From assembly GCA_040900375.1 (NCBI GenBank), contig JBBDZC010000018.1, positions 567-64,566 of the forward strand: a stretch of DNA of 64,000 nucleotides, in the 5' to 3' direction. Both the position numbers and the translations under genes were made by a program. The stretch comes from Candidatus Anderseniibacteriota bacterium. GTDB taxonomy: Bacteria; Patescibacteriota; Andersenbacteria; UBA10190. Positions 1-64,000 of this stretch are shown piece after piece (positions within the stretch are counted from its first letter, which is position 1; every line of letters begins with the position of its first letter). Under the pieces are notes generated by a model, which was not told where the DNA came from, ran no database searches, and saw only the letters and a program-made list of their open reading frames with translations.

Positions 1-2156
1 GCTTGAAGTTCGGATGCTGCTCTTTAAAGTACACTTGAAAGTCCTGACCTGGTTCTTTGTTGTAGTCATCAATGAAGATAGTATTAGCCCGCAACACCGC
101 CGGGAAAGTAGTAATCGTGGGATTGAAAGGATGTCCATTAAAGTTAGCGTCAATTGCAATGTAGGGACGGCTACTATTTGATGGCGCGGCAAAAGTGGTT
201 CGTCGTAAAATCATGTGTTGAGCGACAACCTGCACTGACGGAGTGCTCGGCGGGGCAATGAAGACATTGGTAGAATTACGGAGATTAGAATCTTCTACTA
301 CTAACGACGCATTGAACTCCGCAATACCAACCTTAGTGTTTTGAATATCCGCGTGTCGTACAATCGAAGGCCTCGCTGACGTGGCCATCTCAAGACCGGT
401 ACCCGATTCACGAACAATGAAACCATCTATCAAAGCTTGCGTATCATAAATGCGAGCTACTGAATTGTTAACCCGCCAGGCCCGTAGCTCTTGTATGGCA
501 TGAGGACCGGTGTCGGTGATGGTAATGCCCGTCTGAATTCGCCCATAGAGTTCATTGCCTTTAAACTCCACAAAGGGCGTCCCATCTGTCCAGAAGGATA
601 CTTGAGTAGTCTCAGTGGGGTTAGCCATGTTCGCCCCACGGATTTTTGGGTAGGTAAAATTGGGCCAGGTCAAACTTGCTTTTCCCCAGGCTGCGTAGCC
701 ATGAGCCGTAAATCGCTTCTGCGGATCAAGGCGCGCTCCGCTCGCGGCCACGTTATCACGAAATGTATTATTTGTTCCAGCCATCCAAAAAGGATCACCA
801 TCAATGCCATCAAGACCATTCACCCGCGTTTTCTCTCCACCACTAAAATTTAGGGAGAAATTATGGATGAATTCATTATAAGATTCTCGCCCATCCTCTG
901 CTGCAATCCCCGCTCCTTCTCCATCGTGGACCACGTTATCTTGAATGAGAATGTAGTGGGTATTATGTACCGTCATATTCCATTTGGTCGCACCATCAAT
1001 GGCATTACCAATTACTTTCCCTTGATATCCAGTGTTACTGGAATTACGGGGACCCCATAGATGATGCATGTGAAAGGCGTAGCGGCCAATTTGGTTGGTG
1101 CCCACTTTTGTAAGCTGCCCTTGTGCATCAAACGTGGCGTTATCTAAGGCAAAAGCTCGCGTGCGGCCTAAGTCTTTAAACTGGACGTACCGTACATCAA
1201 GATTCGCCCGGTGGAGATATATTGTATGACCGCGAACTCCGGCGGGGTTGGCGGAGCGCAGTATAATATTGCGTGTCACGTTGCCCAGATGAGGACAAAG
1301 CTTTTCGCCATTAACCAGAGTAGTGATAGTAGTGCCATCACCATCTCGCGCACAGAGATGATCATACTTTAAGGGAGAAGTCATGGTGAGCTGCGTTCCG
1401 TTAATAGCCGTGATAATAAAACGCTCATCTTGATCCATCCCTCCATCGCTTTGGCCAACCGTGCGCGTATCCGGCAGCACTACCTCGTCCCCTACCCGCC
1501 ACCCAGTTGGGGCTTGGTGCAAAGTAAAGGTGGTTTGGCCCGCTTTAGGTTCCTGTCCCAGACGAACAAAAGTGGGATTCTTTACCGCCCCGTGCATAGT
1601 AACATTCCCGAAAGCAATCAGCCCGTTACCATACTGCTTAGGGTCAATGCCAGGATTTCCTACCACTCCTGTCTTAAGAGGCGCGTCAGGAAAAACAATC
1701 TCTGCCTTTACCGCAGCGGGTATCGGGTTTTGCGCCGTACCAATAGTAAGCGTGCCCGGCGCAGGCATTATCATTAAGTCAGCGACAGTAAGGCGAGTGT
1801 TTTTTGTAGTGGAGAAAGCTAGTGTTCCATTAACCTCGATACAATCAAGGGCTGCCTCGCTCTCGACATCATAGGTTACGCTTGTGCCAGCGCCGATTCC
1901 TACTTTATCCCCCGTTGTCGGCAGGCGGTTGAGTGACCACGTAGTGGGGTCAGACCAGGCGCCATTCTTGACGCTACTAATTGTCGGGCTGGCACAAAAG
2001 CGAGGAATAGTATCAGAGGGTGCTTTTACGTGCGTGGCAGTCACTTCAAGCTCTCCTGGGGTAGTTTGGGCAAAGGTGATGAGAGGGAGAAAGAAGAGCA
2101 CAGCAATAACTGTAAGGATTCGTACATTATCACGTGGTGGGGGAAGAAAAGTCATA
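1..2156 (-). CDS. Secreted G8-like / right-handed beta-helix protein, partial (C-terminus runs off the window start)
   Basis: The reverse complement from 2156 downward is an open frame starting with ATG at 2156-2154: MTFLPPPRDNVRILTVIAVLFFLPLITFA|QTTPGELEV... This is a signal peptide with an A-x-A-like cleavage site. The motif WSDPTTWSLNRLPTTGDKVGIGAGTSVTYDV...LDCIEVNGTLAF resembles a G8 domain (recalled from memory, not searched). Later segments (HNTHYILIQDNVVHDGEGAGIA, NNTFRDNVAASGA) look like parallel beta-helix repeats. No ATG-initiated minus-strand ORF from 2156 appears in the ORF track, which fits a frame that leaves the window without a stop. All plus-strand ORFs here are short and in mixed frames. 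Confidence 0.6.
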
Positions 2157-2167
2157 TGAACAATAAT

Positions 2168-2578
2168 TTAGAACGTATGGCCCCCGCTGTGGCTTACTGG
2201 TTGTGGAGAAACGAGTATCTCTTCCTCTGGCATCAGTAGCTCCGGCGCCGCGACGGCTGTCTGTAAACATGCTTGATAGGCCGCTTCCGCTCCAATAGTG
2301 CGACACTCATAATCATGCTCGGCGGGAAATTCACCACAGTGAATAATATGCCCCTGCTTAACTTGCTCACAGTGAGCCTCGGATGCGAGTGTTGATGCGT
2401 CTTCACTTGGTGCTGTCGCTACTTCAGATGGTACTACCTCTTCTTCAATAATATTTGGCTGCTCTAGTAGATTATACAGACGAGCCTGTAAAAGCCCGCC
2501 TTGGTAGAAAGAAAGCACCACAAAGAGAAGGGCGATTACGGCAACAAACGTTAGGACAACTACGGTGCGCTGGGCCAT
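2168..2578 (-). CDS. Hypothetical small membrane-anchored protein, immediately upstream of the G8-like gene in the same orientation
   Basis: 136-aa ORF with an N-terminal hydrophobic helix (VVVLTFVAVIALLFVVLSFY) and an acidic C-terminal part. Its stop lies 12 nt from the ATG of the G8-like gene, so it is probably co-transcribed. No recognisable family. Confidence 0.45.
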   Translation of the reverse strand: MAQRTVVVLTFVAVIALLFVVLSFYQGGLLQARLYNLLEQPNIIEEEVVPSEVATAPSEDASTLASEAHCEQVKQGHIIHCGEFPAEHDYECRTIGAEAAYQACLQTAVAAPELLMPEEEILVSPQPVSHSGGHTF

Positions 2579-2701
2579 ATCAAGAAGGATGTGAACAGTT
2601 CTAGCACTACCAGTGTAGCATAAATTTTTTTATTAAACCATGATTTATTTCTCTGTTTTTCCCCTATTCTATAATCAATCTATTTTGGCTACACTTACTC
2701 C

Positions 2702-5700
2702 ATGCATCCGGTGTGGAGCTATCCTTTTAGGCATGCGCGGCTGGGGCGATTTCTCGTCAGTAGTTTGCTCGCTTTTTTATTGTCCTTCTCTCCGATCTTT
2801 CCGCTCATTACCTGGTATGGCATTGCCACGACCCTCTCGGTGATTGCGGCTACCTTAGCCCCCACACCCTCTCTCCTCGACGATGCTCGGGATAAACCAA
2901 CTCCACCATCATCTCTGCCCGTATCCCCTACTCCCTCACCGACGGTCGCCGAGCCACTCACGACGACGGTTGAACACATTTTAACTGAAGTGAGCGAAGC
3001 AGTGCCCGCTATCTCACTGGGAGATGAGACTAACGCTCCGGTGCACAGCCAGGTGGTGCTCCCGGAACTACGACAACAAGCCGAGCTGATACACTTACCC
3101 GTAACGGTTGTATCTGCCGCCGAGCTCCTCGTGCTCCCGGAACCCGATGTGCCCGCCACGGCCGATCTTACCTTTGCGCTCAAGGTCGAGTTGCCTCGTG
3201 AGTTAGTGCGTAGGCAAGGAGCGACAGCAGGAGCGGCCCCAGCGATTGAGGCGGCCGCAGAAGCGGTGCTCGAGACACCACCGCTTGAAGAACTACCGAC
3301 AGGTAGTGTGCCCCCGAGTGTGGCAGAAATTCTGACACCCAGCCCGAGTCCTTCTCCCTTCGACGATGTTCGGGGTAAACCAAGCCCGACACCCATCTCT
3401 TCTTTCACACCCTTGAGTGAACTTGATGGCGAAGCGAATGAATCTTTTCCGGCCGAGCCTTCGCCAGCGCCCTTTGATACTCCTCCTGTACCTTCCCCTT
3501 CACCGCTGGTTCGCCTCTGGCAGTTCTTGACGGCACATACCCCGACAGTCTCGGCGGCGCTCTTCCCTCCCGAGGAGGCGCCGGCAACTGCCGTAGCCGT
3601 CACGGTGACTGATCCGCTGGGCGAGCCGGTCACTATTATCCCTGTGATCACCGAGGAGGCTGGCCAGGCACTCGTACGCATCCCGCAGGCTCCCACTCAG
3701 TTTCGCCCAGGAAAATATCACCTGATGGTGAGCGTGGTTGAAGGCGACCATGTACTCCAAGCCGAGCAAGACTTCACCTGGGGTGTCCTGGCCTTAAATC
3801 TCAACCAATCAACGTATGAGCCGGGCGAGACCGCCAGTATTGGTATGGCAGTGTTAGATGATGCAGGGCATACACTCTGCGATGCCGATCTTACCTTGGT
3901 CATTACGGCGCCCTCGGGTGCAGTCACGACGCTTTCTACCGCCGAGCAGTCTATCACTACTTCCCCCACCTGCGTTGATCAAAGCGTGACCGATCTGCCC
4001 GATTATGCTACCAGCTACACACCGCAAGAGTTGGGCACCTACGCGCTCAAACTCACGGCGGTAACGGCCAACGGCACCCGGGAGATGCAGCAGTTCTTTA
4101 CAGTTGAGAGTGAGGCTCCCTACATAGTCAGCCGCCAGGGTAGCATGCGTATCTTTCCTTTAGCTGCCTATACTATGAAGGTCACTGTCACGGCCGCGCA
4201 AGACTTCCGGGGCAAGCTCACCGAAACTGTCCCCGGGAGCTTTGCTTTATCGGCGGCCACACTAACTAGGTCCGGGACTACCGAGCGCGGTAATTGGTCA
4301 CTCGACATTCATCCCGATGAGACAACTAAACGCCTTGTCTGGGACAATGTGGAGCTCTCGGCTGGGCAATCGGCGACACTTTCCTACACCTACGACGCGC
4401 CGGATATCAGTCCCGAGTTTTATTTATTAGGACCGCTCGAAGTAATCAGCAGCTCCGGCACCGATAACGACACGCCAGTCTGGCTCGAGCCGCGAGCCTG
4501 GCAGATAGCCGCCGACATCATCACCAATGGGGCTAATGCGATCGATGCGTTAGGGCAGTATGACGATAATCTTACGACACCAGGGCCGATTTACACCAAA
4601 GGGACAGGTCAAGACGCCCCCAATCGGTTGGGGTTGAATGCTCCTTGGTCTGACCCAGCGCTTGATAGTGTGAACAATCGTCTCTTTGTTCCAGACTCCA
4701 GTAACAACCGTGTCTTAGTCTACAACCTCAATGCGGATGATACGCTCATTGACCGCATTCCGGATAATGTCTTAGGCCAAGCTAATTTTTATACCAATGC
4801 ATCCGCCACGACGCAGGCGGGATTGAGCTTTCCTACCGGGCTGGCCTATGACAGTACCAACCAGCGCCTGTTTGTGGTAGATAGTGATAACAGCCGCGTG
4901 CTGGTGTTCGATGTGACGGCGATTACCGACGGCGAGAATGCGGTGAATGTATTGGGCCAAGCGAATTTTACTTCAAGCGGGCCAGCCACGACGCAGGCAG
5001 GGTTGAACTTCCCCCACAAAGCTGCATATGACAGTACTAATAGCCGGTTATTTGTGGCCGATAGTGGTAACAGCCGCGTGCTCGTGTTCGACGTCACCGC
5101 GATTACGAATGGTGAAAATGCGGTGAATATACTAGGGAAAACTAGTTTTACCTCGAGTCTCCCTGCAACCACGCAGTCGGGGATGAGCGATCCTATAGGG
5201 GTAGCGTATGACAGTACTAATAGTCGGTTGTTCGTGGCTGAAGAAGGCAACCACCGCGTTACGGTGTTCGATGTGACGGCGATTACTGATGGCGAGAATG
5301 CGGTGAATGTATTGGGCCAAGCGAATTTCACGTCGGCGGGCTCTGCCACCACCCAATCCGGGATGACCAGCCCCCGCGGGGTAGCCTACGACAGTACTAA
5401 TAGTCGGCTGTTTGTGCCTGAAAGGGGCAACCACCGCGTTACGGTGTTCGATGTGACGGCGATTACCGATGGCGAGAATGCGGTAAACGTACTGGGGCAA
5501 GCGAATTTCACCTCAAGTTCAAGCGCCACGACGCAGGCGGGGATGAGCAGTCCCCGCGGGGCAGCATACGACGCCACCAACAACCTGTTGTTTGTGACTG
5601 CTAGCGGTAACCACCGCATCACCGTCTATGACGTCACCGCGATTACCGATGGCGAGAATGCGGTAGACGCGTTAGGGCAGTATGATAATAGCTTAAGTGC

Positions 5701-8700
5701 CCCTGCTCCCATCTATACCAAAGGCAGCGCTCACAATGCGCCCAACAGATTAGGCATGAGTGTTACTCAAGGTGGGGTTATCTTCGATAGTACCAACGAT
5801 CGCCTCTTTGTCTCGGATTCTGGCAACGATCGTGTCTTGGTCTATAACCTTAATGCGAACGACACGCTCATTGACCGCATTCCCGATAACGTGTTGGGTC
5901 AAGCAAATTTCTATACGAATACTGGGGCCACGACGCAGGCAGGCCTCAATACCCCTCTTGGCCTAGCCTATGATAGTACCAACCAACGGCTATTCGTGAC
6001 TGATGCGAGTAATAACCGGGTGGTAATCTATGATGTCACCGCTATTACCGATGGCGAGAATGCCGTCAATGTGTTGGGGCAAGCAAACTTTACCACGGCG
6101 ACGGCCGCCACCACGCAAGCGGGAATGAGTAGCCCCCGCGGGGTAGCGTACGATAGCGCCAACCAACGATTATTCGTAGGCGATAGCACCAATAATCGTG
6201 TAGTGGTATTCGACGTCACCGCGATTACCGATGGCGAGAATGCGGTGAATGTATTGGGCCAAGCGAATTTTACTTCAAGCGGGGCAGCCACGACGCAAGC
6301 CGGAATGAACAATCCCCAGGGGTTGGCCTACGATAGTACTAACAGCCGGTTGTTTGTAGCTGACAGTAGTAACAACCGTGTCACGACGTTTGACGTCACC
6401 GCGATTACCGATGGCGAGAATGCGGCAAACGTGCTGGGGCAAACAAGCTTTACCGTAAGTACTGCCGCCACCACCCAGGCCGGGATGAGCACCCCCAGCG
6501 CGGCGGCTTACGATAGCACCAACAGCCGGTTATTTGTCAGCGCGACCGGCAATGACCGCGTGACGACGTATAATGTCGCGAGTATCACTAATGGCGAGAG
6601 TGCCGTGAATGTATTAGGTCAAGCTAATTTTACCTCAAGTGGAGAAGCCACTACTCAAGCGGGAATGGCTGATCCCCATGGGTTAGCCTACGACAGCACC
6701 AACAGCCGGTTATATGTAAATGATACTAATAACGATCGGATCATCGTTCATGATGCCGCTGATCCCACGATCACGTGGGACGGCGGGGGTACTGATGGCA
6801 CCTGTGGCGGTGGCGCCGGGGATGGCAATAAGTGGTCGTGTGCGGCGAACTGGAGCGGGGATGTTGTTCCCACTAGTGCTCATATCGCCACCTTCGATGG
6901 CACATCTACTAAAAACGCGACAATTGATGCCAACATTGACGTCTATGGTATTGACATTAATACGGGCTACACCGGGACCATTACCCAGGCCACGGGGGTA
7001 ACCGTCACGGTTGGTAGCGGAGGCTACGACCAAGCGGCGGGTACCTTTACGGGCAGTAATAGCGCCATTGACATCAATGGTGCCTGGGCGCTCTCGGGGG
7101 GGGCGTTTACAAGCACCAGCGGGGCACTCTCCGTCAGCGATGCTTTCACGATCTCGGGCGGGACGTTCACCCATAACTCGGGCACGGTGCAGTTCGATAC
7201 TACCGCCGCCACGATTACGCCTTCCACCGCGAGCTTCAACAATGTCTCGTTTACCAGCGCCGTAACAAAGACTATTGCTGCCAGCAACACTATAACGATA
7301 GTGGGCACGCTCACCCTCACCGACGGCAGCGTGAGCCAAACGACCATTCCGGCCACGGGCTCTATTGCCGCCCAGGGCGACATTACGCAAGCTTCCACGT
7401 TTGATGGTGGTACGGGCCGGCTGGAGATTACGGGGACGGCTACCCAGACTTTTACCGGCAATGCCACCACCACGGCGGGGAACCTACCTGACACCGAAAT
7501 TGACAAGAGCGGCGGCACCCTCACGCTCACCGGCACGATCCGGACTATTGGCCAGGGAGCCGGCGCCTGGACGTACACGACCGGAACACTTGATGCCGGC
7601 ACAAGCACGGTGGTAATGAATGGCGCAATGACTATCACGGGTTCGCATACGTTGAATAACGTCTCACTGCTGACGTCGGGAACGAGAACAATCGCCAACA
7701 ACAATACCCTCACCGTCACCGGCACCCTTACGCTCACCGATGGCTCGATCAATCAAACAACCATCCCGGCCACCGGCTCCATCGCTGCTCAAGGAAATAT
7801 CACGCAGGCGTCAACTTTTGATGGTGGTACGGGCCGGTTAGAGATTACGGGGAGTGCAGCGCAAACCTTCACGGGGAATGCCACGACCTCGGCCGGAAAT
7901 CTGCCAGACTTGGAGATTGACAAGAGCGCTGAAACGCTCACGCTCACCGGCACCATTCGTACGACTGGCCAGGGAGCTGATGCCTGGACGTACACCACCG
8001 GAACATTGGCTGCTGGCACCAGTACGGTGGTGATGGATGGAGCGATGACCATCACGGGTTCGCATACGTTGAATAACGTTTCACTGCTGACGTCGGGAAC
8101 CCGTACTGTTGCCTCTGGCACCACGCTCACAATCGTAGGCACTCTCACACTCACCGATGGGCAAATCAACACCGGCACCGTTGCCGCCCAGGGCAATATT
8201 ACGCAAGGCTCTGCGTTTGATGGTGGTACGGGCCGGCTGGAGATTACGGGGACGGCTACCCAGACCTTTACCGGCAATGCCACCACCACGGCGGGTAGTC
8301 TATCTCGCGTAGAGATTAACAAAAGCGGCGGAACACTGACACTCGCTGGCACGATTCGCACTAGTGGCCAAGGACCAGATGCCTGGACATACACAGCAGG
8401 GACTGTCGCCCCCGGCACGAGCACGGTAGTCTTTGACGGTGGAACAACCGTCACCGGCACGCAGACGTTCAACAACCTGGTAGTCCAAGGTTTCATGACG
8501 GTTGCCGACGGTAACACGCTGACGGTGACAGGTACCCTCACGCTCACCAGTGGGACCATTGTTCAAACGACAATTCCGGCCACGGGCTCTATTGCCGCCC
8601 AGGGCGACATTACGCAAGCTTCCACGTTTGGTGGTGGTACGGGCCGGCTGGAGATTACGGGAAGTGCGAATCAGACCTTTACCGGCAGTGCCGCCGACTC

Positions 8701-11700
8701 GACAGGGCTCCTCCCTAACCTCGAAATTGACAAGAGCGGCGGCACCCTCACGTTCACCGGCACGATCCGGACCGCTGTGGATTGGACATACACCGCTGGC
8801 ACACTCGACGCGACGACGAACGATTCGACGGTTATCTTTGGCGGGGCTTCGACGATCAACATCACTGGCTCGCACACGCTCGACAATGTGACTTTCGGCG
8901 ACAATTTCCAAGTGATCGTCAATATCGCTGATAACACGACGCTCACCATCGCCGGCACCCTCGCGCACACGAAGGCCCAAATCAATCAAACGACTGTCCC
9001 CGCCGCCGGGTCTCTTGCTGCGCAAGGCGATGTGACGGTTGGATCGGCTGCTCCCGGCGGGACTGCCGCCCTTACCTTCTCGGGAGGAAACGCGCAGACT
9101 TACACCGATAACGGCGGCACGAAGACGACAGGGACTGTTACTGTCAATAAGACGGCAGGGTCGGCCGTCACTCTCGCCACGGCCATGTCGTATACCGGCA
9201 CCGGCCAGGATCTCACCATTACCTCCGGCACGCTTGATCTCGCAGGTTTCAACCTCACCATCGCGGATGTCCTCACGGTCAACGGCGGCACCCTTACGGG
9301 GGAAACAGGCGCTGTTGATGTGAATGGCAGTGTCGTTTTGTCTTCCGGCACGCTCACCGCCCCCTCGGGCGCCTTCACTGTTGCCGGCGACTTCACCCAC
9401 AGTAGCGGCACCTTTACCCACAACTCTGGTACCCTCACCCTCGACGGCCCCGACCAAACCCTCGCGGGAGCCACCACCTTTCATAACTTAACCAAGACTG
9501 TCGCGACTGCTCGCACCTTAACCTTCCCGACTGGTTCAGCTAACAAGCAGACCATTGTGGGTACGCTGACCCTCCAAGGGGCATCAGGAGCCTTGCTCTC
9601 GCTGCGCTCGGCTTCCACCGGCACCCAGTGGCAGTTCGACCCTCAAGGCACCCGCACACTGTCCTTCTTAGACGTACAAGACAGCCACAATACCAATAGT
9701 ACGAGTATTGCCACGGCGGGCTTTAATATTACTGATAGTGGTAATAACACGGGCTGGTCGTTTAACCCTGAACCACCCTCTAACTTTGCGGGGACGGCCA
9801 TCTCCGGTACGGCCATCACCTGGACCTGGACGGATAACGCCACGGATGAAACGGGTTTCAAGCTCTTAGACGCGAGCGACACCGTAATTGCCACGATCAA
9901 CACTGCCAATGCGACTTCCTACACGGAAACCGGCCTCGCGGCTGGTACTGACTACAGTCGCAAACTGATTGCGTTCAATGGTGCTGGAGAATCAGCGGCC
10001 ACGAGTACAGTGACCGTCACCACGCTGACTTCACCTCCGACTGCCCCTGAACTGCGCTCACCGAGTAATGAAGCACTCTTAAACACCAATCTCCCCACGT
10101 TCTCCTGGAACAAGAGCACCGACAATGATGATGGGATGGCGACCTACACTCTCACTCTGGGCAGCCTGGTCCTCTCGGGGATTCCGGCGAGTGGCAGCAG
10201 TGCCTCTGACCCAGGGAGTAAAACCCACGTGGCTACCAGCTACACCGCCCAGTACTTTAATGAAAATGATGGCAATCCGGATAATGATTACATTGCCCTG
10301 ACGCTTAAAGACAGTGAGCGGGCGGATATCCCCCTTACTGACGGGGAACACTCGTGGTTCGTGACGGCGCACGATACGGCGGGGAACACCACCACCAGTG
10401 CCAGCCGCAGCTTCACGGTGGATACGCAGGCGCCCACGATTGGCAGTATCAGCTTTAGCCCGCCAGCGTTGTTGAGATCTGGCACCTACCGCTTACAGAG
10501 CGGCTCCCTGGCAGTCACCATCCCCCTCACCGATACCCAGGCCCTCCAGGAAGCCACCGTGACCTTTGCCCAGGCCCGCACGCTCTTTGGTCTCATCACC
10601 AGCTACACCACCCTCCAGAGTTCGACGTATGCCCTATCAGGGACTGCCCGGACGATCATCTTCGCTCCTCGGGAGGCCCTCACCGCGGGAGAGACGTACC
10701 GCATCAACATCACCGTCACTGATACCGCTGGGAACCGCAGGCTCCAGGACCTGACTCTCGTGGTGCTCACCCCCGAAGAGGCAGCCCGCGAGGCCGTTAT
10801 TGAACTCGATGCCGAGACGACGCCCATTGACATTATTATTGAGAAATTACGGGAGGCCTTACCGGATGCGCCCTTGAGTCTGCCGGATTTACAAGCGTCA
10901 GCGCTCCTGCGACGGGATCTGCAGGCCGAGCACTTCACCGCGTTCTGGCAGGGGTTACTAGGTAACCGCCTCATCGCCTGGGTACTCGATCACTTAGGTG
11001 GCTTTCCCCGTGCCCTCTTGGCAACTATTGATATCACCCAGAGCTTATGGGAGCGCTTATTGGCCCTCGCCATCCGGATAGCGGTGGCAGCCGGCACCAT
11101 GATTCGGGATACGAGCCTGGCGCTTGTCCATGGGGTCGTAGCAAGTGTTGATCGCGTCGCGCTCGAAACGACCACTGCCCAACGAATAGTCCGGCTACAG
11201 ACGGCCCGCGGGCTAGCACAGCTCGGCGCTCTCCTCGCCCAGCTGACGCCGACTCTTGGCGAACCGCTGCAGCAGGTGGGAGAAAGTTTAGCGCTGTCGC
11301 CGGATATAGGGATGGAGTATCGGGAGGAGCGCTTAACGACCCAGGCGCAGGTGAGTCGGATTAATACGCAATTACAGGCGGTGGGAAGCTTCTTCCGCGC
11401 CGGGTGGGAGACGGGTAGGGAGACGCGGGTGCGGACGGGACTCAAGAATCGGCAGGAATTGACACAAGGAACAGAACGGTTGCTGGGGCCGGTGGGGAGG
11501 TTGACAAAAACTCTGGCTCTTAAAACCCGAGCGACATACGAACTATGGCTGGATACTACCCCCACACATATTAGTAATGTCCGCGTGACCAAACTCACAC
11601 CGACGAGCGCGACCCTGGAATGGGATACTAACCACCTCGTCCGTTCCACTAAAGTTAACTACGGCACGACCACTAATTATAATCAGGAAGTTATTATCGA

Positions 11701-12100
11701 TGCTCTCGCTGATCACCATCGGGTCACTATCGCTAATCTTTTGCCTCGTACCACCTACTACTTTGAAGTTACTAATCAAGGCAGTAGAAACTATGTCTTC
11801 GACGCCTACTATACCTTAACCACACCCGCGCAGGATGAGCCAAGTCCACCGACGCCGCTGGCACCACAAGACGCCGTCGTTACTGCCAGCGAGCCGGTAT
11901 CGGTCTATGGTGAACCTGTGCCGACAGCCACCATAATTACAACACTATCTCCCGGCACTCGCCTGCGCGCACTCAATGAGCAGTTGGGGTGGATCTCGGT
12001 ACTATTGCCCAGTGGCCAAGAAGGCTGGCTGCAAGCGGATTATATTCAGTTGCAACTTCATGAGGGGGTGTCGGCTCAGTCTAACCACGATACTCTGTAG
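2702..12100 (+). CDS. Giant (3132 aa) cell-surface repeat protein / putative adhesin
   Basis: Single 9.4 kb ORF. The N-terminus has a hydrophobic signal/anchor (FLVSSLLAFLLSFSPIFPLITWYGIATTLSVIAATL). A Pro/Ser/Thr/Glu-rich linker follows, then MG/Ig-like segments. About 13 NHL-type repeats (YDSTNSRLFVADSGNSRVLVFDVTAITDGENAVNVLGQANFTSSG...) are arranged as two blocks, each preceded by ALGQYD(D/N). At least five ~145-aa Thr/Gly-rich repeats follow (TLTLTDGS.NQTTIPATGSIAAQG.ITQASTFDGGTGRLEITG...TFTGNATT.AGNLP..EIDKSGGTLTLTGTIRT). Two FN3-like segments (ISGTAITWTWTDNATDETGFKLL...; VRVTKLTPTSATLEWDTNH...YYFEVTN) and a C-terminal SH3b-like motif (TLSPGTRLRALNEQLGWISVLLPSGQEGWLQADYIQL) complete the architecture. 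Confidence 0.85.
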   Translation: MHPVWSYPFRHARLGRFLVSSLLAFLLSFSPIFPLITWYGIATTLSVIAATLAPTPSLLDDARDKPTPPSSLPVSPTPSPTVAEPLTTTVEHILTEVSEAVPAISLGDETNAPVHSQVVLPELRQQAELIHLPVTVVSAAELLVLPEPDVPATADLTFALKVELPRELVRRQGATAGAAPAIEAAAEAVLETPPLEELPTGSVPPSVAEILTPSPSPSPFDDVRGKPSPTPISSFTPLSELDGEANESFPAEPSPAPFDTPPVPSPSPLVRLWQFLTAHTPTVSAALFPPEEAPATAVAVTVTDPLGEPVTIIPVITEEAGQALVRIPQAPTQFRPGKYHLMVSVVEGDHVLQAEQDFTWGVLALNLNQSTYEPGETASIGMAVLDDAGHTLCDADLTLVITAPSGAVTTLSTAEQSITTSPTCVDQSVTDLPDYATSYTPQELGTYALKLTAVTANGTREMQQFFTVESEAPYIVSRQGSMRIFPLAAYTMKVTVTAAQDFRGKLTETVPGSFALSAATLTRSGTTERGNWSLDIHPDETTKRLVWDNVELSAGQSATLSYTYDAPDISPEFYLLGPLEVISSSGTDNDTPVWLEPRAWQIAADIITNGANAIDALGQYDDNLTTPGPIYTKGTGQDAPNRLGLNAPWSDPALDSVNNRLFVPDSSNNRVLVYNLNADDTLIDRIPDNVLGQANFYTNASATTQAGLSFPTGLAYDSTNQRLFVVDSDNSRVLVFDVTAITDGENAVNVLGQANFTSSGPATTQAGLNFPHKAAYDSTNSRLFVADSGNSRVLVFDVTAITNGENAVNILGKTSFTSSLPATTQSGMSDPIGVAYDSTNSRLFVAEEGNHRVTVFDVTAITDGENAVNVLGQANFTSAGSATTQSGMTSPRGVAYDSTNSRLFVPERGNHRVTVFDVTAITDGENAVNVLGQANFTSSSSATTQAGMSSPRGAAYDATNNLLFVTASGNHRITVYDVTAITDGENAVDALGQYDNSLSAPAPIYTKGSAHNAPNRLGMSVTQGGVIFDSTNDRLFVSDSGNDRVLVYNLNANDTLIDRIPDNVLGQANFYTNTGATTQAGLNTPLGLAYDSTNQRLFVTDASNNRVVIYDVTAITDGENAVNVLGQANFTTATAATTQAGMSSPRGVAYDSANQRLFVGDSTNNRVVVFDVTAITDGENAVNVLGQANFTSSGAATTQAGMNNPQGLAYDSTNSRLFVADSSNNRVTTFDVTAITDGENAANVLGQTSFTVSTAATTQAGMSTPSAAAYDSTNSRLFVSATGNDRVTTYNVASITNGESAVNVLGQANFTSSGEATTQAGMADPHGLAYDSTNSRLYVNDTNNDRIIVHDAADPTITWDGGGTDGTCGGGAGDGNKWSCAANWSGDVVPTSAHIATFDGTSTKNATIDANIDVYGIDINTGYTGTITQATGVTVTVGSGGYDQAAGTFTGSNSAIDINGAWALSGGAFTSTSGALSVSDAFTISGGTFTHNSGTVQFDTTAATITPSTASFNNVSFTSAVTKTIAASNTITIVGTLTLTDGSVSQTTIPATGSIAAQGDITQASTFDGGTGRLEITGTATQTFTGNATTTAGNLPDTEIDKSGGTLTLTGTIRTIGQGAGAWTYTTGTLDAGTSTVVMNGAMTITGSHTLNNVSLLTSGTRTIANNNTLTVTGTLTLTDGSINQTTIPATGSIAAQGNITQASTFDGGTGRLEITGSAAQTFTGNATTSAGNLPDLEIDKSAETLTLTGTIRTTGQGADAWTYTTGTLAAGTSTVVMDGAMTITGSHTLNNVSLLTSGTRTVASGTTLTIVGTLTLTDGQINTGTVAAQGNITQGSAFDGGTGRLEITGTATQTFTGNATTTAGSLSRVEINKSGGTLTLAGTIRTSGQGPDAWTYTAGTVAPGTSTVVFDGGTTVTGTQTFNNLVVQGFMTVADGNTLTVTGTLTLTSGTIVQTTIPATGSIAAQGDITQASTFGGGTGRLEITGSANQTFTGSAADSTGLLPNLEIDKSGGTLTFTGTIRTAVDWTYTAGTLDATTNDSTVIFGGASTINITGSHTLDNVTFGDNFQVIVNIADNTTLTIAGTLAHTKAQINQTTVPAAGSLAAQGDVTVGSAAPGGTAALTFSGGNAQTYTDNGGTKTTGTVTVNKTAGSAVTLATAMSYTGTGQDLTITSGTLDLAGFNLTIADVLTVNGGTLTGETGAVDVNGSVVLSSGTLTAPSGAFTVAGDFTHSSGTFTHNSGTLTLDGPDQTLAGATTFHNLTKTVATARTLTFPTGSANKQTIVGTLTLQGASGALLSLRSASTGTQWQFDPQGTRTLSFLDVQDSHNTNSTSIATAGFNITDSGNNTGWSFNPEPPSNFAGTAISGTAITWTWTDNATDETGFKLLDASDTVIATINTANATSYTETGLAAGTDYSRKLIAFNGAGESAATSTVTVTTLTSPPTAPELRSPSNEALLNTNLPTFSWNKSTDNDDGMATYTLTLGSLVLSGIPASGSSASDPGSKTHVATSYTAQYFNENDGNPDNDYIALTLKDSERADIPLTDGEHSWFVTAHDTAGNTTTSASRSFTVDTQAPTIGSISFSPPALLRSGTYRLQSGSLAVTIPLTDTQALQEATVTFAQARTLFGLITSYTTLQSSTYALSGTARTIIFAPREALTAGETYRINITVTDTAGNRRLQDLTLVVLTPEEAAREAVIELDAETTPIDIIIEKLREALPDAPLSLPDLQASALLRRDLQAEHFTAFWQGLLGNRLIAWVLDHLGGFPRALLATIDITQSLWERLLALAIRIAVAAGTMIRDTSLALVHGVVASVDRVALETTTAQRIVRLQTARGLAQLGALLAQLTPTLGEPLQQVGESLALSPDIGMEYREERLTTQAQVSRINTQLQAVGSFFRAGWETGRETRVRTGLKNRQELTQGTERLLGPVGRLTKTLALKTRATYELWLDTTPTHISNVRVTKLTPTSATLEWDTNHLVRSTKVNYGTTTNYNQEVIIDALADHHRVTIANLLPRTTYYFEVTNQGSRNYVFDAYYTLTTPAQDEPSPPTPLAPQDAVVTASEPVSVYGEPVPTATIITTLSPGTRLRALNEQLGWISVLLPSGQEGWLQADYIQLQLHEGVSAQSNHDTL
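4520..6770 (+). repeat. Intragenic tandem repeats (~180 nt, ~13 copies) encoding NHL/beta-propeller blades inside the giant gene
   Basis: DNA blocks such as gatgtgacggcgattaccgacggcgagaatgcggtgaatgtattgggccaagcgaatttt recur at about 4911, 5271, 5451, 6041, 6221, 6401 and elsewhere with few mismatches. The protein repeat is YDSTN.RLFV.D..N.RV.VFDVTAITDGENAVNVLGQANFTS...ATTQAGM. A higher-order duplication is marked by ALGQYD(D/N) at about 4550 and 5670. Confidence 0.8.
7250..8860 (+). repeat. Intragenic ~435-450 nt tandem repeats (4-5 copies) encoding Thr/Gly-rich beta-solenoid-like units
   Basis: Near-identical DNA segments: 7345-7432 versus 8574-8661 (~88 nt, 1 mismatch) and 7401-7480 versus 8215-8295 (~80 nt, 1 mismatch). 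More diverged copies lie near 7789 and 8100. Confidence 0.8.
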
Positions 12101-12157
12101 CCCTAGTAAACGATTATTAGTTACCTGTTGTGGTGAAGATAGGTATACTGGAAAGCT

Positions 12158-15100
12158 ATGGGCGATTTTACCCACCTCCATGTTCATTCTCACTATTCCC
12201 TACTCGATGGTTTAGGTAAGATTCGGCCCATGCTGGAACGGGCCAAGGAACTCGGCATGGATTCTATGGCCTTGACTGATCATGGCGCGATGTACGGCGT
12301 GATTGAGTTTATGCAAACAGCCAAAGAACTTGGCATTAAGCCAATCATCGGTGTGGAAACCTACCTGGCGCCGAAGGGACATACGAAAAAGCGCGGCAAA
12401 ATAGATAGCAACCCGCGGCACCTGACGCTCTTGGCACAGAATCTCCAGGGTTATAAAAACATGATCAAGCTGGTGACGACTGCCCACCTACATGGCTACT
12501 ACTATCGGCCGCGGATTGATTATGATTTACTCGAGCAACATAGCGAGGGCTTACTAGTGCTCTCGGGATGCTTGAATGGTGACATTGCTCATGCTATTGC
12601 AGAAAAGCGCGACGATGACGCGCGGCAGCTTATTGCCTGGCATATTAATATTTTTGGCAAAGAGCGTTTTTACCTGGAAGTGCAGGACCACCCCAGCCTC
12701 AAGGAACAGCAGATACTCAATGAAGCGTTGATCAACTACAGCCGCGAGTATGATCTACACTTAGTGGCGACGGCTGATTCGCACTACATTCATGCGGATG
12801 ACGCGGAAGCCCAGGATGTTTTAATCTGTGTGCAGACAGGTAAACAAGTTCAGGACAAAGACCGGCTCTGTATGCTGGGAGAAGACTTCTCCTTAAAATC
12901 ACCGGCAGACTTAAAAGAAGCATGGAAAGAATACCCGGATGCGATTGAGAGCACACAGCGAATTGCCGAGTTATGCCAGGTTGATCTCGAATTTGGGGTT
13001 AATCATTTACCCCACTACCCTGTTCCGGCGGGCCAAACACCTGATGATGTGCTCAAGACTCTTTGCGTACAGGGCCTCGCCACGCGTTACCACAAGGAGC
13101 CGCCGGCGGGCGCTCCGGCCAGGCTTGACTATGAATTAGAAGTGATTAAGAAGACAGGCTTTGCTTCTTACTTTTTAATCGTGGCTGACTTTGTTAATGA
13201 GGCCAAGCGCCGCGGCATTCTTGTCGGACCCGGACGAGGGAGTGCGGCTGGCAGTATTGTCTCGTATCTCACTAATATTACGAACATTGATCCGCTGCAC
13301 TACAATTTACTCTTTGAGCGATTCTTAAACCCCGAGCGGGTCTCCATGCCAGATATTGACCTCGATTTTGCCGATGACCGCCGCGATGAAGTGATTGCCT
13401 ATGTCCGGGAAAAATATGGCCAGGAACATGTCGCCCAAATTATTACCTTCGGGACCATGGCCGCGCGCGCGGCCGTGCGTGATGCGGGACGGGCTTTGGG
13501 TTTTCCCTACTCGTTTTGTGATCGCATCGCTAAAGCCATCCCGCTCATGACAAACTTTGCCGAGGCCTTAGAGGAATCAAGTGAGTTGCGCGAGATTTAT
13601 AATGGAGATCCGCAAGCCAAGAAGCTTATTGATACTGCCCGTAAGCTTGAGGGAGTATGCCGCCACGCTTCGACCCACGCGGCAGGTGTGGTCATTACCC
13701 AAGAACCACTCACGGATCACGTGCCGCTGCAACTAGCGAGCACGAGCAGTGGTACGCAAGATACTGTGACGCAATACGCGATGGGTGCAGTGGAAGCTCT
13801 GGGACTGCTTAAGATGGACTTCCTGGGTCTTAAGAATTTGACCATCATTCAAAATACACTTAGCCGCATCCGGACTCGTTTCAATACCGAGGTGGATATT
13901 GATCATCTACCGCTCGCTGATCAAAAAACCTACCAGTTACTCCAAGAAGGCAAATCCACGGGTGTTTTTCAGCTTGAGTCTTCGGGGATGAAGCGCTATC
14001 TCAAAGAACTCAAACCGACGGAATTTGAAGATATTATTTCCATGGTGGCGCTCTATCGGCCGGGACCCATGGATTCTATTCCTGATTTTATTGCGGCCAA
14101 ACATGGTCAGAAGAAAATTACCTACCTCCATCCCCTGTTAGAGCCCATTTTAGAAAAAACCTATGGGGTGATCGTGACGCAAGATCAGGTGCTGCAAATC
14201 GCGCGAGAGTTGGCGGGCTTTACCTACGCGGAAGCCGATATTCTCCGCAAAGCTGTGGGCAAGAAGATTAAGATCTTACTTGATGAGCAACGAGAAAAGT
14301 TTATCAAGGGCGCTATCACTGCCAAAAAAATTGATAAAAAAACTGCCAGGCAAGTATGGGACTTTATTGAGCCTTTTGCGCGATATGGCTTTAATCGAGC
14401 TCATGCCGCCTGCTACGCCATGATCGCCTTTCAAACAGCATATTTAAAAGCTCACTACCCGGCAGAATTTATGGCGGCTCTCTTAACCAGCGATGAGGGT
14501 AACATTGACCGCGCCGCGATTGAAGTGGCGGAAGCAATTAGCATGGGACTAAAAATACTGCCGCCCGATATTAATGAGAGCGGTCAGAATTTCACGGTCG
14601 TGCAAACTGCGGAAGGCGCTGAGGCGATTCGTTTTGGGTTGGGCGCCATTAAAAATGTTGGTCACAACATTGTCTCGGCGCTTATCGCGGAGCGTGATAA
14701 GGCTGGTGAATTCAAAGACCTGGCCGATGTTTTTAGTCGGATTGACTCTAAAGATTTTAATAAGAAGTCCGTCGAAAGTTTAGCCCAAGCCGGGGCGTTT
14801 GACTGTGTGGCAGAGCGTAACGAAGTCTTGCACAACATGGAAAAATTACTCTTGTTCAACCGCACGCTCCACAGTAAAAAAGATTTGGGGCAAAAAGGCC
14901 TCTTTGCAGGAGCACTGGCCAATGCCGCGCCGCCTCGCTTACAACTCGATTCCTTCTCCCCCGCTACGCAAGCAGAGCGACTGCAATGGGAAAAAGAGTT
15001 GCTGGGCATGTATGTGTCAGCGCATCCGTTAAGCGAATTCCATAATCAGCTGCAAAAGATTACTGTTCCCTTAAGTGATTTGACCGATTACCATGCCCAG

Positions 15101-15649
15101 CAAGCGGTGCGCGTGGCCGGAGTGATTACCCGAATCAATAAAATTATCACCAAAAGCCAAAAGCCAATGTTGTTTGTCACTCTCGAGGATATGACAAGCA
15201 AAGCAGAGGTGCTCGTATTTCCTAAGCTGCTCGCACAAACATCTAACTTTTGGACGGATGGCGGGGTCATTATTTGTGAAGGAAAGATGAGCGATAAAGA
15301 AGGCGAGGTTAAAATCCTGGCTGATAAAGTCTGGGGGCTTACGCCCGATGTGATTGCCACGTTTACTAAGGCACCCATCCCACAAGAATCCCAGCGCTCG
15401 TTGGCTTCACTCACGGCCGCCCGGACAATCTTAATCCAACTCCCGCCGCAGACGACAAGTGAGCTGCTGCACCAATTGCGAGAACTCCTCGCTCAATATC
15501 ACCATGCAGATGGAGTGCCCGTAGAGCTCCTTATCCCCCGCCAAGCCAGTGTAGTCCGAGTGCAAACATCATTTCGTCTCCAGCGAGATGAAGCTGTCAC
15601 AAATCTAATCAAAGGCCTCATGGGCAGCCGCGCCGTTCGCTATCAGTGA
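12158..15649 (+). CDS. dnaE: DNA polymerase III alpha subunit
   Basis: 1163 aa. N-terminal PHP-domain signature MGDFTHLHVHSHYSLLDGLGKI...ALTDHGAMYGVIEF. Polymerase core motifs (GPGRGSAAGS, PDIDLDF) and a C-terminal OB fold. Confidence 0.95.
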   Translation: MGDFTHLHVHSHYSLLDGLGKIRPMLERAKELGMDSMALTDHGAMYGVIEFMQTAKELGIKPIIGVETYLAPKGHTKKRGKIDSNPRHLTLLAQNLQGYKNMIKLVTTAHLHGYYYRPRIDYDLLEQHSEGLLVLSGCLNGDIAHAIAEKRDDDARQLIAWHINIFGKERFYLEVQDHPSLKEQQILNEALINYSREYDLHLVATADSHYIHADDAEAQDVLICVQTGKQVQDKDRLCMLGEDFSLKSPADLKEAWKEYPDAIESTQRIAELCQVDLEFGVNHLPHYPVPAGQTPDDVLKTLCVQGLATRYHKEPPAGAPARLDYELEVIKKTGFASYFLIVADFVNEAKRRGILVGPGRGSAAGSIVSYLTNITNIDPLHYNLLFERFLNPERVSMPDIDLDFADDRRDEVIAYVREKYGQEHVAQIITFGTMAARAAVRDAGRALGFPYSFCDRIAKAIPLMTNFAEALEESSELREIYNGDPQAKKLIDTARKLEGVCRHASTHAAGVVITQEPLTDHVPLQLASTSSGTQDTVTQYAMGAVEALGLLKMDFLGLKNLTIIQNTLSRIRTRFNTEVDIDHLPLADQKTYQLLQEGKSTGVFQLESSGMKRYLKELKPTEFEDIISMVALYRPGPMDSIPDFIAAKHGQKKITYLHPLLEPILEKTYGVIVTQDQVLQIARELAGFTYAEADILRKAVGKKIKILLDEQREKFIKGAITAKKIDKKTARQVWDFIEPFARYGFNRAHAACYAMIAFQTAYLKAHYPAEFMAALLTSDEGNIDRAAIEVAEAISMGLKILPPDINESGQNFTVVQTAEGAEAIRFGLGAIKNVGHNIVSALIAERDKAGEFKDLADVFSRIDSKDFNKKSVESLAQAGAFDCVAERNEVLHNMEKLLLFNRTLHSKKDLGQKGLFAGALANAAPPRLQLDSFSPATQAERLQWEKELLGMYVSAHPLSEFHNQLQKITVPLSDLTDYHAQQAVRVAGVITRINKIITKSQKPMLFVTLEDMTSKAEVLVFPKLLAQTSNFWTDGGVIICEGKMSDKEGEVKILADKVWGLTPDVIATFTKAPIPQESQRSLASLTAARTILIQLPPQTTSELLHQLRELLAQYHHADGVPVELLIPRQASVVRVQTSFRLQRDEAVTNLIKGLMGSRAVRYQ

Positions 15650-15682
15650 GGCAAGTTGGTCCGCTCAACGCGTCACCCGCTG

Positions 15683-16822
15683 TTAATTTATACTCCCGAC
15701 TACAATTTCTGTGGCCTCGGGACGAGCGGGAACACTCTTCACCCAAAAAGGTGAGAATTGCACTTCCACTGACTCAACGCTCGGAAACTGTTGAAAATAC
15801 TCTTGCACCTCGGCGGCACTCCGACCGGCAAGGTTATCAGCGGAAAATAATGCTGGCCCCGCCTTACTGGCAAAGACGCCCGTTAGTGTTCCTTTAACAC
15901 GCGCTTCTCCCCGGGTAAAATCACTGCGCGTAATACTGACAGTAAATGATTCGGGTTTATACGACATAAATTCTTCATCGGGTTTTGGGGCCGAGCGCAG
16001 GGCGAGAAGAGTTAAACTCAACAGGTCGTTGTCATCAGGAAAAAAGCCGCGGGCTTTGATTTTTTTCTGCACAGTAAATTCAGTTGTTTTACTGCCGGCG
16101 GCGGCGGAAACACTCTCCTCCACTGTGGTCATAGTGACTAAATCTGGTCGGGTAAGCGCCCCCCCGGCCGCCGCCGTGAGTTCGCCCTCAATCCGCCCAC
16201 GCGCTTGTTTATCAACTTCTTCTTTGGCTCTGCTTATTTCTTCTTCGGTGAGCGGTGTCTCACCACTGACCCCACCACTGAAAGTAGTAGAGCTCTCGGC
16301 ATAGACGACCTTTTGCGCACTAGCGGGTAGCTTATCAATGATAAAGGTGCCGGGTGTGACGTTGCCGGGCAGTCCTTTTTCTTTCGCGGTCACGGCAACT
16401 GATACTTCCCCCAAGGGCGGAACAACCACAGCAGCATCAGTGAGAAAAAAGATGCCGGTGCCTTCGTGGCGTAAATGGGACTTTGGCAGCAGCCGCTGTT
16501 CTTCTGCCTGCTTATTAATTATTTTCACTGTGCCCCGCGCTAAGTCTTCAAATGTCTTTTGGCCCTCGCGCTTAAAAGTCTTAGTTTCCGTGACTTCCTT
16601 CTCCAGTAATTTGGCCGGCAAGATATAGCGGACAAAATCAGGTTCGTGACTAGTTTGCGACAAGGTAATTTCTTGCGTTACTTCCCGTTCATAGGTAGCG
16701 GGACGAACAATGATTGTTGCTTGCGGTAGGCGGGTATACGCCATACTAGCAAAAATCAGGCCAAGCAAAATTCCCGCGCTGGCGACTAGCGCCCGGCGAG
16801 GTATAGCAACGTGTGCAGGCAT
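15683..16822 (-). CDS. Hypothetical N-terminally membrane-anchored protein
   Basis: 379-aa ORF with an N-terminal transmembrane segment (ALVASAGILLGLIFASMAY) and no recognisable motif. Its ATG (16822-16820) lies inside the first terminal inverted repeat of the MITE-like element. Confidence 0.55.
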   Translation of the reverse strand: MPAHVAIPRRALVASAGILLGLIFASMAYTRLPQATIIVRPATYEREVTQEITLSQTSHEPDFVRYILPAKLLEKEVTETKTFKREGQKTFEDLARGTVKIINKQAEEQRLLPKSHLRHEGTGIFFLTDAAVVVPPLGEVSVAVTAKEKGLPGNVTPGTFIIDKLPASAQKVVYAESSTTFSGGVSGETPLTEEEISRAKEEVDKQARGRIEGELTAAAGGALTRPDLVTMTTVEESVSAAAGSKTTEFTVQKKIKARGFFPDDNDLLSLTLLALRSAPKPDEEFMSYKPESFTVSITRSDFTRGEARVKGTLTGVFASKAGPALFSADNLAGRSAAEVQEYFQQFPSVESVEVQFSPFWVKSVPARPEATEIVVGSIN

Positions 16823-17103
16823 ACCCCGTAGAGCTACCTCGATGCGTCCCGTTTGGACGGCATGGCAGCAAGTGAGAGTGGTGGCTGACGAGTAAGGCTG
16901 TTGGTTATTGTATCCATGGGTTTACACTACGAGCGCGTGATCGAGGTGATTCTACGGGGCATACCCCGTAGAGCTACCTCGATGCGTCCCGCTTAGACGG
17001 GACGGCAGCAAGGAAAAGCTGTGGTTTACCCATACGGCTGGTGGGAAGGTAGACATGGACTTTTTAGGACGAATGGGTGATCGAGGTGATTCTACGGGGC
17101 ATA
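16818..17103. repeat. Two tandem copies (~140 bp period) of a MITE-like element bounded by ~27 bp terminal inverted repeats
   Basis: Motif A, ggcataccccgtagagctacctcgatgcgtcccg, occurs at 16818-16851 and 16958-16991. Motif B, gtgatcgaggtgattctacggggcata, occurs at 16937-16963 and 17077-17103. B is an imperfect reverse complement of A (core ccccgtaga...acctcgat). The B1/A2 junction forms a 9-bp perfect palindrome tctacgggg-cata-ccccgtaga. The interiors of the two units diverge after about 55 nt. Confidence 0.55.
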
Positions 17104-17204
17104 AATACACTATTTGAGTATTCAGTTACCATACCAATCTACCCAAGATAAGACAAGGAGCCCCCACAGCGTGACTAGCTTGCCTGTGTTACCATACAGG
17201 GGTT

Positions 17205-18953
17205 ATGCGAAAAAAAATCTCGCCCGATCTTGATCTTGCAACCATGCGCCATACGGCCGCCCACGTCTTGGCCGCCGCTTCTACTAAGTTGCGTCCAGAA
17301 ACAAAGCTAGGGGTTGGACCAGCGATTGATGACGGTTTTTATCATGATCTTGAAGTTAATCCTAACTACACCGAGGAAGATTTAGCTGTATTGCAGGCGA
17401 AAATGGAAGAAATTAAAGAGATGGACTTGCCAATTACCCAGCGCGAGGTAAGCCGCGCCGAGGCTCGTGAGCTGTTTGCGCACGATCCTTATAAACTAGA
17501 GCTAATTGAGGAAGTGGCAGGTGAGACAGTCGGTGTATCGGATATGGGAGAAGGCTTCTTCATCACGCTCTGCAAGGGTGGCCATGTATCTTCAACCGGT
17601 CAGATTGGGGCTTTTAAGCTCACGCGTCTGGCCGGAGTTTATTGGAAGGGAGATACTACCCGGCCACAGCTGCAACGGATTTATGGCCTGGCCTTCCCGA
17701 CACCGGCCGAGCTGGAAGCGCATCTGACCTTGCTGGCAGAGGCGAAAAAACGTGACCACCGCAAACTAGGCCGAGAGTTGGATCTCTTTACCTTCTCCCC
17801 GCTTGTCGGACCGGGGCTGCCGCTCTTTACACCTCGCGGCACCATTATCCGCCGCGAACTGGAGACCTTTCTGCAGTCGCTGCAGGAACCGCACGGCTAT
17901 CAACGAGTTATTATTCCCCATATTACTAAAGCAGATCTGTATAAAACCTCGGGGCACTGGGAAAAATTCCAAGCCGATCTTTTTCACGTGCAGGGCCAGA
18001 GTGAAGAGTCGCTGGTGCTTAAGCCAATGAATTGCCCCCACCATACCCAGATTTATGCGGCGCGGCCGCGCAGCTACCGCGATCTGCCGCTCCGTTTGTC
18101 AGAAGTTACCACGGTGTATCGTGATGAGCAGGCGGGCGAGCTGCAAGGCCTAACCCGCGTGCGATCCATCACCCAAGATGATGCTCATGTGTTTTGTCGC
18201 AGCGATCAAATTGCGGCGGAGGCGGTTATTATCATGCAAATTGTAGAAGAGTTTTATGCCGTGTTTGATTTCACGCTGCGCGTTCGTCTCTCGTTGCGCG
18301 ACCCCGCTAAACCTGATAAGTACTTGGGTTCAGAGGCTACCTGGCAACAGGCAGAAGCAAGCTTACGCACCCTACTCGAAGAGAAAAAGGTAGAATTTGT
18401 GGAGCAAAAGGGCGAGGCGGCTTTTTATGGGCCGAAGATTGATTTTATTGCTCGTGATTCCCTTGGCCGAGACTGGCAACTAGCCACGATCCAGCTTGAC
18501 TTTAATATGCCGGTGCGTTTTGCCCTCACCTACACTGACACTACTGGCCAGGAACAGACGCCAGTGATGATTCACCGAGCAATCTTAGGTTCATTTGAAC
18601 GCTTCATGGCAATTCTACTGGAACACTACGCTGGTACCCTCCCCCTCTGGTTGGCACCAACCCAGGTGGCACTTTTACCCATCGCCGACGCCCAGCACGA
18701 ATATGCCCGCCAAGTCGCTCAAGAACTGGCAGGCAGTGGCTTACGAGTCGAAACCGATGAACGGGCGATCAGTTTGGCCAAGAAAATTCGGGAAGCGCAA
18801 CAAAAAAAGGTACCCGTGATGCTCATTATGGGTAAAAAAGAATTAGCTGATACGACTATCGCGGTGCGTTTACTAAACCAGGGTGATCAAGGCCAAGCCT
18901 CCTTGCCCGAGCTGATACACGAACTTACCCAAAAAATTCGTGAGCGGAAGTGA
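17205..18953 (+). CDS. thrS: Threonyl-tRNA synthetase (lacks the N-terminal TGS domain; editing N2 domain retained)
   Basis: 582 aa. Motifs MRHTAAHVLAAA (editing-domain His pair), DHRKLGRELDLF, class II catalytic motifs, and a C-terminal anticodon-binding domain. Confidence 0.93.
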   Translation: MRKKISPDLDLATMRHTAAHVLAAASTKLRPETKLGVGPAIDDGFYHDLEVNPNYTEEDLAVLQAKMEEIKEMDLPITQREVSRAEARELFAHDPYKLELIEEVAGETVGVSDMGEGFFITLCKGGHVSSTGQIGAFKLTRLAGVYWKGDTTRPQLQRIYGLAFPTPAELEAHLTLLAEAKKRDHRKLGRELDLFTFSPLVGPGLPLFTPRGTIIRRELETFLQSLQEPHGYQRVIIPHITKADLYKTSGHWEKFQADLFHVQGQSEESLVLKPMNCPHHTQIYAARPRSYRDLPLRLSEVTTVYRDEQAGELQGLTRVRSITQDDAHVFCRSDQIAAEAVIIMQIVEEFYAVFDFTLRVRLSLRDPAKPDKYLGSEATWQQAEASLRTLLEEKKVEFVEQKGEAAFYGPKIDFIARDSLGRDWQLATIQLDFNMPVRFALTYTDTTGQEQTPVMIHRAILGSFERFMAILLEHYAGTLPLWLAPTQVALLPIADAQHEYARQVAQELAGSGLRVETDERAISLAKKIREAQQKKVPVMLIMGKKELADTTIAVRLLNQGDQGQASLPELIHELTQKIRERK

Positions 18954-18959
18954 CGGCGG

Positions 18960-19577
18960 CTAGAAATTTAAGGGAATGGCCGGCGAGGCCGCGGGAGTAG
19001 ATTCATCACTCGTACCCGCCACGTCAGCCTCGGGCGCTATCTCCTCCGACAAATCCCTGCCTTGGGCTTGGAGGGACTCGGTAATGAGAGCAAACTGTTC
19101 TTGAATTACCGCGTAGTGATCACGTTTACTTTCTAGTTCCTGGAGAACCGTTTGCACGGCGGCTCGTGCCTCACGCACTGGAGTGCGCATGGCAACTAAT
19201 AGCTCTACCGGCATAACCTCCAGCTGCTGTTGCATTTGCTTGGCACTGTCATCTAACAGCCGGGCCCGCCCGAGCAGCTCCTGGGCGGGGGGGTTTTCCG
19301 AGTCTAATAGCTGCTGCAAAGCCTCGGCATCCTCTTTAACGTACATGACTGCAATTTTCATCCGCTCTTCTTCGTCTCTGATAATGAAGCGTTCCGCCTC
19401 GCGTTTCCACTCGGTCGCTTGCAGCTTGAGCCGGGCCAGGGTTTCGGGTTGGCGGGCTAGGTTAAGAAGTGCTGTCGGGGCCCCCGCTAGACGTTCGGGG
19501 TGAACGGCTACCTCCAGCACTCCTGTGGCTATCGCGGCCGCGACGAGTAGGCCGAAGATAATGATCATTTTAACCAT
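18960..19577 (-). CDS. Hypothetical membrane-anchored coiled-coil protein
   Basis: 205 aa. N-terminal transmembrane segment (MVKMIIIFGLLVAAAIATGVL) followed by a charged, helical, Gln/Glu/Arg-rich region. No family assigned. Confidence 0.5.
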   Translation of the reverse strand: MVKMIIIFGLLVAAAIATGVLEVAVHPERLAGAPTALLNLARQPETLARLKLQATEWKREAERFIIRDEEERMKIAVMYVKEDAEALQQLLDSENPPAQELLGRARLLDDSAKQMQQQLEVMPVELLVAMRTPVREARAAVQTVLQELESKRDHYAVIQEQFALITESLQAQGRDLSEEIAPEADVAGTSDESTPAASPAIPLNF

Positions 19578-19649
19578 AGGGAAAGTATACCTGATCAGGA
19601 GTCAGGCTGCTTATTGCGCAACTAATAGCCTTACCGTAGGATTCTTGAG

Positions 19650-20192
19650 ATGGCTAAGATATATACTAAGACTGGTGATAGCGGGGAAACAGGCCTGATT
19701 GGCGGCAAGCGAATACCCAAAAACCATGTACGCGTCGAAGCGTATGGCACAGTGGATGAAGCTAATGCACTCATTGGTGTAGTCCTGTCCCGCCTAGATG
19801 ATTTTACTCATCGCGCCGAACTCGAGACTATCCAAGGCATGTTATTTGAGATCGGGGCAGTCTTGGCTGACTCGCGAGAAAGCCGCACTCGGCCCAATGA
19901 TAGCGACGTGTTTCGTCTGGAGGGGTTGATTGATGAGTTAACTACCACGTTACCGCCACAAATAACGTTCATTTTACCGGGCGGAACTAACCTGGCGGCG
20001 ATTTTGCACTTAGCCCGAACGGTGGTACGGCGGGCAGAGCGGCGGGTTATTACCGTGAGCCAAGGAGAGGATATCTCACCCACCGTAATTAAATATCTCA
20101 ACCGTCTATCTGATTATCTGCACACGCTGGCCCGCTTCATTAACCACGAACATGGCGTCTACGAGAAACCTTGGCAGTCTTTGAGCAAATAA
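19650..20192 (+). CDS. ATP:cob(I)alamin adenosyltransferase, PduO-type (MMAB-like)
   Basis: N-terminus MAKIYTKTGDSGETGLIGGKRIPKNHVRVEAYGTVDEANALIG matches the PduO-type consensus (MKIYTRTGDKGETSL...RVEAYGT.DE.N..IG). Confidence 0.8.
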   Translation: MAKIYTKTGDSGETGLIGGKRIPKNHVRVEAYGTVDEANALIGVVLSRLDDFTHRAELETIQGMLFEIGAVLADSRESRTRPNDSDVFRLEGLIDELTTTLPPQITFILPGGTNLAAILHLARTVVRRAERRVITVSQGEDISPTVIKYLNRLSDYLHTLARFINHEHGVYEKPWQSLSK

Positions 20193-20203
20193 ATTGAGTA
20201 CTT

Positions 20204-21127
20204 ATGCCTGCTGCACAACCGCCGCGCCTTCTGGCCGTGGTTGGTCCCACCGCCTCCGGAAAAACAGCGCTCGGACTCAACCTGGCCCAGCACTACCAGG
20301 GAGCGGTTATTTCAGCCGATTCTCGCCAGGTATATGCGGGGATGAATATTGGGACCGCTAAATCGCCACAAGCTTGGGCCCACGAGGCTCATAGTCCGCA
20401 GCAAGCCGATATTGTGGAGGGCATCCCTCACTATCTTTTTAATGTCTGCGCACCTGACACTCGGTACACGCTGGCGACGTGGAAAGCAGATGCGACCCAT
20501 GTCATTGATAGACTCCACGCTGCGCAGATTCCTGCCCTCCTTGTCGGGGGAACCATGCTCTACATTGATAGTGTCATGTTTGGGTATGAGCTCCCCCCGG
20601 TTCCTCCTAATGACCACTTTCGCCAGACGCTTATAGCTCAAGACACCGATGCTCTCTATCGTGAGTTACTGACGCGTGATCCGGCAGCAACCTTCGTTGA
20701 ACCTCACAATAAACGGCGCATTATCCGGGCGCTGGAAGTGATGGAAGCCACGGGCAAACCGTTCTCGCAACTGCGGCGACAGCGAGTGCCTCCCTCCCCT
20801 GATTGCTGGCTGGGCCTGTTTCCGGGATGGGAGCAACTGCGAGATAATGTCACCCGTCGGGTAGAAGAGATGCTTGACGCTGGGCTGGTGGAGGAAGTGG
20901 CGAGATTGGTTGAATACTACGGTGAAGCCTTACCACTACTGCAAACGCTGAATTATAAACAAGGATTAGCCTTGCTGCAGGGTCAGATTTCCCGCGAGGC
21001 GGCCGCCATGAGCATGATCGCCGCCACAATGCGGTACGCCCATCGGCAAATGTCCTGGTGGAAAAATAACAAACAGATTCACTGGCTGACGGGAATAGAA
21101 GCTCTGCATCTCAAGTCGCTTGATTAA
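20204..21127 (+). CDS. miaA: tRNA dimethylallyltransferase
   Basis: P-loop LLAVVGPTASGKTALGLNLAQ, then AVISADSRQVYAGMNIGTAK. Typical length (307 aa). Confidence 0.9.
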   Translation: MPAAQPPRLLAVVGPTASGKTALGLNLAQHYQGAVISADSRQVYAGMNIGTAKSPQAWAHEAHSPQQADIVEGIPHYLFNVCAPDTRYTLATWKADATHVIDRLHAAQIPALLVGGTMLYIDSVMFGYELPPVPPNDHFRQTLIAQDTDALYRELLTRDPAATFVEPHNKRRIIRALEVMEATGKPFSQLRRQRVPPSPDCWLGLFPGWEQLRDNVTRRVEEMLDAGLVEEVARLVEYYGEALPLLQTLNYKQGLALLQGQISREAAAMSMIAATMRYAHRQMSWWKNNKQIHWLTGIEALHLKSLD

Positions 21128-21145
21128 ACTTTTCTACGTATACTC

Positions 21146-21167
21146 ATATTTCGATATATCGAAATAT
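21146..21167. terminator. Perfect 22-bp palindrome between convergent miaA and gatB; candidate bidirectional terminator
   Basis: atatttcgatatatcgaaatat is its own reverse complement. It lies in an AT-rich 69-bp gap between two convergent gene ends. Confidence 0.45.
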
Positions 21168-21196
21168 AGTAATAATATGTTAAACAGCAGGCAGGT

Positions 21197-22714
21197 TCAT
21201 GTTTCTTGCAGGCGTTGCTTGAGCAGCATGGTAATTACCGCTGGGTTAGCGATACCTTTCGATTTAGCCATAACTTGACCCATCAGAAACTGCACTGCAG
21301 TTTCTTTGCCGCCTTTAATCTTAGCGACAACCTCGGGATTGGCCGCGATCACTTCATCCACGTATTGCTGTAGTTGTGAAATATCACTTTCCTGGGCTAA
21401 ACCGAGTTGGGCAATAAGCGGGTCAGGGTCCCCGCCTGTTTCTTGCATTTTTTGCAAGAGCGGAGTCAGCGAAGTGCGATTAACTTTACCCTGTTCGACT
21501 AAGATCACCAGCTCGGCAAAATTCTCGGCGGTAATTTTCAGATCTTTTTCCGTGAGCTCATTAACTGCCATGAGATCCCGAATCTGACGCATAATGATAT
21601 TAGCGGCGAGCTGCACTAACTGGGGTAAAGGACCGGGAAAATCGGCTCTTTCTTTGGCCTGTTGCTGTAGTTCCGAGACGGTATTTTCGAAGAAATGAGA
21701 TAACAAAGGCTGCGCGACCAAGAGCGAGGCAGTCTGGGGACTGACTGCCAGGTCACGAGTGAATCGCTCTCGCCGAGCGGCGGGCAATTCCGGCAAGCTC
21801 CGACGGACGCGCTGAAGCTCTTCTTTATTAAAGATAAAAGGAGGGATATCAGGTTCAGGAAAATAGCGGTAATCAGCCGCTGCTTCTTTCGTGCGCTGGG
21901 CAGTGGTAACGCCTGTCTTGGCATTGAAGCCACGTGTGCCCGGCTCCGGCGGCAGTTTGCCTTTCTGCCAGAGTTTTGTCTGGCGCTCGATTTCATAGTT
22001 CAAGGCGCGCTCGACATTGCGGAAGGAGTTAAGGTTTTTAACTTCCGTCTTGGGATAAAGCTTAGTACTGCCTACCTCACGCAGGGAAATGTTAGCGTCG
22101 CAGCGCAGCTGGCCCTTCTCCATATCGGCATCGGCAATATCCAAGGCCCGCATGAGAAGCTGTAGTTCTTGCAAGAAAACTTTAGCGACAGCAGGGGTCG
22201 TAATGTCTGGTTCAGTGACAATTTCCATGAGCGGCGTGCCCGCTCGATTAAAATCAATCAAGGTATAGTCAGCGGCGGCAGGATGGATATTTTTTGCTGC
22301 ATCTTCTTCTAAGTGGATGCGCGTAATCCCCACCGTGTGCGCCTGCTCACCAACAGTAATAGTCAGTGAACCCGGACCGCAGAATGGCTCATCGTACTGA
22401 CTAATTTGGTAACCCTTTGGTAAATCAGGGTAAAAATAACTTTTGCGATCAAATTTACTTTTAGTAGCCAGCACACAGTTTAAAGCCGCCCCCGCTTTCA
22501 GTGTCCAGTCAATTGCTGTGGCATTGGGCACAGGCAGCGTTCCTGGATATCCCAGACAGATCGGGCAAATGGCAGAGTTGGGTGGAGCAGCGCCTAAGAT
22601 ATTAGGGCAAGAACAAAACATCTTACTTTTTGTTTTGAGCTGCACATGAATTTCCAGGCCAATGACAGGTTCAAGCGGCGCAGAATGAGAAATTTTCTTA
22701 CGGGGCATATGCAA
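21197..22714 (-). CDS. gatB: Asp/Glu-tRNA amidotransferase subunit B
   Basis: N-terminus PLEPVIGLEIHVQLKTKSKMFCSCPN (GatB signature). 505 aa with a C-terminal YqeY-like tail. Confidence 0.9.
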   Translation of the reverse strand: MHMPRKKISHSAPLEPVIGLEIHVQLKTKSKMFCSCPNILGAAPPNSAICPICLGYPGTLPVPNATAIDWTLKAGAALNCVLATKSKFDRKSYFYPDLPKGYQISQYDEPFCGPGSLTITVGEQAHTVGITRIHLEEDAAKNIHPAAADYTLIDFNRAGTPLMEIVTEPDITTPAVAKVFLQELQLLMRALDIADADMEKGQLRCDANISLREVGSTKLYPKTEVKNLNSFRNVERALNYEIERQTKLWQKGKLPPEPGTRGFNAKTGVTTAQRTKEAAADYRYFPEPDIPPFIFNKEELQRVRRSLPELPAARRERFTRDLAVSPQTASLLVAQPLLSHFFENTVSELQQQAKERADFPGPLPQLVQLAANIIMRQIRDLMAVNELTEKDLKITAENFAELVILVEQGKVNRTSLTPLLQKMQETGGDPDPLIAQLGLAQESDISQLQQYVDEVIAANPEVVAKIKGGKETAVQFLMGQVMAKSKGIANPAVITMLLKQRLQET

Positions 22715-22745
22715 AAAGCCTAGCCAATATCAGCGTGAAGAGCAA

Positions 22746-24041
22746 TTACTTACGGACGGCGGGCGTCGCCCGCAGCAACGACAGAGCATCACCGACCATG
22801 TAGAGCGAGCCGGTAATGAGCATCATGCTGTCAGGTTTTATCAGCTTGCGGCCCACGGCTAGGGCGTGGGCAAGGGCAGGAATTTCCTGAACATGGGGGT
22901 GATGCGCTCGCAAAGCGCGAGCGACTACGCTGGTATCTTCCGGCTCATAACTACCTTGGGTAACGATTACCTGATCAAACAAAGGGGCAATATCTGTTTC
23001 CAGGCCTAACTGCTTGCCCTTCTTCTGGGCTACAATGAGAACATCAGGGTGCGGCAGCGGCATAGTTTTTAAGAAAGCGGCTAGTGCCTGCACGCCATCA
23101 TTATTGTGCGCTCCGTCTACCAAAATAAAGGGCTTACGGGAGACAATATCGAGCCGGCCTTCCCACACTGCCTGGCTTAGGCCGCGGGTCAGATGAGTGG
23201 GAGTGAGGACAAAGCCCTGGTCACGCAAGAGATGTAGCGTAAGCAACGCGGTGCAGGCATTGGTAATTTGGTGCTGACCCAAAAGCTTGATAAAGAACGT
23301 GTCGGTGATGGTCCCGGTAGTTGTAAATGTTTGTCCAGCTAACGAGGCGTGCGACTCTTTGACCGTAAGATGTTCGCCCACAGAATAGAAAGGTGCTTGT
23401 TGCTGCTGGCAGACGCCGGCAAAGTATTGCAGCAGTGCTGGTTGTGTCTCGGCAGTCACTACCGGTTGCCCCCTTTTAATAATCCCGGCTTTATTAGCAG
23501 CAATCGCCGCCTTATCCTCGCCAATCTCGGGCACATGGTCCAGGCCGATATTGGTAATAACAGCAACCAGCGGCGTAATGACATTGGTTGCATCAAGTGC
23601 TCCGCCCATGCCAACTTCAATAATGGCAATATCAACGCGGGCGCGGGCAAACTGTAAGAAAGTCAGAGCGGTCGTAAACTCAAAAAAAGTTATGGTTAGG
23701 TCGTAAGCGGCAATTTGAGAACGAACATGGGCGATTAAAGCAATTAACGCTTCATCGGTAATCGCTTGACCGTCGACCCGGATGCGTTCATTGAACTGGT
23801 AGAGATGCGGGCTGGTATACAGACCGACTTTATAGCCAGCAGCGCGCAAGGTTGATTCTAAGAAACTGGCAGTACTGCCTTTTCCGTTGGTGCCAGTTAT
23901 ATGGACACTGGGAAAAGAGGTCTGGGGATTGCCGAGGATAGCGCACAGCTTAGTCATGACCTCGAGGCCCAGCTTAATGCCGAAACGCTCGAGGTCGTAA
24001 ATGTACGCTAGCTGTTCATTGAGAGGGGCGGCTTGTGGCAT
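22746..24041 (-). CDS. folC: Folylpolyglutamate synthase / dihydrofolate synthase (Mur ligase family)
   Basis: YIYDLERFGIKLGLEVMTKLCAILGNP...HITGTNGKGSTASFLESTLRAAGYKVGLYTSPHL, typical of FolC. 431 aa. Confidence 0.8.
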   Translation of the reverse strand: MPQAAPLNEQLAYIYDLERFGIKLGLEVMTKLCAILGNPQTSFPSVHITGTNGKGSTASFLESTLRAAGYKVGLYTSPHLYQFNERIRVDGQAITDEALIALIAHVRSQIAAYDLTITFFEFTTALTFLQFARARVDIAIIEVGMGGALDATNVITPLVAVITNIGLDHVPEIGEDKAAIAANKAGIIKRGQPVVTAETQPALLQYFAGVCQQQQAPFYSVGEHLTVKESHASLAGQTFTTTGTITDTFFIKLLGQHQITNACTALLTLHLLRDQGFVLTPTHLTRGLSQAVWEGRLDIVSRKPFILVDGAHNNDGVQALAAFLKTMPLPHPDVLIVAQKKGKQLGLETDIAPLFDQVIVTQGSYEPEDTSVVARALRAHHPHVQEIPALAHALAVGRKLIKPDSMMLITGSLYMVGDALSLLRATPAVRK

Positions 24042-24110
24042 TTACAGGAATTATCAACTGTGAAACGATTATTAATAAGACATATTATTCTCACATAGAA
24101 ACAGTATTTT

Positions 24111-25826
24111 ATGAAATACCCTCTCCCCCGCGACAGTTTTGCCCCGCCCTTTGCGCCAGATGCTTATACCCCTGCAGAAAAGTGGCAACTGGTCCCCTTT
24201 TTTTCTAATCTTGATCAGTCAGTATATGCGCCGCTCATTTTTTCCCCGGAAGTTATCGGCGCTTTATGTTCCCGCGCCAGCCGCGCCGAAGATGACTTGA
24301 GGACCATATTCTTGCGTGAATATGTGGCACCGTTTCTCGAGCCCGAGACAGCTGCTACCGAAGCGGCTGCTCATCATGGTAAAAGCCTCAAGGAATTCAT
24401 TAATTTTCTCCAGGCTTACCCCATTGAGGAAATTTTTTCCAATCCGCGGGCACGGTCATTCTACGCCAAGTGGCTGGCTCAATATGGTGATGATTCGATC
24501 GCCCAGATGGCGGGTATGCATCTCGTTTTTGCCTCGCTCTCGCAAGTTGCGATTAAACATTTCGAAGATCAACGAATTGGCTTAGCCCCGATTGAAAAAT
24601 CGACGCGCTATGTTGATTACTCAACTAAAATCAATGGCCGTTGGCGCTACTATACTGATCCCACTCTCCGAGAATTAGGCTTGGAGCAAGCGTATGAGAC
24701 CGCCATGGATGGTTTGTTTACAACCTACGGACAGCTCCTGCCCCGGCTCATAAGGTGGCTAAGTGAACGCTTCCCGGAGGAAAAACGGTCAGTGGTGGAA
24801 AAGAAGGCTTTTGATGTCTTGCGGGGCTTGCTACCAACCTCGACCCTTTCTCAAGTGGCCTTTTTCGGCAATGGCCAAGCTTACGAATATCTTGTCAGCC
24901 GCTCGGGACACCATCCCTTGGGAGAAATCCGCTGGGCTAGCGAACGTGCATATGAAGAACTGTATAAAGTTGCCCCTTCATTCTTACGCCGCATTAAAGA
25001 TCCTGAGAGTCAAGCACTCGTCAACTCATACCAAGAATATTTAAGCGGCAAGGGCGAGCGCTTGCGGCCTTTGGTGGATAGATTTACGGCTGCCCACCAA
25101 AAAGTAGCGCAGCAAACAAAGGAAGAGACTTCAGTTAAGCTCTTAGAGTACGACCTGGAGGGCGAAGCAAAAGTGATTACCGGCATGCTTTATGCTGCCC
25201 CGAATAATCATGCCAGTTGGTCGGATATATTTTCTCGAGTACGCGCGCTTAACGAGAGTGAGCGGCAGGTAGTCCTGAATGCTTACTTTATCGGCCGCAC
25301 GCAACGTTGGCAAAAGGTTGGGCGCGCCCTCGAAAATATCTTTGTCCGCTTTGAAATCATGATGAATATTGGTGCCTGGCGTGATTTACACCGTCATCGC
25401 ATGCTCACCCAGCAACGGCAGTACTTTTCCTGTATGCATGGATATGACGTGCCGCCAGAGCTGATGAGCGCGGGCCTAGCGGATGAGTTTACAGAGGCAA
25501 TAGAACGGGTGGAGCGCGTGCATCAACACATCGCCGAATACGACCTGGACCTGGCCCAGTATGCGGTGACCATGGCCCACCGGGTACGATTCATGCAGTG
25601 GACTAACTTGCGGGAATGTTTCTGGGAGATTGAGTTACGCACGATTCCCGAGGGGCATCCGGACTACCGGAGAATCGAGCAAGAGAAATTTCGTTTGCTC
25701 CAGAAAGTTTATCCCCTGCTGGCAGAGCGCATGCATGTCAATTTAGACGAGTATAACTTTGCCCGCCGCGGTCAGGAAGAAAAAATCCAGGCTAAGCTCA
25801 AAGAGTTGACCAAGGTTAACGCCTGA
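24111..25826 (+). CDS. thyX: FAD-dependent thymidylate synthase, tandem two-domain ThyX type
   Basis: The C-terminal half carries WRDLHRHRML (RHR motif) and MQWTNLRECFWEIELRT (ThyX NLR...WEI block). The N-terminal half aligns to the same fold (HLVFASLSQVAIKHFEDQRIG...STRYVDYS) but lacks the RHR motif. At 571 aa it matches known duplicated ThyX proteins. Confidence 0.6.
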   Translation: MKYPLPRDSFAPPFAPDAYTPAEKWQLVPFFSNLDQSVYAPLIFSPEVIGALCSRASRAEDDLRTIFLREYVAPFLEPETAATEAAAHHGKSLKEFINFLQAYPIEEIFSNPRARSFYAKWLAQYGDDSIAQMAGMHLVFASLSQVAIKHFEDQRIGLAPIEKSTRYVDYSTKINGRWRYYTDPTLRELGLEQAYETAMDGLFTTYGQLLPRLIRWLSERFPEEKRSVVEKKAFDVLRGLLPTSTLSQVAFFGNGQAYEYLVSRSGHHPLGEIRWASERAYEELYKVAPSFLRRIKDPESQALVNSYQEYLSGKGERLRPLVDRFTAAHQKVAQQTKEETSVKLLEYDLEGEAKVITGMLYAAPNNHASWSDIFSRVRALNESERQVVLNAYFIGRTQRWQKVGRALENIFVRFEIMMNIGAWRDLHRHRMLTQQRQYFSCMHGYDVPPELMSAGLADEFTEAIERVERVHQHIAEYDLDLAQYAVTMAHRVRFMQWTNLRECFWEIELRTIPEGHPDYRRIEQEKFRLLQKVYPLLAERMHVNLDEYNFARRGQEEKIQAKLKELTKVNA

Positions 25827-25910
25827 TTCACCTGGCAGTCTTTAGTAACCCAAGAAGTACGTCACCAGCAGCGCGACCTAGTAGTTTTTCCCGGGAGCAG
25901 CTATAAAGAA

Positions 25911-27266
25911 ATGATGTCCCGAGCCCTCAAAAAAACTGATCTGCGTGTTTGGCGTATTCTCCAGCAAGAACAAGCGCGGCAGCAAGATAAATTATCTCTC
26001 ATCCCTTCGGAAAACTTTTTTTCGCCGGCCGTGCGCGAGGCCGTGGGCTCGGTGTTTATGCACAAATACGCGGAAGGCAATGTGGGCCAGCGCTACTATG
26101 AGGGCAACCAATTGGTAGATGAGCTGGAGTCGCTGGCGCAGGCGCGGGCGAAAAAGGTTTTTAAGTTGCCCCGCGACTGGGAGGTTAATGTGCAAGCCCT
26201 ATCGGGCAGTAACGCTAATCTGGCTGTTTACCTGGCGCTCTTAAAATTCGGCGACACCATGATGGGTATGTATCTGCCGGATGGCGGGCATTTATCTCAC
26301 GGCTGGTCATATGAGCCTCACCAACAACAAGATCCAACCAACTTGGCGTATCTAGGCGGTCGGCGCAAAGTCAACATTTCCTCGCGGATCTTCACCACGA
26401 TTCAATACAAAACTAACCCGAAGACCCAGCGCTTCGATTATCAAGAAATTGAGAAAATTGCAAAACGCTACAAGCCGCGTCTTATTATTACGGGGGGAAC
26501 AGCTTATCCTCGAGACATTAACTACCGCCGCTTCAAAAAAATTGCGCACCAGGTAGGCGCGCTCTATTTAGCAGACATTGCTCACGAAGCGGGGCTTGTG
26601 GCGGCGGGCGTGATTAATTCTCCCGTCGGGATCGCCGATGTTGTCACGATGACCACGCATAAAACATTGCGGGCTGGCCGGGGCGCTATCATTTTAGCCC
26701 GCGCCGAACTCATCAAAAAAATAAATCGCGCGGTGCTACCAGGGCTCCAGGGTGGCCCTTTTAATAATAATATTGCAGGGATTTGCGTCGGCTTAGGCGA
26801 AGCCCTCACACCACAATTTAAGCGATACGCTAAGCAGGTCATCACCAATGCCCACTATCTGGCCGAGTATCTTCAACGATATGGTTTTGTGCTTGTCTCG
26901 GGTGGCGTTGATAAACATCTGATTCTCATTAATCTGACTAGTCAGCCGATCCTCGGCAAAAAGTTTGCCCGGGCTTTAGACTATGGGGGCTTGGTTACCA
27001 ATTTCAATACTATGCCGCAAGAGACCCGTTCCCCCGCTGACCCTTCCGCGCTTCGGCTCGGGACTCCCTGGGTGACTACCCGCGGTATGGGTAAGCCGGA
27101 AATGAAGCAGATTGCCCAGTGGCTTAAGCACGTGATGGAAATCGCCTCACCCTGGGCCGAGACTCCGTTCCCCGAATTCGAGCGGCGTGTGCGGGCATCG
27201 CGGGAAATTAAAGACATCGCCCAGGTGGTAAAAAAGCTTTGCCGGCGGTTTCCGCTGGCCTTTTGA
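25911..27266 (+). CDS. glyA: Serine hydroxymethyltransferase
   Basis: LIPSENFFSPAVREAVGSVFMHKYAEGNVGQRYYEG...; PLP-lysine region TTHKTLRAGRGAII. 451 aa. Confidence 0.95.
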   Translation: MMSRALKKTDLRVWRILQQEQARQQDKLSLIPSENFFSPAVREAVGSVFMHKYAEGNVGQRYYEGNQLVDELESLAQARAKKVFKLPRDWEVNVQALSGSNANLAVYLALLKFGDTMMGMYLPDGGHLSHGWSYEPHQQQDPTNLAYLGGRRKVNISSRIFTTIQYKTNPKTQRFDYQEIEKIAKRYKPRLIITGGTAYPRDINYRRFKKIAHQVGALYLADIAHEAGLVAAGVINSPVGIADVVTMTTHKTLRAGRGAIILARAELIKKINRAVLPGLQGGPFNNNIAGICVGLGEALTPQFKRYAKQVITNAHYLAEYLQRYGFVLVSGGVDKHLILINLTSQPILGKKFARALDYGGLVTNFNTMPQETRSPADPSALRLGTPWVTTRGMGKPEMKQIAQWLKHVMEIASPWAETPFPEFERRVRASREIKDIAQVVKKLCRRFPLAF

Positions 27267-27319
27267 TCCAGCGGTTTTCCACTATACTTTTTTAGCGCAG
27301 CCAGTACTGTAAATAAGAT

Positions 27320-27895
27320 ATGATTTTGTCTGACCGTGATATCAAAGCCGCGCTTAAGTCCGGGAAAATTGTGGTGAAGCCAAAACCCAACTTGGTCATT
27401 CAACTCGGCACCTCGAGTCTTGATCTGCGCCTCGGGTACCATTTTCGTGTCTTTAAGCATCGCCGCAAGCCTTTTATTGACCCTTTGGATCCCGACACGA
27501 TGACGGGAATGACCGAGGAAGTTAAAATCAGCCGGGCGCAACCTTACGTTATCCAACCGGATGAATTTGTCTTAGCTTCAGTTTTGGAATGGATAGAATT
27601 ACCAGACAACATCTCGGCGCGGATTGATGGTCGTAGCAGTCTGGGTCGTATTGGTCTAGTGATCCATTCTACGGCAGGCCATATTGATGCTGGCTTTCAG
27701 GGTTCAATTACGATGGAATTAAGCAATATTGGCATGATGCCAATATTGCTCTATCCCAAAATGCGCATTTGCCAATTAGTATTTGAGCCACTATCTTCAG
27801 CCGCCGAGCGACCTTATACCCAAAAACCCGGCGCCAAGTACGCGGGTAAGACCAGACCGGCCGAGGCAGCATTAGCACAAGAAATCGTTGAATGA
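27320..27895 (+). CDS. dcd: dCTP deaminase
   Basis: MILSDRDIKAALKSGKIVVKP...SSLDLRLG...RSSLGRIGL, the Dcd/dUTPase-fold signature. 191 aa. Confidence 0.9.
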   Translation: MILSDRDIKAALKSGKIVVKPKPNLVIQLGTSSLDLRLGYHFRVFKHRRKPFIDPLDPDTMTGMTEEVKISRAQPYVIQPDEFVLASVLEWIELPDNISARIDGRSSLGRIGLVIHSTAGHIDAGFQGSITMELSNIGMMPILLYPKMRICQLVFEPLSSAAERPYTQKPGAKYAGKTRPAEAALAQEIVE

Positions 27896-28314
27896 TTAAG
27901 TTCAGGGTGAAAAAACTGGCCCCGGGTGCGAAACTGCCGACAAAACATATTGCCACAGATGCGGGCATTGACATTTATACTAACGAATCAAAAACTTTAA
28001 AACCAAGTGAAACCTACCTTTTTTCCACGGGTATTGCTGTCGAGTTTTCCCCGGGATATGTGGCTTTGCTCTGGGATCGCTCTGGATTAGGTAGTAAAGG
28101 CATTCACCGTTTAGCTGGAGTAATTGACTCGGGCTACCGCGGCGAATGGAAAGTGGTGCTGCTCAATACCACTAAAAAATCTTTTACCATTCATAAAGGC
28201 GACAAAATTGTGCAGTGTATCATGCAAAAATTTGAGCCTGTAAAAATTATGGAAGTCAAAAAATTGCGGCTCACCAAGCGCGGCAGTAAAGGTTTTGGCA
28301 GCTCGGGGCGCTAG
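27892..28314 (+). CDS. dut: dUTP diphosphatase
   Basis: AGIDIYT...IDSGYRGEWKVVLLNTTKKSFTIHKGDKIVQ (dUTPase motifs 3-4). Overlaps the dcd stop by 4 nt. Confidence 0.9.
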   Translation: MIKFRVKKLAPGAKLPTKHIATDAGIDIYTNESKTLKPSETYLFSTGIAVEFSPGYVALLWDRSGLGSKGIHRLAGVIDSGYRGEWKVVLLNTTKKSFTIHKGDKIVQCIMQKFEPVKIMEVKKLRLTKRGSKGFGSSGR

Positions 28315-28337
28315 GACATTTACCCCACTTCGCAGAA

Positions 28338-28358
28338 AGCCACGGCCTTTGAGGCCGT
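28338..28358. terminator. Hairpin between convergent dut and the DNPH1-like gene
   Basis: ccacggcc-tttga-ggccgtgg: an 8-bp perfect stem inside a 50-bp convergent gap. Confidence 0.5.
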
Positions 28359-28364
28359 GGAGCT

Positions 28365-28736
28365 TCACAAAAGTTGCTTGAGTATGAGGATAATATGCTC
28401 TTCGGTAATATAGGGATGGATTGCCTTAGTCACAAACTGGATCGCGGGGGAGGCTTCTTCAGCGCCTTCATAAAACGCGATGACTTCCTTGCCTGCCGCA
28501 TTCGCCCACCCAAGCTCAATGCCGCTTCCCGTAGAAGCAATGGAAACCTCAGCAATAACGAGGTCGCAGCTGGCTATATCCTGCTTAGTGATGTGAAGTT
28601 CCTCCTTCTTCTCGCGGGGATGGATTAACTCTACCCGGCCTTTCTCTTCAGCCGCGAATTGCTCCAGCGCATTGAAAAAGATGGGAGTGTGGCGGTGACC
28701 GCCGGAGGGGTGGGAAATAAACCACTTTGACATCAC
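28365..28736 (-). CDS. DNPH1/Rcl-like 2'-deoxynucleoside 5'-phosphate N-hydrolase (nucleoside 2-deoxyribosyltransferase fold)
   Basis: CDLVIAEVSIASTGSGIELGWANAAGKEVIAFYE aligns with the Rcl/DNPH1 core DVVVAEVT.PSLGVGYELG.A.ALGKPIL, including the catalytic Glu of the ELG motif. N-terminal WFISHPSGGHR compares with YFCGSIRGGR. 123 aa. Confidence 0.6.
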   Translation of the reverse strand: MMSKWFISHPSGGHRHTPIFFNALEQFAAEEKGRVELIHPREKKEELHITKQDIASCDLVIAEVSIASTGSGIELGWANAAGKEVIAFYEGAEEASPAIQFVTKAIHPYITEEHIILILKQLL

Positions 28737-28785
28737 TTAAGCTTAGAGGTTTTACTCCCTGCTCGCAAATCTCGAAGTAACCGGC

Positions 28786-29454
28786 CTAACTGGCGATGAG
28801 CCGAGGTTTAACATACTGCCAGACTTCTTCATGAAGATCTTCACGTGTTCGCTCTTGGCCCTGGCCATCGACACCGGCAATTGTAATCCAACCCTGTACC
28901 GCAGCAACTTTAAGATAGGCTGCCCGGATCGCGGTCAGTTTTTCTTTGGTCTCGAAGAAATCTTTATTCTTTTCCTTCAAGCGCCGCAGTGAGACAGCCA
29001 CAGGGGTATCAAGAAAAAGAACTAGGTCGGGTTGCGGCAGAGTGGGTTGACCCGTAAAGCAGAGCCACCAAATCCAATCATACATTTCTTGCCACTCCTG
29101 GCCGCGTAACCCCATGGTCTGGTACGCAAACGCGCTGGTACAAAAACGGTCCGAGACAACGAGCTGGCGGCCCGATTTTTCACTGGTGTGAGCAGTGATG
29201 TCCTCGGCACGCGAGAAGAAATCCTGAATGTATAACAACGCCTGCTCCCGGCGAGAGAAGGGTTTTTTATTCTTATGGAGCAGGAACTTATCGTAGATCA
29301 GGCGCCCGGTTGCCCGATCTTCTTGGGGAAAATGGAGCGAGAGCGGCTGATATTTTTCTTGCTGGAGGCGGCGCACGAGCCAGTCCGTCTGGGTTTGGCT
29401 ACCGCCCGCATCCAGGGCTTCAATAACGATGAAGGGAGAAGGTCGCTTAGGCAT
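28786..29454 (-). CDS. Thymidylate kinase-family paralog with degenerate Walker A (Lys replaced)
   Basis: Tmk fold is indicated by FIVIEALDAGGSQTQ (consensus IVIEGLDGSGKSTQ) and VVSDRFCTSAFAYQ (DRY..S.AYQ). The P-loop Lys and Ser/Thr are replaced (GGSQT). The gene overlaps the upstream tmk stop by 8 nt. Confidence 0.55.
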   Translation of the reverse strand: MPKRPSPFIVIEALDAGGSQTQTDWLVRRLQQEKYQPLSLHFPQEDRATGRLIYDKFLLHKNKKPFSRREQALLYIQDFFSRAEDITAHTSEKSGRQLVVSDRFCTSAFAYQTMGLRGQEWQEMYDWIWWLCFTGQPTLPQPDLVLFLDTPVAVSLRRLKEKNKDFFETKEKLTAIRAAYLKVAAVQGWITIAGVDGQGQERTREDLHEEVWQYVKPRLIAS

Positions 29455-30175
29455 AGGCTTGGAGTAACTGCGGAAATTTAAGACGCAGGTTTTCCCAAAC
29501 TAATTCTGCCACGTCATCAACGTTCAATAGCTCCTCTCCCTCCACACAGAGGATCCGGAGAAACCGCGCGGGATCTTGCTGGCACAGGAGATCATATTCA
29601 TTGTAGAGTCGTTGTTGAATTTCCAGGTGATCGGTATACTCATCCTTGTCTTGCATCTTTTCTTTTCGTTTCTCTAAAAGACCAACAGAGATCTCGGGCA
29701 GTATATCTAAAAAAAGTGAAATGTGTTCCAAGGGCATCTGTTGCTCTTGATATTCATAGCGGCTAACAGCGGCTTGAATTTTATCCCGAAAGAGTTCGGT
29801 TTCCTGCACGTCCAATCCCTCAATGGTCATAAAGGCAATACTGCTGGCTACGTACCGATCATAGATGACTATTTCTCCTAATTTGAGGGCCTGTAGAACT
29901 TCTGCGCGGTGCTCGGCACGATTGTGTGCAAATAGGCGCATTTTTTCCGGCCACGGTATCGCCTGCCAGCGCCCATCTTTATTCTGGAGCTTTTGCTTTA
30001 ATTTTTGGCCGCTGGAAGTGGTATAATCGGGACTTTCAAAATGATGAACAACGTGCCCCATAAATCGCAGGCGCCGGAGGAGATGCTGAACCTGGGTATG
30101 CTTGCCGGACGAATCAAGGCCATCAAAAGCAATCAGCAGGCCAGTGGGTTTAGGCGCAGGACACATACATTCCAC
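29447..30175 (-). CDS. tmk: Thymidylate (dTMP) kinase
   Basis: LIAFDGLDSSGKHTQ (intact Walker A), IYDRYVASSIAFM (DRY motif), and a LID-like LEKRKEKMQDKDEYTDHLE segment. The true start is probably an internal Met (MCPAPK...). Confidence 0.7.
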   Translation of the reverse strand: MECMCPAPKPTGLLIAFDGLDSSGKHTQVQHLLRRLRFMGHVVHHFESPDYTTSSGQKLKQKLQNKDGRWQAIPWPEKMRLFAHNRAEHRAEVLQALKLGEIVIYDRYVASSIAFMTIEGLDVQETELFRDKIQAAVSRYEYQEQQMPLEHISLFLDILPEISVGLLEKRKEKMQDKDEYTDHLEIQQRLYNEYDLLCQQDPARFLRILCVEGEELLNVDDVAELVWENLRLKFPQLLQAYA

Positions 30176-30260
30176 TTAGTTAGTACAACAATACCATAAA
30201 TTCGCCTCTTTAATTCTCAAGTTTTCTGACCTACCCGGAACTCAAAAGTTTTTGAAGGCT

Positions 30261-30935
30261 TTACAGCGCCACCCGGATACCTGGACTCATGGTGCTCTTA
30301 AGTGTGCAATTTTTAATTAGCCGGCCTTTGACGGCGGATGGCTTGGCTTGGCGGACAGCTTCGAGGACAGCCGTCACGTTTTTGACAATCTGGTCTGTTT
30401 CCCAGCTAGTCTTACCCACCGCTTCATGGATATTGCCAAGCTGATCCATCTTAAATGACAATTTACCGCCGAGAAGTTCCCGGACCACACTGGCTGGATC
30501 GGCACTCACTGTTCCCGTCTTGGGATTAGGCATTAATCCCTGGGGGCCTAAGGTGCGGGCAATCTTAGCAATTTTAGGCATCATCGCGGGCGTGGCCACT
30601 ACTACATCAGCCTTAAGCTGACCGGATTTCACAACGGCCGCAATGAGCTCTTCTCCCCCAACAATCGCGGCGCCAGCTTGCTGGGCCGTTGCCTGCTCCG
30701 CGTCATCCGCAAAGACAGCAATCTTCTTGGCTTTGGGGGCCCCAGCCGGCAAGGTAACACTCGCCCGCACGATCTGATCAGATTTAGTAGGATCAACTCC
30801 AAGATGAATATGAACTTCAATCGTCTCATCCACATTCGGCCGCGCGTGCTCGCGCAAAAAGGCGACTGCGGTGGTTAGATCAACCGCTTGCGCCGGGGCT
30901 TTCTCCTGCACCGTTTTGTATCGTTTACTGCGCAT
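30261..30935 (-). CDS. rplA: 50S ribosomal protein L1
   Basis: VQEKAPAQAVDLTTAVAFLREHARPNVDETIEVHIHLGVDP...KIAVFA. The ORF-track start at 30977 overlaps rplK; the internal Met at 30935 (MRSKRYKTVQEK) is the likely start. Confidence 0.9.
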   Translation of the reverse strand: MRSKRYKTVQEKAPAQAVDLTTAVAFLREHARPNVDETIEVHIHLGVDPTKSDQIVRASVTLPAGAPKAKKIAVFADDAEQATAQQAGAAIVGGEELIAAVVKSGQLKADVVVATPAMMPKIAKIARTLGPQGLMPNPKTGTVSADPASVVRELLGGKLSFKMDQLGNIHEAVGKTSWETDQIVKNVTAVLEAVRQAKPSAVKGRLIKNCTLKSTMSPGIRVAL

Positions 30936-30936
30936 A

Positions 30937-31356
30937 CTATTGAACAGTAATACCCATGGACCGAGCCGTCCCTTCAATAATTTTCATAGCGGCCTCTAGG
31001 TCACGGGCAGACAAGTCGGCCATTTTACGTTCCGCAATCTCCCGCACCTGGGCGCGTTTGACAGTGCCTACTTTATTAGTATTCGGCATGCCAGAACCTT
31101 TGGTCACTTTGGCGGCTTTCTTGAGTAGTTCGGCAGCGGGCGGAGTTTTTAGTTTCAGCGACATGCTGCGATCATCATAAATTGTCACCTCAACAGGAAT
31201 AATATCACCCATCATTTCTCGGGTCATATCGTTAAACCTGGTAACGAATTCTTGCAAGTTAACACCATGCTGCCCTAAAGCTGTTCCTACCGGCGGCGCC
31301 GGGGTGGCTTTACCACCGGGAGCTTGTAATTTAACAATGGTCTTTATCTGGGGCAT
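30937..31356 (-). CDS. rplK: 50S ribosomal protein L11
   Basis: [42 protein letters not shown]. Confidence 0.92.
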
Positions 31357-31387
31357 GTTACGAGGCTATAAATTAAGTAGCGGGCTT

Positions 31388-31960
31388 TCAAACTTCCTTC
31401 TTTACCTGTAAAAAGTCAAGTTCTACAGGAGTTTCGCGGCCAAAGACATTAACCAACACCTTAACGGTACCCTTAGCTTCATTAATTTCGGCAATTTTAC
31501 CTTCAAAATCCCTGAAAGGACCGTCCATGATCTTAACCGAATCACCCTCCACCACATCAATCTTATACTTAGGCTCTTCTTCACCCATGCGCTTAAGGAG
31601 GCGATCAACTTCTTCTTGGGAGACGGGCGTGGGCGTCGTGCCGGAACCGACGAAGCCAGTAACATTTGGCGTATTACGCACCACATACCATGAGTCTTCC
31701 GTAACAATCATCTGCACTAGCACGTAGCCGGGAAAGAGCCGTTCTTCGATAGTCTGGCGTTTACCATTCTTAACTCGGATTTTTTTCTCGCGCGGCACGA
31801 TTACTTGAAAGATCTTCTCTTCCATGCCCATTGACTCAATACGCTGGCGCAAATTACGCGCCACGTTGTCTTCATAACCAGAGTATGTGTGAAGAACATA
31901 CCACGCCCGATTATCCGAGTTATGGATGACAGGTTTTGATTGCTGTTTGAGATCGGCCAT
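31388..31960 (-). CDS. nusG: Transcription antitermination factor NusG
   Basis: WYVLHTYSGYEDNVARNLRQRIE (NGN domain) and a C-terminal KOW (GDSVKIMDGPFRDFEGKIAEI). Confidence 0.9.
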   Translation of the reverse strand: MADLKQQSKPVIHNSDNRAWYVLHTYSGYEDNVARNLRQRIESMGMEEKIFQVIVPREKKIRVKNGKRQTIEERLFPGYVLVQMIVTEDSWYVVRNTPNVTGFVGSGTTPTPVSQEEVDRLLKRMGEEEPKYKIDVVEGDSVKIMDGPFRDFEGKIAEINEAKGTVKVLVNVFGRETPVELDFLQVKKEV

Positions 31961-31971
31961 AGGAAGCTCGT

Positions 31972-32196
31972 TTAAATAAGAGCGTTAATGATAAGAGTTA
32001 AAAGATAATCAATGCCCCCAGTAATAAAGCCTAGAATGAGACAGGTAATGATAACCAGGATAGTATAACGAATTGTTGTCTCCCGAGACGGCCAGGAGAC
32101 TTTCTTGAGTTCGCCGCGAGCTTCACTAAAAAACTGCATGATTGCGTACGGTCCACGGCTTAGCTTTGATAGGGCAGGGTAAGCAATTTTAACCAT
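31972..32196 (-). CDS. secE: Preprotein translocase subunit SecE
   Basis: 74 aa: FFSEARGELKKVSWPSRETTIRYTILVIITCLILGFITGGIDYLL, in the conserved secE-nusG-rplK-rplA order. Confidence 0.75.
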   Translation of the reverse strand: MVKIAYPALSKLSRGPYAIMQFFSEARGELKKVSWPSRETTIRYTILVIITCLILGFITGGIDYLLTLIINALI

Positions 32197-32205
32197 ATAT
32201 TTCTG

Positions 32206-32230
32206 GTCTTAAAAAAGCCCCGGTGGGCTT
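32206..32230 (-). terminator. Intrinsic terminator downstream of gyrB (minus strand)
   Basis: On the minus strand the hairpin aagccc-accg-gggctt is followed by TTTTTTAAGA. It lies 45 nt after the gyrB stop. Confidence 0.5.
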
Positions 32231-32274
32231 ATGGAAAAACAATAGAATAAACCCGAGAAAGACGCAAGGGCTCC

Positions 32275-34272
<1,998 letters not shown>

Positions 34273-34444
34273 TTAAGAAGTTGAAATATATGCCTGTACT
34301 AATGAAGAAACAGGGTTTATCCCTGTCGATCTAACCTAAAATATCCTAGCATATTTAGGCGGTATTGAACAGAGAGATTATCACCATGATAAAGCCATTA
34401 TTATACCTTCACAGAGCCATTATTTTTCATGGTGGCCGGAGATT

Positions 34445-36799
34445 TTACTCGCGGATCAAGGCTGCTAATTCACGACGGAGCGTCGCTACAATTTCATTGT
34501 GTCTGGCATTCACTTCATCATCAGTTAAGGTACGCTCCAACGACTGATATTTCAGGTGAAATGCTACACTCTTAGCAAGCTGGGGATCGTGCTCAACATC
34601 AGCCGCATCATAGATATCAAATAAATCAACATCAACCACGAGATCCTTACCCACCCGCTCAATAATTTCTTGGACCGTCTCAATCCGGACCTCGGGGGCG
34701 ACAATGACCGAGAGATCACGAAATACTGGCGGGTACTTGCTGATGGGACTGTACTGATGGGGTGGGAGCAGGGACACGGGTTGGAGGGACGGCGGTTGCC
34801 TGGTGGCAGCAGCAACGGCGACATCAAGGTTCATTTCTAGGACAGCGAGAGGAGAAGAAATTTTTAAGGCCGAGCGGATCGAGGGAGACAAGGCACCAAT
34901 GAAACCTTCGGCAAAAGCAGGGGTATTGTTGGCAAGCCCCATCATTGCTACTACTTGAGCAGCAATACCCTGCACGACCGCCTCGGCATTGTCTTCGCCG
35001 ACAATGACAACCGCTAGATGGTGACTCTCAATTATACCGGCGACCTGTCCCCCAGTTCCCGGTTTAAAGACAATCCCAATTTCAAAGAGCTGTTGCCGGC
35101 GCCATTCGGCTTTATTTTTCACGACATTAGCGAGGAGGCTAGGCAAGAGACGTGTGCGCAAGTTCTTAAGCTCCGGTGAGACGGGATTAAGAAGACTGAT
35201 GGAGGGCTGATCAGCGCTGCCCGCGAGGCGAGCAAGAGCCGCTGGCTCGAAAGAATAATTGTATGTCTCCGTTAAGCCTAATTTTACAAGCAGATCACGC
35301 ACCGCCTCGCGCCATTGGATATTCAGTGGCAAAGCCACGGCGCTGACGGGTGGTAAAACTGCGGCCGGAATACTGTCAGGACCCTGCAACCTGATTGCTT
35401 CTTCGATCAAATCATGTTCGCCAGTAAGATCAAGCCGGTCGGCAGGCGGGGTCACAAGCCACTGGTTGGTCTGCTTGGTTATCGTGCAGCGTAAGCGACT
35501 CAAAGCTTCGTGAGTCTTGTCAGTAGAGATGGTCCACCCGGCTACGTGACTGACCTGCTCGGGCCGCAGTGTAATGGGCGGAGGTTGCCAGGCGTTAGGG
35601 TAGTAATCGAGGACAGTGGTAAGCTTTGCTCCTGTGAGCTCTTGCAGGAGTGCCGCCGCCCGGGCAAGTGCGAGCCGGGTGCGAGCCGGGTCAAGACCTT
35701 TACTAAAACGTAGTGAAGCAGCAGTTTGCAAGCCAAGTTGGGCGGCTGACGCGACGATAGCCGGCGGAGAAAAGTTTGCTGCTTCCAGCCACAGGGAAGT
35801 GGTGGCAGATTGTACTTCACTACTATGCCCCCCCATAATGCCGGCAAGAGCGACCGGTTGATTGTCACTAACAATAACCAAATTGGCCGCAGTTAGAGTG
35901 CGCTCTACGCCATCGAGCGTTACTAATTTTTCGGTACTGGTAGCAGCCCTGACGCCGATTGTTGGCCCGGGCAAGGTAGCAGCATCGAAAGCGTGCGTAG
36001 GTTGGCCAGTCTCGAGCATGACGTAATTCGTGATATCGACCACATTGTTAATTGGTCGAATATCCAGATGGAGCAACCGGGCTTGCAGCCAGAGGGGCGA
36101 AAGTGTGACGTGAGTGTGCTCGAGCAGAGCGCCGGAGTACCGTGGTGTCTGTTGATCATTTTCGATCTTGAGCGACCAGTCAGTGGCCGCCTCGCCAGCA
36201 CGAGGTAGTGTCTTAGATATTGGCTCGGTCACAACTACTTTAAGCAGAGCGGCGAGCTCACGAGCCAGGCCAAGGTGTCCCGAGGAATCCGAAGCGCGAT
36301 TAGGGGTAATGTCTGCCTCGAGAATCGTGTCAGGGGGAATATGCTGGCTCAACGATGTGCCCAGAGGGGTATCAGGCGGCAGGATAAAGATACCGCCATG
36401 GGCAGTACCTAAGCCTAGCTCGCGCAACGAATTCAGCATACCCGGACTATGTTGCCCCCGGATCGCGGCTTCTTGCAGGACGAAGTTATGACCTTTTTCA
36501 TCTTTAAGCGTGCTGCCCGGCGGGGCAAACGGCACGAGATCGCCAACCTCGATATTTATCGCCCCACACACCACGCGGATGCGGCGTTGGCCATCAGTCA
36601 CAGTTGCCAAGCGCAAACGGTCAGCATTGGGATGCGGCAATAATTCCTCAACACGCACGACAGTAATCTGGGGATCAAGGTAATATTCCTGCCCAACCAC
36701 TGTTTCAAAGCTATGGAGGGTGAGGACTTGGGCTACTTCAGCCGGGGAGAGCTTTAAATCCAGGATTAGTTCTTGCAGCCAGCGATAGGAAATTTTCAT
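34445..36799 (-). CDS. pheT: Phenylalanyl-tRNA synthetase beta subunit
   Basis: MKISYRWLQELILDLKLSPAEVAQVLTLHSFE (N-terminal tRNA-binding domain). 784 aa with B3/4 and B5 domain signatures. Confidence 0.9.
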   Translation of the reverse strand: MKISYRWLQELILDLKLSPAEVAQVLTLHSFETVVGQEYYLDPQITVVRVEELLPHPNADRLRLATVTDGQRRIRVVCGAINIEVGDLVPFAPPGSTLKDEKGHNFVLQEAAIRGQHSPGMLNSLRELGLGTAHGGIFILPPDTPLGTSLSQHIPPDTILEADITPNRASDSSGHLGLARELAALLKVVVTEPISKTLPRAGEAATDWSLKIENDQQTPRYSGALLEHTHVTLSPLWLQARLLHLDIRPINNVVDITNYVMLETGQPTHAFDAATLPGPTIGVRAATSTEKLVTLDGVERTLTAANLVIVSDNQPVALAGIMGGHSSEVQSATTSLWLEAANFSPPAIVASAAQLGLQTAASLRFSKGLDPARTRLALARAAALLQELTGAKLTTVLDYYPNAWQPPPITLRPEQVSHVAGWTISTDKTHEALSRLRCTITKQTNQWLVTPPADRLDLTGEHDLIEEAIRLQGPDSIPAAVLPPVSAVALPLNIQWREAVRDLLVKLGLTETYNYSFEPAALARLAGSADQPSISLLNPVSPELKNLRTRLLPSLLANVVKNKAEWRRQQLFEIGIVFKPGTGGQVAGIIESHHLAVVIVGEDNAEAVVQGIAAQVVAMMGLANNTPAFAEGFIGALSPSIRSALKISSPLAVLEMNLDVAVAAATRQPPSLQPVSLLPPHQYSPISKYPPVFRDLSVIVAPEVRIETVQEIIERVGKDLVVDVDLFDIYDAADVEHDPQLAKSVAFHLKYQSLERTLTDDEVNARHNEIVATLRRELAALIRE

Positions 36800-37839
36800 G
36801 AAAATTGCTTGAGAAAATCTAAGCTGCCTGACCAGAATAGCCGAATATCATCAATGCTGTGCTGGAGCATAGCCAGCCGATCAACCGCTCCGCCAAAAGC
36901 AAAACCCGAGTAAGCCTCGGGGTCAATGTTCATGTTGCGGAGCACGACGGGGTGTACCATACCGGCGCCCATGACCTCAAGCCAGCCAGTGTGTTTGCAA
37001 ATCCGGCAACCCTTGCCAGTACAAAATACACACTGGAGATCAACTTCATAGCCTGGTTCAACAAAGGGAAAATATGATGGCCGGAGGCGAACTTGAGCGG
37101 CCTTATTAAAGAAGCGAGAATAAAAAACTTCAATGGTACCTTTGAGATCAGCCACGGAAATAGCAGAGGCAACCACCAATCCCTCAAATTGGTAAAAAGT
37201 CGTCTCGTGAGTAGCGTCGGTGCGCTCGGCGCGAAACACGCGGCCAGGAAACAGCAAACGAAATGGGGGGGACAACTGTTGCTCACGGACAACACGCACC
37301 TGCATCGCGGAGGTTTGGGTCCGTAAAATGTGGCCATCGGTCAGGTAAAAGGTGTCGGTCTCGGCGCGCGTAGGATGCTGCGGCGGAATATTTAATAAGT
37401 CAAAATTATATTCTGGCTCTTCGACTAAAGGACCTTCCACGACCATGAATCCCAGGCTCGCAAAAATATCCTGGATGGCCCGGAGTGTGATCGTGAGAGG
37501 ATGGAGGTGACCAGGCTGGGGCATGCCGGAGAGCTTGGTGAGCGGGACAGCCTGTTTGACTGGCAACGGGACAGCGTCACGGTCGCGGCGGAGTACTGCT
37601 TGCTTGAGTTGGTACTGTTGTTCAAGGCGGGATCGCAACTCATTAGCCTGTTGACCTAATAAACGACGTTTCTTGGCCGGTAAATCTTTCACCGTTCGCA
37701 GTAATTTTGGCACTAAGCCCTTACGACCAATATAGGTAACACGCCACTCTTCGAGCTGGCGAGAAGTAGTAACTTGAGCCAGTGAGTGGTCCGCTTTATG
37801 TTGAAGCTTGGTTAGATCGTCGCTTGAGAGAGCGGTCAT
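36796..37839 (-). CDS. pheS: Phenylalanyl-tRNA synthetase alpha subunit
   Basis: HPLTITLRAIQDIFASLGFMVVEGPLVEEPEYNFDLLNIPPQHPTR plus class II motifs 2 and 3. Overlaps the pheT start by 4 nt. Confidence 0.92.
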   Translation of the reverse strand: MTALSSDDLTKLQHKADHSLAQVTTSRQLEEWRVTYIGRKGLVPKLLRTVKDLPAKKRRLLGQQANELRSRLEQQYQLKQAVLRRDRDAVPLPVKQAVPLTKLSGMPQPGHLHPLTITLRAIQDIFASLGFMVVEGPLVEEPEYNFDLLNIPPQHPTRAETDTFYLTDGHILRTQTSAMQVRVVREQQLSPPFRLLFPGRVFRAERTDATHETTFYQFEGLVVASAISVADLKGTIEVFYSRFFNKAAQVRLRPSYFPFVEPGYEVDLQCVFCTGKGCRICKHTGWLEVMGAGMVHPVVLRNMNIDPEAYSGFAFGGAVDRLAMLQHSIDDIRLFWSGSLDFLKQFS

Positions 37840-38227
37840 AACTTAAAAATATCAACTCGGCAAAGATAAATAAAATGGTGAGGATAACAGTGAGCCACCA
37901 CTGGTATAAACGCACGAGTGTCAGTAGCAGTAAGATATTGAGAAAAAGCCCCAGGATTACTCCCTGCCGTAATGCAGTCCGCACACTATACGCTGGTAAT
38001 TGTTCTCGGCTCACAAGACGACGGACACCATAACCGATTAGGCCCGTACCCGCGGCAACGGCTAAAAAGAGACTAAGAAAAAAAAGAACATACCCCGCTG
38101 GGCCAGCTTGCACCGGATCTAAAAATAAAATAATGAGCATCCAAATGCTGCCCGCAACCAAAGTCATAAGCCCAGAGCCAACCACAAAAGCGTGGACAGT
38201 CATGGGCACAAATACGCGGTCAAGCAC
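37796..38227 (-). CDS. Hypothetical polytopic membrane protein
   Basis: 143 aa with 3-4 predicted transmembrane helices. Overlaps the pheS start by 44 nt. No family assigned. Confidence 0.45.
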   Translation of the reverse strand: MLDRVFVPMTVHAFVVGSGLMTLVAGSIWMLIILFLDPVQAGPAGYVLFFLSLFLAVAAGTGLIGYGVRRLVSREQLPAYSVRTALRQGVILGLFLNILLLLTLVRLYQWWLTVILTILFIFAELIFLSYDRSLKRRSNQAST

Positions 38228-38482
38228 AGCATAGGCAGCAGTGTATCAGAAAGTTGATTACTTGGGGAAACGGGGCTTTATATACGCCAGCCTCGCACCT
38301 TTAGGGGGTGCGAGGGTCAAACGCTGCGCGCGGCGAGGCAATATGTGGAGCCGGCCGCGCTTGTATGTGTGCGTGATGATCTCCCCTTGTGATATCACCA
38401 TCTACCACGCCTAAGCACTGATATCCTGTCCACACAAGATATCATTTCACTTTACCGTTACCGATTAAGACTGGCAAGCTCG

Positions 38483-38557
38483 CGGACCCGACCGGATTCG
38501 AACCGGCGATCTTCGCCGTGACAGGGCGACGCTTTAAACCAACTAAGCTACGGGTCC
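38483..38557 (-). tRNA. tRNA-Asp (anticodon GTC)
   Basis: Reverse complement GGACCCG-TA-GCTT-AGTTGGTTTA-AAGC-G-TCGCC-CTGTCAC-GGCGA-AGATC-GCCGG-TTCGAAT-CCGGT-CGGGTCC-G. All four stems pair. Anticodon loop CU-GUC-AC. CCA is not encoded. Confidence 0.85.
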
Positions 38558-38752
38558 CAACTACGCTCTGTCTTCCCGACAGAGCTACGCTGGGCAAGTA
38601 TATGTCAATAAATGAATACTTGAAAATATCAGGAACAATAGAAAGGATACCTAAAACGATATAGTTGTCTAGCAATGCTCTCGTGGACTTACTAACTGAA
38701 GTCTGTAGCCTCATTGTTGTATCTTTTAGTTACTTACGGAAAGAGCCAATGT

Positions 38753-38848
38753 AGTGTGGCGCCTAGCCGTCGGGCGGTAATCATTAATGTAAAATATTGC
38801 GAGTTGCATTAGCGCCACACTACATTGGCGAGTGAGGGTGGTGGCGGC
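38753..38848. other. 17-bp perfect inverted repeat enclosing a 62-nt loop, directly 3' of the minus-strand tRNA(CAT)
   Basis: ccaatgtagtgtggcgc at 38753-38769 and gcgccacactacattgg at 38832-38848 are exact reverse complements. The tRNA 3' end is at 38859. Confidence 0.5.
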
Positions 38849-38858
38849 TGGAGTCGAA

Positions 38859-38932
38859 CCAGCGACCTCGGGCTTATGAGTCCCACGCTCTAACCAGCTG
38901 AGCTACGCCACCTAAGTACTACTAGTTAAAAG
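38859..38932 (-). tRNA. Elongator-type tRNA with CAT anticodon (tRNA-Met or lysidine-modified tRNA-Ile2)
   Basis: Reverse complement GGTGGCG-TA-GCTC-AGCTGGTTA-GAGC-G-TGGGA-CTCATAA-GCCCG-AGGTC-GCTGG-TTCGACT-CCAGC-CGCCACC-A. G1-C72 is paired. Anticodon loop CU-CAU-AA. One A31xG39 mismatch in the anticodon stem. Confidence 0.8.
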
Positions 38933-39341
38933 GAAAAGAAATAAAAACGCAAAACCACTACTGCCCTGTATTGCTGCTCCTATAATTCTATGCCTCTTTA
39001 ATCTAATGAAACACACTAAAATACAACACCCCCTCACGGGGTGTTGTTAAGTCGTTACACTCTCCTTTGAGTCGGATGCTTACCTCATTTCGCGCGGTAG
39101 CTTTACCATAAACATCGGACCAAAAGCACAAGTGTGAAACGGAACTCTTTGAAACTCCAACAGACAGTAAAAGGCTCGATTTGTGTGCCCAAACAGTGTC
39201 TGTGGGTTACCTCCACCATTCCGCGTTCTGGCTTGCGGTGCAAGAGTATTTTGAGGTATTACTTGCTTTTACGTTAATAGTCAATTATGCTAGCAAGCAC
39301 GTTGCTGTAGGTTTTAGGATAGGGATAAGGCAGCATTTTAA

Positions 39342-39416
39342 CGCGGGGTGGAGAAGTAGTATCTCGCCTGGCTCATAACCAGGAGGACGGCCGTGCAATT
39401 CGGCCCCCCGCCACCA
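39342..39416 (+). tRNA. Initiator-like tRNA-fMet (anticodon CAT) with CCA encoded
   Basis: CGCGGGG-TG-GAGA-AGTAGTA-TCTC-G-CCTGG-CTCATAA-CCAGG-AGGAC-GGCCG-TGCAATT-CGGCC-CCCCGCC-A-CCA. The 5' half (CGCGGGGUGGAG..GCUCAUAACC) closely matches E. coli tRNA-fMet. The 1:72 position is an unpaired CxC (E. coli has CxA), preserving the initiator hallmark. The anticodon stem has only two of the three canonical G-C pairs. The T-loop (TGCAATT) is non-canonical. Confidence 0.75.
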
Positions 39417-39448
39417 TTAAGGAAGTAACAATATACCTCCAAAAGTAG

Positions 39449-40663
39449 GTGACGCCGTCGAATGGGTCAGCTTACTTAGAAAGCCTCACTAGTCGCCGTA
39501 GTATACTCGGGGGAAGCCTTATATGCTACGACTACATGCTTAAGCTCTTCCATGTTTTTCTGCTCGTGCTGGCGATTGGCCTGGTTGTACAAAGCACACT
39601 TTGGAAAAATATTGATGTTCTAGATGCGGAAGAATGGATGAGTGCTACTGTCTTCCTCTACCAAGGTGACGCGCGGGTCTTTAATAAATTTACTTATGGT
39701 TATCCCGGCACGCCGCTGCTGCTGCTGGCGGGAGCGATCCATGTTGTTTTGGCTATTCCGCTAACGACAAGTTTTACTGGCAGCCTGGCCACCCTTATTT
39801 CCCTTTCGGCCGCGGGGATTGCGGCTACCTGCAAATTGCTGCGGCCGAGGAGTTTATGGTGGATAGCGGCTACGGGTATTATTCTCTGTAACCGTCTCTA
39901 TGCGGCCGTGACTCCCCCCTCGGCAGCGGTCGCTCCCCTGATTGTTCTTATTTTTTTGTTGTCCCTTTATATCTACGAGCAGCGCAGTCAGTCACTGCGC
40001 GTACACATTATGCTCGGGATTAGTTTAGGTGTTGGCGCGGCGCTGCGTCTGGACATTACCGCGGCAGTTGGTTTCTTACTGCTGATTTTTCTGCTGCCAA
40101 GTCTCGGAGGGAAAAGAATCGGGGTGATTGTCAGTACTGCGTTTCTCTCTTTTTTCTTGCTCAATCCCTTCCTGTGGTTTACGCCCCTTGGTCACCTGCA
40201 GGCGATTATCGCTAAAATACACTACCACTGGGCTGATTATGAGACAGAGCGCTTGACGATACCTCTTTTCCTTAACCGGGCAGCTGTTGGCTTACTGGGG
40301 TTCAGCTTGGCTGTAGTACTACTTTTCCTACGGCAACGCCTGCCTCTCCTCATTTCCCGAAAATTCCTCCTCTACACAGTTTTTGTTACTATCAGCATAA
40401 GCATTATCCTATGGCAAGCGAGTTATCAAGTACCGTGGTATTTTTATCCCCTAATTTTTTTCTGGGAAGCCCTTTTGTCTCTTTTTCTTCTCGATTTAGC
40501 CGCCTTAGTTCACTATCCTTTCTTGACTTCCCTGCGAGCCCAGCAATTACTGCGACAATCAGTCCAAATCAGTGTGATCATTCTCCTCGTCGGGGCGCAA
40601 GTTCTCCTGCTGCTTACCGAACATTTTCTTCCCGAGGGTATTTACTTGCTCTCTCTTCCCTAA
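39449..40663 (+). CDS. GT-C fold membrane glycosyltransferase (PMT/ArnT, GT39/GT83-like)
   Basis: 404 aa with about 10 predicted transmembrane helices. First periplasmic-loop motif DAEEWMSATVFLYQGDARVFNKFTYGYPGTPLLLL matches the PMT/ArnT DE..Y...A.....G.......KPPL signature. The true start may be the internal Met (MLKLFHVFLL). Confidence 0.55.
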   Translation: MTPSNGSAYLESLTSRRSILGGSLICYDYMLKLFHVFLLVLAIGLVVQSTLWKNIDVLDAEEWMSATVFLYQGDARVFNKFTYGYPGTPLLLLAGAIHVVLAIPLTTSFTGSLATLISLSAAGIAATCKLLRPRSLWWIAATGIILCNRLYAAVTPPSAAVAPLIVLIFLLSLYIYEQRSQSLRVHIMLGISLGVGAALRLDITAAVGFLLLIFLLPSLGGKRIGVIVSTAFLSFFLLNPFLWFTPLGHLQAIIAKIHYHWADYETERLTIPLFLNRAAVGLLGFSLAVVLLFLRQRLPLLISRKFLLYTVFVTISISIILWQASYQVPWYFYPLIFFWEALLSLFLLDLAALVHYPFLTSLRAQQLLRQSVQISVIILLVGAQVLLLLTEHFLPEGIYLLSLP

Positions 40664-40678
40664 CCCGACCTTAAATAT

Positions 40679-42277
40679 ATGGCCACAAGTTCACGTCCAC
40701 GACCGTTGGTTGTCACTATCTTGGACGGGTGGGGTATCAGTTTTGTCAAAGAGGGTAACGCAATTATGGCGGCGACCACGCCCACGATGGACATGTTTGC
40801 CCGACACTATCCGAGTGCGGGCATTTTAGCCGCCGGGATTGAAGTCGGCCTACCCTGGGGCGAGGTAGGTAATTCGGAAACGGGCCATAGCAATATCGGC
40901 GCCGGCCAAGTGCAGTACCAGGCGCTGCCGAGTATTGATAAAGCCATTGAAGATCGGTCCTTCTTTGCCAACCAAGTTCTCCTGCAAGCAATTGCGCATG
41001 TCAAAAGAAACAATTCCAACCTTCATATCATGGGTCTGGCGAGTACCGGTGGCGTGCACGCTCATCTCAACCATCTCTTTGCTCTCTTGCGTCTCGTCGC
41101 TCATGAACAAATCTATGATCATGTTTTTCTGCACCTTTTCACGGACGGCCGTGATTCCCCACCCCAGAGTGCGCTGGCATACTTGCGGCAAACGGCAGAG
41201 GTTATGGCGCAGTATAAAATTGGCAAGATTGCCTCGGTGACTGGTCGCCTCTATGCCATGGATCGCAATGAGAACTGGGAGCGAACGCAGGCGACTTTTA
41301 ACCTGCTCACCGGCGGACCCCGACAGGTTGGCGCCTCAACTGCCGAGCAAGCAGTTACACAAGCTTATGAGCGCAACATATTTGACGAGATGATTCCGCC
41401 CACCGCGATTACCGAGGGCGGGGGTCCCCTGGCAACAATCCGCGATAACGACGCCGTGATTTTCTTTAACTACCGTCCCGATCGCGCCCGCCAAATCACG
41501 CGCGCTTTTGTGGAAACAGATTTCACCAATTTTCGTCGCCCCACTGTGCCCACTAATCTTTTCTTTGCCACGATGACTCAATATGATCCTCGGCTGCCCG
41601 CCCCCGCGGCTTTTATTGAAGAGCCTGTTGCTCTGCCCCTAGCTAAAGTCATTTCGCAAGCGGGTCTTACCCAATTGCATATCGCAGAAACGGAAAAATA
41701 TGCTCATATTACTTATTACCTTAATGGCGGACACGAACAACCTTTTCCTGGAGAAGAGCACGTGCTCATTAAGTCATCAGGGATTAAAAACTTTGCCGAG
41801 CGACCGCACATGGAAGCCGAGGCAATTACCGATCGGCTCTTGCACGAAATTCAGCGCGGACTTTTTGATGTTTACTTTGTGAATCTCGCCAATGCTGATA
41901 TGGTCGGCCATTCGGGCGACATCGCGGCCACGATTGAGGCATGCACGTTTGTCGATCAATGCTTAGCCCGTCTTCATACGGCGGTTCAGGCAGCTCATGG
42001 CGCGCTCTTGGTGACAGCTGATCATGGCAATGCGGAAGAAAAACTACATCCTAAAACTAAGGCAGTCGAGACCGATCACACGAGCAATCCCGTGCCGCTC
42101 CATTATGTGATTGAGCATCTGCGGCGAACAACACCCCGCAGTGAAGCAGAGCTCGTGGCGCTCTTTTCCTCCCCCATTGGTGTCTTGGCTGACATTGCGC
42201 CCACTATATTAGACATTTTAGATATTCCTCTGCCCCCTCATATGACGGGAATCTCGCTCCTCAATTCACTGCAGTAG
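40679..42277 (+). CDS. gpmI: 2,3-bisphosphoglycerate-independent phosphoglycerate mutase
   Basis: PLVVTILDGWGIS, GLPWGEVGNSETGHSNIGAGQVQYQ, ADMVGHSGD. 532 aa. Confidence 0.9.
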   Translation: MATSSRPRPLVVTILDGWGISFVKEGNAIMAATTPTMDMFARHYPSAGILAAGIEVGLPWGEVGNSETGHSNIGAGQVQYQALPSIDKAIEDRSFFANQVLLQAIAHVKRNNSNLHIMGLASTGGVHAHLNHLFALLRLVAHEQIYDHVFLHLFTDGRDSPPQSALAYLRQTAEVMAQYKIGKIASVTGRLYAMDRNENWERTQATFNLLTGGPRQVGASTAEQAVTQAYERNIFDEMIPPTAITEGGGPLATIRDNDAVIFFNYRPDRARQITRAFVETDFTNFRRPTVPTNLFFATMTQYDPRLPAPAAFIEEPVALPLAKVISQAGLTQLHIAETEKYAHITYYLNGGHEQPFPGEEHVLIKSSGIKNFAERPHMEAEAITDRLLHEIQRGLFDVYFVNLANADMVGHSGDIAATIEACTFVDQCLARLHTAVQAAHGALLVTADHGNAEEKLHPKTKAVETDHTSNPVPLHYVIEHLRRTTPRSEAELVALFSSPIGVLADIAPTILDILDIPLPPHMTGISLLNSLQ

Positions 42278-42279
42278 AC

Positions 42280-43740
42280 TTAAAGACGTGGCTGCTGCCA
42301 CCAATTGTGAGCTTGCTCATACACGGAAGCGACGTGAAAAAGCCGCTCTTCTTTAAAATGAGGGGCGGCGATCTGGAGGCCCACCGGCAGGCTTGAAGCA
42401 AACCCACAGGGCACAGAGAGAGCCGGCAAGCCCGCCACGCTTAAGGGGACCGTCAGGGCATCGGATAAATACATCGCCAGCGGATCGTCTACCTTGCTTC
42501 CCAAGGTAAAAGCGGTTTCCGGAGCAACGGGGCCTACCACCACATCAACCTCTTTAAAGGCTTCTTCATATTCGCGCCGAATGAGCATGCGGACCCGGCT
42601 CGCTTGTTGGTACCAGGCCTCATAATAGCCGGCTGACAAAGCATAGGAACCCATAAGAATCGCCCGCTTAACTTCCGCACCAAACCCTTGGCCGCGTACC
42701 TCCAGGTAATGCTCTACGAGGGAGTGGCTGGATAGCGACACGGGCGCGTAGCGTAAGGCGTCGAAGCGAGCTAAATTAGTCGAGGCTTCCGCCTTGGCAA
42801 TGAGGTAGTAGACAGCAATAGCGGCAGGCGTGAGCGGCAAGGAGAGATTGATAATTGTGGCGCCTTGATCTGCCAGGGCAGCAATGGCCGCTTTAACGAC
42901 CGTTGTAACTTCAGGTGATACGCCTTCAGCAAAAAACTCCTGGGGCACACCCACTTTAATTCCCTTGAGACTGCCGTGACAAAATGTCTCATACGCCGGT
43001 ACCGGCAGGGGTGAGCTCGTCGCATCCTGGGAATCGTGGCCAGCCAGGACTGACAACATAATGGCCGCGTCTTGTACGGTACGCGTAAAAGGCCCCACTT
43101 GATCAAGGCTGCTGCCATACGCAATGACGCCAAAGCGACTGACGCGTCCGTAGGTTGGCTTGAGGCCCACGACCCCGCAGAAACTAGCCGGTTGGCGGAT
43201 GGAGCCGCCCGTATCTGTACCGAGAGCCGCAAGGACGCTACCGCTGGCGACGGCGGCGGCGGAGCCGCCACTACTGCCTCCTGCCACGCGAGCGGGCTGC
43301 CAGGGGTTGTGAGTGGGACCATAAGCAGAATATTCAGTACTCGAACCCATGGCGAATTCATCTAAATTGGTTTTACCAATCAAAATGGCACCAGCTTTTT
43401 TTAAATGAGTGATCACGGTCGCGTCATAGGGTGCCATGAAGTTCTGGAGTATTTTTGAAGCGGCAGTCGTGTGACCTTCCGTGGTACAGATCAAATCCTT
43501 GATGGCGACCGGAACGCCGTGGAGTGGCCCTAGGACCGTGCCCTGGGCGCGTTGTTTATCACTGGCGGTCGCAGCTGTGCGCGCGTGGCCGGCAAATACT
43601 TCCAGAAAGGCATGAAGAGTTGGTTCCCACTGGGCAATGGTTGTAAGCGCTTCCTCAACCAGGTCAGCAGCCGAGACTTCTTGTTTGTCTAATGCGGCGC
43701 GGGCCGCCACTAAGGTATTGGGAAGAACGGGAGAGGCCAT
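42280..43740 (-). CDS. gatA: Glu-tRNA(Gln)/Asp-tRNA(Asn) amidotransferase subunit A
   Basis: Amidase signature GKTNLDEFAMGSSTEYSAYGPTHNPW...GGSSGGSAAAVA. 486 aa. Confidence 0.95.
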   Translation of the reverse strand: MASPVLPNTLVAARAALDKQEVSAADLVEEALTTIAQWEPTLHAFLEVFAGHARTAATASDKQRAQGTVLGPLHGVPVAIKDLICTTEGHTTAASKILQNFMAPYDATVITHLKKAGAILIGKTNLDEFAMGSSTEYSAYGPTHNPWQPARVAGGSSGGSAAAVASGSVLAALGTDTGGSIRQPASFCGVVGLKPTYGRVSRFGVIAYGSSLDQVGPFTRTVQDAAIMLSVLAGHDSQDATSSPLPVPAYETFCHGSLKGIKVGVPQEFFAEGVSPEVTTVVKAAIAALADQGATIINLSLPLTPAAIAVYYLIAKAEASTNLARFDALRYAPVSLSSHSLVEHYLEVRGQGFGAEVKRAILMGSYALSAGYYEAWYQQASRVRMLIRREYEEAFKEVDVVVGPVAPETAFTLGSKVDDPLAMYLSDALTVPLSVAGLPALSVPCGFASSLPVGLQIAAPHFKEERLFHVASVYEQAHNWWQQPRL

Positions 43741-43746
43741 ACTTCC

Positions 43747-44049
43747 CTACTCGAAGACAGCTTGCACGTGCACATGCGCCCGGGTTACTCGGGGTGCTAA
43801 TTCCAGTAACCGGGTGGCGGAACTTAAGTAATCTGACCGCGGCACATCAGCCCGAGCGATATTATGGAGTCCGCTCATATCGGAAGCCTGTGGCACACCT
43901 TGGGTATCAATTTTTTGAATGAGAGAAAAATGCTTAAGAATACCCTCCAGCTTGAGTGCAGCATCACGGATTTCTGCTTCGGTTAAAGCAAGTCTGCCTA
44001 AAGTGGCTGTGCGACGAACAGTTTCGGTCGTTATGAGAGCGTGGGTCAT
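43747..44049 (-). CDS. gatC: Amidotransferase subunit C
   Basis: 100 aa: ITTETVRRTATLGRLALTEAEIRDAALKLEGILKHFSLIQKIDTQGV. Immediately upstream of gatA. Confidence 0.85.
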   Translation of the reverse strand: MTHALITTETVRRTATLGRLALTEAEIRDAALKLEGILKHFSLIQKIDTQGVPQASDMSGLHNIARADVPRSDYLSSATRLLELAPRVTRAHVHVQAVFE

Positions 44050-44113
44050 AGAGCAATAATTATCCTTTCCATCCGTGGATTAATTTTCTTAGGGGAAACG
44101 CTGCAGTTACTAA

Positions 44114-46165
<2,052 letters not shown>

Positions 46166-46207
46166 CTACTCAAAAACCTTCAAGTAGGTTAGTTGTCAGG
46201 TTTGGTT

Positions 46208-46657
46208 TTAGTCGGTGAAACACTCACCGGGCCCTAAGCGCAAGCGCCGTTCTTCCTGAAAGGCGTTACCGTCAGGAAATCGGCCGGTGACCTGTACGCA
46301 AGGGGTAATACCATCACTCGGCAGATACTTTGCTTCTCCTTCGTAGCCCGCAGTGCTTGTATCTGGGACAGACCCATACTCGACTGCTCCTGTAAGCGGG
46401 GTAGATTCTTGGGCAAATAATGATAACTCATACAAGCCTTGTTCTAACCCCGAATTAGCGGCATAGAAAGCGCGCTCGGAAGAGATCGCGTCCGTGGTAG
46501 CGCGAATTTGGCGAGCTAAGATAATGCTAAAAAGGATGGCAGAGGAAACAATAATCGCGAGCATAATGAGCGACATGTAAATCGCAATATCGCCGCGCTG
46601 CTGGTGACCCGCGGGTTGCTTAAGTCTCCGAGTGGTTAGGGAGGATAGCATAGTCAT
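46208..46657 (-). CDS. PilX-like minor pilin / pilus-associated protein
   Basis: 149 aa. N-terminus RGDIAIYMSLIMLAIIVSSAILFSIILA resembles a PilX N-terminal domain. Last gene of the pilus operon. Confidence 0.45.
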   Translation of the reverse strand: MTMLSSLTTRRLKQPAGHQQRGDIAIYMSLIMLAIIVSSAILFSIILARQIRATTDAISSERAFYAANSGLEQGLYELSLFAQESTPLTGAVEYGSVPDTSTAGYEGEAKYLPSDGITPCVQVTGRFPDGNAFQEERRLRLGPGECFTD

Positions 46658-47256
46658 TACGGCGGGCTTAAAAAGGGAATAACTTGCCGCGAAGTAACCG
46701 AGCTCTGGAGGGTGACCGTGTGGTCTGATTTTTTTCGGGAAGTAGCTGCCACACTGATGGTCACAAAGCCTTGGTTGAGAAGCTTGTTGTCGGGGTCTAC
46801 ATTTGCCGCTCGCGCGATAAAGGTGAGCGTATCAATCTGCGTGTCGCGACTCACTAAAGAGTCATACGAGCTGTAGACTATCAGGCTACAGTCTTCTTCA
46901 GGCGGCACGTTTTCCGCCGCCCGTGCGAGCGTGCGTGCGGCACTATCATGGCGATAACTGACGCAGGTACCATTTTGGTTACGGAAAAACAGGAATGAAC
47001 TTGTTCCCGTAAAGGTATTGCCGTAACCGGTACGTACTTCCCGGTTGAGCAACTCTAAAGCAAATCGTAGGTCTGCCTGAATTTTTTGTTCACCAATGTG
47101 ACGGCGCTCGGTAAACACAAATTGGGAGAAAATACCCATAATTATCAACAGCAAGAGCGAAAAGATGCCAATCGCGACAATAATCTCAATAAGTGTATAA
47201 CCACGGCTATGCGCCAGGGGCAAACGAGAGGTAGCGAAGGTATCCATACAGCACAT
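46657..47256 (-). CDS. Prepilin-type minor pilin (PilW-like)
   Basis: Class III signal RGYTLIEIIVAIGIFSLLLLII (G|YTLIE with Glu at +5). The ORF-track start at 47304 overlaps the upstream gene; the internal Met at about 47256 or 47247 is more likely. Confidence 0.6.
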   Translation of the reverse strand: MCCMDTFATSRLPLAHSRGYTLIEIIVAIGIFSLLLLIIMGIFSQFVFTERRHIGEQKIQADLRFALELLNREVRTGYGNTFTGTSSFLFFRNQNGTCVSYRHDSAARTLARAAENVPPEEDCSLIVYSSYDSLVSRDTQIDTLTFIARAANVDPDNKLLNQGFVTISVAATSRKKSDHTVTLQSSVTSRQVIPFLSPP

Positions 47257-47257
47257 A

Positions 47258-47812
47258 TCAAGGCTTATACCAGTTATATAACACTTCTTTGACTTCGGCT
47301 TCACGCGTCAGGCCCCGGCTTTGCCACGTGACTTTCGCACTGATTGTAATCAAGGGGGGCGTACTATTCTGCGCGGTACAATCAACACTGATTAATCGGC
47401 TATAGGGCGTCAGGGTGGCCGCACTCGGATGGTGGGTCCACAGATTGGTATCGGTTATCCGCAACCGCTGCTGGGCTAAGCTCGGGTTAGCGGTGATAAA
47501 CAACGTGGTCACGGGATCATGGTCAATCGTAAATTGGTAGTCGCTACTCGAAGCCTCGTCACAAATATCCTTCGTCCACGCTTCCCCCGAAAACCAATTC
47601 GTATCACGGTAGGCTTGGACTAACTCCAGCCCCTCGCGCGCCAGATTAGCGGCAATAAATCTTTCTTGGGCAATGCCGACAATGTTCTGGGTGCGCGATA
47701 CCAGTTGCACTATCGCGAGGGATCCGCCCACGAGTAAAAAGGTAGCAATTAACACGCCGAGGAGAGACATGCCGCGTTGTAACTTAATTAATTGGCCAGA
47801 CCACGTCAGCAT
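47258..47812 (-). CDS. Minor pilin-like protein (PilV-like, atypical prepilin motif)
   Basis: QRGMSLLGVLIATFLLVGGSLAIVQLV is a hydrophobic N-terminal helix after an RG motif but lacks Glu at +5. 184 aa. Confidence 0.45.
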   Translation of the reverse strand: MLTWSGQLIKLQRGMSLLGVLIATFLLVGGSLAIVQLVSRTQNIVGIAQERFIAANLAREGLELVQAYRDTNWFSGEAWTKDICDEASSSDYQFTIDHDPVTTLFITANPSLAQQRLRITDTNLWTHHPSAATLTPYSRLISVDCTAQNSTPPLITISAKVTWQSRGLTREAEVKEVLYNWYKP

Positions 47813-47813
47813 A

Positions 47814-48338
47814 TTATTCTCGTTCTAATTGACCGTAGGGATACACTGCTAAACGGACGATTGTAGTGCCTAGTTTGAGTTCGAAGCGACCCGGGTTTTT
47901 AACGGCACCATCAACCAATAATTCAATTGTTGGCGGCTGCCCCAAAAATAAGAAGCTTTTGTCTCCCGTCGCGACTACCCCCGCCGGTAACTCTTCCTGT
48001 TGAATAACATAATCAATCCCGGGAGAATACTGCTGGTCGGCAGCATCATCACCAGTATCAGCAAATAACAAAAGCGTCTGACCATCAATAAAGACGCCGA
48101 CGTCGGAGCAGCGGGCGGGTTCCCCTGGATTATCCAGAAGACAGTCTGGATCACGCTCTTCTTGAAGGGCTCGTTTTTGGGCATCACGAAGGGTAAATTC
48201 AATTTTTTGTTGCGCTAATAACAAGGCTTGACTATCGCGGGTTGAAGGAAAAGCCACAGTTAGAATGGTAATCATAATACCAATGATCACGACGGTGACT
48301 ACTACTTCAAGTAAAGTAAATCCTGAACTTGCCGGCAT
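47814..48338 (-). CDS. Prepilin-type pseudopilin (GspH/FimT-like)
   Basis: SGFTLLEVVVTVVIIGIMITIL is a canonical G|FTLLE prepilin cleavage/methylation motif. 174 aa. Confidence 0.7.
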   Translation of the reverse strand: MPASSGFTLLEVVVTVVIIGIMITILTVAFPSTRDSQALLLAQQKIEFTLRDAQKRALQEERDPDCLLDNPGEPARCSDVGVFIDGQTLLLFADTGDDAADQQYSPGIDYVIQQEELPAGVVATGDKSFLFLGQPPTIELLVDGAVKNPGRFELKLGTTIVRLAVYPYGQLERE

Positions 48339-48434
48339 CTCTTTAAGTGTACCTTAGTGTTGTCACAATTTACACGCCCACCCCTTCAGCTGCTATCCTT
48401 GAGTAAGGTGTGCGGAAGCGAACTTTGGTATTCC

Positions 48435-49238
48435 TTAGACACCCCACAGGAGCAAAAAAAATCGTGTGGGCAACTGGGGGACAAGTAACACGAGGATAGC
48501 GGCGCCAGCCAAGAATGGCCCAAACGGTATGGCTGTCTTCATTGTACTGTGGCCGCGGGTAAGCAGCGCGATACCCACAAGACCACCGATTGTAAAAGCC
48601 AGAAAAAGAACCATCACGGTGGCCGTGACACCAAACAAAGCGCCGAGGGGAATAAGTAATTTGATGTCCCCCAGGCCTATTCCCTGACCGCGAGTAATGA
48701 GCCAGAGAGAGAAAAGAAAACCCGCGCCAATGACTATCCCGCCGACGATGTCCCACGGCAGGAGCGTTGGTTGGAGTAATATTAGCGTCACACAGAAAAC
48801 ACTTAAGACAATAAGATACTGATCAGGCAAAAGAAATGTCGCACGATCAACAAATGCCAACACCAGTAAACAGGCAACAATGCCGAGAGTGACGAGACTG
48901 GCGACCATGCTGGTAATGGTGCTGGGAAAAGAACTGAAGATGACAACCGCGGCCACCCCCATAGCAAATTCGACGAGCGGATACTGCAAGGATATAGCAG
49001 CACCACAACGCTGGCAGCGGCCTCTAAGTAAGATAAATGAGAGGAGCGGCACCAGCTCCCACCAACGGAGTGTCTGCTGGCACTCTGGACAATATGACCG
49101 CGCGGGCTCGACCGCGCGGGTTGATGAAGCCGCTTTGTGTTTAATGTATCGCAAGATCACGACATTGAGAAAACTGCCAAGCAGCGTCCCGAGAATAAAA
49201 ATAAGCGGGGTGACTACCGTAATTTCCGGCCAGGCCAT
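48435..49238 (-). CDS. pilD: Prepilin peptidase (A24 family)
   Basis: GSFLNVVILRY, the Zn-binding CPECQQTL...WELVPLLSFILLRGRCQRCGAAIS..YPLVE, and a second catalytic Asp region (GLGDIKLL). 267 aa. Confidence 0.9.
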   Translation of the reverse strand: MAWPEITVVTPLIFILGTLLGSFLNVVILRYIKHKAASSTRAVEPARSYCPECQQTLRWWELVPLLSFILLRGRCQRCGAAISLQYPLVEFAMGVAAVVIFSSFPSTITSMVASLVTLGIVACLLVLAFVDRATFLLPDQYLIVLSVFCVTLILLQPTLLPWDIVGGIVIGAGFLFSLWLITRGQGIGLGDIKLLIPLGALFGVTATVMVLFLAFTIGGLVGIALLTRGHSTMKTAIPFGPFLAGAAILVLLVPQLPTRFFLLLWGV

Positions 49239-49245
49239 ACACTAC

Positions 49246-49728
49246 TTAGCTACTGGGGCAGCGCAAGGGGGGACCACTTAGTGTCTGACTCGCACAAACA
49301 GTAGCGACAACCTTAAAGACTCCGGTGGCATCAATACAGTAATGTTTATCCTCTTCGCTCTTGAGCGGCGCGCTGATGCAGTACTCCTTGCGTTGTGATT
49401 CACGAATAGTCACCGCATAGGAAGTCGGGTAGGTTATGGGGTAATTATCGGCGGTCGGCTCTCCCAGCTGCTTATCAATATCGGCGATAATTGTTGCGAC
49501 TTCGGTTTGAATCGAGGCATGCGCGCGCCAATTCAGATAACTTGCTCCCTGACTATCGTATACTTGCTCTGCTAACCAGCGGAGCTGCACCACGTCACTA
49601 CGAATGGCATTATCATGAGCCTTTTCTCGCCCATAGATCACCCCAATCAAAATGAGGATGGAGAGGATCCCAATAATGGCAATAACGATCAAAAGCTCAA
49701 TCAACGTAAAGCCTTTCGTCTCTGGCAT
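49246..49728 (-). CDS. Type IV pilin (paralog 2)
   Basis: [29 protein letters not shown] prepilin leader plus the N-terminal alpha-helix. 160 aa with Cys residues near the C-terminus. Confidence 0.8.
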   Translation of the reverse strand: MPETKGFTLIELLIVIAIIGILSILILIGVIYGREKAHDNAIRSDVVQLRWLAEQVYDSQGASYLNWRAHASIQTEVATIIADIDKQLGEPTADNYPITYPTSYAVTIRESQRKEYCISAPLKSEEDKHYCIDATGVFKVVATVCASQTLSGPPLRCPSS

Positions 49729-49757
49729 TTTTATATCGTATCACAAAGTACTGCAGC

Positions 49758-49787
49758 AAAACACTCGCCGATTGCTGGCGAGTGTTT
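49758..49787 (-). terminator. Strong hairpin terminator/attenuator between the two pilin genes
   Basis: Perfect 11-bp stem aaacactcgcc / ggcgagtgttt with a 7-nt loop. On the minus strand it is followed by TTTTGCTGCAG. Confidence 0.55.
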
Positions 49788-49812
49788 CGTTAACAGCTGT
49801 TAGTATGACAGG

Positions 49813-50262
49813 CTAACAACCAGCACCGGCAGATGTGCAAACTAACGCTGTATTGCTCTGATCAAACGCACCAGTTTCATCAACACAGATAAACGACGTT
49901 GTAAGACTGGCGAGATTTGATTCGATACAGAAGTTAGAAGAATCAGCCTGCACTCCCATTGCACCACCAGCACTGGTAGTATCAGTTTTCAACTGGGGGA
50001 CTGAAGTTTCGATCCCTCCTTTACAGTTCGTAGCATTCGGCGTGCCAAAACACGTGGCAAAGCCAGCATAACTAGCGCTATTAGCATCATAGTAAACTTC
50101 GGCGAGTGTGCGCATCTGACCAACGTTTGACTTGATGCGTGCATCATTAGCCTTTTCCCGCGCGTTGCCTAGCGCCACCAAAACTAACGCGGCCAAGATA
50201 CCAATAATGGCAATGACTACCAGCAATTCGATGAGGGTAAACCCACGCTCATGTTTGTTCAT
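49813..50262 (-). CDS. pilA: Type IV major pilin candidate
   Basis: [41 protein letters not shown] strong RBS (GAGAGGAGGTGAGGG, 9-nt spacer) precedes it and a terminator hairpin follows. 149 aa. Confidence 0.85.
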
Positions 50263-50265
50263 ACA

Positions 50266-50280
50266 CCCTCACCTCCTCTC
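50266..50280 (-). promoter_or_regulatory. Shine-Dalgarno region of pilA
   Basis: The minus strand reads GAGAGGAGGTGAGGGTGT-ATG. Confidence 0.5.
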
Positions 50281-50398
50281 ATGATAGCTGTGCTTGTTTT
50301 CCACATACGACCTTCCCTCAAGTATACATCTAAATAGCAACAAATAAAAAGCGAGGGGGCGACCACGCAAGAGATAGCGAGAAATACTCAATCTTTTT

Positions 50399-51889
50399 TC
50401 ACGAAGGGTGACAGCGCCAAATAACAACTAACGAATCGCGGTCGTAGGGGTTAAAGGGAAAAATCTTGCCCAGGCGGCAATACGTTGCGTAAAAGTTAGC
50501 GTCAAGTAGGCTCGACTGATGCAATTGAAGTTGCTGGGGATTATGGGGATTGAGTCCGCCGAACGTAATGATGGTTTTGACGTGGCCGGCGATAAGTTCG
50601 CTCGTTCTGGTAGGAATATCAAATATTCCAAATTGGAAAAATTTATAGGCGGTCTCCACATAATTTTTGAAAATAGGTCGGCCGGTTTCGAGAGCGATCA
50701 GGGGGGTAACGTAAAACTCGCCGTAGATGGGCTCGGCTTGCTCGGTAACCTGCGCCACATACGCGGTGATGTCCTCTAAATGAGCAATGACGCCCTGCTC
50801 GGCAAAATGGAGGTAATACCACGAAAAAGTAATCATGAGCATTCCTAGAAGGACCGCCGTGACTCCCCTAAATATACGAGGGGTAAGGCGAGCCCGAAGT
50901 AGCTCAAGGGTGGCGCCCCAGCTAAAAGCTAGCCAGGGGGCCGCCATCTTGAGATACAAGAAATAAATATCTTTATACAACAATAAAAAGGTGGTGATGC
51001 TACCAAGTATTAACATACTGATCAGGAGGAGAGATTTGGCGCGAGCTCCGACCGAGGGAGTAGACTGGCGATACCACCAGAACTGCAACAGCCCGAGTAA
51101 TGGTAAGCCGGCAGCAAGCACTATATCGTGCCGAAGAAACATCTGGAAAATGTATTTTTTGGAAAAAACTGCAACCTCGCCAATGTGGCTTAAGAACACA
51201 TTATGCAGGTATAGGTCACCCTGCCACCACCAGAAAAAAATCGTGACCACTCCAAAAATCAGTGTAAAGCCCGCCACGAGACGCCGCGCGAGGGCAGCCT
51301 GCTTGGTGAGGAACAAAAATGCCAGCAAAGGGATAAAGAGCACTACAGCATATACTTTAGTCAGGGCGGCGAGACCGAATAATACGCCACCCAACAGTGG
51401 CCAGCGTTTAAGACTACTGAAAGTCGCGAGCAGACTTAAACTCACCACCAAATGAATATCAGAGACAAAGTCAGTGGTGTGGAGTACTACAAATGAAAAA
51501 AGATACAGCACCGTGGTAAGGAGAGCCACAAGGCGGGAAAAAGCGCCCGCCGCAAGACGATAGATGACCCAGACATCAATAATGGTGAGCCCCACCGGCA
51601 CCAGGTTGAATGATTGCCAACTAAAACCTATAAGACTCCCAATCAGGGCAAAAAAATACGGAATAAACGGCGGTGAAGAGTAAAAGAAATCTCGGTAGGG
51701 AAAACTCCCCTGGGTTATCAAGTAGGCAATGTATATATAAAAATTCCCATCAGAAAAGCGGGGCGCCGAGTTTATAATTTTCGTCACTATGAAAAACACT
51801 ACCGCACCGACAACCACAACGGTGGCACTATGTATGCGAACCGAGGAGAAGCTCGACCACAGGTGTGAGGGGTGACGATCGGCGCGCAT
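50399..51889 (-). CDS. GT-C fold membrane glycosyltransferase (PMT/ArnT-like) embedded in the pilus operon
   Basis: 496 aa with about 12 transmembrane helices. Loop motif DGNFYIYIAYLITQGSFPYRDFFYSSPPF parallels the PMT/ArnT D..Y...A....G......PPL signature. Lies between the pilin genes and pilC. Confidence 0.55.
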   Translation of the reverse strand: MRADRHPSHLWSSFSSVRIHSATVVVVGAVVFFIVTKIINSAPRFSDGNFYIYIAYLITQGSFPYRDFFYSSPPFIPYFFALIGSLIGFSWQSFNLVPVGLTIIDVWVIYRLAAGAFSRLVALLTTVLYLFSFVVLHTTDFVSDIHLVVSLSLLATFSSLKRWPLLGGVLFGLAALTKVYAVVLFIPLLAFLFLTKQAALARRLVAGFTLIFGVVTIFFWWWQGDLYLHNVFLSHIGEVAVFSKKYIFQMFLRHDIVLAAGLPLLGLLQFWWYRQSTPSVGARAKSLLLISMLILGSITTFLLLYKDIYFLYLKMAAPWLAFSWGATLELLRARLTPRIFRGVTAVLLGMLMITFSWYYLHFAEQGVIAHLEDITAYVAQVTEQAEPIYGEFYVTPLIALETGRPIFKNYVETAYKFFQFGIFDIPTRTSELIAGHVKTIITFGGLNPHNPQQLQLHQSSLLDANFYATYCRLGKIFPFNPYDRDSLVVIWRCHPS

Positions 51890-51922
51890 TCAAGAAAAGC
51901 CGGGTCAGTCTAGTGGTATCGC

Positions 51923-53128
51923 TTAGAGGACTAAGACCAAGTTATAAATCGGTAAGAGCACCGCGGCGACCACAATGCCGACGCCAATGCCTAAGATAAT
52001 CACTAGCAGCGGCTCCAAAAAGACAGTCACTGATTCGAGCATTTCTTCAACATCGCGGCGGAAAAAATAGTTTGCTTCTTTAAAAGCTTTTTCAATTTCA
52101 CCGCTACGCTCACCAATACTAACCATGGTAGTGAGCATCGGTGGTATATAGGGCTCATGTTCCCAGACGGAAGAAATACTGGCACCATCTTTAATGGCCA
52201 CGACCGTATCATCAAGAATGTTTTGATAGACCCGATTACCGAGTGATTCCCGGGCTAATTTAAGCGATTCTAGGATAGGCACGTCGCTGCTAAACAGGGT
52301 GTGGAGAATCGACGTCAGCCGGGCCAAATACACTTTAGTAAAAAGTTTGCTCAAGAGCGGGAGCCGCAAGACCCAGGTGCTGATATTATATTGACCCTCG
52401 GGTGTTTTAAGATACGAGCGCAGGAGAAAACCTAAAGCCACCGCGATGAGACCAAAAATATACCAGTAGCCCTGAATGGCATTAGTAATAATAATCAATA
52501 TCCGCGTCGGCAATGGCAGTTGCACTTGGGCTTCTTCAAATAAAGTAACTAGTTGGGGAACGACAAAAATAAACATGAGTAGCACGACAAAGGCGACAGC
52601 GGTGAGGACAAAGGCGGGATACATCAGGGCCGAACGGACTTTGCGCACAAAGAAGTAGTTCTGCTCTAAGTAGTCAGCCATAATTCCCAGCGCGTCGGAG
52701 AGACGACCACTGGCTTCGCCGGTGCGCACTACCCCAATAAAGAAGAGAGAAAAGGCTTCGGGATGTTTGGTCATGGCAATCGAGAGCGCCTCCCCACCTT
52801 CAATATCATATGACATCTCTTGGAGCAGACGATGTAAAGCTGGTTTTTCTACTTGTTTGGTTAAGGCTTGTAAGGCTTGAAGAACCGGCACACCAGCTCG
52901 GATCATGGAGGAGATTTGGCGGCTAAAGAGAATAAGGTCACGGGTGTTAACTTTACCGCCGAGAACGGTCCGATGCAGCAGTGACGTATCATTAAAAATT
53001 TGTAAATCAATCGGCACCAGGCCGTGACTCTGCAGTAACACGGTGGCCCGTTCTTCGGTTTGGGCGCGGAGCTTGCCTTTAACTTCTTTGCCGTCCGCCG
53101 TGCGTGCGCGATAGGAATACTGGGGCAT
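51923..53128 (-). CDS. pilC: Type IV pilus assembly platform protein (GspF/PilC family)
   Basis: 401 aa with two T2SS-F repeats and three transmembrane segments. The N-terminus MPQYSYRARTADGKEVKGKL is typical of PilC. Confidence 0.9.
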   Translation of the reverse strand: MPQYSYRARTADGKEVKGKLRAQTEERATVLLQSHGLVPIDLQIFNDTSLLHRTVLGGKVNTRDLILFSRQISSMIRAGVPVLQALQALTKQVEKPALHRLLQEMSYDIEGGEALSIAMTKHPEAFSLFFIGVVRTGEASGRLSDALGIMADYLEQNYFFVRKVRSALMYPAFVLTAVAFVVLLMFIFVVPQLVTLFEEAQVQLPLPTRILIIITNAIQGYWYIFGLIAVALGFLLRSYLKTPEGQYNISTWVLRLPLLSKLFTKVYLARLTSILHTLFSSDVPILESLKLARESLGNRVYQNILDDTVVAIKDGASISSVWEHEPYIPPMLTTMVSIGERSGEIEKAFKEANYFFRRDVEEMLESVTVFLEPLLVIILGIGVGIVVAAVLLPIYNLVLVL

Positions 53129-53221
53129 TAACTACCTCCACTACGTTACTCTGTCATTGAGAGACATTCCGGCCATGCTTGTATGGTAGCAAATTTAGAT
53201 GACCGTGTCCCGTATGCCAAC

Positions 53222-54274
53222 TTAGTGTGTTAAAGTTTTGGCAGTGGAGAAATAAGGGCGAGCATCTTGGAGACGGACCGCGCCGGCATCAACTAGGGCT
53301 TGCAAACTGGCATCGAGAGTCTGCATGCCCACATCAGAGCTCGTTTGAATAATACCCAGAATCTGGTGGACATTACCTTCACGAATAACATTCCGGATCG
53401 CCGTTGTGGCAATCATAATTTCCACCGCGGGAATTCGGCCGCCCTCTAGCCAGGGTAACAAGCGCAAAGAAACAACGCCGGATAAAGTCGTCGAAAGCTG
53501 CGAGCGAATTTGGTGCTGCTGGACCGGCGGAAAAGAATCAATTAAACGCTCAATCGTTTGCCCCGCATCATTCGTGTGCAGGGTAGCAAAGACTAAGTGT
53601 CCTGTTTCCGCGACTGTGATCGCCGTTTGCATCGATTCTAAATCGCGGAGCTCGCCAATCATAATCACGTTAGGATCCTGGCGCAGCGTGGCGCGAATGG
53701 CCGTGGCAAAAGAAGCAGCATCGTGCCCGACTTCGCGTTGGTCAATGATGGATTGCTTGTCCACAAACTGATACTCAATGGGATCCTCTACGGTAATAAT
53801 GTGCTCGCGCCGGCTTTCGTTGATGTAATCGATGAGCGAGGCCATAGTGGTTGATTTACCGTGACCGGCCGGACCGACCACTAACACGAAACCCTGCTTA
53901 AGCTCGGCAAATTGAGTTATCTGGGGCGGCAAGTGCAGTTCCTCCACCGTACGGATGTCTTTGGGAATGAGCCGCAGGGCAGCTGTAATTTCGCCTAAGT
54001 GATAAAAGACATTCACGCGAAAACGGGTACCATCCTGTAAACCATAGGAAAAATCACTCTGTTTTTCTTCGGCAAGTTCTTTAAGCCGCCGCTCTTTGTC
54101 ATTCTTCAGCAGCTCATCTATCATCTGCTGGGCTTCGGCGGAAGCGAGAATCTCGGTGCCGATTGGTTGTAATTGGCCGTCAATTCGAAAAAAAGGAGTT
54201 CGTCCCGCGCTAATGTGGACATCGGACACACCAGCATCTTTTGACTCACGCAACAGGTCATCAATAATACGCAT
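53222..54274 (-). CDS. pilT: Pilus retraction ATPase
   Basis: Walker A GPAGHGKST, HIITVEDPIEY, and the PilT-type AIRATLRQDPNVIMIGELRD...HLVFATLHT. 350 aa. Confidence 0.9.
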   Translation of the reverse strand: MRIIDDLLRESKDAGVSDVHISAGRTPFFRIDGQLQPIGTEILASAEAQQMIDELLKNDKERRLKELAEEKQSDFSYGLQDGTRFRVNVFYHLGEITAALRLIPKDIRTVEELHLPPQITQFAELKQGFVLVVGPAGHGKSTTMASLIDYINESRREHIITVEDPIEYQFVDKQSIIDQREVGHDAASFATAIRATLRQDPNVIMIGELRDLESMQTAITVAETGHLVFATLHTNDAGQTIERLIDSFPPVQQHQIRSQLSTTLSGVVSLRLLPWLEGGRIPAVEIMIATTAIRNVIREGNVHQILGIIQTSSDVGMQTLDASLQALVDAGAVRLQDARPYFSTAKTLTH

Positions 54275-54310
54275 GGCTGTTTTTTAAAGTTAAGAAAGTA
54301 CGTTAACGGG

Positions 54311-54706
54311 CTACGCGGTTGCTTTTTTGTTTTCCAAAAGCCTGGTGATCTTTTCCACGACTTCTGTAGGCGTGTAGTGAGCTTTGATGATGTAATCATT
54401 GGCACCAAGTTTTATACCACGCTCCACATCGGGTTTTTGTCCTAAATTAGTCAAGAGAATAATAGGTAACTCCTGCGTGCGCTTATCGCGCCGCAGCGCC
54501 TCCAGAATTTCAAAACCATCCATTTTTGGTAAGACAATATCAAGCAGCAGTAGGTTAGGTAGAGGATCTTTTTGGAGTCGTTGCCACGCTGTTTCTCCAT
54601 CCTCGGCAATTTCCACCTGAAAACCCAGGCTCGCTAATTTAGTGTGGTACATGCCTGAAATAAAGGAATCATCTTCGACTAGTAAGATAGATTTTGCGTC
54701 ATTCAT
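54311..54706 (-). CDS. Single-domain response regulator (CheY-like receiver)
   Basis: ILLVEDDSFISGMY...LLLLDIVLPKMDGFEILEALR...IILLTNLG...GANDYIIKAHYTP, with phospho-acceptor Asp in LLDIVLP. 131 aa. Confidence 0.85.
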   Translation of the reverse strand: MNDAKSILLVEDDSFISGMYHTKLASLGFQVEIAEDGETAWQRLQKDPLPNLLLLDIVLPKMDGFEILEALRRDKRTQELPIILLTNLGQKPDVERGIKLGANDYIIKAHYTPTEVVEKITRLLENKKATA

Positions 54707-54718
54707 ACAATTATAGAT

Positions 54719-56467
54719 TTAAGTGCCTAGCTGCTCTTCACTAGTTACGCGCATCACATCTTCGTATTGAACCTCGCCCACGAGAGCCTTGAGGAGCCCA
54801 TCTTCACGCATCGTCAGGTTACCTTCCTTCTGTGATACATCTCGTAGTGTATCATATTCTCCCGAGTCATTAATAGCGTTGCGAAAAGCCCGACTAACCG
54901 GAACGGTCTCAAAGATGGCAACACGACCGACTGAGCCGGCCTCGTGACAGGCGGGACAACCAGGACTTTCATAGAGCACTTCGGGCCGCCGTTGATTATT
55001 GTCATTTTTATACTCCGCCGGTACGGCGGCGAGCGCCTGGGTGATCTTTTCCCGCAAACCAGCAGGCATCTTCACTGCCCGCTTGCACTCTTGGCATAGT
55101 TTCGCGACTAGCCGTTGGGCCACGAGCAGCCGAAGCGTAGCCGTGAGCAGAAATGGGTCAATGCCCATATCAACCAAGCGCGGCACTGTCCCGACAGCAT
55201 CATTGGTATGAATTGTGGATAAAACTAAGTGCCCGGTTAACGAGGCATGGACTGACAGCGCCGCGGTATCGCGGTCACGTATTTCCCCTACCATTAAGAT
55301 GTCAGGGTCTTGCCGCAGCAAATTCCGTAAACCAGAAACAAAAGTTAGTCCGATATCGGGTGCAATCTGGGTTTGGTTGATGCCGGGAATATCGTATTCC
55401 ACTGGATCTTCGAGAGTCACAATATTTACATCCTGTGAATTCAGTTGCGTCAACGCCGTAAAGAGCGTGGTTGATTTGCCTGAACCAGTGGGCCCAGAGA
55501 TGAGAATAATACCGTGGGGAGCACGCAAATGCTCTTGCAAAATTTTCTCTTGGGTACCGCGCAAGCCAAGTTGATTAAAGGATGGTGCGCCCTGCGACTT
55601 ATCAAGGATACGGAGTGCTGCTTTTTCACCGTAGGTTGTGGGCATTGTGGAAACACGAAAATCAAAGGAGCGGCCTTCAATGGCGATAGAAAAGCGGCCA
55701 TCCTGCGGCAGGCGCGATTCGTCAATTTTGAGGCTCGATAAGATTTTAATGCGGGAAATGATGGCAGCGTGAATTTTCCGCGGCAGGATTAAAGAGTTAT
55801 GAAGATCACCGTCAATACGGTAGCGAATTCTGACATCTTTTTCTGTTGGTTCGACATGGATATCAGAGGCATGACCTTCAATCGCGTGGCGAATAATCAC
55901 AGCGACGACTTTCGTGATTGGCGCTTCTTCGATAAAACGAGTAATATCTTGGGTTTCTTTGCCGCTGACATCAGTTTGAGCAAGTTCTCTCGTAAAATCT
56001 TTAAGCGCGCCGCCAATCTCGGCTTGGATTTCCGCGGCTCCGCCTAAGGCTTTATTAATCCCCTCTTGCGAGGCTAAGTAAATTTCTGGGTGCAGGCCTT
56101 TCTTTTTGGCAATAAACTTCACCGCTTCTAAAGCCTGGAAATCATCGGGGGATTCCATGGCGATAAGTAATTTAGTCTCCTTCTCGTCAAAAGCAAAAAA
56201 ACGGTAGGTGGCGGCGGCCTGGCGAGAAATAGTCGCCATGGCTTGTTCGTTAATTCTCGTGGATGTCAAATCAATGTATGGTATCCGCAACATTTCGGCG
56301 CGGACTTGGGCTAGCTGTTCGGGATACACCATTTTTTCTTTCAGGAGCACTTCTTCCATGGCCAAACTTTCTTTAGCCATAAGATTGTGAATACGCTCCA
56401 ACTGCGTAGGCTTAATTAAGCCCCGCTCAAGCAGTTTTTGTTCTAGTTGCAATTGGTTATCTGCCAT
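54719..56467 (-). CDS. pilB: Pilus assembly (extension) ATPase, GspE/PilB family
   Basis: N-terminal T2SSE_N domain, Walker A GPTGSGKST, Asp box, tetra-Cys motif CQECK...CPACHEAG. 582 aa. Confidence 0.9.
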   Translation of the reverse strand: MADNQLQLEQKLLERGLIKPTQLERIHNLMAKESLAMEEVLLKEKMVYPEQLAQVRAEMLRIPYIDLTSTRINEQAMATISRQAAATYRFFAFDEKETKLLIAMESPDDFQALEAVKFIAKKKGLHPEIYLASQEGINKALGGAAEIQAEIGGALKDFTRELAQTDVSGKETQDITRFIEEAPITKVVAVIIRHAIEGHASDIHVEPTEKDVRIRYRIDGDLHNSLILPRKIHAAIISRIKILSSLKIDESRLPQDGRFSIAIEGRSFDFRVSTMPTTYGEKAALRILDKSQGAPSFNQLGLRGTQEKILQEHLRAPHGIILISGPTGSGKSTTLFTALTQLNSQDVNIVTLEDPVEYDIPGINQTQIAPDIGLTFVSGLRNLLRQDPDILMVGEIRDRDTAALSVHASLTGHLVLSTIHTNDAVGTVPRLVDMGIDPFLLTATLRLLVAQRLVAKLCQECKRAVKMPAGLREKITQALAAVPAEYKNDNNQRRPEVLYESPGCPACHEAGSVGRVAIFETVPVSRAFRNAINDSGEYDTLRDVSQKEGNLTMREDGLLKALVGEVQYEDVMRVTSEEQLGT

Positions 56468-56508
56468 GATTGAGCCTGTGCTTGGATTACTGGACCAGCC
56501 ACCAGCAC

Positions 56509-56790
56509 TTACAAGAAGGGGTTGGCTTTACCGGTAGCCGCAGGCGGTTGAACTGGCAGTGCACCGCTGATAATTAACTGTTTATCAAGAGAAAGATATG
56601 AGGCTGTCTGCAAAAACTGAAGATTAAAACCTGACGTGCTGTCTTCGCTTAGCTCACCAGGTAATGGGCTGGATGGGCCAGTTGGTTGGCTTTGTGAGGG
56701 TAATAAGGAAAGGACAAGGGCGCTGACTAGCGCGGCCGCAATTAAGACAGCCGATAAAATAATTATGACTCGTGTCTGTTTATTGGCCAT
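56509..56790 (-). CDS. Hypothetical pilus-operon membrane-anchored protein
   Basis: Likely start at the internal MANKQTRVIIILSAVLIAAALVSALVLSLL, giving one transmembrane segment then a Pro/Ser-rich segment. The ORF-track start at 56862 would overlap the pilO-like gene by 83 nt. Confidence 0.35.
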   Translation of the reverse strand: MANKQTRVIIILSAVLIAAALVSALVLSLLPSQSQPTGPSSPLPGELSEDSTSGFNLQFLQTASYLSLDKQLIISGALPVQPPAATGKANPFL

Positions 56791-57379
56791 GATTTTCTCC
56801 CCGATGCTTATAAAAGTTAATATCCATGCGCGCGCCGAGTTGATCGAGCGTCGTGGGATCACGTTGCAAGCGCAGGGAAACTACATCCATTAAACGCGCC
56901 GAGCGCTCAAGCTGTTCCAAAAAGAGCCGCAGCTGTTGGTAGGAACCGCGAGCCTCGATATTCACAGCGAGAGGCTCAATGGTAGCAGGCACATTCACTA
57001 ATTCTCCCCGAGCCCGTAAGGCTTGGACTTTACTTTTCTCACCCTCACTATTATTAGCAAGCCCGATAATGGTCACGCCAGTAGTTTCCGCAGTGCGATG
57101 GAAAATCCGTGTCGCATCATCGAGAGCATCATCAGTCGGCAAAACTACGGCTAATTGTTGTTCGTGCTGCTGCTGACGAGTGAGTACCTCTTTCTTTTGA
57201 TCAATCGTTAAGAGAAACTGTTGTTTTTCCACAATGGCTGCCTCCACGCCCGCCACGGCAGCTTGCTGTTCCCGCAAACTTTTCAACATTGGCTGAAAAA
57301 TTGCAAAAATGGCGATAATAGCCACGAGAATTATGCCGGTCAAGAGTAAGTAGGGTAAGTTCAGTGATTGTTTAGCCAT
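56780..57379 (-). CDS. pilO: PilO-like pilus assembly protein
   Basis: 199 aa: N-terminal transmembrane segment (LLLTGIILVAIIAIFAIF), a coiled-coil, then a periplasmic domain. Position after the pilN-like gene fits pilO. Confidence 0.55.
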   Translation of the reverse strand: MAKQSLNLPYLLLTGIILVAIIAIFAIFQPMLKSLREQQAAVAGVEAAIVEKQQFLLTIDQKKEVLTRQQQHEQQLAVVLPTDDALDDATRIFHRTAETTGVTIIGLANNSEGEKSKVQALRARGELVNVPATIEPLAVNIEARGSYQQLRLFLEQLERSARLMDVVSLRLQRDPTTLDQLGARMDINFYKHRGENHGQ

Positions 57380-57382
57380 AAC

Positions 57383-57997
57383 CTAGAGACTATTCGGGGG
57401 CAGATTCGGGCGACTACCTTGTAAGGCTTCCGGTGGAAAGTTGAGCGTAGCTTGAAAACTGTAGTTGATTGTCGTCACAGTTCCGTCAGGTGATGCAGTT
57501 TCATTACGGGCAATAGAAGCTAGATCAACAGCTGTAAACATTGTTTTTCGTGTAGGACTTGTGGTCAGACTAGCCAGAGTTTGCGCCACTTCATCAATAT
57601 TAGGGGTATTGCCGCTGACGATCAGTTGGCCTTCCCGAGTCGTCATTTCTAGATCAATCAATACCGTGGGCGCGGGTAAGAGTCGTTCAATTTCTTGCAA
57701 GAGAGGCAGCGGGCTCACGTGCGTGGCCAGCAGTTCCTCAAGAGCATCAATTCGTTCTTCAAACAACGTGATGCGAGTGACATCATCACCAGCTTCGATG
57801 ATTCTTCGCTCTAACCCCTGTAACTGGGCCTGGGATCGAGTTAAGGCTCTAGCAGCACTGGACTGGAGTCCCGCGAGGATACCCCACATGACTACCAGCA
57901 GCACGACAATGCCAATGGATAAACTAAACAATGCTCGCCGGCGCCGGCGAATGGACGCTAGGTAGGCTGTGCCTGGAGCTAAATTAATCGTTGCCAT
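57383..57997 (-). CDS. pilN: PilN-like pilus assembly protein
   Basis: 204 aa: short basic cytoplasmic N-terminus (INLAPG..RRRRRALF), a single transmembrane segment, and a periplasmic domain. Immediately downstream of pilM. Confidence 0.6.
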   Translation of the reverse strand: MATINLAPGTAYLASIRRRRRALFSLSIGIVVLLVVMWGILAGLQSSAARALTRSQAQLQGLERRIIEAGDDVTRITLFEERIDALEELLATHVSPLPLLQEIERLLPAPTVLIDLEMTTREGQLIVSGNTPNIDEVAQTLASLTTSPTRKTMFTAVDLASIARNETASPDGTVTTINYSFQATLNFPPEALQGSRPNLPPNSL

Positions 57998-58060
57998 ACC
58001 ATATTGTTACAGGGCATCATTAAACTCGACTAGAAGCCGAAGGAAAAAATAATAGACTCA

Positions 58061-59164
58061 TTATACTTTACTAAATCCGCGCTGCGCAAGGCCGACCGCC
58101 ACGGCGTACATGGGACCGAGTTCATGCAAACGGGCATCGAGAGTTTGCGGATATGCTAAACCTCGCCAAGGATTGCCAACCGTGACACTATGGCCAATAA
58201 ACTCGGACCACACGGCAGTTAGTCCGCGCAAGTTAGCGCCGCCGCCAATTAAAACTGTCTTCGTCAGCGCGCGGCCAGCTTTACGTTCATACAACTGCAG
58301 CAGATGTTGGGCTTGATCCAAGATTTTCTGCACCACTTGCATGGCAGCAATCGTTAATTCAGGAGGGGCTTGATTGATTAAGCCAAATTCCACCTTTTTC
58401 TGTTCCGCGGCCGCGGGGGAAAGAGCTAGAGCTTGAGCAATGTTGGCCGAGATGGCACGACCGCCATGCTCAATCGTGTGAGAGACGCGTGGCGTTCCGC
58501 CGTCAATAATGTGGAAGGTGGTAACACGATCGCCGATATCCACAATCATGGCGGAGTCATATTGATTGGTCAGCAAGGATCGTACTAAGGGAAATGTTTC
58601 GACCTCGAGCGCGAAGAGTTCAAGACGCAACAGTTCCATAAGTTTGGTGTAGCGTGTCACCAGGTCCTTCGGCGCCGCGGTAACAAAAACGGGCACGGTT
58701 TGCAGGTTCGACGACGGTGACACAGGCGTAGCGGGCGGGGCGGTAGTCGGTTTTTCATTTTCCATGTGCGGCGGTTGACCAACGCGACTCCACCCTAACA
58801 CCATCTCATCTAAATTAGCCGGGACGACATCACGCGCAGCAAAGTGCACGGCCTTATCCATATCAGGCTCGGGAATATCAGGCAGCGTCAAGACCGTCGA
58901 GAAGACCACGCTTGAAGGCAATGCCGCAATTACCTGGTCCGTTGACACGCTGGCACTATCAAGCATGCGCGATACCACTGCCGCCACGGCGCGGATCTCA
59001 TCTTCGTCATCACCAACAACGTCAGTTAATAAATTAGAGAGATTGGCCTGGGCATACGTGACCACTTCTAAGCGCCGGCGACGATCAATGAGTTCCACTA
59101 CCTTTAAAGAAGAGGTGCCAATATCCAAACCAATATAGGCCGACGAAGAACTGAATAATGCCAT
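58061..59164 (-). CDS. pilM: Actin-like ATPase PilM
   Basis: AYIGLDIGTSSLKVVEL (actin/FtsA-fold phosphate-1 motif) with a DxG and GGGA region. The ORF-track start at 59203 may be upstream of the real start (MALFSSSSAYIGLDIG at 59164). Confidence 0.85.
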   Translation of the reverse strand: MALFSSSSAYIGLDIGTSSLKVVELIDRRRRLEVVTYAQANLSNLLTDVVGDDEDEIRAVAAVVSRMLDSASVSTDQVIAALPSSVVFSTVLTLPDIPEPDMDKAVHFAARDVVPANLDEMVLGWSRVGQPPHMENEKPTTAPPATPVSPSSNLQTVPVFVTAAPKDLVTRYTKLMELLRLELFALEVETFPLVRSLLTNQYDSAMIVDIGDRVTTFHIIDGGTPRVSHTIEHGGRAISANIAQALALSPAAAEQKKVEFGLINQAPPELTIAAMQVVQKILDQAQHLLQLYERKAGRALTKTVLIGGGANLRGLTAVWSEFIGHSVTVGNPWRGLAYPQTLDARLHELGPMYAVAVGLAQRGFSKV

Positions 59165-59241
59165 AGGAAAACCTTGCCAATGAAAGTACTCCGAGTATAC
59201 CATGAAGCTATAAGTTAATTTGATATTATTGCCCTACGTAT

Positions 59242-59805
59242 ATGTCGCCCCTGTGGATTGTTATCAGTGTGCTGGTCGTTTTGGGAGGATGGTTTCTCGT
59301 TGCCTACAATTCTTTAGTCCGTCGTAATAATCAGGTTAAGGAAGCCTGGAGTGATATTGATGTGCAGCTCAAACGGCGCCATAACCTTATTCCTAATTTA
59401 GTAGAGACTGTTAAAGGTTACGCGCAGCATGAACGCGAGGCATTTGATTCGGTCACCAAAGCGCGGGCCCAAGCTTTGGGGGCAAGTACGCCGGCCGAGC
59501 ACGCTCAAGCTGAAAACATGCTCACAAATTCGCTCAAGTCCCTCTTTGCCGTGGCGGAAGCTTATCCAGAACTTAAAGCCAACACGAATTTTCTCGAGCT
59601 GCAACGAGAATTAGCTGACACAGAAAATAAAGTGATGGCGGCGCACCGGTTTTATAACAGCAATGTGCGTGACTACAACACGGTTGTCCAGTCAGTGCCC
59701 ACGAATGTCATCGCCAGTCTCTTTGGCTTTAAGGAGCATGAATTCTTCGAATTGGATGACGAGGCCGCGCGCTCGGTGCCAAACATCAGCTTCACAAATA
59801 AATAG
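59242..59805 (+). CDS. lemA: LemA family protein
   Basis: N-terminal transmembrane segment, then YNSLVRRNNQVKEAWSDIDVQLKRRHNLIPNLVETVKGYAQHEREAFDSVTKAR, typical of LemA. 187 aa. Confidence 0.85.
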   Translation: MSPLWIVISVLVVLGGWFLVAYNSLVRRNNQVKEAWSDIDVQLKRRHNLIPNLVETVKGYAQHEREAFDSVTKARAQALGASTPAEHAQAENMLTNSLKSLFAVAEAYPELKANTNFLELQRELADTENKVMAAHRFYNSNVRDYNTVVQSVPTNVIASLFGFKEHEFFELDDEAARSVPNISFTNK

Positions 59806-59871
59806 GCAATTACCCCTGCTCACTAAAGCGCGTTGCGCTTTTTTTGGTGCTAGTTATGCTTCTAATTACTA

Positions 59872-60777
59872 TTGCTAGCAACTATGGCGACGCTCTACGA
59901 ACAGATCAGTACAAACAAAATTAGATCATTCATCTTAATGGTCGTGGTCTTAGTGGTGGTCATTGGCCTCGTGGGACTCTACTCCTACGCGGTCCGGGGC
60001 GATTTATCGCTGCCAATCCTCGCCGCCATTATCGCCATTCCCAGCGCCCTCATTGGTTACTTCGCGGGTGATAAAATTGCGTTGGCCAGCAACGGCGCCA
60101 AGCCGCTGCCTGATGAAGCGGCACCTGATCTTCATAATGTGATCGAGAATCTGGCCATTACCGCCGGCATTCCGAAACCAAAGCTCTACCTCATTGATTC
60201 ACCGGCGCTCAATGCGTTTGCTACAGGCCGAGATCCTAAGCACGCCTCCATCGCGGTCACACGGGGATTAGTTGAGCGCTTGGAACGCAGCGAACTGGAA
60301 GGCGTCTTAGCCCACGAGCTGGCCCACGTCAAAAATTATGATATTCGCTTTGGCACCTTAGTAGCGATCTTTGTGGGCTTTGTGGTGATTCTGGCTGATC
60401 TTTTTATGCGCGCTTCGTTGTGGGGCGGTTTGCGCACGCGTGGTGACCGCGAGCACGGGCAAGCCGGTGGTATTCTAGCACTGGTGGGTCTCGTGTTGCT
60501 GATCGTCTCTCCGATTATCGTCAAACTGATTCAACTGGCCGTCTCGCGGCAGCGAGAATATTTAGCGGACGCTTCGGGAGCGCTCTTAACACGCTACCCG
60601 GAAGGGTTGGCCTCCGCCCTAGAAAAAATCAGTGCCTCGCCCCCTCTGGAAACCGCCGGCAATGCGACGGCGCATTTGTATATTGCCAATCCCTTCCGGG
60701 CACGCACTATCGCGCACCTCTTTGCCACTCATCCCCCTATTGAAGAACGGATCCGACGACTGCGCGAGTCAGTCTAG
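59872..60777 (+). CDS. htpX: M48-family zinc metalloprotease (HtpX-like)
   Basis: HEXXH motif in VLAHELAHVKNYD, four transmembrane segments, and a third zinc-ligand Glu region (REYLADASG). 301 aa. Confidence 0.8.
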   Translation: MLATMATLYEQISTNKIRSFILMVVVLVVVIGLVGLYSYAVRGDLSLPILAAIIAIPSALIGYFAGDKIALASNGAKPLPDEAAPDLHNVIENLAITAGIPKPKLYLIDSPALNAFATGRDPKHASIAVTRGLVERLERSELEGVLAHELAHVKNYDIRFGTLVAIFVGFVVILADLFMRASLWGGLRTRGDREHGQAGGILALVGLVLLIVSPIIVKLIQLAVSRQREYLADASGALLTRYPEGLASALEKISASPPLETAGNATAHLYIANPFRARTIAHLFATHPPIEERIRRLRESV

Positions 60778-61262
60778 GATTTAAAAAGATACGCGGTAAC
60801 CAGAGCAGGAGAAAATCCGCGTGCTAATAAAAACCGTCCGAGTTTTTCTCTACTACCCGCAGTGGGGACATGAGTTTTTTGCCATTGCTGGGCCGCGCGC
60901 TCGAGCAGGTTTTTTTCCGCGGCGGCGGGGAGGGTTCCGGCCAGCGTGTCAGCAATAATCTCGGCCGCTATCCCTCGCTCTTTAAGCTTCCCGCGCAGCC
61001 AGCGAGGACCTACCGCCTTGGTCCGTAGCACGCTGACGCTATAGTCGTGAGCAAACTGCGCATCATTGAGTAATTTTTTGTTCTTTAGCCAGGCTGTCAC
61101 CGCCTCAATCTGCGCGGGGGAAAACTGCTTGCGCGCTAATTTATGGCGCATTTCCGCCTCGGAATGGTCGCGGCGGCTTAAAATAGCTTGCGCCTGATAA
61201 TAGGGATCATTATGCTGGCTGGGCGATGACATTGGCGACATTATGTAATCGTACTGTAACAC
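60774..61262 (-). CDS. recX: RecA regulator RecX
   Basis: Three-helix repeat pattern (SEAEMRHKLARKQFSPAQIEAVTAWLKNKKLLNDAQFAHDYSVSVLRTKAVGPRWLRGKLKERGIAAEII). 162 aa. Shares a 4-nt ctag stop overlap with the convergent htpX-like gene. Confidence 0.6.
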   Translation of the reverse strand: MLQYDYIMSPMSSPSQHNDPYYQAQAILSRRDHSEAEMRHKLARKQFSPAQIEAVTAWLKNKKLLNDAQFAHDYSVSVLRTKAVGPRWLRGKLKERGIAAEIIADTLAGTLPAAAEKNLLERAAQQWQKTHVPTAGSREKLGRFLLARGFSPALVTAYLFKS

Positions 61263-61365
61263 GCTAGAATAATATTGACAGATTACTAGACACCATATTA
61301 TCTCTACCTAATATCCGTTATACTGGTGCGTGTACTCTTACATCCCTACGCTATAAATAAAGCTC

Positions 61366-63918
61366 ATGGAAAATCCTATCCAAGATAAACTTACCAGCCG
61401 CTTAAAAAACGTTTTATCAACGGCCGCCAAAGTTTCTCAAGAACTCAAGAGCCGCCGGATTGGCACGGAGCATGTTCTCTACGGCATGATGCAAGAAACA
61501 GGCTCGCTGGCGTACAGTATTTTGAAAAAGTTTGGTTTTACACCCGAGTTTATCCGGACCCAACTTGAGCAAGCGGAGAAATCAGCCGTTTGGAAGGAAG
61601 AGCTTTCCCCCCACACCCGCGCGATTTTTGAAAAAGGAGCACGGACGGCTTTTCAATACCACCATCGGTACATTGGCACCGAGCATGTGCTCTTTGGCAT
61701 GCTGACGCTCAAGGATTCAACGGCATACAAGCTTTTGGAGAAGTCGCCGGTAGACGTCAAGGCGCTTACGCAACAAGTGCAAATTGTGCTCAAGAGCACT
61801 TCCCATTTTCCTGATCTATCAAACTTCCTTGGCATGCCCGTAGCTTTGCCGCCCGCACACCAAACACCCGCTAAGAAAGGGCGGGCCCTGCCGCCTGGCC
61901 TTACTGAAGGAGGCACGGCGAGTGATCCGCGCAAGCAGAAGACGCCGGCGATTGACTACTTTACCCAAGATTTAACTGCCGCTGCCGCTGCCGGAAAATT
62001 CGATGTCATTATTGGCCGGACAAAAGAAATTGAGCGCGTCATGAGCATTTTAAATCGCAAGACGAAGAATAACCCGATCCTGATTGGCGAACCGGGGACC
62101 GGCAAGACAGCGATTGTGACGGGCTTGGCCCAGCGTATTGCCAGTGGCCAAGTGCCGCCGAAACTTCAGGGGAAGCGAATCCTATCGCTCGATATGACCA
62201 GTATTCTGGCGGGTACGACTTTCCGCGGCGAATTTGAGGAACGGGTCAAGGAACTCATGCGAGAGTTAGAAGCAAACAAGAATACGATTCTCTTTATTGA
62301 TGAGATCCATACCATTGTCGGCGCGGGCTCGGCCGGCGGCAGTCTTGATGCGGCAAATATGCTGAAGCCGGTGCTCGCGCGGGGCGAAGTGAGTATCATC
62401 GGTGCCACGACACTTGATGAATTTCGTAAGCATGTGGAGAAAGATGCCGCCCTCGAGCGGCGCTTCCAACCAGTCCAAGTTAAAGAGCCAACGCCGGCCG
62501 AGACGATTACCATCCTTGAAGGCGCGCGTGAAGCGTACGAACAACACCATGGTTTGACCGTTACCGATGAAGCCATTCAGGCAGCCGTGGAGATGAGTGT
62601 GCGTTATATTCCTGATCGCTTCTTGCCAGATAAAGCTTTTGATTTACTCGACGAGGCCGCTGCCACCTTGCAACTAAAGATTGCGGGCAGCAACGAAGCC
62701 AAGGAAGCGCATGGTCTCAAGCAAGAATTGGAAAAGTTACGTCTCAAGAAAGAAGAAGCCATTGAAGCAGAAAACTACGAGGAGGCTCTTCAGGCAAAGC
62801 GGCAAGAAGATGCCTTAACGGAAAAATTAGCTGCTTTTGCCCGGAAAGCGACGGCGGAGAACGAAGCGAAGCGTCCATCCATTACGACAGAGAATATTGC
62901 CAAAGTAGTGGCTGATGCTACGGGGGTGCCCGTAACGCGGCTGCTGAAATCAGAATCAAAGAAGCTCGCTAAGCTCGAAGACGTTTTGCGGCAGCATGTC
63001 ATTGGTCAAGAAGAAGCAATTACAGTGGTGGCGCGCTACGTCCGGCGCAGTCGAGCGGGCATCGCTCATCCCAATCGTCCGCTGGGCTCATTCATTTTCT
63101 TGGGTCCCACCGGGGTTGGTAAGACAGAAACAGCGAAGGTCTTAGCCCGGGAGGTGTTTGAAAATGCCGAGGCTCTGATTCGCGTTGATATGTCAGAGTT
63201 TATGGAGGGCCATGCAGTCTCGCGTTTGATTGGCGCTCCGGCTGGATACGTAGGCTACGAAGAGGGCGGCAAATTAACGGAAAAGATACGGCGTCAGCCT
63301 TACTCGATTGTGCTCTTTGACGAGATCGAAAAGGCCCATCGCGACATTACTAACATTCTGCTGCAGATCTTAGACGAAGGGCAGCTGACTGATGCGCATG
63401 GCCGCACAGTCAACTTTAGGAATACCATTATTATCATGACGAGCAATATTGGTTCTGCCCAACTGGCCCAGCAAGCGCGCATGGGCTTTGCGCTCCCCGA
63501 GGAGAGCATCGCGCGCGAAGCGGCGGAGCAGCGGTACGAGGAAATGAAGGAGACGGTATTGCATGAACTCTCGGATCACATGGCCCCGGAACTGTTGGGG
63601 AGAATTGACCAAGTGGTGGTGTTCGCTCCCCTGTCGCGAAATGATCTCTTGCGCATTACTGATCTCCATGTCCGCGAACTGCAGGAACGGTTAAATATCA
63701 AACATATTAAGCTCGACGTTTCCAAGGGCGTGCGGGAGGAAATCGCTGATAAAGCGTTTGCCGTGGGCAAGGGCGCCCGGCCGATTCGGCAGATTGTCCA
63801 GGAACTCTTAGAAGATCCAATCGCTCATTCGGTGATCAGCGAAGAACTGGCCGAGGGGCAAGCTATACGCGCGAGCAAGACCGGCGGAAAAATAAAAGTT
63901 ATCCCCGGAAAAAAATAA
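61366..63918 (+). CDS. clpC: Clp/Hsp100 AAA+ chaperone, ClpC-like (two Clp_N repeats, short middle domain)
   Basis: Two Clp_N repeats (IGTEHVLYGMM, IGTEHVLFGML). AAA1 Walker A GEPGTGKTAIV, AAA2 GPTGVGKTETAK, and the sensor/GAR region. A short coiled-coil linker suggests ClpC rather than ClpB. 850 aa. Confidence 0.85.
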   Translation: MENPIQDKLTSRLKNVLSTAAKVSQELKSRRIGTEHVLYGMMQETGSLAYSILKKFGFTPEFIRTQLEQAEKSAVWKEELSPHTRAIFEKGARTAFQYHHRYIGTEHVLFGMLTLKDSTAYKLLEKSPVDVKALTQQVQIVLKSTSHFPDLSNFLGMPVALPPAHQTPAKKGRALPPGLTEGGTASDPRKQKTPAIDYFTQDLTAAAAAGKFDVIIGRTKEIERVMSILNRKTKNNPILIGEPGTGKTAIVTGLAQRIASGQVPPKLQGKRILSLDMTSILAGTTFRGEFEERVKELMRELEANKNTILFIDEIHTIVGAGSAGGSLDAANMLKPVLARGEVSIIGATTLDEFRKHVEKDAALERRFQPVQVKEPTPAETITILEGAREAYEQHHGLTVTDEAIQAAVEMSVRYIPDRFLPDKAFDLLDEAAATLQLKIAGSNEAKEAHGLKQELEKLRLKKEEAIEAENYEEALQAKRQEDALTEKLAAFARKATAENEAKRPSITTENIAKVVADATGVPVTRLLKSESKKLAKLEDVLRQHVIGQEEAITVVARYVRRSRAGIAHPNRPLGSFIFLGPTGVGKTETAKVLAREVFENAEALIRVDMSEFMEGHAVSRLIGAPAGYVGYEEGGKLTEKIRRQPYSIVLFDEIEKAHRDITNILLQILDEGQLTDAHGRTVNFRNTIIIMTSNIGSAQLAQQARMGFALPEESIAREAAEQRYEEMKETVLHELSDHMAPELLGRIDQVVVFAPLSRNDLLRITDLHVRELQERLNIKHIKLDVSKGVREEIADKAFAVGKGARPIRQIVQELLEDPIAHSVISEELAEGQAIRASKTGGKIKVIPGKK

Positions 63919-63933
63919 GGAGGAGCAAGCGTT

Positions 63934-64000
63934 GCTCTACTCGTTGGCCACAGCTCTCGGTGATATTCTGGCCCCACCCCGCTGCCTGGGGTGCCTGCGA
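63934..64000 (+). CDS. ComF/amidophosphoribosyltransferase-like protein, 5' partial (runs off window end)
   Basis: RBS aggagg at 63918-63923, then a TTG start giving LLYSLATALGDILAPPRCLGCLR. This resembles the ComFC N-terminal Zn-finger (FPPRC.GC) region. Confidence 0.35.

Follow-up and report, generated by a model that had tools for sequence, protein, structure and literature searches.

A giant protein of a CPR bacterium, probably a surface adhesin, joins a 12-blade NHL unit to a giant-protein scaffold

The window, the whole 64,000-nt stretch of DNA that was analysed, contains an intact ORF (2702..12100, forward strand, ATG start) that encodes 3132 aa followed by a stop codon and makes up 14.7% of the window. 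A first-pass annotation, made from the letters alone, had reported a 3132-aa gene covering 15% of the window in a small, compact genome; its guess about the genome was right, as the source is an ultra-small CPR bacterium. The product is identical to NCBI MEX1997858.1, from a Candidatus Andersenbacteria MAG, which was deposited as "lactonase family protein". A Mur ligase is also encoded within the window, so the organism makes peptidoglycan, and type IV pili are present in the source organism. Rfam and tRNA scans gave nothing connected with the gene, no second scaffold (N-module) gene was found in the window, and an exact-sequence look-up among indexed contigs returned no match for the 3132-aa protein or for its relative P0002 (MEX1997651.1, described below). 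The gene and its parts are as follows.

2702..12100, +, whole ORF, 3132 aa and stop codon (ATG start, intact)
2702..2857, +, charged tail and ~36-aa hydrophobic signal-anchor, aa 1-52 (hydropathy)
2858..3586, +, Pro/Ala/Ser/Thr/Glu-rich low-complexity linker, aa 53-295 (composition)
3587..4522, +, N-module, three tandem beta-sandwich (Ig/MG-like) domains, aa 296-607 (alignment, AF2, Foldseek)
4523..5641, +, NHL beta-propeller 1, six blades, aa 608-980 (Pfam, blade HMM, PDB matches)
5642..6763, +, NHL beta-propeller 2, six blades, duplicate of propeller 1, aa 981-1354 (Pfam, blade HMM)
6764..7336, +, beta-helix start, 'ITWDGGGTDGTCGGGAGDGNKWSC' cap and partial repeat, aa 1355-1545 (junction comparison with P0002)
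7337..9391, +, five 139-aa Thr/Gly-rich repeats, aa 1546-2230 (putative right-handed parallel beta-helix, ~20 aa per coil)
9392..9757, +, last beta-helix coils and conserved C-terminal cap, aa 2231-2352 (AF2 pLDDT 83-97)
9767..10027, +, FN3 domain, aa 2356-2442 (Pfam, AF2, PDB)
10028..10771, +, two Ig-like domains (Big_13), aa 2443-2690 (Pfam E 6.6e-14, two stretches)
10772..11557, +, Leu/Ala/Arg-rich helical region, aa 2691-2952 (AF2)
11558..11836, +, second FN3 domain, aa 2953-3045 (Pfam Pur_ac_phosph_N/fn3, PDB FN3 matches, pLDDT 84-94)
11852..12055, +, C-terminal SH3b (SH3_3), aa 3051-3118 (Pfam, AF2)

The propeller, solenoid and FN3 folds named in the first-pass annotation were recovered in this layout, along with its C-terminal SH3b-like motif (as a Pfam match), N-terminal membrane anchor and PST-rich stalk; missing from it were the three-beta-sandwich module, the two Big_13 domains and the helical region, as well as the fusion origin of the gene and its probable paralog.

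At the N-terminus, Kyte-Doolittle analysis of the whole protein gave a sole strongly hydrophobic stretch at aa 14-50 (maximum 2.09, aa 17-37), preceded by a tail of charge +3 (3 Arg, 0 acidic), with values elsewhere below 1.6 except for a marginal segment at aa 127-145. The anchor segment is conserved in P0002; since the hydrophobic part is ~36 aa long and contains internal prolines, a hairpin or a cleaved signal peptide is also possible. The linker (18.5% Pro, 12% Ala, and ~9% each of Ser, Thr and Glu) had no Pfam match and, among sampled relatives, was similar only to that of P0002. The 312-aa N-module that follows is the best-conserved part of the protein, and a 29-sequence alignment showed invariant motifs (FTWGVLA(L/I)N, PDY, RIYP, PD(I/V)SPEFYLLGP, WQIA.D) and an invariant Cys pair (C393, C424). 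It was modelled by AF2 at pLDDT 89.9 and pTM 0.85, and Foldseek matched the model to integrin legs, C3/C5/A2M MG arrays and pilins at TM-scores of only 0.2-0.33; PDB sequence and NCBIfam searches with the N-module gave no significant match.

The central region was assigned to the NHL family by Pfam (PF01436, E 3.2e-49, 163 bits with the cutoff at 20, in 9 stretches), and an iterated blade HMM resolved exactly 12 units of ~60 aa in two six-blade blocks (aa 607-980 and 981-1354), matching the two blocks of about six blades proposed earlier. Both blocks have the same internal blade order and begin with the same 72-aa variant blade. Solved NHL propellers matched were SOQ1 (2.8e-15), NHLRC2 (7.7e-14), Thin (4.8e-12) and TRIM71 (1.3e-7). 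Against stand-alone CPR proteins, the 748-aa propeller pair aligned over 99-100% of its length at 45-60% identity in the best matches, and a search with the unit returned 3859 matches at E<=1e-10. Exactly 12 blades were counted in 105 of the 120 top matches, a hydrophobic N-terminus was present in 91 of 111 top matches, and wall-type domains occurred among the best 120 (PG_binding_1 in ~22, SLH in 12, SH3_3 in 5). Judged by these comparisons, the 12-blade unit is a widespread stand-alone CPR protein, predicted to be secreted and often equipped with putative wall-binding domains. Two such proteins, P0192 and P0237 (Candidatus Pacebacteria, annotated 'peptidoglycan-binding protein'), represent a group of 800-1300 aa that shares the 2 x 6 unit and the 72-aa variant first blade; there the unit lies between a signal peptide and a ~245-aa tail, often with PG_binding_1, SLH or SH3_3, whereas here it is an internal insert.

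Downstream of the propellers, a conserved 'ITWDGGGTDGTCGGGAGDGNKWSC' cap bearing Cys 1368 and Cys 1380 and a partial repeat unit (aa 1462-1544) lead into the five 139-aa repeats, which had been described from the letters as five Thr/Gly-rich solenoid-like units of ~145 aa and are now predicted to form a right-handed parallel beta-helix. In the model, each coil is made of three short strands, the coils stack, and the structure matches known beta-helices of the pectate-lyase-like fold; in fold searches it resembled the shafts of autotransporter and other adhesins and phage tailspikes; it is confident for the last ~170 aa (about aa 2175-2345), and the remainder is assigned from repeat homology and periodicity. 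PDB sequence and NCBIfam searches with the beta-helix gave no significant match. Its C-terminal cap motif (LSLRS..G.QW...R....LDVQDS.N....DSGNNTGW) was found in 24 sampled giant proteins.

Within the C-terminal part, Fibronectin type III (PF00041) scored above its cutoff and the FN3 fold was found, and the two Big_13 beta-sandwiches were modelled at low to medium confidence. The helical region (~260 aa) gave long helices at pLDDT 35-72, had no match in Pfam, NCBIfam or the PDB, and is common only to P0002, P0003, P0043 and L080-L082; a transmembrane segment within it was rejected on hydropathy (<1.6). Pfam SH3_3 (PF08239) matched aa 3066-3116 at 30.9 bits (cutoff 27), and AF2 gave a confident small all-beta domain (pLDDT 85-94); none of the matches listed for it by the multi-domain fold searches was to SH3. 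Only some SH3b domains are established wall binders, with peptidoglycan as the target in characterised proteins. With the C-terminal 444 aa as query, a homolog search limited by its word index yielded a single fragment and missed even the query's own protein, so that little weight is placed on absence from it; a metagenome scan for the tail gave 0 hits with single-sequence patterns and three full tails on an alignment-based rescan.

For the N-module, 1999 cluster representatives were related at E<=1e-3 and 1303 at E<=1e-30, and 235 genome loci were confirmed in CPR and DPANN genomes, using a 6-sequence alignment for the genome scan (the 29-sequence version was too divergent). We define the family by this module of ~300 aa, placed behind an N-terminal TM segment in proteins of great length (median ~2100 aa in our sample). 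The NHL block was present in no other of 174 sampled N-module relatives, in line with the earlier remark that the domain combination fits no named family. Payloads differ between scaffold members: L024, another Andersenbacteria protein, carries LamG lectin domains, and P0002 carries beta-helices.

P0002, a 4631-aa Andersenbacteria protein, resembles the 3132-aa protein at both ends but not in between. It is 42% identical from the anchor through the linker to the N-module (aa 9-607), and also shares the beta-helix cap and the FN3-Ig-helical-FN3-SH3b-like tail (56% identity over aa 2356-3117), but has no NHL propellers, a ~3100-aa beta-helix region with other repeat types, and an extra FN3. Going by accession numbers 207 apart, it is probably a paralog from the same MAG. 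At the junction, P0002 runs unbroken from 'WQIAADAV' into 'ITWDGGGTDGTCGGG', and the 3132-aa protein has aa 608-1356 exactly between these two motifs. The 3132-aa protein is a chimera in which members of two protein families, both widespread in CPR, have been fused. Its origin would lie in the insertion of a complete 12-blade NHL unit between the conserved base and the beta-helix of a giant-protein scaffold.

From the architecture, we consider the gene product to be a modular extracellular fibre that an episymbiotic CPR bacterium anchors in its membrane, with the NHL unit inserted into a giant-protein scaffold, and on balance favour this reading; most likely it would be an elongated adhesin on the cell surface, with a tip that binds wall. 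An extracellular character is indicated because there are just four Cys in the whole protein, arranged as two conserved pairs, because all its domain types are typical of secreted or surface proteins, and because the beta-helix is adhesin-like. In the proposed layout, the N-in signal-anchor (aa 1-52) would keep the protein in the cytoplasmic membrane, the ~240-aa Pro-rich linker would span the wall, and the three-beta-sandwich base would come next, followed by the two six-bladed NHL propellers as putative binding platforms. The ~950-aa right-handed beta-helix would serve as a rigid shaft of ~20 nm (our estimate, at 4.8 Å per coil), FN3/Ig spacers and the helical region would lie beyond it, and the far end would consist of FN3 and the SH3b, a putative peptidoglycan-targeting domain. 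The folds and order of the domains, the insertion junction and the family distributions come from the analysis itself; from them we infer the surface exposure, the order of the parts relative to the cell, ligand binding by the propellers and SH3b, and adhesion. Unusually for an adhesin, the propellers that would do the binding sit towards the membrane-proximal end and not at the tip. Giant CPR membrane proteins have been proposed to attach the cells to their hosts (PMC8080830), and a Saccharibacterium depends on surface glycan-binding proteins for its epibiotic growth (PMC10633639); an attachment role, as expected in the first-pass annotation, agrees with the architecture and with these giant-protein proposals.

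The SH3b could instead attach to the wall of the producing cell itself, in which case the protein would be a tethered part of the envelope and not an adhesin. Fixed in the membrane by its N-terminal TM and on the cell's own peptidoglycan by its SH3b, it would then form a wall-associated or S-layer-like coat with the propellers in the wall zone, an arrangement we regard as unlikely though credible. It would fit the position of the propellers close to the membrane anchor in domain order, the peptidoglycan synthesis encoded by the organism, and the closest stand-alone 12-blade NHL proteins, which have signal peptides and of which ~1/3 carry PG_binding_1, SLH or SH3_3 as own-wall retention domains. 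However, the rigid beta-helix of ~950 aa with five Ig/FN3 spacers is the design of a projecting fibre and not of a wall-embedded protein, lectin-like payloads in scaffold relatives suggest outward recognition, and P0003 is without the SH3b end, so that double anchoring is not general to the scaffold.

The deposited name would imply a surface-displayed beta-propeller enzyme, for example with lactonase or quorum-quenching activity, and we give this only a slim chance. Pfam Lactonase (PF10282, 64.7 bits), Arylesterase (78.7 bits) and SdiA-regulated all scored above their cutoffs, but NHL is by far the best model, the blocks have six blades each against seven in PF10282, and the dedicated NCBIfam models fell far short (6-phosphogluconolactonase NF008258, 47.6 bits against a cutoff of 370; ScyF, 62.6 against 350). 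The nearest solved relatives (SOQ1, NHLRC2, Thin, TRIM71) are non-catalytic NHL binding domains. All three enzyme-type models belong to the same beta-propeller superfamily (Pfam clan) as NHL, and the PF10282 match is most simply read as cross-matching among related propeller models. The label on MEX1997858.1 is probably wrong; its correction matters beyond this record, as the misleading name has probably propagated over thousands of CPR proteins.

An A2M-type role has been suggested for two A2M-domain giant proteins of Vampirococcus (PMC8080830), and here a weak MG2 match (aa 370-458) and the Foldseek matches to MG-domain arrays of C3, C5 and A2M could point to an alpha-2-macroglobulin-like protease trap; this is very improbable and largely ruled out by the missing thioester module. 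The MG2 score of 29.9 bits is below the cutoff of 32.8, no thioester CxEQ motif is present and there are four Cys in all, the Pfam thioester, bait-region and receptor-binding domains were not found, and integrin legs and pilins matched equally well at the same low TM-scores, as expected of a generic beta-sandwich array.

A chimeric or repeat-collapsed contig fusing an NHL gene to a giant-protein gene might be suspected in a short-read-type MAG with a repeat-rich gene, a GC3 above that of the neighbouring genes and an NHL unit that is normally a separate gene, but there is scarcely any room for it: the insert keeps the reading frame across both of its junctions, with 0 stop codons over 9.4 kb, is without the signal peptide and tail of stand-alone NHL genes, and is flanked by exact conserved junction motifs. 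Identity among the DNA repeats inside the gene is no more than 60-77%, and long exact repeats, which could lead an assembler astray, are absent, which makes repeat collapse unlikely.

Returning to the membrane-anchored fibre, candidates besides type IV pili for host recognition and holding by CPR and DPANN cells are large, poorly annotated surface proteins, and this gene provides a worked example of how such a protein could be built: base and tail are conserved, the beta-helix would give a rigid shaft, and a putative binding unit has been captured. Two large uncharacterised families come into view with it, one defined by the N-module scaffold and the other made up of 12-blade NHL proteins associated with the wall. 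The payloads seen on the N-module include NHL double propellers, LamG lectins and beta-helices of different kinds. More tentatively, the N-module may be the common base of a very large unnamed giant-fibre superfamily across CPR and DPANN, in which swapped payloads would set partner specificity; this genome, with two probable paralogs that share the base and the FN3-SH3b tail and one of which has captured a whole wall-associated NHL protein, might then show the process directly. In practical terms little is gained before the binding partners have been identified, and no new mechanism is claimed.

Compared with beta-helical adhesins and passengers, among them the autotransporters Vag8, pertactin and Hap, TpsA/EtpA and the Lactobacillus reuteri SRRP, identity is ~10%, and the 3132-aa protein differs in having no autotransporter beta-barrel, TPS domain or LPXTG and in being anchored, as predicted, by an N-terminal TM segment; CPR cells are reported to be without an outer membrane. 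Three known classes were rejected because their hallmark features are missing: an autotransporter or two-partner-secretion protein (no Pfam translocator beta-barrel or TPS domain at E<=1, with Fil_haemagg, E 1.7, and PATR, E 0.12, as the sole matches), a sortase-anchored LPXTG adhesin (no LP.[TSA]G anywhere, hydrophilic C-terminus), and an RTX or type I secreted giant adhesin (no GG.G.D motif). By analogy only, teneurins share a type II membrane orientation, an NHL propeller that comes after Ig-like domains, and a shell or shaft that is large and rich in beta-structure; homology is claimed for the NHL fold alone. Their propeller is single, and YD repeats form their shell in place of a parallel beta-helix. 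Closest in organism type and size class are giant proteins of CPR bacteria, such as the ten longest that Vampirococcus lugosii encodes (PMC8080830), and the essential surface proteins with which Southlakia epibionticum binds glycans (PMC10633639); these also have N-terminal membrane anchoring and FN3, Ig and MG-like domains, and their function is likewise proposed. Compared by description, the domain lists in these two sources are without the three-sandwich module, the 12-blade NHL insertion and the FN3-SH3b tail. Giant CPR surface proteins are already known; what is new here is the architecture.

The giant gene is a single unbroken open reading frame (window 2702–12100, +, ATG start) encoding 3132 aa, as the first-pass annotation had claimed. 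Its product is identical in sequence to MEX1997858.1 (NCBI), deposited on a 77-kb contig, so the protein is already public, under an automatic name that is probably wrong. The ATG is preceded by an AT-rich spacer of 123 nt that includes TATAAT, and the flanking genes are ordinary chromosomal ones: dnaE lies 57 nt downstream of the giant gene, followed by ThrRS, MiaA, GatB, Mur ligase, GyrB, and PheST. Since the organism is a CPR/Patescibacteria bacterium, the earlier guess of a small, compact genome was right. GC3 of the giant gene was 0.53–0.70, maximal in the beta-helix and FN3-Ig parts, compared with 0.49–0.57 for dnaE, ThrRS, GatB, GyrB, PilB, and ClpB, an offset that the codons used in Thr/Gly/Ala-rich repeats, or a separate origin of the gene, could explain.

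Elsewhere in the window, a complete type IV pilus cluster (46657–59203, −) contains at least three pilin-like ORFs with N_methyl motifs, a prepilin peptidase, PilC, a PilT-like ATPase, PilB, and PilO/PilN/PilM. Inside it sits a PMT_2-type glycosyltransferase gene (50399–51889), whose product might add sugars to pilins or to surface proteins rich in Ser/Thr/Pro. Two thymidylate-kinase paralogs of 222 and 242 aa lie in tandem (28786–30175, −), and a ThyX-type thymidylate synthase (24111–25826, +) is unusually long, at 571 aa, with two Thy1 stretches that suggest internal duplication or fusion. Between dnaE and ThrRS, a 379-aa ORF (15683–16822, −) gave a weak Baseplate_J match (20.6 bits against a cutoff of 21.1, E 3e-4), which could mark a phage or contractile-system remnant or be due to chance.

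Features of the 3132-aa protein (+ strand), with the evidence for each
aa 1–52: +3 charged tail, then ~36 hydrophobic residues (hydropathy, charge count)
aa 53–295: linker rich in Pro/Ala/Ser/Thr/Glu (composition)
aa 296–607: N-module, three beta-sandwiches in tandem (alignment, AF2 model, structure search)
aa 607–1354: twelve NHL blades, 2 × 6 (Pfam, blade count, PDB sequence matches)
aa 1355–2352: Thr/Gly-rich beta-helix region (repeats, periodicity, AF2, structure match)
aa 2356–2442: first FN3 (Pfam, AF2 pLDDT 93–97, structure match)
aa 2443–2690: two Big_13 Ig-like domains (Pfam Big_13, E 6.6e-14)
aa 2691–2952 (window 10772–11557): Leu/Ala/Arg-rich helical region (AF2 long helices, low confidence)
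aa 2953–3045: second FN3 (Pfam, AF2, PDB matches)
aa 3051–3118: SH3_3 (SH3b) (30.9 bits against a cutoff of 27, modelled pLDDT 85–94)

The membrane anchor, the Pro/Ser/Thr-rich stalk, the two NHL blocks of about six blades, the two FN3 modules, and the C-terminal SH3b of the first-pass annotation were all recovered; its list lacked the N-module, the two Ig-like domains, and the helical region. Residues 14–50 form the sole strongly hydrophobic stretch in the protein, and the linker, 18.5% Pro, had no family match in the Pfam search. The N-module, modelled from a 29-sequence alignment (pLDDT 89.9, pTM 0.85) in which C393 and C424 are invariant, is covered by no Pfam or NCBIfam model, the only match being a sub-threshold one to MG2. 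Its structural matches were beta-sandwich arrays (integrin legs, complement/A2M MG domains, Gram-positive pilins) at TM-scores of 0.2–0.33, low enough to indicate a likeness of generic, stalk-type architecture. The propeller region (Pfam NHL, E 3e-49) divides into blocks at aa 607–980 and 981–1354, both opened by an identical type of 72-aa variant blade, and the first block, searched against solved NHL propellers, gave a best E of 3e-15.

A conserved cap holding a second Cys pair (1368, 1380) starts the beta-helix. The five Thr/Gly-rich solenoid repeats noted earlier were found as five complete units (aa 1546–2230) flanked on either side by partial ones, with the unit length corrected from ~145 to 139 aa; periodicities of 2, ~7, ~19.7, and 139 residues are consistent with a 20-residue coil of three strands, and the end of the helix (aa ~2175–2345) was modelled at pLDDT 80–95. 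The helical region had no match in Pfam, NCBIfam, or PDB, and its hydropathy is too low for a membrane span. It is kept in the few proteins having the same C-terminal tail, and oligomerisation and membrane or wall interaction are candidate roles.

By sequence comparison, the N-module is the part common to most relatives. When 1.84 billion representatives were scanned in full with HMMER, 1999 proteins matched at E≤1e-3, of which 1303 reached E≤1e-30; some of them have up to four module copies, and lengths extend to 7732 aa, with a median of ~2100 aa among those sampled. Loci were found in CPR (Saccharibacteria, Parcubacteria, Uhr-, Falkow-, Moran-, Peregrini-, and Andersenbacteria, WWE3) and in DPANN-type archaea (Woesearchaeota, Nanoarchaeota, Altiarchaeota). 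Several other loci (L008, L010, L014, L015, L025, and others) lie in MAGs from third parties that carry the labels Gammaproteobacteria, Pseudomonadales, or Methanosarcinales; the Gammaproteobacteria and Methanosarcinales labels are doubtful, and either labels or bins are unreliable or the family extends past CPR and DPANN. The segment after the N-module varies, comprising several kinds of beta-helix or four LamG lectin domains, the latter in a 2932-aa protein of another Andersenbacteria genome (L024:1313–10111, four Laminin_G_3 ConA-like domains), whose gene adjoins polA. In two relatives (P0009, P0019), precomputed Pfam annotation places HTH_17 (PF12728) N-terminal to the TM segment, an arrangement that would join a cytoplasmic DNA-binding domain to a giant surface protein; the N-terminal sequence of a third (P0007) resembles theirs.

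The 748-aa NHL pair is itself a family: of the scored candidates, 3859 matched it at E≤1e-10. Top matches were CPR proteins of 800–1300 aa, with 45–60% identity over 99–100% of the query. Exactly 12 blades were counted in 105 of the best 120, and 91 of the 111 Met-starting proteins in that set have a hydrophobic N-terminus. In these stand-alone proteins the first blade begins ~31 residues in and a ~245-aa tail follows the blades, carrying PG_binding_1 (~22), SLH (12), or SH3_3 (5) domains (best 120 matches, counted from the table).

From this architecture we infer, as the best reading of the giant protein, an extracellular fiber anchored in the membrane in type II orientation (N-in, C-out). 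In this layout the linker would span the wall, with the three-sandwich base and both propellers just beyond it; the beta-helix shaft (~20 nm, estimated), five Ig/FN3 spacers, and helical region would reach further outward, placing the FN3-SH3b pair at the distal tip. The simplest function to propose is adhesion to a partner cell or to a surface, because the beta-helix is of adhesin/tailspike type, propellers and SH3b are binding-type domains, and the organism is episymbiotic, a way of life for which published work proposes or demonstrates the importance of giant membrane proteins and surface glycan binders (PMC8080830, PMC10633639). The main rival makes the protein part of the cell's own envelope, tethered at both ends, a reading supported by the wall-retention domains found in stand-alone NHL proteins. 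A "lactonase" name is unlikely to apply, as it rests on cross-hits, each block has six blades rather than seven, and equivalog models fail; equally unlikely are an A2M reading, given the lack of any thioester module, and autotransporter, TPS, LPXTG, or RTX membership, for which defining features are missing.

MEX1997651.1 (P0002), a 4631-aa relative without propellers, aligns with aa 9–607, the beta-helix, and aa 2356–3117 (56% identity), and reads "WQIAADAV-ITWDGGGTDGTCGGG" unbroken, while aa 608–1356 of the giant protein lie exactly between those two motifs; read from this alignment, the propellers are a clean insertion. The NHL block was absent from the other 173 N-module proteins sampled. 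Among the relatives searched, the FN3-Big_13-helical-FN3-SH3b tail occurred only in P0002, P0003 (partly), P0043, and three metagenome contigs. On two of these an M16-family peptidase gene follows the tail-bearing gene (L080:5448–6854, L081:3904–5181), in contrast to dnaE in the window, which indicates no conserved operon partner. That an assembly chimera created the combination is unlikely, as the junctions are in frame and motif-exact and the internal DNA repeats (periods 180 and 417 nt) are divergent, at only 60–77% identity, with no long exact repeats able to cause collapse or expansion in the intragenic comparison. The accessions MEX1997651.1 and MEX1997858.1 are 207 apart in one series, and this numbering makes one MAG the very probable source of both proteins.

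The architecture helps annotation and the choice of experimental targets and introduces no new mechanism. Giant surface proteins of CPR are a class already recognised; new here are the sequence-based dissection of one of them as members of two large, uncharacterised families fused together, a probable paralog with a different middle inside the same genome, and an N-module without an existing model that spans bacteria and archaea.

Follow-up and report, generated by a model that had tools for sequence, protein, structure and literature searches.

The near-identical stretches of DNA in a giant gene of an uncultured CPR bacterium are probably the result of several recent, short (~35-200 nt), non-reciprocal gene conversions between old, diverged repeats of one coding sequence. 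These tracts were detected by scanning every offset for direct repeats that are near-identical over 35 nt or more across the window, which is the whole 64-kb stretch of DNA analyzed (64,000 nt). Eleven such repeats were found, all of them in the giant gene and all in frame. As a process, this is concerted evolution of the ordinary, known kind within a repeat array, and it reveals no new mechanism or system. The positions of the repeats and tracts are given in Table 1.

Table 1. The giant gene, its repeats and the near-identical tracts, by position in the window
Feature	Position	Strand	Description
Giant gene	2702..12100	+	3,132 aa
NHL propeller 1	4661..5750	+	six blades of ~60 aa; anchors 4661, 4847, 5027, 5207, 5387, 5567
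NHL tracts, propeller 1 blade 2	4903..4995	+	partners in propellers 1 and 2
NHL tracts, propeller 1 blade 4	5246..5328	+	partners at 5426-5484 and 6230-6270
NHL tract partner, propeller 1 blade 5	5426..5484	+	
NHL tract, propeller 1 blade 6	5629..5664	+	35 nt identical to 6212-6246 and to 6391-6425 (0 mismatches each)
NHL propeller 2	5783..6868	+	six blades; anchors 5783, 5969, 6149, 6329, 6509, 6689
NHL tract partners, propeller 2 blade 3	6212..6297	+	
Repeat unit U1	7238..7654	+	139 aa; mosaic: centre like U4, then U3, then U4 again
Repeat unit U2	7655..8071	+	139 aa; protein 83% identical to U1; internal control
Repeat unit U3	8072..8470	+	133 aa
Repeat unit U4	8471..8881	+	137 aa
Diverged fifth unit	8909..9286	+	aa 2070-2195; unit HMM match E=5e-18
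Tract T1	7346..7434 (U1) = 8573..8661 (U4)	+	89 nt, 1 mismatch, offset 1227 nt
Tract T2	7398..7479 (U1) = 8214..8295 (U3)	+	82 nt, 1 mismatch, offset 816 nt
Tract T3	7495..7545 (U1) = 8722..8772 (U4)	+	51 nt, 1 mismatch
Tract T4	7634..7683 (U1/U2 junction) = 8051..8100 (U2/U3 junction)	+	50 nt, 1 mismatch, offset exactly one unit
Block shared with paralogue	10382..10648	+	aa 2561-2649; 89 residues 100% identical to aa 4007-4095 of MEX1997651.1

The giant gene and its repeats

The protein encoded by the giant gene is identical to NCBI MEX1997858.1, from a metagenome-assembled genome (MAG) of Candidatus Andersenbacteria. Besides an N-terminal hydrophobic segment, it has a Pro-rich region, an MG2-like domain, two six-bladed NHL propellers, an array of ~137-aa beta-strand repeats, fn3, Big_13 and fn3-like domains and a C-terminal SH3_3 domain. 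Judged from this domain content, the protein is probably surface-exposed and a putative adhesin. The reading frame is unbroken across 9.4 kb, and the boundaries of the ~137-aa units are regular. At the start of the window, a stretch of 2.1 kb that seems to be free of ORFs is a minus-strand ORF leaving the window.

The ~137-aa unit had no sequence relative in Pfam, NCBIfam or PDB. An AF2 model of U1-U4 was all-beta and periodic (pLDDT 75.7, pTM 0.74). When this model was searched with Foldseek, the matches were mostly beta-helix adhesins, tailspikes and lyases, and the best of them was non-significant (E=0.25). A protein search with U1-U4 returned nothing above 67% identity, and overall no relative exceeded 56% protein identity. 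Among the species-representative genomes there was no relative closer than 55% best-segment identity. In metagenome contigs, a protein scan gave distant relatives only, and a degenerate pattern of the 35-nt core gave 0 matches. Distant homologues of the array have between 5 and 8 units.

Near-identical tracts between diverged units

The initial annotation had reported two pairs of 80-90 nt segments in the array that each differ by a single nucleotide. This is exact at offsets of 1227 and 816 nt, which define T1 and T2. The coordinates given for them were off register by 1-3 nt: taken as written, 7345-7432 and 8574-8661 have 70 mismatches, and 7401-7480 and 8215-8294 have 64. The mismatch in T1 is 7404 A / 8631 G, and that in T2 is 7450 T / 8266 C. 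Both are singletons, as GGT is seen in no unit but U4 and ACT in none but U1, which fits point mutations later than the conversion. Where T1 and T2 overlap (7398-7434), U1 and U3 are the same, and U4 departs from both at 7404 only. The two copies of T1 differ by one amino acid residue and those of T2 by none; the tracts cover the most conserved peptide motifs. The longest exact repeat in the giant gene, 58 nt, lies in T1 (7346-7403), and none reaches 59 nt.

Neighboring repeats had been described as far more diverged, and they are. Pairwise DNA identity is 67-74% over whole ~137-aa units, compared to 97-100% in the tracts. Permutation of the variable alignment columns gave p=0.0002 for U1-U4, U1-U3 and U2-U3. 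U1 is closest to U2 at the protein level, though its nearest DNA partner changes from U4 to U3 and back to U4 along its length.

Silent sites separate the tracts from their background

The excess of identity in the tracts is found at silent sites. For U1 and U4, 28 of the 29 same-residue codons in the tract are identical, compared to 10.0 expected from the gene's codon usage (P=1e-12). For U1 and U3 the count is 25/27, with 9.4 expected on the same basis (P=3e-10). Outside the tracts, the ratio of identical to different same-residue codons drops from 28:1 to 36:30 for U1/U4 (Fisher p=2.8e-5) and from 25:2 to 29:36 for U1/U3 (Fisher p=1.5e-5). U2 serves as the control: its peptide in the tract region is almost that of U1, yet the two have 14 synonymous differences, so neither protein constraint nor codon bias can be the cause of the tract identity. 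Over codons 36-80, dS is 0.16 for U1-U4 and 0.23 for U1-U3, versus 2.09 for U1-U2.

Outside the tracts, dS between units ranges from 1.2 up to saturation, and dN/dS is 0.08-0.34. The four ~137-aa units are old: their synonymous sites are almost saturated. The initial annotation had proposed recent gene conversion or duplication as the source of the near-identity. Conversion is supported by the collapse of silent-site divergence, the overlap of the tracts, their differing partners and the U2 control. A recent duplication of whole units is not supported, given the 67-74% unit identity and the high dS outside the tracts. No single duplication can account for tracts that overlap one another and differ in their partners.

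Tracts in the NHL propellers

The DNA of the NHL blades had been called similarly conserved, which holds: 4911-4975 and 5271-5335 have 5 mismatches in 65 nt, and the third stretch named is in register with 4919-4995. In our scan, 4919-4995 matched 6221-6297 with 2 mismatches in 77 nt, and this partner is in propeller 2, one blade out of register. Within propeller 1, 4903-4968 matched 5263-5328 (66 nt, 2 mismatches), 4903-4944 matched 5443-5484 (42 nt, 1 mismatch) and 5246-5304 matched 5426-5484 (59 nt, 1 mismatch). The segment 5288-5328 is identical to 6230-6270 over 41 nt (0 mismatches). Five NHL blade pairs were significant by permutation (p<=0.001), and blade P2b2 is the internal control for these tracts, as U2 is for those of the ~137-aa units. 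The NHL tracts look like conversion that was neutral for copy number; gain or loss of a blade would probably break the six-bladed fold.

A possible route to the mosaic

Gene conversion of this kind could arise as follows. Peptide motifs under strong conservation (FDGGTGRLEITG for the ~137-aa units and DVTAITDGENAVNVLGQANF for the NHL blades) would keep short runs of DNA identical between units. Through these runs, misaligned repeats could pair in the course of homologous recombination or repair, and heteroduplex repair would then copy a short patch from one unit to another, leaving copy number unchanged. Each conversion would extend the shared identity and thereby favor the next. A mosaic of this kind is seen in U1, with U4-like DNA at 7346-7434 and 7495-7545 and U3-like DNA at 7398-7479; blades of the two propellers likewise have haplotypes in common, even where the match is shifted by one blade. 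A RecA-type pathway and seeding by conserved motifs are inferred, as is any effect on protein length or surface variation. RecX, a regulator of RecA, is encoded at 60774-61262, and recA is absent from the 64-kb window.

Homologous arrays and a second giant protein

Homologous arrays in other bacteria (L030-L032, on contigs of 0.42-0.84 Mb) behave in a like manner and contain many near-identical tracts. They also contain near-perfect duplications of two-unit blocks (763 nt with 2 mismatches and 712 nt with 1), which indicates that array growth occurs in this repeat family. A distant homologous array of 8 units (L029) has no near-identical tracts; conversion is therefore not universal in the family.

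A giant paralogue of 4,631 aa, MEX1997651.1 (P0002), shares the 89-residue block listed in Table 1, and identity beside the block decays to 50-60%. Compared at the protein level only, this block is a candidate for conversion between paralogues. The two proteins apparently come from one genome, as their accession numbers are 207 apart. MEX1997651.1 has internal repeats of its own, one of 155 aa with 1 mismatch and one of 61 aa with none.

These data indicate recent homologous recombination within, and probably also between, giant genes for likely surface proteins in a CPR bacterium. To our knowledge, recombination and surface variation in CPR bacteria are almost wholly unstudied by experiment. 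For this gene and its relatives, the tracts mark possible sites of in-frame loss or gain of units (417, 816 or 1227 nt in the array), as well as spots where short-read assemblies merit checking. Unless the tracts are masked, trees or dN/dS values calculated across the units would mislead.

Comparison with known repeat proteins

Concerted evolution of coding repeats has been described as 'intragenic homogenization' in spidroins (PMC3933166). As in the giant gene, exchange there leaves stretches far more similar than units of that age should be, and the signal is at silent sites. In textbook cases whole units are near-identical, whereas here the near-identity is confined to patches of 35-89 nt in units that are 67-74% identical, and the host is an uncultured CPR bacterium. 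Three marks of intragenic conversion were found: an excess over the unit background, an excess at silent sites and a mosaic pattern.

Periscope Proteins are bacterial surface proteins with a stalk of highly identical domain repeats whose number varies between strains, and the identity of the repeat DNA is proposed to permit intragenic recombination (Whelan et al. 2021, PMC8201768). Like them, the giant protein is large, probably surface-exposed and carries folded repeats in tandem. In Periscope arrays, high DNA identity spans whole repeats and length variation is documented, in contrast to the short patches seen here, where whole repeats are only 67-74% identical. The repeat also differs in being an unclassified beta-strand unit.

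Programmed variation of the surface as an unlikely alternative

The exchanges could instead be part of a program, in which the in-gene repeats, together with the other giant paralogue, are a donor pool and frequent segmental conversion diversifies the exposed protein, in the style of a cassette system. Mosaic exchange within the gene, the identical block in the paralogue and a likely position on the cell surface all point this way, and PMC8080830 describes CPR bacteria as living attached to host cells. We consider this reading unlikely. The 64-kb window has no silent donor cassettes, as every near-identical repeat lies inside the giant gene. Nor does it have invertible segments or inverted repeats, and its ORFs of at least 150 aa showed no reverse transcriptase domain. 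Moreover, the tracts sit on the most conserved motifs and mostly homogenize the protein rather than diversify it.

Cassette-based antigenic variation is represented by Neisseria pilE/pilS, Borrelia vlsE, Treponema tprK and Mycoplasma MgPa (Vink et al. 2012, as cited in PMC8201768). These systems resemble the giant gene in that short patches are transferred non-reciprocally among homologous stretches of the gene for a surface protein, which yields mosaics. Their silent donors are outside the expressed gene and their variable regions are targeted. In the giant gene, by contrast, donors and recipients are expressed units of one gene (possibly also of a paralogue), and conserved motifs are covered. 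The paralogue, on another contig, is a complete gene and not a silent cassette, and exposed variable regions are not diversified, with one residue differing across T1 and T2. There is a slim chance that the two giant genes are a self-contained variation system, in which frequent short-patch conversion among the in-gene units and between paralogues would continually reshuffle an exposed host-contact protein. If true, a CPR episymbiont could vary both the mosaic and the length of the protein and would need no silent cassettes, invertases or retroelements.

Diversity-generating retroelements are common in CPR genomes. They too associate a near-identical pair of ~100 nt with a large surface protein. 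Here both copies are coding and in frame, and such an element is rejected on the lack of a reverse transcriptase in ORFs of at least 150 aa and on the mismatches in T1 and T2, which are A/G and T/C and thus not adenine-specific.

Assembly artifact and sequence constraint as improbable alternatives

It is very unlikely that the tracts, or the order or number of the units, were made by simplification of a short-read graph or by mis-mapped reads during consensus calling. The gene comes from a MAG, and its exact repeats of 51-58 nt reach k=55, at which the default k range of some short-read assemblers ends. PMC6868369 names repeats as a known source of assembly errors. Bubble collapse, however, should merge only copies that are already near-identical and flanked by shared k-mers, and it could not raise ~70% identity to 99%. 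The tract edges lack flanking shared sequence by which a graph path could switch and return. Every exact repeat is shorter than 59 nt and thus shorter than ordinary reads, and both the intact 9.4-kb frame and the regular unit boundaries argue against an artifact. The homologues on contigs of 0.42-0.84 Mb show the same tract pattern.

With the longest exact repeat at 58 nt, the assembly risk is modest. The initial annotation had warned of collapsed or mis-joined repeats. A mis-join is conceivable in short-k graphs only, where it could reshuffle the flanks of the tracts; it could not create their identity.

We regard constraint on the nucleotide sequence as extremely improbable. On this reading, codon preference, an antisense gene, a structured RNA or a DNA motif, for example a Chi-like site, would hold the stretches identical without recombination. 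In its favor, a core of ~36 nt (TTTGATGGTGGTACGGGCCGG..GAGATTACGGG) is nearly alike in all four units, U2 included. Against it, the tract identity is pairwise and patchy with differing partners, whereas a common functional element would be conserved across all units. RNA structure is rejected because folds of the four tract regions did not exceed those of shuffled sequence in stability (z = -0.36, 0.15, -1.35 and 0.30) and Rfam had no match in the giant gene. Codon bias is ruled out by the almost unbiased codon usage of the gene, which predicts ~10 identical codons and not 28. For a Chi-like motif, the tract core contains GATGGTGG, and the window is enriched in GNTGGTGG (22 matches versus 7.3 expected). 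Twelve of these 22 matches are in the giant gene, on both strands, and they come mostly from Thr/Gly-rich coding sequence, in which GGTGGT complements ACCACC.

Near-identical tracts and silent sites

The near-identical stretches in the giant gene, which encodes a probable surface protein of 3,132 aa, are real and statistically secure. All 11 direct tracts of at least 35 nt in the whole window lie within this gene (4903-6425, 7346-8772), and all 11 offsets are divisible by three. The initial annotation described two pairs of 80-90 nt differing by one nucleotide; the near-identity held, in other registers. Taken literally, 7345-7432 and 8574-8661 have 70 mismatches, and 7401-7480 and 8215-8294 have 64. 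The correct registers, obtained by scanning all offsets, are 1227 (7346-7434 = 8573-8661, 89 nt, 1 mismatch) and 816 (7398-7479 = 8214-8295, 82 nt, 1 mismatch). Among the NHL blades, also described as conserved, 4911-4975 and 5271-5335 have 5 mismatches in 65 nt, and the third stretch matches once realigned (4919-4995 = 6221-6297, 77 nt, 2 mismatches). The window has no inverted repeats of note and no silent cassettes within its 64 kb.

The giant protein has the same sequence as NCBI MEX1997858.1, which belongs to a Candidatus Andersenbacteria MAG. Pfam detects an MG2-like domain, NHL repeats, fn3, Big_13, an fn3-like purple-acid-phosphatase-N domain and a C-terminal SH3_3. The NHL part comprises twelve ~60-aa blades, six plus six, which we read as two propellers. 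Four tandem ~137-aa repeat units (U1-U4; aa 1513-2060) are followed by a diverged fifth. These units have no sequence relatives in Pfam, NCBIfam or PDB. An AlphaFold2 model of U1-U4 is periodic and all-beta (pLDDT 75.7, pTM 0.74), and Foldseek matches were mostly beta-helix/solenoid proteins (Ag43, Hap, EtpA, tailspikes, PL6 lyases). Since no match was better than E=0.25, the model is only suggestive of a solenoid.

U1-U4 are old units under purifying selection. Same-residue codons are identical in 41-67%, and dN/dS between units, outside the tracts, is 0.08-0.34. The surrounding repeats are indeed far more diverged than the tracts, with 67-74% DNA identity between whole units. This identity, together with dS of 1.2 to saturated outside the tracts, does not support the proposed recent whole-unit duplication.

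Tract identity exceeds what protein constraint gives. Between U1 and U4, 28 identical codons were found against 1 synonymous change inside the tract, and 36 against 30 outside (Fisher p=2.8e-5); for U1 and U3 the counts were 25 against 2 and 29 against 36 (Fisher p=1.5e-5). U2 served as an internal control: in the tract codons it has 1 replacement relative to U1, yet 14 synonymous differences. Codon usage in the gene is nearly even, so independent codons for the same residue are expected to match by chance at ~35%. Given this usage, identity at 28/29 codons (U1/U4) has P=1e-12 and at 25/27 (U1/U3) P=3e-10. Permutation of variable alignment columns gave p=0.0002 for each of U1-U4, U1-U3 and U2-U3. 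The NHL blades behave in the same way (permutation p<=0.001 for five pairs). In the second blade of propeller 1 and the third of propeller 2, 21/26 same-residue codons are identical (P=3e-6); the second blade of propeller 2, with an identical peptide, has no codon excess (P=0.24).

Mosaic structure and alternative explanations

By protein, the nearest unit to U1 is U2. By DNA, the centre of U1 equals U4 (7346-7434), then U3 (7398-7479), then U4 again (7495-7545). In the overlap at 7398-7434, U1 equals U3, and U4 departs at 7404 only. The mismatches of the U1/U4 and U1/U3 tracts are singletons (GGT in U4 only, ACT in U1 only), as post-exchange point mutations would look. Some NHL tracts pair with blades in the other propeller, shifted by one blade (offset 1302 = 1122 + 180). 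Because overlapping tracts have different partners, they do not come from one duplication, and several short non-reciprocal exchanges are required. Recent gene conversion, the other reading offered initially, is therefore well supported by the near loss of silent differences in the tracts, the U2 control and the overlapping mosaic.

In the proposed mechanism, RecA-type recombination between misaligned repeats would nucleate at DNA runs held identical by conserved peptide motifs and would leave short conversion patches. A gene for the RecA regulator RecX is a hint of RecA-dependent recombination in this genome; recA itself lies outside the window. Shen and Huang reportedly arrived in 1986 at a minimum of ~25 nt for efficient RecA-dependent recombination in E. 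coli. The giant gene has exact runs of 41-58 nt, above this minimum, so the tracts could also permit unequal exchange, with in-frame loss or gain of 417, 816 or 1227 nt in the array. An altered blade number would probably break the propeller fold, and surviving propeller events would be copy-number-neutral conversions.

Assembly error is a conceivable alternative. The longest exact repeat is 58 nt, with four repeated 55-mers and no repeated 59-mers in the gene. A graph with k<=55 would branch here, and a wrong path could swap flanks or drop units. We infer that path errors cannot turn 70% identity into 99%. The reading frame is unbroken, with regular units. The tract core contains a Chi-like octamer, GATGGTGG, and there is an excess of GNTGGTGG (22 matches against 7.3 expected); with 12 of the 22 in the Thr/Gly-rich giant gene, on both strands, this enrichment is largely a coding by-product. 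A diversity-generating retroelement was rejected, as window ORFs of 150 aa or more include no reverse transcriptase, and the U1/U4 and U1/U3 mismatches are not adenine-specific. RNA structure was also rejected: four tract regions fold no better than shuffled sequence (z -1.35 to 0.30), and Rfam has no matches inside the gene.

Homologous arrays and known systems

No conspecific or close relative sequence was present in the collections searched. At 49-55% identity, the proteins nearest to the ~137-aa unit are shorter and carry the name 'beta strand repeat-containing'. The annotation of several is Limnocylindria or Chloroflexota, not CPR; the module has possibly moved between phyla. Unit number across homologues is 5 to 8. 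Three loci with such homologues, L030-L032 (GC 0.69-0.71, contigs of 0.42-0.84 Mb), whose proteins are 49-54% identical to U1-U4, have many near-identical tracts, some crossing gene borders and common to neighbouring genes. The eight-unit array of L029 has none, and three of the distant loci long enough for the scan have any. Homogenisation and block duplication are thus recurrent in this repeat family, not universal.

The best database match of the giant protein is MEX1997651.1 (4,631 aa), almost certainly from the same MAG because the accession numbers are only 207 apart. Residues 2561-2649 (nt 10382-10648) are 100% identical to its residues 4007-4095, and flanking identity declines to 50-60%. 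Compared at the protein level, this 89-residue block looks like gene conversion between paralogues. Within MEX1997651.1, aa 1214-1368 and 2811-2965 (155 aa, 1,597 aa apart) differ by 1 mismatch, and aa 830-890 and 1110-1170 (61 aa) by none. The 155-aa repeat (~465 nt) would be a genuine hazard for short-read assembly.

The coding repeats of the giant gene show concerted evolution of the classical kind, a new instance of a known process, here in an understudied lineage. In Periscope Proteins, whole repeats have high DNA identity, which is proposed to allow intragenic recombination and length variation (PMC8201768). The giant gene resembles them but lacks their defining near-identical whole repeats. 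It shares only mosaics with cassette-based antigenic variation, and differs in having no silent donors and in homogenising conserved motifs rather than variable loops.

Genomic setting

The giant gene has an ordinary chromosomal setting, since the genes dnaE, thrS, gatB, thyX, glyA, gyrB, pheST and ligA lie around it, together with a type IV pilus cluster. GC at 2001-12000 is 54-58.5%, against about 49-53% over most of the remaining window, which may reflect Thr/Gly/Ala-rich composition or a different origin. The ORF at the window start points divergently from the giant gene and probably encodes another large, surface-exposed protein. The length of ThyX suggests a tandem-duplicated or fused gene.

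Features of the window and, in their own coordinates, of loci L030-L032
Feature	Position	Strand	Details
ORF exiting window start	2-2167	-	at least 722 codons; G8 and CEMIP/right-handed beta-helix domains
ORF between the above and giant gene	2168-2578	-	136 aa; hydrophobic N-terminal stretch, no Pfam match
Giant gene	2702-12100	+	3,132 aa, 9.4 kb
U1	7238-7654	+	139 aa
U2	7655-8071	+	139 aa
U3	8072-8470	+	133 aa
U4	8471-8881	+	137 aa
Second U1/U4 tract	7495-7545 in U1	+	U1 equals U4
Fourth array tract	7634-7683 = 8051-8100	+	across unit junctions; offset exactly one unit
ThyX (Thy1)	24111-25826	+	571 aa, two matched stretches, about twice usual length
Two adjoining thymidylate-kinase-family ORFs	28786-30175	-	222 and 242 aa, 8-nt overlap
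Three tRNA genes	38482-39416		Asp-GTC; two Met-CAT on opposite strands
Type IV pilus cluster	46657-59203	-	three N-methyl pilin-like, prepilin peptidase, PilC-like (T2SSF), two T2SSE ATPases, PilO/PilN/PilM
RecX	60774-61262	-	RecA regulator
L030 near-identical tract	1-347 vs 762-1108		
L031 block duplication	617-1379 vs 1466-2228		763 nt, 2 mismatches
L031 near-identical tract	2429-2695 vs 2815-3081		
L032 block duplication	1100-1811 vs 1859-2570		712 nt, 1 mismatch

Follow-up and report, generated by a model that had tools for sequence, protein, structure and literature searches.

The 64-kb window, by which we mean the whole stretch of 64,000 nucleotides analysed here, carries on its plus strand (17205-18953) the thrS gene, whose 582-aa product is a class II ThrRS that lacks the N-terminal TGS domain. 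This ThrRS is 100% identical to a protein on a 77-kb contig of a Candidatus Andersenbacteria MAG (CPR/Patescibacteria). On the minus strand, positions 15683-16822 are occupied by a 379-aa membrane-protein gene with a weak Baseplate_J-like match. A tandem repeat array lies at the start codon of this gene, at 16818-17103, and its end is separated from the thrS start at 17205 by a 101-bp spacer (17104-17204), which was studied by motif scan and by comparison with relatives; thrS itself is a neighbour, outside the element. The initial annotation had placed the array about 100 bp before thrS and had described it as two units of about 140 bp bounded by inverted repeats. Both statements agree with our measurements, the repeat finder giving a start-to-start distance of 140 bp. 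Besides the 379-aa gene, the window contains otherwise housekeeping genes (dnaE, thrS, gatB, miaA, gyrB, pheST, type IV pilus genes and clpB), and it also encodes a 3132-aa NHL/fn3 surface protein.

A repeat finder together with reading of the sequence resolved the array into a 140-bp period that is repeated head to tail 2.04 times, with one 136-bp unit in every period. Unit 1 extends from 16824 to 16959 and unit 2, the better-folding of the two, from 16964 to 17099, both on the plus strand. The two units carry 20-bp terminal inverted repeats (TIRs), with CCCCGTAGAGCTACCTCGAT on the left (16824-16843 and 16964-16983) and ATCGAGGTGATTCTACGGGG on the right (16940-16959 and 17080-17099). These are complementary at 17 of 20 positions, and the three imperfect positions read on the plus strand as G-U, C/A and U-G. 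The inverted arms that bound both units are 20-26 nt long and were recovered as the pairs 16818-16843 with 16940-16965 (I1) and 16961-16983 with 17080-17102 (I3), while the direct repeats appeared as 16818-16904 versus 16958-17044 (D1, 82%) and 16929-16963 versus 17069-17103 (D2, 91%), the latter ending at the last nucleotide of the array. At the junction of the units, the right arm, CATA and the left arm make up a 44-bp imperfect palindrome (16940-16983; I4), TCTACGGGG-CATA-CCCCGTAGA, in which arms at 16940-16959 and 16964-16983 enclose a 4-nt gap and the CATA spacer (16960-16963) forms the loop. The unit termini also contain longer conserved stretches, GGCATACCCCGTAGAGCTACCTCGATGCGTCCCG and GTGATCGAGGTGATTCTACGGGGCATA, that are usable as probes. 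The 23-mer of the arm occurs twice in the window (0.00 expected), the 9-mer CCCCGTAGA four times, every one within the element (0.36 expected), and the degenerate 20-mer arm also four times (0.02 expected). The repeat structure is far above chance level, and the observation is confirmed.

We then compared the two units with each other. They align gap-free over 146 columns, with 36 differences in 140 positions. Over one 140-bp period the unit ends, comprising 34 nt on the 5' side and 21-27 nt on the 3' side, are identical at 55 of 55 positions, whereas the interiors are identical at only 49 of 85 (Fisher's exact p = 3.8e-10), and columns 88-119 are near random (12/32). Because the ends are identical while the interior has diverged by 42%, neutral decay after an in-place duplication does not account for the pair. 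The initial suggestion that the element had duplicated in place is thus unlikely, and two separate insertions fit the pattern better. As read from the alignment, the pattern would reflect either sequence-specific selection on the ends or separate insertions of diverged members that had kept their ends. Kept ends around a variable core are ordinary behaviour for a MITE family and are expected where a transposase recognises the ends. The separate-insertion reading predicts source copies elsewhere in the genome.

The tetranucleotide CATA stands directly outside each terminus, at 16820-16823, 16960-16963 and 17100-17103. Its first copy belongs to a 6-nt GGCATA host flank (16818-16823) in which the 379-aa gene has its start codon, at 16822-16820 of the minus strand, abutting unit 1. 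The ATG had initially been assigned to the first inverted repeat; it lies instead in this flank, and the complementary arm begins at 16824. Orthologues of the gene start with T-ATG in all seven cases read, followed in three of the seven by CC, as in the window gene. Because the orthologues start in this way, GGCATA, the reverse complement of TATGCC, can be taken as host sequence, and because the left CATA is host sequence, the middle and right copies would be the duplicates. The CATA pattern reads as a candidate 4-bp target-site duplication flanking an element with ends CCCC...GGGG. Three CATA copies in a tandem array are also derivable from one ancestral unit with 4-6 nt of microhomology or short direct repeats. 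Through such a duplication the 379-aa gene would retain an intact start codon, and taking the insertion away leaves a compact 101-bp divergent spacer. The candidate empty site, predicted for an insertion with CATA duplication, reads ...GCAGGCATAAATACAC...

We compared the locus with eight Andersenbacteria-like thrS loci (L011-L014 and L016-L019), with ThrRS identities of 66-71%. The closest ThrRS relatives beyond the window's own lineage reach 71% identity or lower, and the GTDB species representatives 42-45% at most. In all eight relatives a 380-aa orthologue of the 379-aa gene lies directly upstream of thrS on the same strand, and dnaE, again on the same strand, comes before it in the seven loci, all except L011, whose sequence extends that far. 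The spacer between the orthologue and thrS measures 29-65 bp in seven of the eight, L017 having three extra genes in between. The window gene, which is 49% identical to the L012 orthologue and has the weak Baseplate_J match in common with it, is on the opposite strand, where it converges on dnaE across a 33-bp spacer and diverges from thrS across 382 bp. This gene order indicates that the window carries a derived single-gene inversion and a 280-bp insertion, unique to its lineage among the relatives examined. The "divergent promoter region" of the initial annotation is correct as to the divergent arrangement, but its derived nature was missed: the region is derived because the gene has been turned round with respect to every relative examined and 280 bp of new sequence has been added.

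The same comparison of orthologous thrS upstream regions, which had been proposed as a check, revealed that the element is missing at the equivalent site in all eight relatives; with ThrRS identities of only 66-71% and an oppositely oriented neighbour gene, none of them presents a true empty site. The array sits at one breakpoint of the single-gene inversion. No counterpart of the array was found at the other breakpoint (15650-15682), and we found no inverted repeats pairing the 15650-15682 junction with the 16823-17204 junction. No recombinase gene is encoded in the 64-kb window. A programmed invertible segment (inverton) was rejected, given the absence of flanking inverted repeats around the gene and of a recombinase in the window.

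The motif scan of the spacer identified an extended -10-like sequence of the minus strand, TGGTATGGT, running from 17136 to 17128, which is a candidate for the pre-insertion promoter of the 379-aa gene. On the plus strand, a thrS-proximal motif, CTTGCCTGTGTTACCAT, was located at 17179-17195, downstream of the element, and the motif CTTGCYYRTGNTAnnAT is common to the window and to L011, L012, L014, L016, L017 and L018. With 9 nt from the -10 box to the ATG, thrS appears nearly leaderless, and it probably keeps its own conserved promoter, unaffected by the element. Because the conserved promoter motif of thrS is downstream of the element, the element is probably outside the thrS transcript. A cis-regulatory thrS leader is disfavoured by this motif and by the relatives' short spacers without the element. 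The earlier alternative of a regulatory RNA or operator shared with thrS is weakened on both counts, and in annotation the array should not be taken for a conserved thrS regulator. Within the element itself, -10-like hexamers occur as TAGAAT in each right end and as TACAAT at 16912 to 16907. No extended -10 or promoter-like site was found upstream of the units on the plus strand by the motif scan, and no paired -35/-10 site or intrinsic terminator near the units by the consensus scan.

We searched for further copies of the element at several scales. With the element masked, neither blastn (word size 7) nor nhmmer found one in the 64-kb window, nor did a covariance model of the two units run with filters off, and the exact 23-mer, the 9-mer and the degenerate 20-mer do not occur in the window outside the element. 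A weak match at 1465-1536 was dismissed as apparently coding sequence at chance level; the other repeats in the window are only the coding repeats of the giant surface protein. Covariance-model and pattern searches found no copy in 120 kb of the relatives' loci. The exact pattern of the degenerate 20-mer arm had no match in GTDB species genomes or in IMG/VR, the gapped two-arm pattern had none in IMG/VR, and phage and plasmid records yielded nothing by BLAST except short matches at chance level. In JGI metagenomes, the degenerate 20-mer arm matched three times. These three have nothing in common beyond the 20-mer and no partner arm, and they were treated as chance rather than as relatives. Two of them lie directly before start codons of unrelated genes on high-GC contigs, TAGAAT resembling the -10 box of leaderless genes, and each of the three has exactly one of the two variants of the arm. 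A 16-nt exact match upstream of a thrS tblastn match in Methylococcus loci fell inside the TGS-domain coding part of a longer thrS and was likewise attributed to chance. The dispersed copies for which the initial annotation had asked were thus found neither in the window, which is an estimated ~6% of the genome given a CPR genome size of ~1 Mb, nor in the scanned collections, which do not include the rest of the source genome. By our estimate, a family of ~20 copies would leave the window without another copy roughly one quarter of the time.

No transposase, integrase or reverse transcriptase is present among the 36 large ORFs of the window, in agreement with the initial statement that no transposase is encoded. 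The unit ends had no match beyond chance level in GTDB species genomes, IMG/VR, or phage or plasmid records, and to our knowledge there is no full-length insertion sequence (IS) with these ends. As to coding capacity of the element itself, a search of its concatenated six-frame peptides against 5.8 billion proteins brought up no relative at E <= 10.

The explanation that we favour, with about as much confidence as doubt, is that a non-autonomous, MITE-like TIR element inserted here in tandem, as two family members that had diverged. TIRs are present at both ends of both units, and the units are small and without coding capacity. Support also comes from the CATA at the termini, from the combination of identical ends and diverged interiors, from the absence of the element in all eight relatives, from its position at a breakpoint of the lineage-only inversion and from the lack of an Rfam family. 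Dispersed copies were absent from the 64-kb window, and a related autonomous IS or a transposase acting in trans was absent from the window and the collections. The MITE reading of the initial annotation thus stands in its anatomy and as the best-supported reading, but the dispersed copies did not appear. As no further copy came to light, the mobility of the element is unproven; membership in a MITE family is probable but likewise unproven, as neither dispersal nor a partner transposase was found.

In the MITE-like reading, a DDE-type transposase encoded outside the window would bind the conserved termini of ~25-35 bp, and the element would insert by a 4-bp staggered cut at the T-ATG that opens the 379-aa gene, the resulting duplication keeping the start codon. 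A second, diverged family member would then land in the duplicated CATA beside the first; less likely, the pair may have arisen via unequal exchange. Insertion in the lineage that also inverted the gene would leave the element between two divergent genes. In this arrangement, 280 bp of strongly self-complementary DNA would now stand between the 379-aa gene and what was probably its earlier promoter, at ~17130, and the TAGAAT and TACAAT boxes could serve as replacement promoters. In an RNA of the minus strand, the AUG would be paired into the base of the unit-1 stem, UAUG facing UAUG via A-U and G-U pairs.

The main rival, which we consider unlikely, is a lineage-specific structured RNA present in two tandem diverged copies, serving as a small RNA or as a leader of the 379-aa gene or thrS, each copy with P1 as a 20-bp closing stem and P2, P3 and P4 as its multi-branch core. 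Unit 2 indeed folds far better than shuffled sequence, at -66.2 kcal/mol (z = -6.4) on the plus strand and -58.6 kcal/mol (z = -6.7) on the minus strand. Unit 1, however, reaches a z of only -2.6 on the plus strand (-56.6 kcal/mol) and -3.7 on the minus strand, and the z-scores favour neither strand. In the four-helix model (P1 7-26/123-142, P2, P3, P4), which was derived from unit 2 and tested on the two-unit alignment, 94.7% of cells pair, compared with 33-49% with slid partners. P4 has two pairs in which both partners are replaced (C-G by G-C and A-U by G-C), three pairs shift from G-C or A-U to G-U, and on the plus strand 7 G-U stand against 1 C-A, which favours the same sense as thrS. These compensatory pairs and the 7:1 G-U excess hint at selection on the RNA fold, and both units have the same 140-bp length despite the 42% divergence of their interiors. 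On the other side, unit 1 loses 13 kcal/mol when made to adopt the interior fold of unit 2 (-43.2 versus -56.6), and the observed covariation score, which comes from two sequences only, was reached by 123 of 500 shuffles. Rfam offered no match either: cmscan at E <= 10 over 16400-17600 yielded only chance-level sR35 and neisseria_FSE and no T-box, and the gathering-threshold scan of the whole window yielded 3 tRNAs only. A hammerhead-like sequence in unit 1, CUGACGAG, was rejected, as it is not kept in unit 2, has no GAAA core and is Rfam-negative. The structured RNA is further disfavoured by the lack of a plus-strand promoter-like site upstream and of a paired -35/-10 site or terminator near the units, by the downstream thrS promoter motif, which would place the element outside the thrS mRNA, and by the eight relatives that do without it; the 55 invariant terminal positions, moreover, exceed the needs of base pairing. 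It is quite improbable that the units represent a new lineage-restricted RNA class of CPR, ~136 nt long, with invariant 34-nt 5' and 27-nt 3' blocks, a 20-bp closing stem and a variable core of fixed length. Equally doubtful, within the same reading, is a role of the two copies in regulating thrS or the re-oriented membrane-protein gene, for instance as RNAs that bind protein or are processed by RNase III.

The other explanations dispense with both mobility and an RNA product. The position of the element exactly at one breakpoint of a lineage-only inversion, and its uniqueness in the window and in all collections searched, would suit a non-mobile, functionless by-product of the inversion, in which template switching or fold-back repair made a hairpin filler that was then duplicated. 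We find this rather improbable: no neighbouring sequence matches as a filler template, the other breakpoint (15650-15682) has no counterpart and the gene no flanking inverted repeats, identical ends with a diverged interior (p = 4e-10) misfit the neutral decay of a local duplication, and the CATA repeats fall precisely at the ends of the inverted repeats. Very unlikely in our view is a function in protein binding at the DNA level, as an operator or recombinase site for the divergent genes, composed of four identical 20-bp half-sites whose orientation alternates, set a fixed 96 bp apart and including one 44-bp palindrome. Perfectly kept arms, spacers that diverge at constant length and the position between divergent starts would all be expected of such sites; yet no regulator or recombinase gene lies nearby, the relatives retain both genes without the sites, no inverted sites surround the inverted gene, and conservation reaches merely 3-8 nt past the arms. 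Finally, the sequence comes from a contig of a MAG and the gene orientation is unlike that of all relatives, which raises the question of a mis-joined palindromic or tandem junction. Such an assembly artefact seems highly unlikely, since an assembly that had collapsed or duplicated the repeat would not show 36 differences between the units; in addition, the inverted gene is intact and both junctions are unique sequence.

We therefore return to the MITE-like element. CPR (Patescibacteria) have small genomes that are thought to carry few mobile elements, and our literature searches found no paper on a MITE in CPR. If mobile, the element would be a first small example in CPR, and it would document an insertion onto a start codon, restored by the element's own target duplication, at the breakpoint of a single-gene inversion in a region that is otherwise strongly syntenic. 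If it is unique in the genome, its perfectly conserved ends and diverged core would have to be explained in some other way, for instance by a structured RNA or by binding sites, and would be the more interesting for it.

Among known systems, thrS leaders, namely the T-box (RF00230) and the E. coli operator that mimics the tRNA-Thr anticodon arm, resemble the array in being structured and upstream of thrS, and the two similar modules of the array may be set beside the pair of anticodon-like domains in that E. coli operator. The array differs from these leaders in giving no T-box or Rfam hit at E <= 10 and in lying upstream of the thrS promoter motif, 100 bp from the start codon. By-eye comparison of the predicted hairpin loops of the two units also found no conserved anticodon-like loop. 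With REP/BIME sequences the array shares imperfect palindromes, alternating orientation and an intergenic position, but REP sequences are ~20-40 nt long and highly repeated, whereas the arms here end 136-bp units and occur nowhere else in the 64 kb. Tandem IS dimers and circle junctions (of the IS3, IS30, IS21 and IS256 types) join the two ends of the same element copy, with a spacer as long as the target duplication between the abutted inverted repeats. As in these junctions, a right and a left end abut in the array (16940-16983), and the 4 nt between them are those of the flanking repeat; unlike them, the array has units that differ at 36 of 140 positions and no transposase. Bacterial MITEs such as Correia/NEMIS of Neisseria and RUP of Streptococcus pneumoniae occur in tens to hundreds of dispersed copies, and Correia elements duplicate TA. 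The array departs from Correia/NEMIS and RUP in that only two adjacent copies are known, the flank is CATA and there is no similarity to anything searched. It resembles them in its unit size, theirs being ~100-160 bp, in TIRs of ~20-26 bp, a candidate short target-site duplication, the lack of an ORF and an intergenic location near gene starts, as well as in the long-hairpin transcripts to be expected from it and the promoter-like hexamers in its ends.

In the thrS loci of eight Andersenbacteria-like relatives (L011-L014 and L016-L019), dnaE, the orthologue of the 379-aa membrane-protein gene and thrS are co-directional and separated by tiny spacers. We observed that the 379-aa gene of the window (15683-16822, minus strand), which gives a weak Baseplate_J-like match, is oriented opposite to its counterpart in all eight of these relatives. 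No inverted repeats were found around this gene in the window. Further upstream, a giant ORF of 3132 aa (2702-12100, plus strand) carries NHL-repeat, fn3, Big_13 and SH3 domains together with tandem coding repeats of 180 nt and ~410 nt, and its GC content of 54-58% is higher than that of the window (~50%). The place of this ORF 5' of dnaE is taken in four relatives (L016-L019) by ftsW and an unnamed gene.

Just 5' of thrS, the motif CTTGCYYRTGNTAnnAT is conserved between the window (17179-17195) and the loci L011, L012, L014, L016, L017 and L018. It has the form of a TRTG-type extended -10 element. Because this conserved element lies only 9-22 nt before the thrS ATG, its position suggests that the thrS mRNA is leaderless or near-leaderless in these Andersenbacteria-like genomes.

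A 14-nt direct repeat, CGTGACTAG(T/C)TTGC, was also observed in this region, with 13 of 14 positions identical between its two copies. One copy (16645-16658) falls in the coding sequence of the inverted 379-aa gene, towards its 5' end, and the other (17170-17183) at one edge of the thrS promoter motif described above; we estimate that ~0.05 such repeat pairs would be expected in the region by chance. Elsewhere in the window, a near-perfect palindrome with 22-nt arms and a 1-nt gap (27714-27758) is located inside a dCTP deaminase-like gene (27320-27895), and two adjacent thymidylate-kinase-like genes of 222 and 242 aa (28786-30175, minus strand) form a pair also found in the relatives L016, L018 and L019.

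The degenerate 20-mer pattern built on the terminal inverted repeat (arm) of the MITE-like units allowed eight variants, two of which are the arms present in the window, and all three metagenome matches to the pattern have one of these two. We judge these matches to be due to chance, though the restriction in variants is slightly odd. The exact variant CCCCGTAGAATCACCTCGAT occurs in two unrelated, high-GC JGI metagenome contigs (L008, 77-96; L010, 4323-4342), abutting the ATG of a different gene in each, and its TAGAAT, 7 nt 5' of the ATG in both, resembles the -10 box of leaderless genes.

Follow-up and report, generated by a model that had tools for sequence, protein, structure and literature searches.

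A conserved chromosomal slot in the Candidatus Andersenbacteria (Patescibacteria/CPR), between rplK-rplA and gatB, holds genes whose identities give good support to a dCTP-to-dTDP route with folate recycling. We consider it likely that these genes form a housekeeping thymidylate-supply island of the Andersenbacteria, a reading that takes together the proposals made below on read-through transcription, on the role of a degenerate Tmk paralog, on a small N-glycosidase and on the active sites of a fused ThyX.

Gene content of the island

The window, a stretch of 64,000 nucleotides, comes from a metagenome-assembled genome of a tiny-genome groundwater bacterium. All eight open reading frames at 22746-30175 were confirmed in position (Table 1), and profile and fold matches agree with the preliminary description of this DNA, which had named folC, a two-domain thyX, glyA, dcd, dut, Tmk-family genes and a gene for a DNPH1-like fold. 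The textbook route proposed there, from Dcd through Dut and ThyX to Tmk with GlyA and FolC on the folate side, holds at the level of gene identities.

The plus-strand unit is thyX-glyA-dcd-dut. As predicted from sequence, Dcd would deaminate dCTP to dUTP and Dut would hydrolyse dUTP to dUMP; the fused ThyX would methylate dUMP using CH2-THF, FAD and NAD(P)H, releasing THF, which GlyA would recharge from serine, and FolC, encoded divergently, would polyglutamylate the folate and hence retain it. TmkB would then convert dTMP to dTDP.

The genes are tightly packed. The divergent folC and thyX are separated by 69 nt, dcd runs 4 nt into dut, tmkB overlaps tmkA by 8 nt, and tmkB begins 85 nt downstream of rplA; GC content is even across the block (0.49-0.51). 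The rplA start listed in Table 1 is a TTG that lies inside rplK, and the NCBIfam match begins at residue 16; translation more probably begins at the ATG at 30935.

Table 1. Features of the island and of the adjoining ribosomal gene string (coordinates are those of the window).
Feature	Coordinates	Strand	Evidence
folC (folylpolyglutamate synthase / FolC family)	22746..24041	-	TIGR01499 365 bits (cutoff 163); Mur_ligase_M and Mur_ligase_C
thyX, two-domain tandem Thy1 (ThyX2)	24111..25826	+	Pfam Thy1 112.7 bits, 2 stretches
glyA (serine hydroxymethyltransferase)	25911..27266	+	Pfam SHMT 451 bits; NF000586 462 bits (cutoff 335)
dcd (dCTP deaminase)	27320..27895	+	TIGR02274 196 bits (cutoff 93)
dut (dUTP diphosphatase)	27892..28314	+	TIGR00576 134 bits (cutoff 103)
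Candidate bidirectional terminator hairpin, GC-rich, 9 bp as folded	28340..28360	.	RNA fold
ndt, small DNPH1/Rcl-BcmB/MilB-like putative nucleoside-5'-monophosphate N-glycosidase, 123 aa	28365..28736	-	Pfam PF05014 29.3 bits (threshold 28.8)
tmkA, Tmk-fold paralog	28786..29454	-	Pfam Thymidylate_kin 73 bits (threshold 27)
tmkB, Tmk-family kinase, canonical P-loop	29447..30175	-	Pfam 68 bits (threshold 27); NF005923 74 bits and TIGR00041 60 bits, both below cutoffs
rplA (L1)	30261..30977	-	TIGR01169 248 bits (cutoff 216)
rplK (L11)	30937..31356	-	TIGR01632 184 bits (cutoff 142)
nusG	31388..31960	-	Pfam NusG and KOW
secE	31972..32196	-	Pfam SecE 70.8 bits
gyrB	32275..34263	-	Pfam DNA_gyraseB, Toprim, HATPase_c

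Conservation of the gene order

The order and orientation of the block recur in no fewer than four further independent assemblies (L025, L084, L085 and L086), which stem from separate projects with data from NCBI, ENA and JGI. These four share a 13-gene order, and a further relative, L017, has the same order without dcd-dut. The arrangement is therefore neither a mis-join nor peculiar to one assembly, and the thyX and DNPH1-like calls, on which the preliminary description had also depended, both pass their Pfam thresholds. Two relatives have a small insertion in the block: L085 carries a gene with an NYN domain, L083 an Avd-like gene.

Two conserved blocks are joined here, namely rplKA-tmkB-tmkA-(ndt) facing dut-dcd, and folC/thyX-glyA. 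The rplA-tmkB-tmkA adjacency is kept in every relative open to checking, including three (L081, L082 and L083) in which thyX is located elsewhere. Of 80 related loci, 22 have the divergent folC-thyX pair and 32 have glyA after thyX; the fully merged layout occurs in one of the 32 species loci that are fully evaluable. In other, more distant Parcubacteria the genes after rplK are dcd, dut, kinases or a dCMP-deaminase-like ORF, with tmk and thyX2 coming next; in many other Parcubacteria loci no rplA was detectable between rplK and the nucleotide genes. Natural fusion proteins join Tmk to ThyX2 (P0383), to an NDT-like domain (P0334 and P0351) and to a second Tmk (P0307), the first two kinds being independent evidence for functional coupling.

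The ribosomal gene string and its continuation

The standard bacterial string is secE-nusG-rplK-rplA-rplJ-rplL-rpoB-rpoC. In the window secE-nusG-rplK-rplA keep this order on one strand, but gyrB stands before them and, in place of rplJ-rplL, the minus-strand string runs straight into tmkB-tmkA-ndt. Queries with E. coli L10 and L12 found no rplJ or rplL in the window or in 83 related loci, which bears out the atypical continuation after rplA reported earlier. The gene order as a whole, also called atypical, is so only against the standard string: in the Andersenbacteria lineage tmk after rplA is the norm and no quirk of one genome, whereas of 80 species-level loci no more than 13 have thyX2 near the rplK cluster. 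The order gyrB-secE-nusG-rplK is found in at least 12 related loci, and in this clade gyrB is conserved as the gene upstream of secE.

RNA folding found no significant or terminator-like structure in the rplA-tmkB spacer of the window (z = -0.14). Relatives have spacers of between -1 and 164 nt; in L086 the two genes abut (0 nt) and in L082 they overlap by 1 nt. The window spacer also contains a sigma-70-like hexamer pair, but promoter-like matches over the region are no more frequent than chance predicts (19 versus 12.6 +/- 4 expected). A separate tmkBA transcript may thus exist; we propose that tmkB-tmkA-ndt extends the string and is probably transcribed by read-through from it. The hairpin between the convergent dut and ndt genes has a folding energy of -17.7 kcal/mol (z = -3.0) on the plus strand and -19.6 kcal/mol (z = -1.5) on the minus strand. 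It carries no strong U-tract, so that a role as bidirectional terminator is only inferred.

A fused ThyX with complementary halves

ThyX2 shares its fold with the ThyX proteins of T. maritima (TM0449) and M. tuberculosis (Rv2754c; PF02511), its best PDB matches by both sequence and structure; PolB, a UMP/dUMP methylase, is also present among the fold matches. The predicted model is of moderate confidence (pLDDT 71), being low in loops of the C-half. Each half alone exceeds the Pfam Thy1 gathering score of 24.8 (62.3 and 56.1 bits), while the NCBIfam thyX equivalog gives the protein only 24 bits against a cutoff of 87.9. A search at E<=1e-5 gives 1736 homologs; the best 120 are 60-72% identical and are annotated as FAD-dependent thymidylate synthase. 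No pairwise similarity between the two Thy1 domains was detectable. The ThyX of Chlamydia is also about twice the normal length.

Using the residue roles assigned in PMC6514825, we found that the two halves have suffered complementary losses. In the N-half (about aa 30-295) the dUMP-side residues are retained; S129, E162, S164, R166, Y167, R238 and R264 are kept there, with DQR for the RHR motif and Q256 for the FAD Arg. The C-half gave no alignment with hhalign or PDB profile search and was mapped by motif inspection and Pfam coordinates; it spans about aa 390-560, retains the RHR motif (R428-H429-R430) plus R501 and R510, has no S-x-R-Y and carries Q483 for the dUMP Arg. The retained catalytic residues are invariant in 25 sequences, with the exception of the nearly invariant R264 (>=90%).

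The RHR motif, the Ser-x-Arg-Tyr loop, both dUMP Arg and the FAD-phosphate Ser and Arg are therefore all present somewhere in the one polypeptide, and the expected chemistry equals that of ThyX, from CH2-THF and NAD(P)H to dTMP and THF. In contrast to homotetrameric ThyX with its four sites, ThyX2 would act as a dimer of fused pseudo-dimers. The complementary loss implies two composite active sites per pseudo-tetramer rather than four, each predicted to take its RHR/FAD side from a C-half and its dUMP-side loop from an N-half.

Two adjacent Tmk paralogs

Both TmkA and TmkB have the fold and DR[YF] motif of the dTMP kinase Tmk (PF02223, TIGR00041; Aquifex 2pbr, Plasmodium 2wwf, M. tuberculosis 1g3u). 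They differ from it in being two adjacent, translationally coupled paralogs, neither of which reaches the NCBIfam dTMP-kinase equivalog cutoffs, and they are only 27% identical to each other. TmkB has a canonical P-loop (GLDSSGKHTQ) with its Lys and Asp, the 'NR' Arg and a DRY motif; Lys, Arg and DRY are kept in comparison with the Plasmodium and Aquifex enzymes.

TmkA, in alignment to TmkB and to Aquifex 2pbr, has the P-loop EALDAGGSQTQ, in which Ser replaces the Walker-A Lys in 120 of 120 homologs, and Phe79 occupies the position of the dTMP-phosphate Arg in all but three of them (117/120). Because of these two replacements TmkA is probably not a kinase, being instead non-catalytic or non-canonical. 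The earlier description of two Tmk-family kinases thus stands for the fold of both proteins, but TmkB alone looks like a kinase. At 50% identity the TmkA family is a single isolated cluster, named 'hypothetical protein' by NCBI, and TmkA is as conserved as TmkB (58-59% versus 44-56% in the same four genomes). It is always paired with a canonical TmkB encoded immediately upstream, the genes often overlapping, and it would most likely serve TmkB as a partner without catalytic activity or as a ligand-binding subunit.

A small N-glycosidase-like protein

The AF2 model of Ndt (pLDDT 93.7) places it in the nucleoside 2-deoxyribosyltransferase superfamily; the top 50 Foldseek matches are all DNPH1/Rcl and BcmB (TM 0.64-0.77), and PDB sequence matches are BcmB, Rcl and MilB. 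Invariant in the family are H8, E62, S64, S67, G71, G75, S95 and Y108, with E73 near-invariant. Following the DNPH1 residue roles in PMC10603095, the motif AEV(S/T)xxSxGxGxELG holds the nucleophile Glu (E73, equivalent to DNPH1 E104) and the phosphate Ser (S67, equivalent to S98), and S95 falls in the S128' region. These shared features point to a nucleoside 5'-monophosphate as substrate.

Ndt differs from these relatives in its length and in its own invariant His8 and Tyr108. At the position of the catalytic Tyr24 of DNPH1 it has Phe or Trp, like F17 of MilB, a residue tied to ribose preference (PMC10603095), and the equivalent of Asp80 is unconserved. Its sugar and base specificity may thus differ from that of DNPH1. 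The family and fold assigned earlier are upheld, but the label of dNMP hydrolase is not established, given the Phe or Trp at the catalytic position as in the CMP glycosidase MilB. The relatives from biosynthetic clusters also differ in context, for Ndt has Tmk, Dut and Dcd as its neighbours and occurs joined to Tmk in the fusion proteins named above. Most likely it would cleave an unwanted or surplus pyrimidine nucleoside monophosphate to base and (deoxy)ribose 5-phosphate, either to sanitize the pool or for salvage at the Tmk step. Since ndt is missing from L081 and L082, it is accessory.

Discussion

That the adjacency is an assembly artefact or a chance juxtaposition might be suspected of a single metagenomic contig, the more so as most Andersenbacteria species loci have folC-thyX-glyA separated from the rplKA-tmk block. 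The recurrence of order and orientation in four other assemblies, the even GC content across the junctions, the genes that overlap or abut there and the fusions of Tmk to ThyX2 and NDT-like domains effectively refute this reading, to which we attach almost no probability. We regard as very improbable a mobile, phage-derived or anti-phage nucleotide module inserted by chance beside rplA, in the manner of defensive dCTP deaminases or of auxiliary nucleotide genes from phages. Phage homologs of Dcd, Dut and Tmk are known in PHROGs, TmkA and TmkB weakly match the candidate defence family PDC-M51B (30 and 24 bits), and the insertions in relatives' blocks would fit, but PADLOC has no match for Dcd, Dut, Ndt or ThyX2 and PHROG none for ThyX2 or Ndt, no integrase, transposase or repeats are noted among the annotated neighbours, and GC content shows no break. 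Moreover, the block keeps its position among the core genes rplKA, gatB, miaA, thrS and dnaE across genomes in which ThyX is only 63-70% identical, and Dcd and Dut exceed housekeeping equivalog cutoffs.

A non-canonical pyrimidine pathway, making or policing 5-hydroxymethyl-dUMP or another modified nucleotide instead of supplying plain dTTP, would cast ThyX2 as a derailed or altered methylene transferase, the divergent Tmk pair as acting on the modified dNMP and Ndt as cleaving a 5-hydroxymethyl pyrimidine nucleotide. The closest solved relatives of Ndt suggest it (DNPH1 acts on hmdUMP and MilB on hmCMP, and BcmB is a CMP glycosidase), as do the sub-cutoff scores of ThyX2, TmkA and TmkB, the remodelled P-loop and NMP site of TmkA, and PolB as a ThyX homolog with a different substrate. 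We nevertheless judge it unlikely, since ThyX2 is very widespread and strongly conserved, none of these loci shows any other thymidylate synthase, its halves together retain the dUMP-side and FAD-side residues, and Dcd, Dut, GlyA and FolC beside it are precisely the partners of dTMP synthesis. The Tmk fused to ThyX2 in P0383 has a canonical P-loop, ndt is missing from some relatives, and the annotated neighbours include no modification, glycosyl- or amino-transferase genes. A tentative alternative that deserves more weight concerns TmkA, which could be an active (d)NMP kinase with another substrate (dUMP, dCMP or a nucleoside), LID lysines K162-K164 replacing the P-loop Lys, so that the island would encode two true kinases. 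Its strong conservation, including D15, D102-R103, Y111-Q112 and a basic LID, and a weak Pfam dNK match speak for this. Among the 150 Tmk representatives from other lineages that are nearest, about 16 likewise lack the Walker-A Lys; some of these pass the equivalog cutoff and are annotated there as dTMP kinase, and a Tmk without this Lys might therefore still be active. Yet in TmkA both the donor and the acceptor basic contacts are lost, and the pairing with TmkB is invariable; we thus favour the partner role.

In most bacteria thyA-folA, encoding thymidylate synthase and DHFR, is a functional and syntenic unit. The island likewise places a thymidylate synthase beside folate-cycle partners, but it uses ThyX, whose product is THF, and the partners are SHMT and FolC. 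The earlier argument that no DHFR is needed is chemically correct, and no DHFR gene is found within the window, but L084 carries one between thyX and glyA. Co-location of thymidylate synthase with folate-cycle partners has been discussed for CPR hosts (PMC11974145), and dTMP synthesis has been described as part of the minimal Patescibacteria repertoire (PMC12455944). The pathway is already known, and what is new are the enzyme variants: the gene order and its conservation are confirmed, the expected reactions are those of the textbook, and three enzymes depart from the usual form. Placed after rplA, the thymidylate supply of the Andersenbacteria may plausibly be co-regulated with translation.

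Gene content and spacing of the island

Listing of ORFs together with Pfam and NCBIfam scans across window positions 22746-34263 bore out the block of thymidylate-supply genes that the preliminary description had placed beside rplK and rplA. Dcd, Dut, GlyA and FolC all score above the cutoffs of their curated families.

Genes of the thymidylate-supply island and other features of the window
Feature	Coordinates	Strand	Basis or content
Giant ORF, 3132 aa	2702-12100	+	NHL repeats; lactonase-like beta-propeller, fn3, Big_13 and SH3 domains
ORF, 379 aa	15683-16822	-	weak Baseplate_J-like match
ORF, 205 aa	18960-19577	-	no Pfam match
PduO-type cob(I)alamin adenosyltransferase	19650-20192	+	
folC	22746-24041	-	TIGR01499 365 bits, cutoff 163
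Two-domain ThyX	24111-25826	+	571 aa; Thy1 matched twice
glyA	25911-27266	+	NF000586 462 bits, cutoff 335
dcd	27320-27895	+	TIGR02274 196 bits, cutoff 93
dut	27892-28314	+	TIGR00576 134 bits, cutoff 103
Hairpin between dut and ndt	28340-28360	+	9 bp as folded; -17.7 kcal/mol; z = -3.0
NDT-superfamily protein (ndt)	28365-28736	-	123 aa
tmkA (Thymidylate_kin)	28786-29454	-	Pfam 73 bits
tmkB (Thymidylate_kin)	29447-30175	-	Pfam 68 bits
rplA, rplK, nusG, secE, gyrB	30261-34263	-	Pfam/NCBIfam scans
Type IV pilus cluster	46208-59203	-	several N-methyl prepilins, A24 prepilin peptidase, PMT_2-family glycosyltransferase-like protein, PilC-like T2SSF, two T2SSE ATPases, response-regulator receiver, PilM/N/O

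The genes are tightly packed. The divergent folC and thyX have 69 nt between them. Overlaps join dcd to dut (4 nt) and tmkB to tmkA (8 nt). Between dut and ndt, where the two convergent units finish, lie 50 nt with a GC-rich hairpin. GC content is flat across the region (0.49-0.51).

The usual rplJ-rplL continuation after rplA had been described as replaced, and this held: neither gene directly follows rplA, and tmkB begins there instead, 85 nt past the rplA stop. In tblastn searches of the window and 83 related loci the E. coli L10 and L12 queries, which were approximate sequences, gave no match, an absence that is moderately strong only. The mechanically called TTG start of rplA (30977) creates a 41-nt overlap with rplK. 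The NCBIfam L1 model matches from residue 16 onward, and immediately past the rplK stop there is an in-frame ATG at 30935; the actual rplA is probably 30261-30935. Several related loci from Parcubacteria outside Andersenbacteria have no detectable rplA homolog past rplK (L020, L023, L027, L029, L031, L032, L035, L037, L062, L063 and L066), and carry P-loop kinases (gmk-like), a dCMP-deaminase-like ORF, dcd or dut after rplK. Ribosomal protein L1 has been reported missing from some OD1 lineages.

Conservation of the layout

We scanned a ThyX alignment against one genome per GTDB species and compared the resulting 80 loci with all window proteins, looking up six further homolog-bearing contigs besides. 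The full order, gatB<folC<>thyX>glyA>dcd>dut><ndt<tmkA<tmkB<rplA<rplK<nusG<secE<gyrB (arrowheads mark orientation), was found with the same orientations in four other assemblies: L025 (a 698-kb contig), L084 (ENA, 139 kb), L085 (NCBI, 11 kb) and L086 (JGI, 36 kb). The arrangement is therefore conserved in related genomes, and its recurrence refutes a mis-join or other assembly artefact. A further related locus, L017, has the full layout minus dcd-dut.

The layout joins two conserved blocks. One consists of pheST-gyrB-secE-nusG-rplK-rplA-tmkB-tmkA-(ndt), facing dut-dcd and then gatB-miaA, and occurs alone in L081, L082 and L083; the other, folC<>thyX-glyA, is found in about 20 Andersenbacteria species loci with no gene of the first block within the flank examined. 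At every locus where tmkA was seen, rplA is followed by tmkB-tmkA; in L082 rplA and tmkB overlap by 1 nt, in L086 they abut with 0 nt between them, and the longest spacer, 164 nt, is that of L083. In distant Parcubacteria (Sung-, Terry- and Uhr-type genomes), whose ThyX is 47-63% identical, gyrB-secE-nusG-rplK leads to dcd, dut, P-loop kinases or a dCMP-deaminase-like ORF and then to tmk and the two-domain thyX (thyX2), often with gatB and miaA next. Across the 80 loci, rplK lies within 10 kb of thyX2 in 13 and tmk in 19. The thyX2-rplK linkage is recurrent and old, but not universal, and the fully merged layout is confined to a sub-clade.

Small, variable insertions occur in relatives where dut meets the tmkA/ndt end, and this convergent junction looks like a hot spot for insertion. 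L085 has there (8244-9707) an NYN-domain gene and three ORFs, two of them unannotated (106 and 121 aa) and one of 43 aa, and L083 (5951-6316) a 23S_rRNA_IVP/Avd-like four-helix-bundle gene. Elsewhere in the layout, L084 (ENA contig k141_1775951) has a gene for a 157-aa DHFR (PF00186) between thyX and glyA, at 11737-12210. ThyX chemistry does not need DHFR; the L084 enzyme may reduce salvaged folate or dihydrofolate.

Natural fusion proteins

Among the Tmk-related proteins found by database search, P0383 (741 aa) joins a canonical Tmk to a two-domain ThyX, the two independent proteins P0334 and P0351 (379 aa each) join Tmk to an NDT-like domain, and P0307 (448 aa) is a Tmk-Tmk fusion. All four are singleton clusters at 90% identity, and each singly may be a frameshift or gene-calling artefact. 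Another protein, P0407 (391 aa), combines a ThyA fragment, a pterin-binding DUF4346 and Tmk.

A two-domain ThyX with complementary halves

ThyX2 belongs to a family with 1736 matches, the top 120 of which are 60-72% identical. The whole protein scores 112.7 bits against Thy1 (Pfam PF02511, threshold 24.8), and the N-half and C-half alone score 62.3 and 56.1 bits; against the NCBIfam equivalog TIGR02170 it reaches 24 bits, below the cutoff of 87.9. The ThyX motif RHR(x)7S plus R-Y within one domain is present in neither half and is complete only across both. BLASTP of the halves against each other found no similarity, and a profile-profile comparison of their alignments gave 15% probability over no more than 33 columns; residues cannot be mapped directly between halves that have diverged so far. 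Since a C-half profile found no ThyX match among PDB sequences, the C-half equivalences given below rest on motif inspection and Pfam coordinates.

The active site of ThyX is built from three subunits (PMC5954106). In the M. tuberculosis enzyme, subunit A contributes RHR95-97 to FAD binding, and subunit B S71 and R190; dUMP is contacted by R95 and R199 of subunit A together with R87, S105, R107 and Y108 of subunit C (PMC6514825). The ThyX2 N-half keeps S129, E162-x-S164-x-R166-Y167, R238 and R264, and has D153-Q154-R155 in place of RHR, Q145 in place of R87 and Q256 in place of R190. The C-half keeps R428-H429-R430, R501 (R190 position) and R510 (R199 position), but has no conserved S-x-R-Y, and Q483 replaces its other dUMP Arg. 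In 25 sequences these mapped residues are invariant, save R264, which is nearly invariant at at least 90%.

Judged from the sequences, the residue losses in the two halves are complementary. The simplest reading is that ThyX2 would be a dimer whose subunits are fused pseudo-dimers; it would have two composite sites, the C-half acting as 'subunit A' and the N-half as 'subunit C' at each. An AF2 monomer model of moderate quality (pLDDT 71) has the ThyX enzymes of M. tuberculosis, C. glutamicum and T. maritima as its best PDB folds. That dTMP is the predicted product is supported by P0383, because this protein fuses a canonical Tmk to the same two-domain ThyX, with the gene neighbourhood as context.

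TmkA and TmkB

The preliminary description had proposed two Tmk-family kinases after rplA. The fold stands for both proteins, which are 27% identical; the kinase motifs are intact in TmkB and not in TmkA. TmkB has a normal P-loop (GLDSSGKHTQ), a DRY motif and an Arg in the segment 'AHNR', the counterpart of 'SANR' in Plasmodium Tmk. In the TmkA P-loop (EALDAGGSQTQ), Ser replaces the Walker-A Lys in all 120 homologs, as it does in the 48% identical ortholog of L017, and Phe79 (117 of 120 homologs) lies where Aquifex Tmk has the dTMP-phosphate-binding Arg of 'EASR'. TmkA keeps D15, D102-R103-F/Y, Y111-Q112 and a Lys-rich LID. Both proteins fall below the NCBIfam cutoffs, TmkA with 76.8 and TmkB with 59.7 bits against TIGR00041 (cutoff 83.25), and both below 193 for NF005923. 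NCBI names TmkA a 'hypothetical protein'.

An exhaustive phmmer search with TmkA against 1.84 billion representatives returned one tight cluster at 300 bits, followed by a drop to 82 bits; the TmkA family is young and isolated. Its conservation is no lower than that of TmkB: in the same four genomes TmkA is 58-59% identical and TmkB 44-56%. Bit scores did not separate the two as the ortholog of the single Tmk in other Parcubacteria.

Tmk paralogs without the Walker-A Lys seem to be recurrent. Among the 150 nearest Tmk representatives belonging to other lineages, about 16 lack this residue; Aigarchaeota/Nitrososphaeria and Gracilibacteria are among the lineages concerned. The Lys-less proteins P0327, P0328, P0331, P0332, P0341, P0345, P0346, P0359, P0372, P0437, P0439 and P0443 have S, T, G or D instead, and nine of the ten Lys-less proteins scanned against NCBIfam passed the dTMP-kinase equivalog cutoff.

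A small N-glycosidase-like protein

The ndt product matches BcmB (a CMP N-glycosidase, E = 2.6e-4), Rcl/DNPH1 and MilB among PDB sequences. Its AF2 model, built from a 30-sequence alignment, has a pLDDT of 93.7, and the top 50 Foldseek matches are all DNPH1/Rcl or BcmB (probability 1.00, TM 0.64-0.77), with no classical nucleoside deoxyribosyltransferase among them.

In DNPH1, E104 is the nucleophile, S98 and S128' bind phosphate, Y24 is catalytic and D80 is the acid (PMC10603095). The ndt motif AEVSxxSTGSGIELG contains E73, kept in at least 90% of the family and equivalent to the nucleophile, and the invariant S67 aligns to S98; the invariant S95 lies in the C-terminal segment where S128' would be, an equivalence by position. 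These features point to a nucleoside 5'-monophosphate as the putative substrate. At the Tyr24 position, sequences of the Andersenbacteria clade have Phe or Trp, Tyr being confined to distant members of the family, and the Asp80 equivalent is a variable column. In MilB, Phe at the Tyr24 position (F17) has been linked to ribose preference (PMC10603095). An earlier assignment as a DNPH1/Rcl-like dNMP N-hydrolase thus survives for the enzyme class, by fold, E73 and S67; the 'dNMP' specificity is not supported, the Tyr24 and Asp80 positions being different. The gene is missing from L081 and L082, and is accessory.

Other genes in the window

ThyX2, TmkA and the ndt product have 100% identical counterparts in a Candidatus Andersenbacteria MAG. 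The remaining genes, among them dnaE, thrS, miaA, gatB, gatA, pheST, ligA and iPGM, fit a CPR genome, and a long type IV pilus cluster is also present. The giant NHL/fn3 ORF, labelled a surface protein, has a GC content of 0.54-0.585 against about 0.50 elsewhere in the window. The Baseplate_J-like ORF lies between dnaE and thrS, a phage-baseplate-like protein amid core genes, and its position is conserved in L081, L083, L084 and L086. The same four loci have ORFs of 200-208 aa without Pfam match beside thrS, similar in position and size to the 205-aa ORF of the window. The PduO-type enzyme adjoins miaA-gatB and the island, and occurs also in L012, L025, L083, L084 and L086. It may feed adenosylcobalamin to a class II ribonucleotide reductase; the window holds no nrd gene.

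Discussion

The gene set covers the route dCTP to dUTP, dUMP, dTMP and dTDP together with regeneration of CH2-THF and folate polyglutamylation, and it has been kept together by selection. We propose that tmkB-tmkA-ndt would be transcribed by read-through from the nusG-rplKA string, because spacers are short or zero in relatives and no terminator-like structure is present (the fold of the rplA-tmkB spacer is not significant, z = -0.14). The genes thyX-glyA-dcd-dut would form a second, convergent unit with the shared hairpin at its end. Scans for consensus promoters (19 found versus 12.6 +/- 4) and terminators (18 versus 16.2 +/- 4.6) gave counts in the range of chance, and an Rfam gathering search of the window returned three tRNAs only and no ribosomal-protein leader. 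The supply of dTTP may plausibly be coupled to growth.

Could the island have another origin or purpose? Against the PADLOC models of anti-phage defence systems, both Tmk-fold proteins give only weak matches, to the candidate PDC-M51B; Dcd, Dut, ndt and ThyX2 have no PADLOC match, neither ThyX2 nor ndt has a PHROG, and the core-gene context is fixed and the GC uniform; a phage or defence origin is unlikely. Service in a modified-pyrimidine pathway, suggested by the action of DNPH1/MilB relatives on hydroxymethyl pyrimidines, is disfavoured by the complete set of canonical partners and by the Tmk-ThyX2 fusion.

As for TmkA, we favour a role as a non-catalytic partner of TmkB because the two genes are constantly adjacent and overlap, Tmks are dimers, and a Tmk-Tmk fusion (P0307) exists. 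TmkA may instead retain residual or altered kinase activity, since Lys-less Tmks recur in other lineages, some scoring above the dTMP-kinase equivalog cutoff. The non-catalytic reading can be extended into a proposal that we regard as speculative and rather doubtful: TmkA, which has lost the two basic residues that contact phosphate, would be a dedicated pseudo-kinase under strong purifying selection and an obligate heteromer with TmkB, possibly recruiting the DNPH1-like glycosidase. The assembly would gate dTMP to dTDP by telling dTMP from dUMP or 5-substituted dUMP, and read-through from rplK-rplA would link its dosage to the expression of ribosomal proteins. If true, this would mean, with the half-site ThyX, that a CPR branch has remade the final two thymidylate-supply steps using pairs of asymmetric, subfunctionalised paralogs.

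The pathway and every enzyme family are already known. The searchable literature yielded nothing relevant on tandem, fused or CPR ThyX and no description of Lys-less Tmk, and no account of the conserved post-rplKA placement in place of rplJL, a complementary half-site ThyX, a Lys- and Arg-less TmkA or a minimal DNPH1/BcmB-like enzyme. Known biochemistry is not overturned; the value lies in annotation accuracy, TmkA being a protein that should not be annotated as dTMP kinase, and in examples of enzyme evolution. Three enzyme variants are widespread in metagenomes: the tandem ThyX with its complementary degeneration, the Tmk paralog that lacks Lys and Arg and is coupled to a canonical Tmk, and the minimal glycosidase of DNPH1/BcmB type.

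Genomes of CPR/Patescibacteria are tiny. The cited literature describes these bacteria as lacking most de novo nucleotide synthesis, and dTMP synthesis is already counted in the minimal Patescibacteria repertoire (PMC12455944). Here the dCTP-to-dTDP route and its folate cycle sit compactly at a fixed place by nusG-rplKA; the layout recurs across Parcubacteria and physically ties a DNA-precursor pathway to a translation-gene string. The dNTP-related genes that CPR bacteria retain, and their arrangement, show what these bacteria are unable to get from hosts.
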